Shown: in pieces, positions 1 to 29,469 of the stretch
How the letters are laid out: each line of letters opens with the position of its first letter
Position numbering within the stretch: position 1 is the stretch's first letter
Made by a program: the position numbers and the translations under genes
The notes under the pieces: generated by a model
Databases searched by the model: none
The model's input: only the letters and a program-made list of their open reading frames with translations
Told to the model about the DNA's origin: nothing
Source of the DNA: an uncultured bacterium
GTDB taxonomy: Bacteria > Zixibacteria > MSB-5A5 > GN15 > FEB-12
Length of the DNA: 29,469 bases
Assembly (NCBI GenBank): GCA_965372795.1
Contig: CBDVDR010000027.1
Coordinates: 1-29,469, forward strand
Reading direction: 5' to 3'

Positions 1-1
1 A

Positions 2-1192
2 AATGGTAATTTCTTTGTTACCCAAAATGGATTTTTTCTCGGTGATGATAAAACCATTACTATATATGAAAATACTAATTCATTGCACCTTAAAAAAAAT
101 CAAAAAGAGATTACCGGGTACTATACAAGAGGGGATGAACAAGTTCCTCTTAACGCATCATTAGAAAAAGATATCTTTGCTTTCGATAATAATTTCATTG
201 ATCAACTTGAACTTTCGCTGGCAATGACTGACATAACTGTCGGAGAGGAAATTTCGGTCGAATACATTGAACCGCAAACTTTGCAAAAAAATAGTTTTTA
301 TGGCATTGTCGAGGATTACTCATACACTCAGATTCATACCCGCCTGGCTGATTCTGTCTATTATATTAATATCTTTCAACCGGTACCGATGTCAATTTAT
401 GTGTCAAAATTAAAATATCTTTTAAAGGTCGAAATTCCTTCACAAAAATTTAAAGCTTATCTCGATGCGGTACAGCTGCCTCAAAAAGGTAGCTCGGCTC
501 CGGGTTTTTCAATTAGCACTTTTGTAGATTTGCTCCCAAATTATTTTTTATATTTAATATTTGCTGTCGTCGCTGTGATGCTCTTTTTGGGTAATGGTTA
601 CAAGTGGGCGGTTACTTATCTATATTTTGGAATTGGAATCATATTATATATAATAGTTAATTTCATTCAATATCCGTTACAGGAATATCTGGCAAAAACT
701 TTTATAATACCTGCCGTTCAAAATAATGAATCGATATTAATGCTTGGAACGCTTCCCGGACTATCTGCCGGAATTATTCAAGAATTTGTATTAGGTTTCG
801 GTCTCTTTGCTGCTTCTCAAATTCTAAAAAGCAAAAAACAATTGTTAATTATTTTCGGTGCTGTTTTAGGTGCCGGGTTTGGATTTGCAGAGGGTTGTTA
901 TCTTGATTCAATAATTGGCATGGGAAGTAGATTCTCGTGGAACCTTCTCGAACGAGGCTTTGTCATTGCTTTTATGGCATCATCAGGTGCTGTTATTGGA
1001 TATTGTTTAAGCAAAAGTATCAAATCGTTTGTTATTTCGATATCTGTCCTTGCTCTGGTAAACGCTCTCATCAGATATTTACCTTTGCTGGTCCAGCTAA
1101 AAATGGCTGATGCCGAGCTTATGTATATAATTGTTGGGGTTATTTCTCTGATTGTGCTTTCAACCGCACTGATTTTTCACAAGAAAAAGTAA
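2..1192 (+). CDS. 5'-truncated membrane protein: soluble N-terminal region plus C-terminal multi-TM YhfC/PrsW-like intramembrane metalloprotease-family domain with degenerate catalytic motifs
   Basis: The frame of the 83..1192 ORF has no stop back to position 2, so the gene starts upstream of the window. The C-terminal ~220 aa hold about 7-8 hydrophobic segments with AGIIQE, GAGFGFAE and LLERG, matching the YhfC motif layout (AGxxEE, GxGHGxxE, ERxxA). Confidence 0.6.
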   Translation, partial: NGNFFVTQNGFFLGDDKTITIYENTNSLHLKKNQKEITGYYTRGDEQVPLNASLEKDIFAFDNNFIDQLELSLAMTDITVGEEISVEYIEPQTLQKNSFYGIVEDYSYTQIHTRLADSVYYINIFQPVPMSIYVSKLKYLLKVEIPSQKFKAYLDAVQLPQKGSSAPGFSISTFVDLLPNYFLYLIFAVVAVMLFLGNGYKWAVTYLYFGIGIILYIIVNFIQYPLQEYLAKTFIIPAVQNNESILMLGTLPGLSAGIIQEFVLGFGLFAASQILKSKKQLLIIFGAVLGAGFGFAEGCYLDSIIGMGSRFSWNLLERGFVIAFMASSGAVIGYCLSKSIKSFVISISVLALVNALIRYLPLLVQLKMADAELMYIIVGVISLIVLSTALIFHKKK

Positions 1193-1193
1193 A

Positions 1194-1221
1194 AAAAAAC
1201 CGGCAAATCAGCCGGTTTTTT
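1194..1221. terminator. Bidirectional intrinsic terminator between convergent genes
   Basis: AAAAAACCGGC-aaatca-GCCGGTTTTTT is a perfect inverted repeat with an A-tract on the left and a T-tract on the right, between stops at 1192 (+) and 1244 (-). Confidence 0.85.
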
Positions 1222-1243
1222 ATTTTATTCAATGAATTCTAAA

Positions 1244-1564
1244 TTAACAGGAACAGTCACCGCAGTCTTTCTTTTCGCCAATAGTTATCGAATAACCGGC
1301 TCGGCCAAATTTAGGGGCGACAAAATCAATATTGATTTTACCAAGCTGATCAAGATTCTTCCTCAAGTCAGCATCAATATATGCATTAATTCCATTTGAT
1401 TCTAATTTAGTCATTCCTTCAATTGACTCTTCCAGAGTCATACCCAAATTGGGTCCGCTTCAACCATAACCCTGAAAGAAAATCACAAGCTCTTTACCTT
1501 TACTCTGATCAGAGGCAAGAACTTTTTTGAGTTCTTCACTTGCTTTCTGTGTCACTTCGAACAT
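1244..1564 (-). CDS. HesB/IscA-like (A-type Fe-S carrier family) selenoprotein, 106 aa, Sec at codon 35
   Basis: Translated by hand from ATG 1564 (GGAG Shine-Dalgarno ~7 nt upstream): MFEVTQKASEELKKVLASDQSKGKELVIFFQGYG-UGA(1462..1460)-SGPNLGMTLEE...IDF...GYSI...KDCGDCSC. The UGA occupies the site of the conserved Cys in the IscA G-C-S-G motif, the frame continues into the listed 1244..1447 ORF, and a SECIS-like hairpin follows. Confidence 0.88.
1424..1459 (-). promoter_or_regulatory. Candidate bacterial SECIS element directly 3' of the Sec UGA
   Basis: The mRNA after UGA reads AGCGGACCCAAUUUGGGUA-UGACUCU-GGA-AGAGUCA: a perfect 7-bp stem (1440..1424) whose apical loop starts with G, 26 nt after the UGA. 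This fits the general bacterial SECIS model. Confidence 0.7.
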
Positions 1565-1785
1565 GCAAAATCTCCATAATTAAATAATCTTTCAATATTT
1601 GATAATAATATAATACAAATGATTCAAAAAAATCCAAAAAAAGTCATTATTTTCGAAATAAACTGGAAAATAGTGCAAAAATATTGTTGCAAGATAGTAT
1701 AAAAATCGCCATTTTTTCCGAGAAAGTAGATATCTGGAAAATGTTATTTTATTATAACAGAGAATCTTAGCAAACAGGTGATAAC

Positions 1786-3057
1786 GTGAATCTTTATATT
1801 TTCGAAGATGACAAGTACAAAAACTTCTTTCCAATTACATGTACACGACCGGTCTATTTAATGAGGGCAGGTATCCTTCCGGTTTATAAGAAAATTCAAA
1901 ACTGGTTTAAAGCAGAAACTTTCGGATTTATCTGCCGTGAACAGCTTGCTTTGGATCTGGCAAAAAAATATCCTGACTTTCCGGTTAATATTATCAAAAA
2001 GGGTGACGAGGCGTTGCTGTTATTAAATGGCAGAGTTGCAAAACTTGGGGATCTGGCTGATAAGATAAACTCTTGTAAAACCTCTTCATATTTTTTAGAT
2101 AAAAATAATGAAATTGCAGCAGTTTTATTTAAATACTCATCAATGGAAACTTTTCCGGCTGTTGCAACGGGCAATGACTATCTGGAATTATTTAAATCTC
2201 AAAAAAATAATCTGACCTCAATTCCCACTACAGCTGTGATGTATAATTATAACTGGGAAATTATGGCTGATATTCATGAATCGATTAAGTCTGATTATGA
2301 GTTATTGAAAAACAGTTTAAAGGCGCCATCCAATTTAAGAATTCACCAAAATGTAAATATGGTCAATCAGGATTCAATTTATCTTGGTGAGAATGTTGAA
2401 ATATTACCTTCGGTTGTCTTGAATGCTTCAGCTGGTCCTATTTATATCGATTCAAATGTTCGCATCGAATCACAAGTTACAATCAATGGTCCTTGCTACA
2501 TAGGACCCAATACTGTTGTAATGGCGGGTAAAATTTCCGGATGTTCCATCGGGCATACTTGCCGGGTAGGCGGTGAAATTGAAGAATCAATCTTCCATTC
2601 TTACGTTAACAAATATCATGATGGTTTTATCGGCCACAGCTATGTCGGGTCGTGGGTTAATTTTGGTGCCATGACTACTAATTCGGATTTGAAAAATAAT
2701 TATTCCAATATCAGAGTAACTTTGAACGGTGAAACAATAGACACTAATTCGATGAAAGTTGGTTCGTTTATTGGCGACCACACAAAATTCGGAATTGGTA
2801 CCCTGTTAAATACCGGTATCCATATCGGTGTTTCCTGCAACATCTATGGTGGGGGACTAATTACTGATAAAGAGATTCCATCCTTCAGCTGGGGTAACAC
2901 CGGAAATTATGTGACTTACGAATATGACAAGGCGATTGATACGGCAAAAAAAGTATACGAACGCCGTTCGCAGTTTATGTCTGATGCTGAACAGGAAATT
3001 TTAAAATCTGTTTTTTATGACAATTTGAATGATGACGGAATTTTAAACTTTATATAG
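1786..3057 (+). CDS. GlmU-related putative sugar nucleotidyltransferase (NTP_transf_4-like N-terminus plus left-handed beta-helix hexapeptide domain)
   Basis: N-terminal FED...FFPITCTRPVYLMRAGI. C-terminal hexapeptide repeats with GPIYID, VGGEIEESIFHSYVNKYHDGFIGHSYVGSWVNFGAMTTNSDLKNNY and KVGSFIGDHTK. GTG start with AGGTG SD. Confidence 0.75.
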   Translation: MNLYIFEDDKYKNFFPITCTRPVYLMRAGILPVYKKIQNWFKAETFGFICREQLALDLAKKYPDFPVNIIKKGDEALLLLNGRVAKLGDLADKINSCKTSSYFLDKNNEIAAVLFKYSSMETFPAVATGNDYLELFKSQKNNLTSIPTTAVMYNYNWEIMADIHESIKSDYELLKNSLKAPSNLRIHQNVNMVNQDSIYLGENVEILPSVVLNASAGPIYIDSNVRIESQVTINGPCYIGPNTVVMAGKISGCSIGHTCRVGGEIEESIFHSYVNKYHDGFIGHSYVGSWVNFGAMTTNSDLKNNYSNIRVTLNGETIDTNSMKVGSFIGDHTKFGIGTLLNTGIHIGVSCNIYGGGLITDKEIPSFSWGNTGNYVTYEYDKAIDTAKKVYERRSQFMSDAEQEILKSVFYDNLNDDGILNFI

Positions 3058-3070
3058 ATTGAATTAAAAA

Positions 3071-4102
3071 ATGCCTGAACTAAGAAAAGACCCCGTCGTT
3101 GGACGTTGGGTGATTATTTCAACCGAACGGGGGAAAAGACCTACTTCCTTCACATCGGTTTCAAAAAGAGTCGCACCTTCGTTATGCCCCTTTTGCCCCG
3201 GACATGAAAGTCATACTCCGCCGGAAATCCTTGCTTACCGCGACCCCGATACAGAACCAAACCAGCCCGGCTGGTCCCTGCGAGTATTCCCCAATAAATA
3301 TCCGGCATTGCGGGTTGAAGGAGAACTTGATCGGGCACCCAAAGGACTCTACGATAAAATGAATGGTATTGGAGCCCATGAAGTGATTGTTGAAACTTCA
3401 GACCACGCCCGTGATCTGGTCGACATGACCGATGAGGAAGTACGCGATATCTTCTGGGCATATAGGGAACGGATGATTGACCTCGAACGTGATATCAGAT
3501 TTAAGTATATACTCGTTTTTAAAAATCATGGTGAAGCTGCCGGAGCCTCGCTTGAACATGCCCACAGCCAATTGATTGCGACTCCGATTATTCCCCGAAG
3601 AGTCGCCGAGGAAATTCAAGGGGCTAAAAAATATTATGAATATAAAGAACGGTGCATTTTCTGTGATATTATAAGACAGGAAATAAGCGAAGGCGAACGA
3701 TTGGTCACTGACTATGATTCGTTTATCGCTGTTCAGCCGTTTGCACCTCGTTTTCCGTTTGAAACTTGGGTAATGCCAAAAACCCACCAGTCAAGCTACC
3801 TTGAGATGTCTGACTCGGATCATCTTACGCTGGCAAGATGCTTTAAGGATATTCTGGCTCGTTTGAAAATTGCTCTTAACGATCCGCCATTTAATTATAT
3901 CCTTCATACCCGTCCGATAAGTAAAGACAGCCGTGAGTATTTTCACTGGCATTTCGAAATAATACCCAAGTTGACTAAAGTTGCCGGATTTGAATGGGGG
4001 TCCGGAATTTATATCAATCCCACAACTCCCGAAGAATCTACTAAATTTTTAAAAGGTATTGATATTACAAATCTTAATAAAGTTTTTAAGCCGGGGATGT
4101 AG
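3071..4102 (+). CDS. galT: GalT-family (HIT superfamily) nucleotidyltransferase: galactose-1-phosphate uridylyltransferase / ADP-glucose phosphorylase-like
   Basis: MPELRKDP..WVIISTERGKRP, Zn-binding CPFC and CIFC, NKYPAL, GAHEVIVET, catalytic GASLEHAHSQ, and HWHFEIIPKLTKVAGFEWG. Confidence 0.85.
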   Translation: MPELRKDPVVGRWVIISTERGKRPTSFTSVSKRVAPSLCPFCPGHESHTPPEILAYRDPDTEPNQPGWSLRVFPNKYPALRVEGELDRAPKGLYDKMNGIGAHEVIVETSDHARDLVDMTDEEVRDIFWAYRERMIDLERDIRFKYILVFKNHGEAAGASLEHAHSQLIATPIIPRRVAEEIQGAKKYYEYKERCIFCDIIRQEISEGERLVTDYDSFIAVQPFAPRFPFETWVMPKTHQSSYLEMSDSDHLTLARCFKDILARLKIALNDPPFNYILHTRPISKDSREYFHWHFEIIPKLTKVAGFEWGSGIYINPTTPEESTKFLKGIDITNLNKVFKPGM

Positions 4103-4111
4103 AGGATAATT

Positions 4112-5572
4112 ATGAAAATACTATTGGCTTCCTCTGAAATGGTTCCGTTCGCAAAGTCGGGCGGCTTAGGAGATGTTTTAGGAGCCCTGCCAAAAGCACT
4201 GACAAAACTTGGGCACGATCTGAAAATCTTCCTGCCGAATTATAGCACTATTGATAAATCAGGTTTAAAGATTCAAAAGATTGTCGGGAATATTCATGTT
4301 CCGGTTGGCAATGTTAATGAGATACTCTATCTGGAAAAAGCAAAAATCCCAAAAATTGGAGAAATATATTTTATCGGGAATGATAAGTTTTTTGATCGTC
4401 CATCTTTATATTTGGACCCTGAGACAGGGGAAGATTATGAAGACAACGATCAACGCTTTATATTTTTTAGCCGGGCTATTTTAGAATCTTTAAAAGTTAT
4501 CGAATGGCAGCCCGATATAATTAATGCCCATGACTGGCAGTCTGGTCTGTTACCGGTATATTTAAAAACTTTATATAAAGATGATGAATTTTTTAATAAA
4601 ACCAAATCGGTTTTAACGATTCATAACCTGGCTTATCAGGGTACGTTTGAAGCTGAAAAATTTGAAAATCTGGCTTTGCCTAAAAATCTGTTTTATTCAA
4701 CCTCACCGCTTGAATTTTATGGCAAAGTTAATTTCTTAAAAGGTGCCATCGAATACTCTGATAAAATTACAACCGTATCAAAAACCTACGCTGAAGAGAT
4801 TCAAACTACTTCCGAATTAGGTTGTGGGCTGGAGGGTGTCCTTTCCCAAAGAAAAGATGATCTTCTGGGAATTCTAAACGGAGTCGATTATCATGTCTGG
4901 TCGCCATCACGCGACAAAAAAATCCCTTTTAATTATTACCGAGCCAACCTAACCGGAAAAAGAGAAAATAAAGTCGAACTGTTGAACCAATCAAATTTGC
5001 CGGTCAGAGACAATGCTCCGCTGATTGGGATCATCTCAAGATTGGTCGATCAAAAAGGATTTGATCTGATCGCTGAAGTCACCGATAAAATTTTTTCATT
5101 AGATATCCAGATGATCGTCCTCGGCACCGGTGAAGAAAAATATCATAAACTTTTCAAAGAACTTGAAGGGAAATATCCCGATAAAATCAAAGTCTATCTG
5201 GAATTTAATGATCAAATGGCTCACCTGATTGAAGCCGGCAGCGATATCTTTTTGATGCCGTCCAAATTTGAGCCATGCGGTTTGAACCAGATGTTCTCAT
5301 TAAAATATGGCACCATTCCAATCATTCGCAAAGTCGGCGGACTGGCAGACACTGTAAAAGATTTTGATGAAATTAAATACAAAGGCACCGGTTTTGTATT
5401 TGAAAACTATGACTCCGAAGAATTACTTGATACAATTAAAAGAGCAGTTAAAATTTATAAAAAGAAACGGGTCTGGGTCAAAATCGTCAAAGAAGCGATG
5501 CTTGAAGATTATTCATGGGATAAATCGGCGAAACATTACGTTCAACTATTTAGCTCACTTATAAATAATTAA
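4112..5572 (+). CDS. glgA: Glycogen synthase (GT5, ADP-glucose dependent)
   Basis: KSGGLGDV, HDWQ, TIHNLAYQG, GILNGVD, SRLVDQKGFDL, MPSKFEPCGLNQM and VGGLADTV motifs. GAGGA SD. Confidence 0.95.
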   Translation: MKILLASSEMVPFAKSGGLGDVLGALPKALTKLGHDLKIFLPNYSTIDKSGLKIQKIVGNIHVPVGNVNEILYLEKAKIPKIGEIYFIGNDKFFDRPSLYLDPETGEDYEDNDQRFIFFSRAILESLKVIEWQPDIINAHDWQSGLLPVYLKTLYKDDEFFNKTKSVLTIHNLAYQGTFEAEKFENLALPKNLFYSTSPLEFYGKVNFLKGAIEYSDKITTVSKTYAEEIQTTSELGCGLEGVLSQRKDDLLGILNGVDYHVWSPSRDKKIPFNYYRANLTGKRENKVELLNQSNLPVRDNAPLIGIISRLVDQKGFDLIAEVTDKIFSLDIQMIVLGTGEEKYHKLFKELEGKYPDKIKVYLEFNDQMAHLIEAGSDIFLMPSKFEPCGLNQMFSLKYGTIPIIRKVGGLADTVKDFDEIKYKGTGFVFENYDSEELLDTIKRAVKIYKKKRVWVKIVKEAMLEDYSWDKSAKHYVQLFSSLINN

Positions 5573-5585
5573 AAATTAAGTTTTA

Positions 5586-7478
5586 ATGAAATTTAAATCA
5601 GTAAATCCATTCGAGCTGTCTCTCTTAGTTCCGGCTTTTGCAATATTCACAATTTTAGTTATCACCCTCAATTTTATACAGGATGATGCTTATATCTCCT
5701 ACCGATATGTCGCCAATTATCTCAATGGCGATGGTCTGGTTTTTAACATAGGGGAAAGGATAGAAGGTTTTACAAATTTTGGCTGGGTGATCTACATGAT
5801 CTTCTGGGGAACCTTAGGTTTCAATTTTATTTTGATCTCTAAAATTACCGGTATAATATTCGGCGCCGGTATCATTGCCCTAACCTATCTGATTGCAAAA
5901 GAAATTTTCACCGAAAAATATAAATGGTTCGCCTTTGTTCCAGTGTACATAGTCGCCATAAACCAATCATTGGCATACTGGTCACCGGCGGGACTTGAAA
6001 CAGCCGCCTTTGCCTTTTTTGCAGTCTGGTCGCTATATCTGTTTCTCAAACAAAGTCGCTGGTTAATGTTTTCTATTCTTATTGCCGTCTGGCTTCGACC
6101 GGAAGGTGCTTTTATCGCCGGGTTATTAATTTTAATCGAAGCTGTTATAAATAAATCTATCCCGCGTTATTCCTTAAGCTGTTCACTAACAGCTTTGATT
6201 CTATCGCTGCCGTATGTTGCTTTTAAAATATTTTACTTTGGCTCAATTTTCCCGAACCCGTTTTATGCCAAAACCGGCTTTGACATGACCCAATTGATGA
6301 ACGGCTTTGAATATACAGCCCGGTTTTTCACCCACTATGGTTTCTGGGGAGTTGGAATTATTCTACCCTTGATTTTATTTAATAAGTTAAGCCGTTCTGA
6401 AAGAACTCTGCTACTCTTTGGAACAATTTATACAATTTATATCGTCTTAGTCGGGGGAGATGTCTTAAAAGTCCACCGTTTCTTTATTCCCTTATTCCCC
6501 GTCAATGCTATCCTGTTGATAATCAGCTTTAAATTGATTATCAAAAAATATAATATCAAAACTCAGCAGATGGGATTGGCATTAATCTCGATTCCACTTT
6601 TATATTTCACCTTTAACTTACCAGATCAGTTTGTTAAAACTTATAATAATTCAGAACGCGGTTTTATTCGCCGGATGAGCGAGCTTGCCACCAATCTCAA
6701 AAAATCTGACAACCGCAATTTCTCAGTCGCCCTGCCAACCATCGGCATCTTTGGCTATACTTTGATTGGACATGATATCATCGACATGGTCGGTCTCACC
6801 GACTCAACCATTGCCCGCCACAGCGAACAACCAATCGAAGGCATGATCTCAACTTGGAAAGAGGGGAAACATAACTCAAAATATCTGCTAACCCGTTCGC
6901 CTAATTATATTGTTTTTTCAACGATTATGAAACCATCCGCCCCAGCTGAAAAAGCTTTACTGCTCTATCCGCAATTTTTGGAAAACTACCGTACCGTCGG
7001 ATGGCGCTATCAAGCCGATCCAACCGTAGATCGGGGAATTTTAAATACTGTCTTCAAAAAAGTACGTGAGAACGAGGGTGAGATAATACCGACCTATCCG
7101 GTTGCTTTTGTGGAAAATTACAAACTTGGCTTAGATCAATATACCAAAGGTGACTTGCGCGGTGCTATTCAATACTTTAATAAATCCGTTCAACTTTCAC
7201 CCAAGCCCTATTATGTCTATTTGATTTATATGATGGGCTTTTGTAATATGCGCCTGGGTCAGCATGAAATATCTGAAGCTCTTGCAAACAGAGTAATTGA
7301 ACAGGATTCACTGGTCTTTGAGGCTCACAAAGACCTCTATATGTATGCCACTTACAAAAATGATAAAAACAAAGCGGCAATACATGAAACATGGCTTAAA
7401 AAGCTTGTCCCGTGGTATCTGCCGAGGATTAAAAAAGAGACCGAACATTTAATCAGACAAGGACTTAAATTAAATTAA
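5586..7478 (+). CDS. GT-C superfamily membrane glycosyltransferase (AftB-like motif set) with C-terminal TPR-like repeats
   Basis: QDDAYISYRY..N...GDGLVFNIGERIEGFTN after TM1, then ETA, RPEG, PNPFYAK, GGD..RFFIP and IIDMVGLTD..IAR, with ~10-11 TM segments. The C-terminal helical region (LGLDQYTKGDLRGAIQYFNKSVQLSP...) is TPR-like. Confidence 0.7.
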   Translation: MKFKSVNPFELSLLVPAFAIFTILVITLNFIQDDAYISYRYVANYLNGDGLVFNIGERIEGFTNFGWVIYMIFWGTLGFNFILISKITGIIFGAGIIALTYLIAKEIFTEKYKWFAFVPVYIVAINQSLAYWSPAGLETAAFAFFAVWSLYLFLKQSRWLMFSILIAVWLRPEGAFIAGLLILIEAVINKSIPRYSLSCSLTALILSLPYVAFKIFYFGSIFPNPFYAKTGFDMTQLMNGFEYTARFFTHYGFWGVGIILPLILFNKLSRSERTLLLFGTIYTIYIVLVGGDVLKVHRFFIPLFPVNAILLIISFKLIIKKYNIKTQQMGLALISIPLLYFTFNLPDQFVKTYNNSERGFIRRMSELATNLKKSDNRNFSVALPTIGIFGYTLIGHDIIDMVGLTDSTIARHSEQPIEGMISTWKEGKHNSKYLLTRSPNYIVFSTIMKPSAPAEKALLLYPQFLENYRTVGWRYQADPTVDRGILNTVFKKVRENEGEIIPTYPVAFVENYKLGLDQYTKGDLRGAIQYFNKSVQLSPKPYYVYLIYMMGFCNMRLGQHEISEALANRVIEQDSLVFEAHKDLYMYATYKNDKNKAAIHETWLKKLVPWYLPRIKKETEHLIRQGLKLN

Positions 7479-7497
7479 AATTGTCAATTTTTATCAG

Positions 7498-7525
7498 TTG
7501 ACAAAATAAAGTTCCGATATATATT
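7498..7525 (+). promoter_or_regulatory. Putative sigma70 promoter for the tRNA-Gly/tRNA-Cys pair
   Basis: TTGACA (7498-7503), 16-nt spacer, TATATT (7520-7525), 12 nt before the tRNA. Confidence 0.55.
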
Positions 7526-7537
7526 GACAAAACAAAT

Positions 7538-7613
<76 letters not shown>

Positions 7614-7619
7614 AAATTT

Positions 7620-7691
7620 GGCGCCATGGCCAAGTGGTAAGGCAAGGGTCTGCAAAACCTTTATTCTCCGGTTCGAATCCGGATGGCGCCT
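7620..7691 (+). tRNA. tRNA-Cys (GCA), CCA not encoded
   Basis: Acceptor stem GGCGCCA/TGGCGCC, U discriminator, D-arm GCCAAGTGGTAAGGC, anticodon loop CTGCAAA, T-arm TCCGG-TTCGAAT-CCGGA. Confidence 0.96.
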
Positions 7692-7871
7692 TTTTTTTTG
7701 TCCGAAATTAAGCTCACCAACAAATTTCTTATAAATTTCCAATTGAATTTGATAAATATTGAAGTGAATTTTATTAATTTTATAGAATCTATTGAGAGTT
7801 ATTTGTGCCGTAATAGTTTATAATAAATATGTATTCGTAAAGTAATTTACTAAACAATCAACGCAAAACTT

Positions 7872-8651
7872 CTACCCACACGGTACCGGAGCCGGACCAT
7901 TATTAAACATATATTCTATAAGAAAAGTTAGATCAGAAATATTAACTTCTTCATCATTATTTATATCTGCTTCCTCAAAACAAATTGGGTCGTCACCAGC
8001 GTGAAACATGTAATCAACTATAAACGATATATCAGATATAGTAAGAAAACTAATCTCCGTACTGTGATTCATATTGCCTCTATGACGACAACAATCTGAG
8101 ATTGTAAATGTATGCGGACCACTCCACTCAGGCTTTACCTCAGGTCCCGACCAAAGCCAATGGGCATTTGGAGGGTAATAAGAAGAATCAAGAACAATAG
8201 TCTTACCCTGCTGATCATCTGCAAATTGAGTTCTTATTTCTAACACAATTTCATCAAAACCAGGTTCCATACCAACTCCGAACAATTTAAATCCGCCAAA
8301 CCCAAGAGTATCCGCACCTGAACCTGTAACACTATTTGGTTCTATAAAAGTACCCCCATCCATAATCGAAGGACCAATTGCTCCGGTACTTACACCACTA
8401 ATCGGTTCCCAAATAGTACCATCAGTTGAATAAAGCCGATGTCCATTTGTGAATCCCGTCATATTCTCTGGACCATCATTGGTATATCTAATATGAAATG
8501 TAACAGGAACATTTGTAAACAGAACAGAATCACCAATTTCATCTTCATAAAAGAAGCCATCAACATGATCCAAAGAGATAAAATAGCCTTGTGAAAAAAC
8601 AGAACCAGCCATTATGAAAATCACTAATAAGACAATTACAAAATATCTCAT
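7872..8651 (-). CDS. Secreted protein with signal peptide, beta-rich (possibly cohesin-like) domain and C-terminal Cys-flanked dockerin type I-like domain
   Basis: ATG 8651 (AGGGGTG SD) is preferred over TTG 8666 and gives the signal peptide MRYFVIVLLVIFIMAGSVFS/Q. The C-terminus CC..RGNMNHS...TISDISFIVDYMF.AGDDPIC.EEADINNDEEVNISDLTFLIEYMFNNGPAPVPC contains two dockerin-like Ca-loop/helix repeats. Confidence 0.75.
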   Translation of the reverse strand: MRYFVIVLLVIFIMAGSVFSQGYFISLDHVDGFFYEDEIGDSVLFTNVPVTFHIRYTNDGPENMTGFTNGHRLYSTDGTIWEPISGVSTGAIGPSIMDGGTFIEPNSVTGSGADTLGFGGFKLFGVGMEPGFDEIVLEIRTQFADDQQGKTIVLDSSYYPPNAHWLWSGPEVKPEWSGPHTFTISDCCRHRGNMNHSTEISFLTISDISFIVDYMFHAGDDPICFEEADINNDEEVNISDLTFLIEYMFNNGPAPVPCG

Positions 8652-8700
8652 ATCACACCCCTGCAAAGATAGTGTTTATATTTTCTTTGGGTACAGCAAT

Positions 8701-8729
8701 AATATAACAATCTTGGACAATCATGTCAA
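8701..8729 (-). promoter_or_regulatory. Near-consensus sigma70 promoter for the dockerin-domain gene
   Basis: On the minus strand: TTGACA (8729-8724), 17-nt spacer ending TGT, TATATT (8706-8701). This is an extended -10 (TGnTATATT). Confidence 0.6.
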
Positions 8730-8835
8730 TATAATAATCCGTGAATATTCATGGTCTAAATCTACTTTAAAATAAAACTTTCCAAACCGCATAAAACGGC
8801 GTTAATTATTCCATTAAAATTATTGGAAAGGTTTT

Positions 8836-10278
8836 ATGGCTAAGAAAGATAAGAAAAAATCGAATAAAGTTAAACCGCAGGTGCTAAAAGGTTTCCGCGA
8901 TTATCCACCCTCGGAACAAATCGCCCGCGAAAAAATGATCGGCAAAGTCCGCCAGGTCTTCGAACTGATGGGTTTTCTGCCCTTGCAAACAGCTTCCATC
9001 GAATTTGCCGAAACTCTGCTCGGGTCGCACTACACCGAAGATTCACTCAATGAACTGTTCGGCTTTACCGGACCAGACGAAGTTGAGATGGCACTACGCT
9101 ATGAATTCACGCTGTCCTTGGCAAGGTTTGTAGCCGGTTCACCCGAATTAGCTTTACCATTTCGCCGTTACCAATACGGCAATGTCTGGCGCGTCGACAA
9201 ACCGGGTCCGGGACGCTACCGCGAATTTATGCAGTTTGATATTGATATAGTTGGAACTAAAAATCTGCTGGCTGATTCTGAAATTATCGCCGCCATGGTT
9301 ACTACTTTTGAACAGATTGGTGTTGATAATTTTAAAGTGCGTTTTTCCAACCGAAAAATTCTCAACGGCTTAATTGAATTTGCCGGAATCTCTCCCGAGG
9401 TCGGCACTGATGTTATGCGCGTCGTTGACAAACTCGACAAACATGGGCGAGAGGCAGTAATTTTAGAACTTGGTCCCGGGCGCATCGATCAGTCCGGTGA
9501 TAAAATCCCCGGCATTAACATTGAAGATAACCAGATCGCACAGATTGAAAAATTTCTCGATGTTGCCACCACCAAAGGAACCGCAGGTCTTGAAAAAGCA
9601 ATGGATATGCTCGGCGATATTGAAGTCGCCCGTGATGGCATCAATGAACTGTTAGCTATTCAAGGTCACCTTAAGGCGATGGATGTCAATCTGTCCAATA
9701 CCGAAATCGACCTGACCATTGTTCGCGGGCTTGGCTATTATACCGGACCGGTCTTTGAAACCAGTCTGCTTGATTTGCCCGAGTTTGGTTCAGTATTCTC
9801 AGGCGGACGATACGACAATCTGGTTGACCGTTTCCTCGGCCGTTCAATTCCCGGAGTCGGCTCCTCGATTGGAATCGACCGACTGTTGGCGGCACTGATT
9901 CAACTTAATGCGCTTGAGTTGGAACAGTCGACCTCCAAAGTTTTAGTCACCGTCATGGATCGTGAACGATTGAACGATTATCTTAAAATGCTGACTGAAA
10001 TCCGCAATGCCGGAATACCGGCGGAAATTTTTACCGGTGACACTAAAAATTTGACCAAGCAGGTCAAGTATGGCGACAAAGTTGGAATTCCGTTTGCGGT
10101 AATAGCCGGATCGGATGAGTTTGATAATAACAAAGTCACCGTGAAGAATCTTGAAGCAGGCCGTCAGAAAGCCAAGGAAACAACTGATCGTGAGGAATGG
10201 CTCAAAGCCGAAGATATCCAAGTGACCATTCCCAGAGACGAGTTAATCACGTATTTGAAACAGCACTTAAAAAAATAG
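8836..10278 (+). CDS. hisS: Histidine--tRNA ligase
   Basis: KGFRDY, ALRYEFT, RRYQYGNVWRVDKPGPGRYREFMQFDID, IVRGLGYYTG, GGRYDNL, GVGSSIGIDR and a C-terminal anticodon-binding domain. Confidence 0.97.
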   Translation: MAKKDKKKSNKVKPQVLKGFRDYPPSEQIAREKMIGKVRQVFELMGFLPLQTASIEFAETLLGSHYTEDSLNELFGFTGPDEVEMALRYEFTLSLARFVAGSPELALPFRRYQYGNVWRVDKPGPGRYREFMQFDIDIVGTKNLLADSEIIAAMVTTFEQIGVDNFKVRFSNRKILNGLIEFAGISPEVGTDVMRVVDKLDKHGREAVILELGPGRIDQSGDKIPGINIEDNQIAQIEKFLDVATTKGTAGLEKAMDMLGDIEVARDGINELLAIQGHLKAMDVNLSNTEIDLTIVRGLGYYTGPVFETSLLDLPEFGSVFSGGRYDNLVDRFLGRSIPGVGSSIGIDRLLAALIQLNALELEQSTSKVLVTVMDRERLNDYLKMLTEIRNAGIPAEIFTGDTKNLTKQVKYGDKVGIPFAVIAGSDEFDNNKVTVKNLEAGRQKAKETTDREEWLKAEDIQVTIPRDELITYLKQHLKK

Positions 10279-10293
10279 ACAACTGCGACCGTT

Positions 10294-10492
10294 ACACACC
10301 AAGTGTGTCATTGCGAGCGTAGCGTGGCAATCTCTCTTCGTAGGGCAGAGTTCACCGAGACCTGTCAGTTAAAACACACCGTGTGTGTCTTGAGTAGGTC
10401 AGGAGCCCTGCGCTCCTGACATCTTTATTTTCTTCGTAGGTCGAAACTCCTGCAGTTTCAACGGGTGCCACTCTCAAACTTGTTTTAGATGT
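10294..10492. repeat. Cluster of REP-like palindromic repeats
   Basis: Three GTAG-footed hairpins (10340-10366, 10394-10420, 10436-10462). Two ACACAC-nnn-GTGTGT palindromes (10294-10308, 10374-10388). One TGTCATTGCGAG...GCAATCTC element (10306-10334). One further imperfect hairpin at ~10468-10492. Confidence 0.75.
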
Positions 10493-10524
10493 GAAATGAA
10501 AATTCTAACCTACTGAGTTCCCAT

Positions 10525-12033
10525 TCAAATAAAAGAAGTCATAATTTCTTTCACAGAATTTATCACCGTAGATATTTTTTCTCCATATAAATCTATAACG
10601 ATTTTAGAACTATAAAACACAATAGCGATTGAAGCGGCCGTAACAAGACCGTTAAACGTCATCGCCATAATTTTATTGATTAAGGTCGAAATTTTCGGAG
10701 GAAGTTTATCGATCAGAATATTTGAACCAAAAGTACGGCTCAATATATATTTGAGCGGGATAACATCATTCCAATAAGCAACATGAGCCATCCCCGGGAT
10801 ATGCCAAATTTTTACATGATGATTATCCGGACATTTATTCGCACAGATATAATCATCCTCCAGGTGTCCCGAAACCGGATCCCAGGCGTGGTAAAAATTA
10901 ACCCACCAGTCGACATTATTGTCATCTTCGTATTCATCTTCAAAATATTTGTCGTCAATTTCGGGCCACGGTGTTAATCGATTGGGGAAGAGGTTTGCAA
11001 TTTTGTCAAGGGGACTGCCCATAGTGATAAACTTTTTAAATGAACGTTTGAATTTTTTAACACCTTGTAGCTGATTCATATACTTTTCAGGTTCACCTTT
11101 GGCCTTTTCTGTAATCTCGTTTGCGCGATGAAGTAAATCCGAAAGCACGTTATAACTTATCACAGTTCCCAAACTATGCGAAACCCAGACTATCCGGTCA
11201 AAATCTACGTTTTCTCCGGAGGCTTTTAATTGCTTATCAGCTTCGTAAATTTGATTAAAATCCCAGTCAAGTTCGAGCATGTGTAGAAACCGTTTTCGAA
11301 CCCGAAACTCTATTCGCTGAGCTATTGCATGTTCGGTGACCCCTTTAGGTTCCAGATACAACCGGAGATCGTTTAAAAATCCACTGATGATTTTGGGACT
11401 TTTTACCAGAGCAAACAACCATGTTATTAGCAACGGTATCTGGATTATTAAAAAGAGGATCGTAGAAACCCAGTTAAATTCATTCATTTTACTGGTGTAC
11501 AAAGTTTTCGTTATACCGGCTTTGTCTTTAACCAGCTTTCTGGGGGAAATCAATCTTAACTGTTGTTTGATCAACCACTTTATTGTGCGAAGGTTGCCGA
11601 AGGCTCTTTTATACCAGAGGTTTTTGAAAAATTTCTGAGATTCCGGATTAAAATATTCCCAGTCAACCGGAAATGTTTCTTCAAGTTCGGCGTAATTCCC
11701 CCAGTAGCCTTCGTGCATAAAGGGCGGCATCAAATAGGCGTTTTTATCTTTGAGCTTTTCTTTGGAAAATTTACGCTGAACATTTTCAAGCCCCGAACGT
11801 AATTCGACGGCGGTGTCAGTGCGTTGCTGCATCCCTATTCCATGGACAACAAAAATGGCTGTTTTACGGCTGGGATGTTCGATGAAAATTCGTTTTTCGC
11901 CGGATGAATTCAGTTCAAGTTTTGGATTGCTCATTTTAAAATGCCACGGAAACCCGTTTAGATCGTCCGTTTTTTTTCGTAAATTGAATAAATCCAATTT
12001 AGATTCATTGTCATCTTCATGATTTTCAAACAT
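10525..12033 (-). CDS. Membrane-associated alpha/beta-hydrolase-fold protein (putative lipase/phospholipase)
   Basis: VVHGIG oxyanion-hole motif, nucleophile elbow WVSHSLGTVISY, FITMGSPL, WVNFYHAWDPVSG (Asp) and AHVAYW (His). Hydrophobic segments lie mid-protein and near the C-terminus. GAGG SD upstream. Confidence 0.65.
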   Translation of the reverse strand: MFENHEDDNESKLDLFNLRKKTDDLNGFPWHFKMSNPKLELNSSGEKRIFIEHPSRKTAIFVVHGIGMQQRTDTAVELRSGLENVQRKFSKEKLKDKNAYLMPPFMHEGYWGNYAELEETFPVDWEYFNPESQKFFKNLWYKRAFGNLRTIKWLIKQQLRLISPRKLVKDKAGITKTLYTSKMNEFNWVSTILFLIIQIPLLITWLFALVKSPKIISGFLNDLRLYLEPKGVTEHAIAQRIEFRVRKRFLHMLELDWDFNQIYEADKQLKASGENVDFDRIVWVSHSLGTVISYNVLSDLLHRANEITEKAKGEPEKYMNQLQGVKKFKRSFKKFITMGSPLDKIANLFPNRLTPWPEIDDKYFEDEYEDDNNVDWWVNFYHAWDPVSGHLEDDYICANKCPDNHHVKIWHIPGMAHVAYWNDVIPLKYILSRTFGSNILIDKLPPKISTLINKIMAMTFNGLVTAASIAIVFYSSKIVIDLYGEKISTVINSVKEIMTSFI

Positions 12034-12074
12034 AAGTAAACCTCGCGTTAAAAGGTGTGCTCAGCGTTGAAATT

Positions 12075-12196
12075 TCGTTGTGATTTTTCCCTGTTTGAAA
12101 ATAGATATTTATTGCATTAATTGTCAAGTTAATAAATCACAACGATGGGAACAATAAGTAGATTGAACCAACAAAATCACAGTTACCTGCGATTTT
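12075..12196. promoter_or_regulatory. Four copies of an AAATCRCA motif as two inverted pairs, the first pair flanking a putative minus-strand promoter
   Basis: TCGTTGTGATTT (12075-12086) and AAATCACAACGA (12134-12145) form a perfect 12-bp inverted repeat around minus-strand TTGACA (12127-12122)-N18-TATTTT. A second pair is AAAATCACAG-ttac-CTGCGATTTT (12173-12196). Confidence 0.5.
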
Positions 12197-12220
12197 AACA
12201 TTTTGGCAGTAAATTAGTTC

Positions 12221-12337
12221 GTAGGGAAGAACCCCACCTTTGGCTGACTATTAGCCTTTAGTGGTTCTGCCATTCCGTTCGATCTACCAAAGAAATGCGA
12301 ACTGAGATTGCTTCATCGCTTCGCTCCTCGCAATACA
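12221..12337. repeat. Second REP-like repeat cluster
   Basis: GTAG-GGAAGAACC...GGTTCTGCC hairpin (12221-12271) with an internal GGCTGA/TTAGCC stem. GAGATTGCTTCATCGCTTCGCTCCTCGCAATACA (12304-12337) is an inverted relative of 10306-10334. Confidence 0.65.
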
Positions 12338-12366
12338 GATGGTTAATTACATCTAATAGATTTTTA

Positions 12367-12395
12367 TTGACAGATTTCTAATACAAGCCTAATTT
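12367..12395 (+). promoter_or_regulatory. Putative sigma70 promoter for the ROK kinase operon
   Basis: TTGACA (12367-12372), 17-nt spacer, TAATTT (12390-12395). Confidence 0.5.
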
Positions 12396-12488
12396 TATCA
12401 GGCAACATAGTGGGGCAACTCGGTGCTTTGATATGTTAAGATAGTTATATGTTAATTGTAGGACAAACAAACGAAGTTTGGAATTCCA

Positions 12489-13463
12489 ATGGCTGATAAT
12501 TTTGCGTACGCAGGAATAGATATTGGCGGAACCAACGTCAAATTCGGACTGATCGACAAATCCGGAAATATCATTCATAAAAATCAACGCCCAACCCTCG
12601 CTGAAAAAGGGTCGACACCCTTGATGCATCTGATAACCAATATCGGCGAACAGCTGATGCTCTTAGCCTCCGAAGAAAATCTTGAGATCAAAAGCTTAGG
12701 CGTCGGAACCGCCGGCGCAGTCGATTTTTCAAGCGGGAAAGTTGTAGGACCATGCCCGAATATCCCCGGATGGCAGGGAATGGAAGTCGGTAAAATTCTA
12801 CGGGAACGACTCAATATCCCGGTTTATGTTGATAATGATGTCAACGCCATGGCGCTCGCAGAATCGACTTTTGGCTCGGCAGTCGGGTATAAGGATGTAG
12901 TCTGTCTGACCCTCGGAACCGGAGTCGGAGGCGGTTTGATCATTAACGGGAAAGTCTATCGGGGCGCAGATTCTTCGGCTGGCGAACTGGGTCATATGAC
13001 AATCAATTTTGACGGGCCGGTTTGTAAGTGCGGAAATAAAGGCTGTTTTGAAGTTTACTGTTCATCACAGGCAATATTAGGCAGGGCTAAGGCAATGCTC
13101 AAGAAGGAGATGACAGACATATTTGAAGAAGTTCTTAAAGGCGATCTGGATCAATTGACAATTAAGAAATTTTTCATAGCTTATCGTAAAGGTGATAAGA
13201 CAGCAAATTATGTACTTGAGGAGACAGCCACCTATGTCGGGGCAGGAGTCGGGGGCGTAGTGAATCTTTTTAACCCATCAGTCGTAGTAATTGGTGGAGG
13301 AATAGCCGAAGGAAGTAATGGATTCATCGATCTGATCACAAAAGAGGTCGGCACGAGAGCATTTTCCTCGGCGGTAGAGAATTTGAAAATTGTAAAAGCA
13401 GCTTTGGGTAACGATGCCGGATTTATCGGGGCGGGATTGCTCGGAGAAACTATAAAGGAATAA
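12489..13463 (+). CDS. ROK family sugar kinase (glucokinase-like)
   Basis: GIDIGGTN ATP-binding motif, DNDVNAMALAE, LGTGVGGG, AGELGH, Zn motif CKCGNKGCFE and GNDAGFIGA. No N-terminal HTH, so a kinase rather than a repressor. Confidence 0.92.
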   Translation: MADNFAYAGIDIGGTNVKFGLIDKSGNIIHKNQRPTLAEKGSTPLMHLITNIGEQLMLLASEENLEIKSLGVGTAGAVDFSSGKVVGPCPNIPGWQGMEVGKILRERLNIPVYVDNDVNAMALAESTFGSAVGYKDVVCLTLGTGVGGGLIINGKVYRGADSSAGELGHMTINFDGPVCKCGNKGCFEVYCSSQAILGRAKAMLKKEMTDIFEEVLKGDLDQLTIKKFFIAYRKGDKTANYVLEETATYVGAGVGGVVNLFNPSVVVIGGGIAEGSNGFIDLITKEVGTRAFSSAVENLKIVKAALGNDAGFIGAGLLGETIKE

Positions 13464-13465
13464 TA

Positions 13466-13840
13466 ATGACACAACAAATCGAGCCGGAAACATCTCTTAG
13501 TTTTCGAATAGCCGGAATGTACGGATTGATATTTTCATGCTGTTTTTTGATTTATGGAGCCGTTAAGATCGTATTGGGGTTTCTTGATCGGAATTATACC
13601 GATATGGGAAATCCGATTTTCTATTTAATCGTGGGTTTGGTCCTGATTGCCTTCGTAATCGCTTATCGGGAGTTTAAAAAATGGGGCTGGTACGGGATGG
13701 TGGCAATAAATGGTCTGGTGGTTATTTTGGGAATAGTGATGTATAATCATTATATAGACATCATAACGTTGGTTTTGTCGGGAATAGTGCTTTATTTTCT
13801 CTTCTCAAAGTCGACGAGGCAGTATTTTTTGAAAAGTTGA
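13466..13840 (+). CDS. Small four-TM membrane protein of unknown function
   Basis: Four hydrophobic helices. Starts 2 nt after the ROK stop, with an AAGGA SD. Confidence 0.7.
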   Translation: MTQQIEPETSLSFRIAGMYGLIFSCCFLIYGAVKIVLGFLDRNYTDMGNPIFYLIVGLVLIAFVIAYREFKKWGWYGMVAINGLVVILGIVMYNHYIDIITLVLSGIVLYFLFSKSTRQYFLKS

Positions 13841-13851
13841 ATATTTTTTCA

Positions 13852-13879
13852 TTGACATATTTGAAAAAAACAATACTTT
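13852..13879 (+). promoter_or_regulatory. Putative sigma70 promoter for tRNA-Phe
   Basis: TTGACA (13852-13857), 16-nt spacer, TACTTT (13874-13879). Confidence 0.45.
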
Positions 13880-13934
13880 CCCTAAATAATATTTGATAAA
13901 CAATCATTGATTAATTTTGATGATCGTTTAAGTT

Positions 13935-14007
<73 letters not shown>

Positions 14008-14094
14008 CTTTTTTATGCCTTTCAGAGCCTATAAATCCACCTGAAAATAATTGTTGATAATCAAGGGCTGAAATTGTACACTTACCTAAATATT

Positions 14095-15156
14095 ATGAGA
14101 AAAAGTAAAACTAATAAGAATGTTCTTATAACAGGCGGCGCGGGATTTATCGGGTCAAACCTGTTGTTACATATGGTTCCAAAATACAGCGATTATAATT
14201 TTATCAATATCGACTGTTTGACGTATGCGGCGAATTTATCGAATTTGAAAGCGATTGAGAATTGCGAGAATTACCGTTTTAAGAAGGTTGATATTCGGGA
14301 TATGGCAGGCTTGAGGACTGTATTTGAAGAGTTTGAGGTGGATTCTCTGATTCATCTGGCAGCGGAGTCTCATGTTGACCGGTCGATAGAGGGACCGGGG
14401 GATTTTATCACAACGAATATACTGGGGACGTTTAATCTTTTGGAGATTGCCAAAGAGAAGCATCTGGATGGGAAACCGTTCCGGTTTCATCATGTCTCGA
14501 CAGATGAAGTGTACGGGTCATTAGGGGATGAAGGATTTTTCACCGAAGCGACCTCTTATAAGCCGAACTCGCCCTATTCAGCCTCGAAAGCATCGAGTGA
14601 TCATTTGGTTCGGGCGTATCATAAGACCTATGGGTTGGATGTGGTTACGACGAATTGTTCGAATAATTATGGTCCTTATCAGTTTCCTGAGAAGTTACTG
14701 CCTTTGATGATAAAAAATTGTCAGGACCGAAAACCATTACCGGTTTATGGGGATGGGGAGAATGTGCGGGACTGGTTGTATGTTGAGGATCATTGTACGG
14801 CACTTGATCTGGTTTTTCATAATGGAGAAACAGGTCAGACTTATAATATCGGCGGACATAATGAGATATCGAATATCAAACTTATAAAGCTAATCTGTGC
14901 GGTGATGGATGAAAAACTTGGCGGGGCGAAACATGAGGAGTTGATTACGTTTGTGAAAGATCGTCCGGGACATGATAAAAGGTATGCGATTGATGCTTCT
15001 TTTATTGAAAAGGAACTGGGCTGGACGCCGAAGCATAATTTTACGAACGGTCTGAGAATGACAATTGAATGGTATTTGGACAATAATGAATGGCTGGATA
15101 ATTGCTGCAGTGGTAATTATTTGAAATATTACGAAGATATGTACGCAAATCGTTAG
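14095..15156 (+). CDS. rfbB: dTDP-glucose 4,6-dehydratase
   Basis: [49 protein letters not shown] and [12 protein letters not shown]. The start is uncertain (ATG 14095 or TTG 14074). Confidence 0.96.
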
Positions 15157-15163
15157 GGTATAG

Positions 15164-16057
15164 ATGTCAGATAAGAAAACTAAAGGAATTATATTAGCCG
15201 GTGGAAGTGGGACGCGGTTGTATCCGATCACCGAGGTTGCCTGTAAACAATTGCTGCCGATATATGACAAGCCGATGATTTATTATCCGCTGTCGACACT
15301 TATGGAATGCGGAGTTCGGGATGTTTTGATAATATCTACTCCTAAAGATCTGCCTCAAATAAAGCAGTTGTTTAAATCAGGGGCTGATTTAGGGATTAAT
15401 ATTGAATATAAAGTTCAGGACAAACCGGCCGGGATCGCCCAGGCATTTTTGATCGGGAAAGAATTTATCGGTAATGATGATGTGATGCTGATTTTGGGTG
15501 ATAATATTTTTTATGGTGCAATAGATTATCAAAAGTATGTTGGAGATTTTGAAGGCGGAGCCCTGGTGTTCGGCTATAAAGTTAATGATCCGGAGCGATA
15601 CGGGGTCGTTGAGTTTAAAGAAAATGGCAGTGTTGTTTCAATTGAAGAAAAACCTATCAAAGCCAAATCAAATTATGCCGTTACCGGACTTTATCTTTAT
15701 GATTCAAAAGTTGTAAGTATCGCTGAAAATTTGAAGCCATCCAATCGGGGCGAACTGGAAATTACAGATGTCAATAATGCTTATCTAAAGTTGAATAAAC
15801 TAAAGGTTGTGAAACTTGGAAGAGGCATTGCCTGGCTTGATACCGGAACTCAGGAAAGTATGCTTGATGCGGGTGAGTTTATTGCAACGATTGAAAAACG
15901 TCAAGGACAGAAAATCGCCTGTATTGAAGAGATCGCCTTTAAAATGAATTATATCGACCAGTTGCAACTTCAGCAAATCATAGATAAAATGAATGACAAC
16001 TCATCATACAAGCAATATTTGAGAACCGTGTTGTTAGATGCCAATGGGTTATTCTAA
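15164..16057 (+). CDS. rfbA: Glucose-1-phosphate thymidylyltransferase
   Basis: GIILAGGSGTRLYP, KQLLPIYDKPMIYYPLS, LGDNIF, EEKP, RGELEITD and WLDTGT. Confidence 0.97.
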   Translation: MSDKKTKGIILAGGSGTRLYPITEVACKQLLPIYDKPMIYYPLSTLMECGVRDVLIISTPKDLPQIKQLFKSGADLGINIEYKVQDKPAGIAQAFLIGKEFIGNDDVMLILGDNIFYGAIDYQKYVGDFEGGALVFGYKVNDPERYGVVEFKENGSVVSIEEKPIKAKSNYAVTGLYLYDSKVVSIAENLKPSNRGELEITDVNNAYLKLNKLKVVKLGRGIAWLDTGTQESMLDAGEFIATIEKRQGQKIACIEEIAFKMNYIDQLQLQQIIDKMNDNSSYKQYLRTVLLDANGLF

Positions 16058-16928
16058 GTTACTAATAACGGGTTGTCGCGGTCAATTAGGTTCTGACCTG
16101 GTCAAATTACTTTCTTCTGCTTATGAAATATACGGTATTGATCAGGAAGAGGCTGATATCACAGCCTATGATAAAGTTCAAGATCATTTTAAGAAATTTA
16201 ATCCGGATATAGTTATTCATGCCGCAGCCTATACTGATGTGGACGGATGCGAATCCAATCGGGAATTAGCCTATTCAATTAATGAGACCGGGACAGAGAA
16301 TATTGCAAAATTATGTCAGGAACATCAGGCGTCGCTGATATATTATTCAACTGATTATGTTTTTGATGGTGAGAATGAAAATCCATATTTGGAATCTGAC
16401 CTTCCCAATCCCAAAACGGTTTATGGTCAAAGCAAACTTGCCGGAGAGAAGGTCATTGAGAAATATTTGGATAAGTTTGCAATATTACGCCTTGCCTGGG
16501 TCTACGGTATCAACGGTAATAACTTTGTTAAGACAATGATCCGACTGGCTCTAAAAAACAGCCGATCAAATTCTAACAAATTGAGGGTTGTTAATGATCA
16601 GTTTGGATCGCCAAGCTGGACCGAACAGATTGTTACACAAACTGAAGCGGTAATAAAGAGTGATTTGACCGGTCTGTTTCATTGTACTGCTGAAGGATCA
16701 ACAAATTGGTATGAATTTGCCAGACTAATATTTGAAGAGCTTTCTTTAGAAGTTATGATTGAACCCTGCAGCTCGAATGAGTATAAACGTCCGGCGCCCC
16801 GTCCTAAATATTCAGTATTAGAAAATAGTGAATTTAAGAATAAAAATTTGAATTTGATGCAAGATTATGATAACGCTCTTAAAGAGTTTATCAAAATAAA
16901 CAGGGAGAAACTTTTGAATGAACTGTAA
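16038..16928 (+). CDS. rfbD: dTDP-4-dehydrorhamnose reductase
   Basis: TGCRGQLG, AAYTDVDGCE, STDYVFDG, YGQSKLAGE, VNDQFGSP and APRP.YSVL. Confidence 0.95.
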   Translation: MPMGYSKLLITGCRGQLGSDLVKLLSSAYEIYGIDQEEADITAYDKVQDHFKKFNPDIVIHAAAYTDVDGCESNRELAYSINETGTENIAKLCQEHQASLIYYSTDYVFDGENENPYLESDLPNPKTVYGQSKLAGEKVIEKYLDKFAILRLAWVYGINGNNFVKTMIRLALKNSRSNSNKLRVVNDQFGSPSWTEQIVTQTEAVIKSDLTGLFHCTAEGSTNWYEFARLIFEELSLEVMIEPCSSNEYKRPAPRPKYSVLENSEFKNKNLNLMQDYDNALKEFIKINREKLLNEL

Positions 16929-17385
16929 TATAGATGATGTCGTAATTAAAGAGATACAGAAATTTTCAGATGAACGCGGCTGGTTAATGGAATTATATCG
17001 ACAGGATGAAATTGAGGCTGAATTTATGCCGGTGATGAGTTATGTATCATTGACCAAGCCGGGCGTTGCTCGTGGTCCTCATGAGCATCGTGATCAGGCT
17101 GATTGTTTTGCATTTATCGGTCCATCGACCTTCAGGTTGTATTTGTGGGATAATCGTGAGGGTTCAAACACTTTTGGAGAAAAGTATACAGCTGACCTGG
17201 GTGAATCTAATCCGGCAATGGTAATTGTGCCCAAGGGCGTGGTTCATGCTTATAAAAATATTGGTGAAATTGACGGTATAGTTTTTAATGCGCCTAATCG
17301 GTTGTTTGCCGGGCAGGGTAAGAAAGAGCCGGTTGATGAAATCAGACATGAAGAGAGCGATTCATCACAATTCAAAATTGATTAG
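16918..17385 (+). CDS. rfbC: dTDP-4-dehydrorhamnose 3,5-epimerase family cupin (short RmlC type)
   Basis: DERGWLME, PGVARGPHEH, LWDNREGSNTFG and VPKGVVHAY. Follows rfbBAD. Confidence 0.85.
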   Translation: MNCNIDDVVIKEIQKFSDERGWLMELYRQDEIEAEFMPVMSYVSLTKPGVARGPHEHRDQADCFAFIGPSTFRLYLWDNREGSNTFGEKYTADLGESNPAMVIVPKGVVHAYKNIGEIDGIVFNAPNRLFAGQGKKEPVDEIRHEESDSSQFKID

Positions 17386-17405
17386 TACGGAAGACAAAAT
17401 TTAAG

Positions 17406-18545
17406 TTGAGCGATAAAAGTAAAAAAACAGTCGCCTTTTGCGGCTCTCGTGGAATTCCGCCCAAGTATGGCGGGTTTGAAACGGTTGTTGATGAAATTTC
17501 GAAACGGTTTATTGAAAAAGGATATTCAACCGAGGTCTTCTGTCGACGGTCATCTTATAGTAATCAGCTGGATTCTTATAACGGTAACAGGCTGATTTAT
17601 GTTAATGGGAGTAAACGCAGGAAACTTGACACGGTGGTTTCCTCGATCCAAACGGGGTTGTATATATTAAAAAATCGTAAACAATATTCATTTGTCTTCT
17701 GGTATAACAATGCAAATTTCCCCGGTATAATGTTGACTCTGTTAGCCGGAATTCCAATGGCGATTAATACTAATGGTCTTGAGTGGCGCCGTGAAAAATG
17801 GTCATTTATGTTTAAGGCTTATTATTTTATTTCAACTTATTTAATTAGCAAGTTGTGTAAAACATTAATTTCTGATTCAAACGGTATTTGTGATTATTAC
17901 AAAGAGAAATTTAACAAGCGAAGCCAATTTATACCTTACGGGGTTTATGCTCCTGATGAAGTAGCGAGTGATAGAGTTGATGAAATTTTAAATAAATATG
18001 GATTGTCTAAAAGTAAATTTTTTCTTCAAGTTACTCGACTTGAACCTGATAATTACCCATTAGAAGCAGCCCGAGCCTTTCAAAAATCAGGTCTTGGTGA
18101 AAAGGGTTATCGGTATGTGGTGATTGGTTATCAAAATTCTTATCCATATTCTGACAGCTTAAAAAAAATAGATAATCAGGATGGGGTTATGGTTTTGGAT
18201 GCGATTTATGATCAGGAGATTCTGGCAGCATTAAGAGCCAGCTGTTTTTGCTATGTTCATGGTAATCATGTGGGCGGAACTAATCCGGCGTTACTTGAGG
18301 CGATGATCTCCTGTCCCCGAGTGATATCGGTTGATATTTCGTTTAATCGGGAAGTATTGGGGGAAACAGGATTTTTCTTTAAGATTGGAAATCTTGATAT
18401 TCTGATGAATAAGATACTCAATGAACCTGATCTGTCTGATAAAATGAAAGCAAGGGCTGAGAGTCATTATCGCTGGGATGCGGTTTCAGACAGTTATATG
18501 CGGGTTGCTCAGGGTTTGGATGCGGATTATAATTCTCAATCATAA
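17406..18545 (+). CDS. GT4 glycosyltransferase (DUF1972/RgpA/Cps2T-like), probable rhamnosyltransferase
   Basis: GSRGIPPKYGGFET, NTNGLEWRREKW, RLEPDN and YVHGNHVGGTNPALLEAM. Lies directly after the rml genes. TTG start. Confidence 0.8.
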   Translation: MSDKSKKTVAFCGSRGIPPKYGGFETVVDEISKRFIEKGYSTEVFCRRSSYSNQLDSYNGNRLIYVNGSKRRKLDTVVSSIQTGLYILKNRKQYSFVFWYNNANFPGIMLTLLAGIPMAINTNGLEWRREKWSFMFKAYYFISTYLISKLCKTLISDSNGICDYYKEKFNKRSQFIPYGVYAPDEVASDRVDEILNKYGLSKSKFFLQVTRLEPDNYPLEAARAFQKSGLGEKGYRYVVIGYQNSYPYSDSLKKIDNQDGVMVLDAIYDQEILAALRASCFCYVHGNHVGGTNPALLEAMISCPRVISVDISFNREVLGETGFFFKIGNLDILMNKILNEPDLSDKMKARAESHYRWDAVSDSYMRVAQGLDADYNSQS

Positions 18546-18595
18546 TTAATATTATTGAACTTGATATTGTATTTGTAAAATAGTTATAATTTAGA

Positions 18596-19387
18596 ATGCA
18601 ATTAGATAAACAAAAAATATTACAAGATAAAGACTGCTTTATATTAGATTTTGATGGGACCGTATTTCTAGGTGACACTCCGATTGCCGGAACAGTTTCA
18701 TTTATAAAAAAATATAAAAAAGAAAAAGATTTTTATTTTTTAAGTAATAACACATCTAAAGTGCCATCTGATTATATAAGTAAATTAAATCAGGTTGGGA
18801 TTGAAGTTGATGAGTCTCATATTATAACACCCTATTTATCGCTATTAATCTATTTATCTGCTAATAATATTTCCCAAACCTATTTATTGGGGAATAATAA
18901 ATTTTCGGAGTTACTTATTCAAAAGAGTTCGGGGATTTCATTCGATAACAATGCCAAAGATTGTCAGGCTGTGATTGTTGCCTTTGATAATGAATTAACT
19001 TATCAAAAATTGGAACAGGCTTGTTTGCTGCTTCATAATTTGAAGATTAAATTTATAGCTACTCATTGTGATAAGGTTTGTCCGACAGAGAAAGGTGATA
19101 TCCCAGATGTAGGCAGTTTTTTATCATTAATTGAAACAGCAACCGGAAGAAAGCCTGATATGGTTTTGGGCAAGCCTGATCCTTCGATGATTGAATCAAT
19201 TATGTCAAAATATCAAAAAGAAAAAATTGTTCTGGTTGGGGACCGGTTGTATACTGATAAATTATTAGCAGAGAAAACAGATATCGATTTTATTCTGGTG
19301 TTGAGTGGTGAGACAAAGAGAGAAAATGTTGCAGTTGATCAATACTATAATTATGCAATATTTGAAGACTTAAGTAAATTACTATGA
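18596..19387 (+). CDS. HAD-IIA (NagD-like) phosphatase
   Basis: LDFDGT, LSNN, GKPD, VGDRLYTD and VLSGET motifs. Confidence 0.88.
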   Translation: MQLDKQKILQDKDCFILDFDGTVFLGDTPIAGTVSFIKKYKKEKDFYFLSNNTSKVPSDYISKLNQVGIEVDESHIITPYLSLLIYLSANNISQTYLLGNNKFSELLIQKSSGISFDNNAKDCQAVIVAFDNELTYQKLEQACLLLHNLKIKFIATHCDKVCPTEKGDIPDVGSFLSLIETATGRKPDMVLGKPDPSMIESIMSKYQKEKIVLVGDRLYTDKLLAEKTDIDFILVLSGETKRENVAVDQYYNYAIFEDLSKLL

Positions 19388-19455
19388 GTTTATTTGAAAA
19401 TAAAATACTAAAAAAATCTTAATTATTAAAATCATAATAGTTTCAGAAGGTTAAA

Positions 19456-20223
19456 TTGAAATACTTGTTTTTGATACAAGCCAGGACCGGTTCCACGAGG
19501 TTTCCCAATAAAGTTTTATCTTTAGTTAATGATAAATATAATCTAATAGAATTAGTTTATTTCAGAACTCTTTTGTCAAAGAGTGCAACACCAGAGAATA
19601 CGGTTATTTTAACATCTGACAATAGATCAGACGATAAACTTGTAGAATTTCTTGATACTAAAAATATTCTTTATGCCAGGGGAGATGAAGATAATGTCTA
19701 TGGCAGGTTTTATAATTATCTCAATTCCATAGAAAAGAAACCGGAATATATCATAAGAATTTGTGGAGATAATCCATTCCTTGAACCCTTATTTATTGAT
19801 GAGATGATCAAATACTTAGAAGAGAGTCAAGACAAAGAGAGTGATTATTTATCGTTCGAAACCTCAGATAATATTCCGGTAATTCTTTCACACTTTGGAT
19901 TCTTTTGTGAAATCATTAAATATAATTCCTTTATGAAAGCCAATTCAATAATCAGAAATGCAGCTCAAAAAGAGCATGTAACTCCTATTTTTTACAATAC
20001 CAGCTTCTTTAAATCAAAATTATTACCAATTAGTGATGAATTAAATAATAAAAAATTTAGATTTACTATAGACACAGAATCAGATTTACATATAATTAAA
20101 ACAATATTAAAAAAAATTGAAAACATAGAATTCAGTTATATGGATGTTTTACAAATTGTAAAAGAAAAGAAAGCATTAGTTGATCTGATGAGTAAAAATA
20201 TAATTGAGAATGAAAAGAAATAA
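19456..20223 (+). CDS. SpsF-like cytidylyltransferase (CMP-nonulosonate synthetase family)
   Basis: IQARTGSTRFPNKVL, RGDEDNVYGRF, IRICGDNPF, EHVTP and RFTIDTESDL. Confidence 0.85.
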   Translation: MKYLFLIQARTGSTRFPNKVLSLVNDKYNLIELVYFRTLLSKSATPENTVILTSDNRSDDKLVEFLDTKNILYARGDEDNVYGRFYNYLNSIEKKPEYIIRICGDNPFLEPLFIDEMIKYLEESQDKESDYLSFETSDNIPVILSHFGFFCEIIKYNSFMKANSIIRNAAQKEHVTPIFYNTSFFKSKLLPISDELNNKKFRFTIDTESDLHIIKTILKKIENIEFSYMDVLQIVKEKKALVDLMSKNIIENEKK

Positions 20224-20227
20224 TATA

Positions 20228-21277
20228 ATGGAACCAACTTACATAATTGCTGAAATTGGTCAAAATCATAATGGTGATATCGAATTGGCTAAAAAGTTAA
20301 TTGATATGATTGCTATGCCGGTTTTTGATAAATTTAATAATTGCCAACTTCGGCCGGTTGATGCTGTAAAGTTTACTAAAAGAGATTTGTCGGAAGAACT
20401 TACAGCGGAACTTAATGCTCAACCATACGATTCGCCTCATTCGTTTGGGACAACGTATGGCGAACATCGGGAGAAGCTGGAATTTACATACGAACAATAT
20501 ATAGAAATTGAAAAGTATGTCAGAGACAAAGGGCTTGATTTTATTGTTACTCTATGTTCACCAAAGACCTTAAAACTGGTTGATATGATTAAGATTGATA
20601 AGATCAAAGTAGCATCGAGGGATTTAACAAATATACCGTTACTTGAGAAAATAGCCGAGACTAAGATTCCAGTAATATTTTCAACCGGAATGAGCGGTTT
20701 GGATGAGATTTGTGATGCTATAGAAATTATCGAAAAATTTCATTCTGATATAACAATTTTGCACTGTATTTCTCAATACCCCGCCGAATATAAAAATATC
20801 AATCTTAAAGCTATTGAAGTTTTAAATAAAAAGTTTGACGGAAAATATAAGATTGGATATTCGGATCACTCAATCGGAATTATGGCTCCTGTGTTAGCCT
20901 TGGGTTTTGGCGCTACGGTAATTGAAAAGCATGTGACGCTCAGCCATACTATGAAAGGGTCTGATCATGCTGGTTCGTTGGAGCTTGATGGTTTGTGGCG
21001 CATGACAAGAGATATCAGGAATGCCGAGTTGGCGGTAGGTGATGGAAATTTGGATATTTCAGACGCTGCTTTGGGAGCGATGAAAAAATTAAGGCGATCT
21101 TTAGCGGTAAATGTTGATCTTGAGCAGGGGGATATTTTAACTGAAGAGAATTTGACCATGTTAAGTCCGGGAACCGGTTTGCGCTGGCATGATCGAAACA
21201 GTATTATCGGAAAAAAAGCCAAGCAGAAAATTTCTCAGAGTACTTTAGTTGATGCTTCAATGTTTGAGACAACATGA
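20228..21277 (+). CDS. NeuB-family nonulosonic acid synthase with C-terminal SAF domain; resembles the KDN-9-phosphate synthase type
   Basis: IIAEIGQNHNG, DAVKFTKRDL, SPHSFG.TYGEHR, KVASRDLTN, STGM, LHCISQYP, GYSDH, IEKH, GSDH and SPGTG. ATG 20228 is preferred over TTG 20204. Confidence 0.9.
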   Translation: MEPTYIIAEIGQNHNGDIELAKKLIDMIAMPVFDKFNNCQLRPVDAVKFTKRDLSEELTAELNAQPYDSPHSFGTTYGEHREKLEFTYEQYIEIEKYVRDKGLDFIVTLCSPKTLKLVDMIKIDKIKVASRDLTNIPLLEKIAETKIPVIFSTGMSGLDEICDAIEIIEKFHSDITILHCISQYPAEYKNINLKAIEVLNKKFDGKYKIGYSDHSIGIMAPVLALGFGATVIEKHVTLSHTMKGSDHAGSLELDGLWRMTRDIRNAELAVGDGNLDISDAALGAMKKLRRSLAVNVDLEQGDILTEENLTMLSPGTGLRWHDRNSIIGKKAKQKISQSTLVDASMFETT

Positions 21278-21933
21278 TCAGGGGGATTTTATACGATTTA
21301 GGGGATATCTTCTTTGAAGCCCATTACTGGCGAAAATGGATGTATGAGAAGTTGTGTGAGGGTAATTATTTTTCCGGCACTTTTTATGAATTTTATAATC
21401 TGTATGAAAGCTATCTGGTTGATGTATACGAGGGGAATTCTACTTATTTAGATCAATATTTTGCATTTCTTGCCTTTTTAAAGGTTGATGGTCCCAAAAA
21501 ATTTCAAAAGGAATCCTTTGAGAAAAAGGTTTATTTTGAGGAGCATCGGTCTCTTTTTGCGGGCGTGAAGGAGACACTTGAGATATTGAAACAAAAAGAT
21601 ATTAAAAATATCGTAATAACTGACAATGAACTATCTGAGCAGGAAGTCAGGTCGTTGGTTATTGAGAAGTTTGAGATAAATCATTTATTGGACACTGTTA
21701 TAACGTCCAAAGATGCAAAAATGACAAAACCTGACCCCAAAATATTCGATTTAGCCTTAAATAACGCCGATCTTTCAATGGAAGAGACGATATTTGTTGC
21801 CCATGATAAAGATGAAATAGACGGCGCCAAATTAGCCGGTTTAAAAGTAGTTGAATTTAATAATTATCTAAAAATTGATACAAAAGCTGATTTTAAAATT
21901 GATTGTTTCCAAAAATTGTTAGATTTTATTTAG
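21274..21933 (+). CDS. HAD-IA family hydrolase with atypical motif I (DLGD)
   Basis: ILYDLGDIFF, VITDN, KPDPKIF and FVAHDKDEIDGAKLAGL. ATGA overlap with the synthase stop. Confidence 0.8.
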   Translation: MIRGILYDLGDIFFEAHYWRKWMYEKLCEGNYFSGTFYEFYNLYESYLVDVYEGNSTYLDQYFAFLAFLKVDGPKKFQKESFEKKVYFEEHRSLFAGVKETLEILKQKDIKNIVITDNELSEQEVRSLVIEKFEINHLLDTVITSKDAKMTKPDPKIFDLALNNADLSMEETIFVAHDKDEIDGAKLAGLKVVEFNNYLKIDTKADFKIDCFQKLLDFI

Positions 21934-21970
21934 GATATGAAGTTCTGATAAAAACTTATAAAAATTGGCT

Positions 21971-23230
21971 ATGAAAATATTAAAATCATCAGCAGTGTAT
22001 TTGGTTGCTTCTTTAATTAATCGAGCAATTCCTTTTCTAATATTGCCAGTCCTGACAAGGTATCTGAATCCATACGAGTATGGCGTTTTAGCTATTTATC
22101 AGGTGATGATTTTGTTTGTAAGCCCTTTAGTTGATTTTAATATCAGCCAAAATATAATCAGGTCTTATTTTAAAAAATCAAAATCGGAATTGGCGGAGTA
22201 TCTTTCTAATATATTTCTGATTTTATTTTCTTCATTCAGCATCATCATCGTAATAATTTCGATTCTGCTGATGTTTTTTCAGGAATTCTTTGGCGTCCCC
22301 GGTAAGTGGATTATTGTTCTTCCATTGATAGCCTTTATGAATATGGTTAATAAGTGTAATCTGGTGATATTTATTCAGGAGAATAAACCTTTTAGGTTGA
22401 GTATTTTTGAGATGGCTTATGTTATTATCAATATTCTGGTAAGCTTATTGTTAATAATTCAATATGATTTTGGGTGGGAGGGAAGAGCCACTGGCATTTT
22501 GATTTCTTCTATTACAATGGGTATCGTTTCGTTATTATACATGAGAAAGAAAAAGCTTTTAAAATTTAAAATTCAAATGGATTCAATTAAGGAGATTTTA
22601 AAAATTTCCCTGCCATTGATCCCTCATAGGATAGGCTTGGTTTTAATAAATATAACCGACCGCATTTTTATTGACAGAATGATCGGTAAAGAATTGGTCG
22701 GTATCTATGAAGTAGGTTTTAAATTCGGCATGATTACTTTGTTGTTTGCTGATGCTTTTATCAGATCCTGGTCCCCCTGGTTTTATAAATATTTGAATTC
22801 ACCTAATCCTGATAAATTATTAATAGTAAAATATTCTTACTATTTTATAATAGGTATTTTTATTGTATCTTTTGGAGTAACATTTGGAACAAATCTAATC
22901 TTTGATTTCATGGTTGATCCTCAATTTAGTGATTCAAAAATGTTTATCGTTTGGATATCTTCTGGATATGCCGTCAGGGGTATTTATCAAATTATGTTGT
23001 TATACTTGATTCATACCGGACAGACAAAATTTCTGGCAATCAACACTTTATTTGCTGCTATCCTAAACATGATCTTTAATTATTATATGATTAACGCCAA
23101 CGGTGCAATTGGTGCCGCTCAGGCAACTTTGATTGCTTATTTTGTGATGTCGTGCGGGTGCTGGTGGTATGCTAACAAGTCCTTTAAGATGCCGTGGTTT
23201 AATTTTAAATGGATAACGGCGAAGAGATAA
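21971..23230 (+). CDS. wzx: Wzx-type polysaccharide flippase
   Basis: About 12 TM segments. FLILPVLTRYLNPYEYG, PLIPH...TDRIFI...VGIY and GAIGAAQATLIAY. Confidence 0.88.
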   Translation: MKILKSSAVYLVASLINRAIPFLILPVLTRYLNPYEYGVLAIYQVMILFVSPLVDFNISQNIIRSYFKKSKSELAEYLSNIFLILFSSFSIIIVIISILLMFFQEFFGVPGKWIIVLPLIAFMNMVNKCNLVIFIQENKPFRLSIFEMAYVIINILVSLLLIIQYDFGWEGRATGILISSITMGIVSLLYMRKKKLLKFKIQMDSIKEILKISLPLIPHRIGLVLINITDRIFIDRMIGKELVGIYEVGFKFGMITLLFADAFIRSWSPWFYKYLNSPNPDKLLIVKYSYYFIIGIFIVSFGVTFGTNLIFDFMVDPQFSDSKMFIVWISSGYAVRGIYQIMLLYLIHTGQTKFLAINTLFAAILNMIFNYYMINANGAIGAAQATLIAYFVMSCGCWWYANKSFKMPWFNFKWITAKR

Positions 23231-24546
23231 TGAAAACTATAAAAGATATTTGCGAACAAATTTGGATTCTCGAAGAAAAACACAATCTTCTTGATTTCGA
23301 GATAGACGGTGTGAAGATTTGGCAATTTATACGGATGGAGATATTTTTTAATATTGCTCAAGCAACAAAGGTTATTGAAGCACCACAATTTGTTAAAAAA
23401 GGATTTGTCGATAAGGTTAAAAGTTTTGTTCCATATTTGATAAAAGCTCTTTTTCAAAATCCATTATATGGCAACAAAAATGCGGATGTATTAATTTTTG
23501 ATCACGAAAGACATAAAAGGGTTCAAGGTGAAAATATTGATATTTACACTGAGTTCCTGATTCGGGATTTAAAAAAGCAAAAGGTTAACTTTCTGGTTAT
23601 GGAACGGCCTTATTTACGGAAGCATTTTAAGATAAAAAACTCTTATAGGAAATATTTAGATGCTTTTATGATCTACAGCTATTTTAAAAGAAAACTCTCA
23701 AATTATAAATTATCTCAAGAGAAGCTGGGCTTTGTTACTAAGTTAAACAATGAACTAAATTCTATATTCAGAATAAAATTGGATTTACCGATGATGTTTG
23801 AGCATCATGTTCAAAGGTTCAATATCAATTATGAACTTTTCTCGATATTATTAAAAAAGCGAAACCCTAAACAGATATTTATAGTTGTAAATTATGGTCA
23901 GGGTGATTTGATCAAGGCTGCTAAGGACTTGGGAGTTGAAGTTATCGAACTTCAACATGGTACGATCTCGAAGTATCATTTAGGGTATAGTTATCCTAAT
24001 GCAAAAGTACCATTAGATTATTTCCCCGATAAACTTCATGTCTGGAATGAATTTTGGAAGGATATAATCAAATATCCAATCCCTGACCAAGATATAGTTG
24101 TAAAAGGATTTTCTTTTTTTAATCAGCAAAAAGATAGATATGCAACTAATAAAAAAATAGACAATCAAATAATAGTTTTGTCTCAGGGTTCAATTGGCAA
24201 TCAAATGAGTGAGATTATTTTAGAAAACTATCAGTTTTTAAAAGATTATATAATAATTTACAAATTACACCCGGGAGAATATACCCGATGGCAGAATTAC
24301 AAAGCATTAGTCGAATTATCAAAATTTGATAATGTGACAATTGTAAAAGATAGTGATCTATACGAGTTATTCTCATTTTCAAAATATCAAATCGGTGTTT
24401 ATTCAACAGCAATTTATGAAGGATTGGAGTTTGATTGTCAGACGGTGCTGCTTGAATTACCGGGTGTGGAATATATGGATAAATTACTTGAAACAAAAAG
24501 AGCTGTACTTTTGAAGGATTTTGTTCGTGAAAATACTGTTTCTTAA
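23230..24546 (+). CDS. Putative nonulosonic-acid (sialyl/KDN) transferase, GT-B fold
   Basis: ELQHG, KLHPGE and YSTAIYE resemble the HP and S(S/T) motifs of CMP-sugar-using bacterial transferases. Adjacent to the synthase/cytidylyltransferase module. TAATG coupling to wzx. Confidence 0.55.
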   Translation: MKTIKDICEQIWILEEKHNLLDFEIDGVKIWQFIRMEIFFNIAQATKVIEAPQFVKKGFVDKVKSFVPYLIKALFQNPLYGNKNADVLIFDHERHKRVQGENIDIYTEFLIRDLKKQKVNFLVMERPYLRKHFKIKNSYRKYLDAFMIYSYFKRKLSNYKLSQEKLGFVTKLNNELNSIFRIKLDLPMMFEHHVQRFNINYELFSILLKKRNPKQIFIVVNYGQGDLIKAAKDLGVEVIELQHGTISKYHLGYSYPNAKVPLDYFPDKLHVWNEFWKDIIKYPIPDQDIVVKGFSFFNQQKDRYATNKKIDNQIIVLSQGSIGNQMSEIILENYQFLKDYIIIYKLHPGEYTRWQNYKALVELSKFDNVTIVKDSDLYELFSFSKYQIGVYSTAIYEGLEFDCQTVLLELPGVEYMDKLLETKRAVLLKDFVRENTVS

Positions 24547-25714
24547 TACAACCTATTATCCTAATGTCTTTGGCGGGGCGGAACGATCCACCCAGCATCT
24601 GGCTGAAAGTTTGGCAGAAATGGGTCATCAGGTAATTGTTGTTACCTTGGGTGATAAGTATAAAATTGAAATTCATAACAAAGTTAAAGTATATTACCTT
24701 CCAGTTTTTAATCTGTATCTTCCTTTTGACAATCGCCCTTCTATTTTGACCCGTTTATTTTGGAATATTATTAATATTTACAATCCGATAATGGGGAAGA
24801 GAGTTAAAAAGATTGTTGAGACTGAAAAGCCTGATATTGTTAACACCAATACCCTTCTTGGTTTTAGTTGTTCAGTCTGGAAAAATATTTCAAAATGTAA
24901 TATTCCTGTTGTTCATACAATTAGGGATCACCATCTGTTATGTCCTCGTACAACGATGTATAAAAATAATAGGAATTGTAATGAGCAATGTTTTTCCTGT
25001 AAGGTTTTTTGCAGATCAAATTTTAAAAATTCCAAATATGTTAATGCTGTTGTTGGTATTAGCCAATATGTTCTTAACAGGCATATAGAAACAGGTTGGT
25101 TTGCAGACGTTCCCAATCATGTTATTCACAATTCGTTCTCATTAAATGAGGTTGATACCACTTATGAAAAATCAAACGGTGTAGTTCGATTAGGATTTAT
25201 TGGACGGCTTTCGCCACAAAAGGGGATAGAGTACCTTCTTAGAGCATTTGCAAAGTCAAGTAAACACGATAAAGCTAAACTTCTGATAGCAGGTGAAGGG
25301 GAAGCTGGTTATGTTGACTACTTAAAAAGCAAATATAATAATTGCAAGGTCGAATTTCTTGGACGGGTTAAACAGCAGGAATTTTATAAATTAGTTGATG
25401 TTGTTGTAATTCCGTCGTTATTGAATGAAGCTCTGGGTCGTTCGATTCTGGAGGCTTATACTTTTGGAGTTCCAGTTATAGGAGCCAAAAGAGGTGGTAT
25501 AACAGAAATAATAGATGAAGGTGAAACCGGTTTTCTATTTGATCCTGATCGACCGGATGAATTGTCCGGTATAATAAAAAGTATTTTGGATACGCCAAAA
25601 ATATTAGATGATATGAAAGACAATTGTTTAAAAAGATCGAAAGATTTTTCGAATAATGTTATTTCTGAAAAGTATGTCAAAGTTTATTCGGGACTTTTGG
25701 GAGAGAAGAATTAA
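24527..25714 (+). CDS. GT4 glycosyltransferase
   Basis: YYPNVFGGAE, HTIRDHHLLCP with a Cys cluster, FIGRLSPQKG and EALGRSILEA (EX7E). GTG 24527 has an AAGGA SD. Confidence 0.9.
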   Translation: MKILFLNTTYYPNVFGGAERSTQHLAESLAEMGHQVIVVTLGDKYKIEIHNKVKVYYLPVFNLYLPFDNRPSILTRLFWNIINIYNPIMGKRVKKIVETEKPDIVNTNTLLGFSCSVWKNISKCNIPVVHTIRDHHLLCPRTTMYKNNRNCNEQCFSCKVFCRSNFKNSKYVNAVVGISQYVLNRHIETGWFADVPNHVIHNSFSLNEVDTTYEKSNGVVRLGFIGRLSPQKGIEYLLRAFAKSSKHDKAKLLIAGEGEAGYVDYLKSKYNNCKVEFLGRVKQQEFYKLVDVVVIPSLLNEALGRSILEAYTFGVPVIGAKRGGITEIIDEGETGFLFDPDRPDELSGIIKSILDTPKILDDMKDNCLKRSKDFSNNVISEKYVKVYSGLLGEKN

Positions 25715-25716
25715 GA

Positions 25717-26940
25717 GTGAATCAATTTTACAATAAATTATTTATCTATTACTCAGCTCTTATATTTTTACCTGCGATTTACCGGCTGGTGCTGCCACCC
25801 TCACTTGGTGATTTAAGTTATTATATAATTGCATTTTTGTTTCCATTATTAATTTTTATTTATTATTTCATCAATCACAAAATTAATATTTCAATCTTAT
25901 ATTCTTTTTTAAGCATAATTAGTGTTATAACGATCTCTTTAATGCTTTCCTGGATGAATCCTTCAATCGGACATATAACCTGGTTTACGACGATTCAAGG
26001 ATTTAAATATTACTTAGTACCCATGTTAATATTTTTTGCCGGTTATCAATTTGGCGGTAATGTTGACAGGCAAAAACTTTTGAATACAATTATTGCAATA
26101 TTTGTCATTCAACTTTTGTTTTCGCTAATATTTTATTATGAAATTATTCAAAATCCGATTTATAACGAATTTTCTGATTTATACCGGGAAAACTGGGTTG
26201 TTACCACCGGAGAATACAAAGCTTTTACCGGCTTGACTCTTTCAAAATTCAGTTTAGCTTATCAAGTTGGTTTTATAGTAATATTTATGTTACTTTTAAA
26301 AGATAATTATAATTTTGACCGATTTAAGTATTTAACAGTACTGGTGATTGGTTTTATAATTGTAGTCTTTACCTTTAATAAAACGATCATGGTTGTCATT
26401 CTAATTACAATTTCCTACTTAATTTTTAAATACACAAAAGTGAAATCGAAAGCCATCGGTTTTACCGTGATGCTTATTTTATTAACCGGAATTGTGTACA
26501 GTGGACTTCTGTTTTTCACCGGAGAATTGAATCTATTTGAAATTTATAAATTTTTATCACCCAGTACGTTTTTCTCCCGGATAGATCGCTGGCAGGAATA
26601 TTTTCAATTTGACCTGTTAAGTATTTTAGCGGGCAAAGGCGCCGGGTATTTTGATCAAAATAATATCACTCTTGATAATCAATTTCTATATACTTATTTA
26701 GAAATGGGACTATTTGGTTTTTTGATTTATTTTGCTTCATTTTTCTATTTTTTATATTATTTTTCACCGAAAAATTATATTTTCCGAATGACTGTTCTAA
26801 TTTTACTGATGATATTTGTAGGGGGAGATATGCTTGGTTTGCCAGTCATTATGTATGTGATAGGAATATATTTTGGACAGTCAAATCAGAATGAGAGTCT
26901 GCCGGGTAAAAAAGTGAAATTGATTAGTCATGCGAATTAA
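25717..26940 (+). CDS. wzy: Wzy-type O-antigen polymerase / ligase-like membrane protein
   Basis: About 11-12 TM segments. SRIDRW...GKGAG...DNQFLYTYLEMGLFG is a Wzy_C-like motif. Very AT-rich and inside a wzx locus. Confidence 0.7.
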   Translation: MNQFYNKLFIYYSALIFLPAIYRLVLPPSLGDLSYYIIAFLFPLLIFIYYFINHKINISILYSFLSIISVITISLMLSWMNPSIGHITWFTTIQGFKYYLVPMLIFFAGYQFGGNVDRQKLLNTIIAIFVIQLLFSLIFYYEIIQNPIYNEFSDLYRENWVVTTGEYKAFTGLTLSKFSLAYQVGFIVIFMLLLKDNYNFDRFKYLTVLVIGFIIVVFTFNKTIMVVILITISYLIFKYTKVKSKAIGFTVMLILLTGIVYSGLLFFTGELNLFEIYKFLSPSTFFSRIDRWQEYFQFDLLSILAGKGAGYFDQNNITLDNQFLYTYLEMGLFGFLIYFASFFYFLYYFSPKNYIFRMTVLILLMIFVGGDMLGLPVIMYVIGIYFGQSNQNESLPGKKVKLISHAN

Positions 26941-26961
26941 TACAAATATGAGAATTAATTG

Positions 26962-27972
26962 ATGAGTTCAGATATAAAAGTTTCGATAGCGGTGGTTGTG
27001 ATGGAATATCAGATTCAGTATTTGGATAAGCTGATCGCCTCAATTGAAAACCAATCGCATAGAAATATCGAAGTCGTTTTAATAGATAAATCAAAAGATG
27101 GAATTGTTAGTAATTATATTGTCGGGAAGAATTATAATTCAGCCTTTAATGTAATAATATTTCCACAGCCGGGCGGATTTGCCGAGAATTACAATAGAGC
27201 AATCCGGGAAAGTAGCGGCGAATTTATATTTGTGTTGAATCTGGACACATATTTAGAACCTGACTGTATTGAAAAGTTGATTGAGGCAATGGCAATTAAC
27301 AAGCAGATTGGGTGTGTGTCGCCAAAGATAATCAGAATGGATGAAGATTTTCAAGTTTACAATCCAAAAATATTCGATTCAACCGGAATGTATCTTACCA
27401 AATATCTCAGACATCATGATCGTGGCGCCGGTGAAGTCGATGCCGGACAATTTGATGATCTCTGTTATGTTTTTGGAGTGACGGGAGCGGCGGCATTTTT
27501 CCGGAAAGAATGTCTTGATGACATTAAAATTGAAGATCAGTATTATGATGAAAATTTCTGGTCTTATCGTGAAGATGCTGATTTATCCTGGAGACTTCAA
27601 AACTATGGCTGGGTTTGTTTGTATCAACCGGAAGCGGTTGTAAATCATGTAAGAACTTTGAAGCCCGGTAAACGTTCGCTGAATTCCAGAAAAGCGAATA
27701 TGCATAGTGTGAAGAATCGATATTTGTTGCTGTTTAATAACATATCGTTAACTAATTATTTTAAATATTTTATATTTATATTTCTGAGAGACATCGTTGT
27801 TATTGGCGGTGTTGTGATTAAAGAACAGTATTCGTTAGAAGCTTTTTATCTTTTAGGGAAAAATTTCAAGCAGTATTTGAAGAAAAGGAAACATAACAAA
27901 TTGATGTCAAAAGCTGACAGGTGTGCCTTTTGGTTCAAACATAAAGAAGTTTCTCTCACTGATAAAGTGTGA
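26962..27972 (+). CDS. GT2 glycosyltransferase (rhamnosyltransferase-like)
   Basis: GFAENYN, VLNLDT, GVTGAAAFFR and FWSYREDADLSWR. Confidence 0.88.
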   Translation: MSSDIKVSIAVVVMEYQIQYLDKLIASIENQSHRNIEVVLIDKSKDGIVSNYIVGKNYNSAFNVIIFPQPGGFAENYNRAIRESSGEFIFVLNLDTYLEPDCIEKLIEAMAINKQIGCVSPKIIRMDEDFQVYNPKIFDSTGMYLTKYLRHHDRGAGEVDAGQFDDLCYVFGVTGAAAFFRKECLDDIKIEDQYYDENFWSYREDADLSWRLQNYGWVCLYQPEAVVNHVRTLKPGKRSLNSRKANMHSVKNRYLLLFNNISLTNYFKYFIFIFLRDIVVIGGVVIKEQYSLEAFYLLGKNFKQYLKKRKHNKLMSKADRCAFWFKHKEVSLTDKV

Positions 27973-28003
27973 ATTTATTTCCCAATTTCGTTGAAAATAA
28001 TTC

Positions 28004-28111
28004 TTGCAAATCGAGCCAGATCAGCCCATATTCACAGTGCGACCGTATAGTACTGTCGGGCATGGTATTAGCGGGCGGGCGATACCGCTTGTTTCCGGCA
28101 TCATTGTTGCG
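28004..28111 (+). promoter_or_regulatory. Putative promoter followed by a GC-rich structured leader or small RNA upstream of wzz
   Basis: TTGCAA (28004-28009)-N17-CATATT (28027-28032), then a GC-rich ~75-nt tract with several possible stems inside AT-rich flanks. Confidence 0.35.
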
Positions 28112-28158
28112 TATTTTATTTTTAGTAATTATAATATTTTAATTAAAAAACAGTAGGT

Positions 28159-29259
28159 ATGAGAAATTCTTATAATAATAACGACGATTTTCCTAATTTA
28201 GGGCGTGAAGGCTCAAGTGAGATAACTTATCGGAATAATGAGATCAGTATTTTTGAGCTTGGTTCTTTGTTGTTAAATAAACGTAAACTTTTTTATTATA
28301 TAATGGTGCCGGTATTTCTGCTTTCGATTGTCATTCTGTTATTAACACCTAATAAATATGTTTCATCTGCTTCTATTTTACCATCGGGTCAGGTAGATAA
28401 ATTTTCGGAATTAAAGTCATTTGCGGGGCTGGGATCATTTTCATCGAGTAATGAAAATTCTTCGGAATTATATCCGATCATATTAAAATCGAATCAGATT
28501 AAAACATCACTTCTTGAAAAATCATATTTATTCAAAGATGGCGATAAGGAATCACAAATTACTCTTGATGAATATTTTGGTATTGAACTGATTGAGAGAG
28601 ATAAATTGTTTGCGGCGATTGGGAACCTTGCCGAGATAACTGTCGATAAAAAGACGGGTGTTATTAAAATTGCAATCGAGACGGAGTCACCTGAATTTTC
28701 TCAAGCGATTCTTGAGCAATATATAATCGAACTTGAAAATTTTAATACTAATAAGCGCCGGACCCATGCTAAGGATAATGTTAAGTATTTAACCAAACAG
28801 TTGAAGATAAAAAAAGATGAATTAGAGATATCTCAGAACAATATGCAGCAATTTCAATTAACTAATAGAGATTGGGTGATTTCGACAGATCCATATATAA
28901 TATCACAATTAGCACAGTTTAAATTAGATTTGGAAATGAAAGTTGCAGCTTATACATTTTTGAATAAAGAATATGAATTAGCCAAGTTTGAGTCTCAAAA
29001 GGATACTCCAATTGTACAGTTATTAGATCATCCCTCGCTGCCAACGCAAAAATCGGGACCATTCCGGCTTTTGATATTAATATTGATTTTAATTTCCACC
29101 TTTGCAGTGACATTAATTTCAACTTTGACTTATGATATCTTAAAAAAAAAGGATGATTTGTTAAAGGACGTATATTATAAAAATTTAAAAAGTGATTTTT
29201 CAGCATCATTTCCAAGAATTAACCGAATAGTATCGAAAAGTTTGAAAAAAATGGTCTGA
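28159..29259 (+). CDS. wzz: Wzz/GNVR-type polysaccharide chain-length determinant (co-polymerase)
   Basis: N-terminal TM followed by Y.SSASILP, a coiled-coil periplasmic region, and Pro-rich LLDHPSLPTQKSGPFR before the C-terminal TM. No kinase domain. Confidence 0.8.
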   Translation: MRNSYNNNDDFPNLGREGSSEITYRNNEISIFELGSLLLNKRKLFYYIMVPVFLLSIVILLLTPNKYVSSASILPSGQVDKFSELKSFAGLGSFSSSNENSSELYPIILKSNQIKTSLLEKSYLFKDGDKESQITLDEYFGIELIERDKLFAAIGNLAEITVDKKTGVIKIAIETESPEFSQAILEQYIIELENFNTNKRRTHAKDNVKYLTKQLKIKKDELEISQNNMQQFQLTNRDWVISTDPYIISQLAQFKLDLEMKVAAYTFLNKEYELAKFESQKDTPIVQLLDHPSLPTQKSGPFRLLILILILISTFAVTLISTLTYDILKKKDDLLKDVYYKNLKSDFSASFPRINRIVSKSLKKMV

Positions 29260-29340
29260 ATGATTGTATATTGTTTATAATATTTCTGATTTAGTAAAAA
29301 ATTCCATTGATTTATTGATAAAATTTATATATTATCTGCA

Positions 29341-29367
29341 AGCCCTTTAAAAAGGGCTAATTTTTTT
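29341..29367 (+). terminator. Putative intrinsic terminator
   Basis: AGCCCTTT-aa-AAAGGGCT followed by aaTTTTTTT, between wzz and tRNA-Tyr. Confidence 0.6.
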
Positions 29368-29416
29368 AATCTTAATTATTAACTAATTGAGTTTAAAGAC
29401 GATCAAAAATATATGT

Positions 29417-29469
29417 GGTGGGGTTCCCGAGTGGTCAAAGGGAACAGACTGTAAATCTGTCGGCGAAGC
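29417..29469 (+). tRNA. tRNA-Tyr (GTA), 3'-truncated by the window edge
   Basis: GGTGGGG-TT-CCCGAGTGGTCAAAGGG D-arm, anticodon arm ACAGA-CTGTAAA-TCTGT, and the start of a long variable arm GGCGAAGC. Confidence 0.9.

Follow-up and report, generated by a model that had tools for sequence, protein, structure and literature searches.

Bacterial CMP-sialic-acid transferases are GT-B enzymes with HP and S(S/T) motifs that bind CMP, and retaining ulosonic-acid transferases carry a QxxxD motif. Little is known about the transferases that handle bacterial nonulosonic acids other than Neu5Ac: in the open literature we found no characterised bacterial KDN transferase, and for Pse and Leg only genetic evidence for the Tannerella enzymes, plus the GT118 Pse transferase KpsS1. 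According to Tomek et al. (2017, PMC5420450), the Tannerella forsythia protein Tanf_01245 / TFUB4_00887 / BFO_1060 (NF046086) is needed genetically for terminal nonulosonate addition. The retaining ulosonic-acid transferases described in PMC12887879 include KpsS/KpsC (GT107, PF05159), WbbB (GT99), KpsS1 (GT118), and KrkA (GT140).

We analysed a 29,469-nucleotide stretch of DNA from an uncultured bacterium (hereafter the window), in which the original prediction had placed a candidate gene for an unclassified sialyl/KDN-transferase. This gene, whose product is referred to below as the candidate, lies within a surface-polysaccharide locus composed of the following genes:

14074..17385, forward strand: rmlB, rmlA, rmlD, and rmlC, for dTDP-L-rhamnose synthesis
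17406..18545, forward strand: GT4/DUF1972 glycosyltransferase, Cps2T-like rhamnosyltransferase
18596..19387, forward strand: HAD-IIA hydrolase, putative second phosphatase of the cassette
19456..20223, forward strand: CTP_transf_3 cytidylyltransferase, CMP-nonulosonate synthetase (PF02348, E 1.1e-19)
20204..21277, forward strand: NeuB-family synthase, probably of the KDN-9-phosphate synthase type (PF03102)
21274..21933, forward strand: HAD-IA phosphatase, candidate nonulosonate-9-phosphate phosphatase (PF13419; TIGR02253-like, below cut-off)
21965..23230, forward strand: Wzx flippase (PF01943), translationally coupled to the candidate
23230..24546, forward strand: candidate CMP-nonulosonate (KDN) glycosyltransferase, GT-B (from translation, homologues, AlphaFold2 model, and fold matches)
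24521..25714, forward strand: GT4 glycosyltransferase, overlapping the candidate's stop
25717..26940, forward strand: Wzy-like polymerase (weak Wzy_C match, below cut-off)
26959..27972, forward strand: GT2 glycosyltransferase
28159..29259, forward strand: Wzz-like chain-length determinant

The start of the HAD-IA phosphatase gene (21274) overlaps the neuB stop, and the other three transferases of the locus were GT4, GT4, and GT2, as predicted. A ROK kinase gene lies further upstream (12489-13463), with a glucokinase-like best match and weaker NanK matches. A polysialyltransferase-like polymerase role for the candidate was rejected because the locus has its own Wzx, Wzy, and Wzz.

Translation of the candidate gene gives 438 aa followed by a stop codon, with ELQHG starting at residue 240, KLHPGE at 345, and YSTAIYE at 391. 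The protein had been described as soluble and coupled to wzx, and both statements hold: its highest 19-residue Kyte-Doolittle window reaches only 0.82, so that no transmembrane segment is predicted, and the end of wzx shares one base with the candidate's ATG at 23230 (TAATG). Starting at an alternative in-frame ATG (23209) would lengthen the protein to 445 aa; the 23230 start is preferred because homologue N-termini line up with it. At the other end, the stop codon (24544-24546) overlaps the downstream GT4 gene (start at 24521 or 24527). The open reading frame is a genuine gene rather than a chance one, given 933 matching proteins at E<=1e-3 (best E 2e-130) and a confident AlphaFold2 model (mean pLDDT 93.0, pTM 0.90); the candidate's profile was matched by 8238 cluster representatives.

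Conservation was assessed in 147 sequences of 28-48% identity, and the conserved residues fall into four motifs:

23947..23961, forward strand: E240-L-Q242-H243-G244 loop, proposed to supply the catalytic base and lying where the alignment places the D/E-D/E-G motif (EEG in GT38)
24181..24189, forward strand: S318-Q319-G320 loop, which follows the opening strand of the C-terminal Rossmann domain and lines up with SQ of GT38
24262..24279, forward strand: K345-L-H347-P348-G-E350, HP motif, proposed to stabilise the departing CMP phosphate, with KLHPKE as its GT38 counterpart in the alignment
24403..24420, forward strand: S392-T393-A-I-Y-E397, putative S-S/T type phosphate-binding motif, lining up with SSS of GT38, and a conserved Glu at the N-terminal end of a helix

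E240, Q242, H243, S318, E350, S392, and E397 were invariant, Q319 was nearly so, and K345, L346, H347, P348, and T393 were conserved at 90% or more. The HP and S-S/T motifs of GT-B sialyltransferases, which the original prediction had cited, are therefore present in the candidate and invariant or nearly invariant among its relatives. H347 precedes S392-T393 by 45 residues, and in the polysialyltransferase MhPST (PMC5517516) the equivalent H291, whose role there underlies the one proposed for H347, precedes S339/T340 by 48. The canonical D/E-D/E-G motif was not found in the candidate, which has QHG at the aligned position, in a loop that follows strand 237-241 of the modelled N-terminal domain. 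Mean pairwise identity was higher in the C-terminal (donor) domain than in the N-terminal one (0.38 versus 0.30).

Comparison of the candidate with Pfam and NCBIfam models assigned no family, in agreement with the predicted lack of GT2 or GT4 signatures, and PDB sequence searches at E<=10, with the candidate alone or with a 30-sequence profile, returned nothing. In the protein atlas, all clusters returned were unnamed or labelled "capsule biosynthesis", apart from PF04464 and LIC12162 as minor labels. Even at E<=1, the candidate itself had no match among sialyltransferase models, NF046086, or TIGR04396; remote similarity was seen in its homologues. NF046086 (the BFO_1060 family of Tannerella Pse/Leg transferases) was matched by 14 of 29 homologues (best E 3.3e-10), with scores of 18-39.6 bits, where the cut-off is 200, and with matches confined to the C-terminal domain (profile positions ~200-325), and TIGR04396 (surface carbohydrate biosynthesis protein) by 5 of 30 members at <20 bits against a cut-off of 125. 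PF07388 (GT38) was matched weakly by 3 of 30 members; a Pfam scan of 100 of the 147 aligned sequences (E<=0.1) gave 5 such matches, one of them above the cut-off, and three homologues, including P0100/L007 (26.1) and P0233 (24.7), passed the gathering score of 23.3 bits. In the same scan, PF05159 (KpsS/KpsC) was matched by 4 of 100 representatives, with P0157 (21.9 bits) above the gathering score of 20, DUF6716 (a putative GT) by 16, and GT4-type models below threshold by a few. In the candidate, there was no match to PF07388 at E<=0.01 or E<=1, nor to PF05159, GT2, or GT4 models.

Profile comparisons with hhalign gave weak signals that were used for motif register only. Against a 10-sequence GT38 alignment, the family scored E 0.005 over 214 columns with a probability of only 7%, pairing ELQHGT with LIEEGT, LSQG with VSQRY, YKLHPGE with IKLHPKE, and GVYSTAIYEG with GLTSSSLVYA; the control against Epimerase_2 was not much worse (3.9%, E 0.011), and a single NeuS sequence gave 0.7%. 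Taken together, the weak sequence signals point toward CMP-ulosonate transferases, in a family that appears only distantly related to known sialyltransferases. The label "unclassified" was thus only partly right: no model matches the candidate, but among its homologues, some from Methanobrevibacter bear the NCBI name "sialyltransferase" and a few score above the Pfam GT38 threshold.

The AlphaFold2 model has the two-Rossmann GT-B fold of GT38, GT52, and GT80 sialyltransferases. Fold searches with Foldseek and VIA-align, using the whole model and the C-terminal domain alone, gave as best matches UDP-GlcNAc 2-epimerases, NeuC (PF02350), and PseG, level with polysialyltransferase, and because of this tie, structure does not decide function. 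No GT52, GT80, GT99, or GT118 structure was among the fold matches listed, which has no bearing on relatedness. The Foldseek check suggested in the original prediction therefore established the GT-B fold but, with generic GT-B matches only, did not separate a CMP-dependent transferase from a UDP-sugar epimerase or hydrolase.

A NeuB homologue lay within 8 kb of the family gene in 67 of 80 related loci and in the flanks of 56 of 63 loci of 12 kb or more, and the flanking DNA examined had none in 13 of the 80, including 7 of the 63 long ones. CTP_transf_3 and NeuB occurred together in all 10 loci scanned, and a Pfam Wzx in 9. Related loci already encode a PseG-like hydrolase domain (53 of 80) or a KDN-9-P phosphatase (5 of 80), and just 3 of 80 have Epimerase_2, so that the sugar pathway looks complete without the candidate family, while no other candidate is at hand for the transferase step. 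In an order-level sample of 61 genomes, the family was confined to two, the very two with the divergent NeuB subtype. A genome of a second genus (G039) carries the syntenic block CMP-transferase/NeuB/HAD-IA/Wzx/candidate, and its Wzx is 54% identical to that of the window. Two fused proteins (891 and 842 aa) consist of a candidate-type domain followed by a C-terminal GT4 domain, which mirrors the arrangement of the adjacent genes in the window. The family occurs next to NeuB-type synthases in Campylobacterota, Bacteroidota, Bacillota, Gammaproteobacteria, and Methanobrevibacter.

The GT-B fold, the HP and S-T motifs, the weak NF046086, GT38, and KpsS/KpsC similarity, the NeuB linkage, the synteny, and the GT4 fusions all support the proposed role, and we consider the candidate probably a CMP-nonulosonate transferase, plausibly a variant of a known enzyme kind. 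It would be a soluble or peripheral two-domain (GT-B) glycosyltransferase using CMP-nonulosonic acid supplied by the neighbouring cytidylyltransferase, NeuB-type synthase, and HAD phosphatase. The acceptor would be an undecaprenyl-diphosphate-linked repeat unit at the cytoplasmic face; Wzx would flip the finished unit and Wzy would then polymerise it. The catalytic roles and stereochemistry that we infer follow the inverting GT-B sialyltransferases. The C-terminal domain may bind CMP through the HP motif, in which H347 would stabilise the leaving phosphate, and through S392/T393, and the N-terminal E240-x-Q242-H243-G244 loop may provide the base, with H243 probably standing in for the Glu/Asp of D/E-D/E-G. 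Such a role would complete a coherent locus model, in which rhamnose and a KDN-type sugar are assembled via the Wzx/Wzy route.

The suggestion that the donor is CMP-KDN gained support from the cassette. The window NeuB scores below both the NeuB and PseI cut-offs and is 53% identical to the synthase of related locus L055 and about 51% to those of L009 and L031; the HADs adjoining the L009 and L055 synthases pass the cut-off of NF058599 (Bacteroides-type KDN-9-phosphatase). NeuC was not found in the genome (98.65% complete), whose only Epimerase_2 protein is WecB-type (300.6 bits), with a NeuC score of 67 against a cut-off of 235.9. The window cytidylyltransferase shares 33% identity with its counterpart in the KDN-type locus L009, the window phosphatase is a HAD-IA protein and not a Bacteroides-type KDN-9-P phosphatase, and the PDB matches obtained for this phosphatase, the cytidylyltransferase, and NeuB gave no pointer to sugar identity. 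In identity-based UPGMA clustering, the candidate grouped with Campylobacterota and Gracilibacteria homologues from PseF/PseG-type loci and not with KDN-type loci. Donor specificity is consequently not readable from the transferase sequence, and the KDN reading draws only on the window's own cassette. Overall, CMP-KDN may well be the donor, an assignment we make tentatively. It is also possible, although we are somewhat more doubtful here, that the candidate is the first identifiable bacterial CMP-KDN transferase, drawn from a very large family of nonulosonic-acid transferases (thousands of 50%-identity clusters in Bacteria and methanogenic Archaea) of which this member is unmatched by Pfam-A and NCBIfam, and in which an invariant Gln-His-Gly replaces D/E-D/E-G with His as the base.

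An enzyme of the same class could instead use Neu5Ac or another nonulosonate (e.g., through a ManNAc-6-phosphate, 9-phosphate route), or be promiscuous, which we regard as rather unlikely but as the most serious competitor. Homologues adjoin varied cassettes, from the prevalent PseF/PseG-like type to the few with a KDN-9-P phosphatase, with synthases above the NeuB cut-off in L011, L013, L016, and L021 and a true PseI in L076, and among Bacteroidota homologues that cluster closely, some come from KDN-type loci and others from canonical NeuB loci. The ROK kinase with its weaker NanK matches would also fit, as would a KDN-producing Serratia capsule that, according to PMC9000132, also contained Neu5Ac at about 1:20. 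Arguing for KDN are the resemblance of the window synthase to those paired with the KDN-9-P phosphatase equivalog and the lack of NeuC in the genome, and a Pfam scan of the locus found no aminotransferase, dehydratase, or N-acetyltransferase of a Pse/Leg route.

A GT-B transferase that does not use a CMP-nonulosonate, adding another sugar to the nonulosonate-bearing unit or acting as a TagF/TarL-like CDP-alditol phosphotransferase, is improbable. PF04464 (TagF-like CDP-alditol phosphotransferases) was matched by 1 of 100 representatives (E 0.032) and not by the candidate, a Pfam scan of the window found no CDP-glycerol or CDP-ribitol synthesis genes (TagD/TarIJ-type), and the strongest sequence signals are to families using CMP-ulosonates. 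Moreover, use of CMP-sugars is not known for GT4 or GT2, the families of the other three transferases, so that the nonulosonate would lack a transferase if the candidate were not one. Least probable is a NeuC/PseG-like NDP-sugar hydrolase or 2-epimerase feeding a hexose to the NeuB-type synthase: the top fold matches, the near absence of canonical Epimerase_2 from related loci and of NeuC from the genome, and the hhalign pairing of ELQHG with HVEAG (the catalytic EAG loop) and of HP with HP favour it, but most loci already hold a PseG-like domain, KDN-type loci take a phosphorylated route with a dedicated phosphatase and need no such enzyme, PF02350 was matched weakly by 4 of 100 representatives (best 15.3 bits against a gathering score of 30.6), by 0 of 30 members, and not by the candidate, PseG was absent from NCBIfam matches of 30 members at E<=1, fusions of the family with GT4 domains exist, its coupling to wzx is tight, and its N-terminal domain is the less conserved one, the opposite of the Epimerase_2 sample.

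Returning to the nonulosonate transferase, the family could, if the larger proposal is true, be the common "missing" transferase for KDN, the PseF/PseG-linked sugar, and Neu/Leg-type sugars. Confirmation would give thousands of "hypothetical proteins" a function, reveal a His-based variant of the sialyltransferase active site, and offer a donor-flexible enzyme for KDN and related sugars, useful in glyco-engineering.

Among known systems, UDP-GlcNAc 2-epimerases/NeuC and PseG are the best or equal-best structural matches and have the EAG/QHG loop and HP positions in common with the candidate, but it matches none of their models at cut-offs and differs in domain conservation pattern, fusion partners, and gene context. 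The QxxxD motif of the retaining ulosonic-acid transferases does not occur in the candidate, where the residue four after Q242 is Ile. The candidate resembles the Tannerella NF046086 enzymes in size (~440 aa), GT-B/TagB-like domain, HP-type motif, and location, theirs beside CMP-Pse/Leg genes and its own beside CMP-nonulosonate genes, while their glycan is a protein O-glycan rather than a Wzx/Wzy repeat unit. Their N-terminal domains are unrelated to it by sequence, and QHG replaces D/E-D/E-G in the candidate. In comparison with the GT38 polysialyltransferases (E. coli NeuS; Mannheimia MhPST, PDB 5WC6/5WCN; PF07388), the catalytic Glu of EEG becomes the His of QHG, and an extra N-terminal helical region of about 83 residues sets the candidate apart. 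Finally, GT38 enzymes belong to ABC-transporter capsule loci, whereas the candidate belongs to a Wzx/Wzy locus, and a single transfer rather than polymerisation is therefore to be expected of it.

Every sequence feature listed in the original prediction was recovered for the target gene, namely a soluble protein of 438 residues coupled to wzx, three motifs, and no GT2 or GT4 family, beside other transferases of the GT4, GT4, and GT2 families.

23230-24546, + strand: target open reading frame, translation of 438 residues

The ELQHG, KLHPGE, and YSTAIYE motifs start at residues 240, 345, and 391, respectively, and no hydrophobic stretch has the length to form a transmembrane helix (highest Kyte-Doolittle mean over 19 residues, 0.82). 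Pfam and NCBIfam returned no family for the protein and assigned the remaining transferases of the locus to GT4/DUF1972, GT4, and GT2. The target ATG shares one base with the wzx TAA stop (TAATG), and its own stop overlaps the start of the downstream GT4 gene. An alternative in-frame ATG upstream at 23209 is possible, but homologue N-termini match the 23230 start. No initiating phosphoglycosyltransferase (Bac_transf or WecA type) was found among the scanned open reading frames of the window, which is the entire contig C27 of its genome, so the polysaccharide locus probably either runs off the end of the contig or relies on priming from another site. Upstream of this locus (1786-5572) lies a glycogen-type set encoding an NTP_transf_4/hexapeptide protein, a GalT-like protein, and a GT5 glycogen synthase. 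The following open reading frames had no Pfam family at E<=1e-5; the 502-residue product has an HSLG stretch similar to the serine motif of lipases/esterases, and its C-terminus is hydrophobic.

83-1192, + strand: 369 residues
5586-7478, + strand: 630 residues
7872-8666, - strand: 264 residues
10525-12033, - strand: 502 residues

The target is a genuine gene and one member of a large family. At E<=1e-3, word-indexed searching returned 933 proteins (top 2e-130, 48% identity), nearly all named "hypothetical", with a few Methanobrevibacter proteins called "sialyltransferase" by NCBI and one UniRef entry called "capsule biosynthesis protein". When 1.84 billion cluster representatives were searched with the profile, 8238 matched at E<=1e-3, of which 1925 reached E<=1e-30. 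Genomes that carry the family come from Campylobacterota, Gammaproteobacteria, Bacteroidota, Bacillota, Deltaproteobacteria-type lineages, Spirochaetota, candidate phyla, and many Methanobrevibacter. Across 147 aligned sequences (28-48% identity to the target), E240, Q242, H243, S318, E350, S392, and E397 are invariant, while W31, R35, R94, D104, G244, H250, Y253, P266, Q319, K345, L346, H347, P348, and T393 are among the residues conserved in at least 90%.

Gene context is the strongest line of evidence for the transferase reading. Among 80 related loci examined over at most 8 kb per side, 67 carry a NeuB homologue (56 of 63 for loci of at least 12 kb), often just ~25 bp upstream of the target homologue in Methanobrevibacter. 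The flanks of the other 13 showed no NeuB; six of these are short fragments and seven are long (L005, L026, L028, L046, L050, L066, and L071). A Pfam scan of 10 diverse loci found a CTP_transf_3 cytidylyltransferase and NeuB in all 10 and Wzx in nine, frequently adjoining the target homologue.

Genes accompanying the target family in the related loci
PseF-like cytidylyltransferase: 58 of 80
PseG-like hydrolase domain, mostly fused to the PseF-like cytidylyltransferase: 53 of 80
Bacteroides-type KDN-9-phosphate phosphatase: 5 of 80
Epimerase_2: only 3 of 80

Since these loci hold a PseG-like hydrolase or a phosphatase, sugar activation is already supplied with its hydrolase or phosphatase, and the missing piece everywhere is the transferase for the CMP-sugar. 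Two longer proteins (891 and 842 residues) continue from the target domain into a C-terminal GT4 domain, mirroring the order of the target and downstream GT4 genes in the window. Most related loci (L002-L008 and L017-L080; e.g., L008:5252-7982 and L002:2252-6742) share a cassette comprising a ~540-580-residue PseF-like cytidylyltransferase/PseG-like hydrolase fusion, with both parts under equivalog cut-offs, a NeuB-type synthase under the NeuB and PseI cut-offs, and often a polysaccharide pyruvyl transferase and a hexapeptide acetyltransferase. No PseB/PseC-type genes were seen in their examined flanks, and the cassette, common in Methanobrevibacter, Campylobacterota, Gammaproteobacteria, and Bacillota, may represent a nonulosonate pathway that is still uncharacterised.

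Within a sample of 61 genomes of the window's order, NeuB occurs in 31 and the target family in two, the window's own genome and G039, which are exactly the two with a divergent NeuB subtype (229 and 235 bits); full-length NeuB matches elsewhere score ~272-306 bits. The syntenic G039 block adjoins rmlBADC and matches the window in cytidylyltransferase (41% identity), NeuB (66%), HAD-IA (43%), Wzx (54%), and target (44%). A different NeuB, scoring ~280-306 bits in most cases, occurs in 29 of the remaining 59 genomes; these have no target-family member and presumably use another kind of nonulosonate transferase.

The AlphaFold2 model of the target (30-sequence alignment; mean pLDDT, 93.0; pTM, 0.90) is that of a GT-B protein, with a predicted ~83-residue N-terminal helical region followed by two Rossmann-type domains. 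The proposed Foldseek comparison bore out the fold, as only GT-B proteins were matched in the PDB, but UDP-GlcNAc 2-epimerases and NeuC came first and the polysialyltransferase 5wcn ranked 24th. The modelled structure would thus fit a CMP-sugar transferase or a NeuC/PseG-type enzyme, leaning, if anything, slightly towards the latter. Mean pairwise identity in the target family is higher in the C-terminal (donor) domain than in the N-terminal domain (0.38 vs 0.30), the reverse of an Epimerase_2 sample (0.40 vs 0.54), a soft argument from small samples.

Sequence-family models, NF046086 and TIGR04396 included, did not match the target itself, but weak repeated signals came from its homologues. 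NF046086 ("BFO_1060 family glycosyltransferase") matched 14 of 29 homologues (best E, 3.3e-10), every time in the C-terminal domain and far under the 200-bit cut-off, and TIGR04396 matched five of 30. In available excerpts of PMC5420450, BFO_1060 is one locus tag of the Tannerella forsythia Pse/Leg-derivative transferases, whose deletion causes loss of the terminal nonulosonate.

Pfam matches among 100 family representatives (E<=0.1)
DUF6716 (putative glycosyltransferase): 16
PF07388 (GT38): 5, one above cut-off
PF05159 (KpsS/KpsC): 4, one above cut-off
Epimerase_2: 4, top 15.3 bits vs cut-off 30.6
Glyphos_transf: 1

The L007 homologue exceeds the PF07388 cut-off. So do matches in three control genomes, those of Bacteroides thetaiotaomicron, Methanocaldococcus jannaschii, and Methanosarcina acetivorans; these organisms are not known for polysialic acid, and the matches may be members of the target family or its sisters. 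Profile comparison with a 10-sequence GT38 alignment started from E. coli UTI89 neuS gave a probability of only 7% (E, 0.005; 214 columns), pairing ELQHGT/LIEEGT, LSQG/VSQRY, YKLHPGE/IKLHPKE, and GVYSTAIYEG/GLTSSSLVYA. An 11-sequence Epimerase_2 alignment, used as a control, gave 3.9% (E, 0.011; 172 columns), pairing ELQHG/HVEAG and HP/HP and ending ahead of the S-T block. These signals favour the CMP-ulosonate transferase side, though not decisively.

In the Mannheimia GT38 polysialyltransferase MhPST, as described in excerpts of PMC5517516, the CMP phosphate is stabilised by the HP-motif residue H291 and bound with the help of S339/T340, while E153, in a D/E-D/E-G loop between strand 5 and helix 5a, serves as the base. 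In the target model, H347-P348 are placed after strand 341-345, and S392-T393, which come after strand 384-389, begin helix 393-400; HP and S are 45 residues apart, compared with 48 in MhPST. Because the invariant Q242-H243-G244 comes after strand 237-241 and is paired with GT38 E-E-G in the alignment, H243 may act as the base, assisted by E240 and Q242. Transfer would be inverting, to an Und-PP-linked acceptor at the cytoplasmic face, before the unit is flipped by Wzx; the enzyme could also be retaining, like those of GT99/107/118/140 (PMC12887879, in excerpt).

The donor sugar is not readable from the transferase sequence, to judge from clustering: the target falls among homologues from PseF/PseG-type loci of Campylobacterota and Gracilibacteria, and a Bacteroidota cluster mixes KDN-type and canonical NeuB loci. 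The window synthase falls under both equivalog cut-offs (NeuB, 273 vs 400 bits; PseI, 219 vs 340 bits) and shares 53% identity with the synthase of L055 and ~51% with its L009 and L031 counterparts. HADs beside the L009 and L055 synthases pass the 180-bit cut-off of NF058599 ([quoted passage not shown]) with 241 and 259 bits, respectively; the window instead has a HAD-IA gene (21274-21933), whose start overlaps the synthase stop, and an upstream HAD-IIA gene. The latter (18596-19387), a second phosphatase-type gene, scores over the TIGR01460 subfamily cut-off; it is situated between the genes for the rhamnosyltransferase and the cytidylyltransferase and had no tblastn match in the G039 block. 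The 98.65% complete genome holds one true NeuB, one target copy, and one Epimerase_2 of WecB type, with no NeuC found, and Pfam detected no Pse/Leg-type dehydratase, aminotransferase, or N-acetyltransferase in the locus. Given the likeness to KDN-type synthases and the lack of NeuC and Pse/Leg-type genes, the best reading is a phosphorylated, NeuC-independent route of KDN type; a ManNAc-6-phosphate route to Neu5Ac is a conceivable alternative.

Taken together, the target is a well-supported candidate CMP-nonulosonate transferase, whose transferred sugar is probably KDN. No characterised bacterial KDN transferase was found in the open-access literature on bacterial KDN/Leg/Pse transferases, where the relevant groups are the Tannerella work, Maf flagellin enzymes, KpsS1 (GT118) and KrkA (GT140), and a B. 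subtilis study in which, by the excerpts available, the TagB-like SpsB is not the Leg transferase (PMC7439481). The S. marcescens KL1/KL2 KDN capsules depend on a NeuB fused to an isomerase-like domain, described as a sugar-phosphate isomerase/epimerase, and the available portion of that report names no transferase (PMC9000132). One related locus (L022:3496-5766) encodes a similarly fused, 756-residue NeuB that has a CBS/KpsF-like piece at its N-terminus and, at its C-terminus, a xylose-isomerase-like TIM barrel (AP_endonuc_2); the two architectures may be the same. As a candidate CMP-nonulosonate transferase, the target would be a divergent form of an enzyme kind that is already known.
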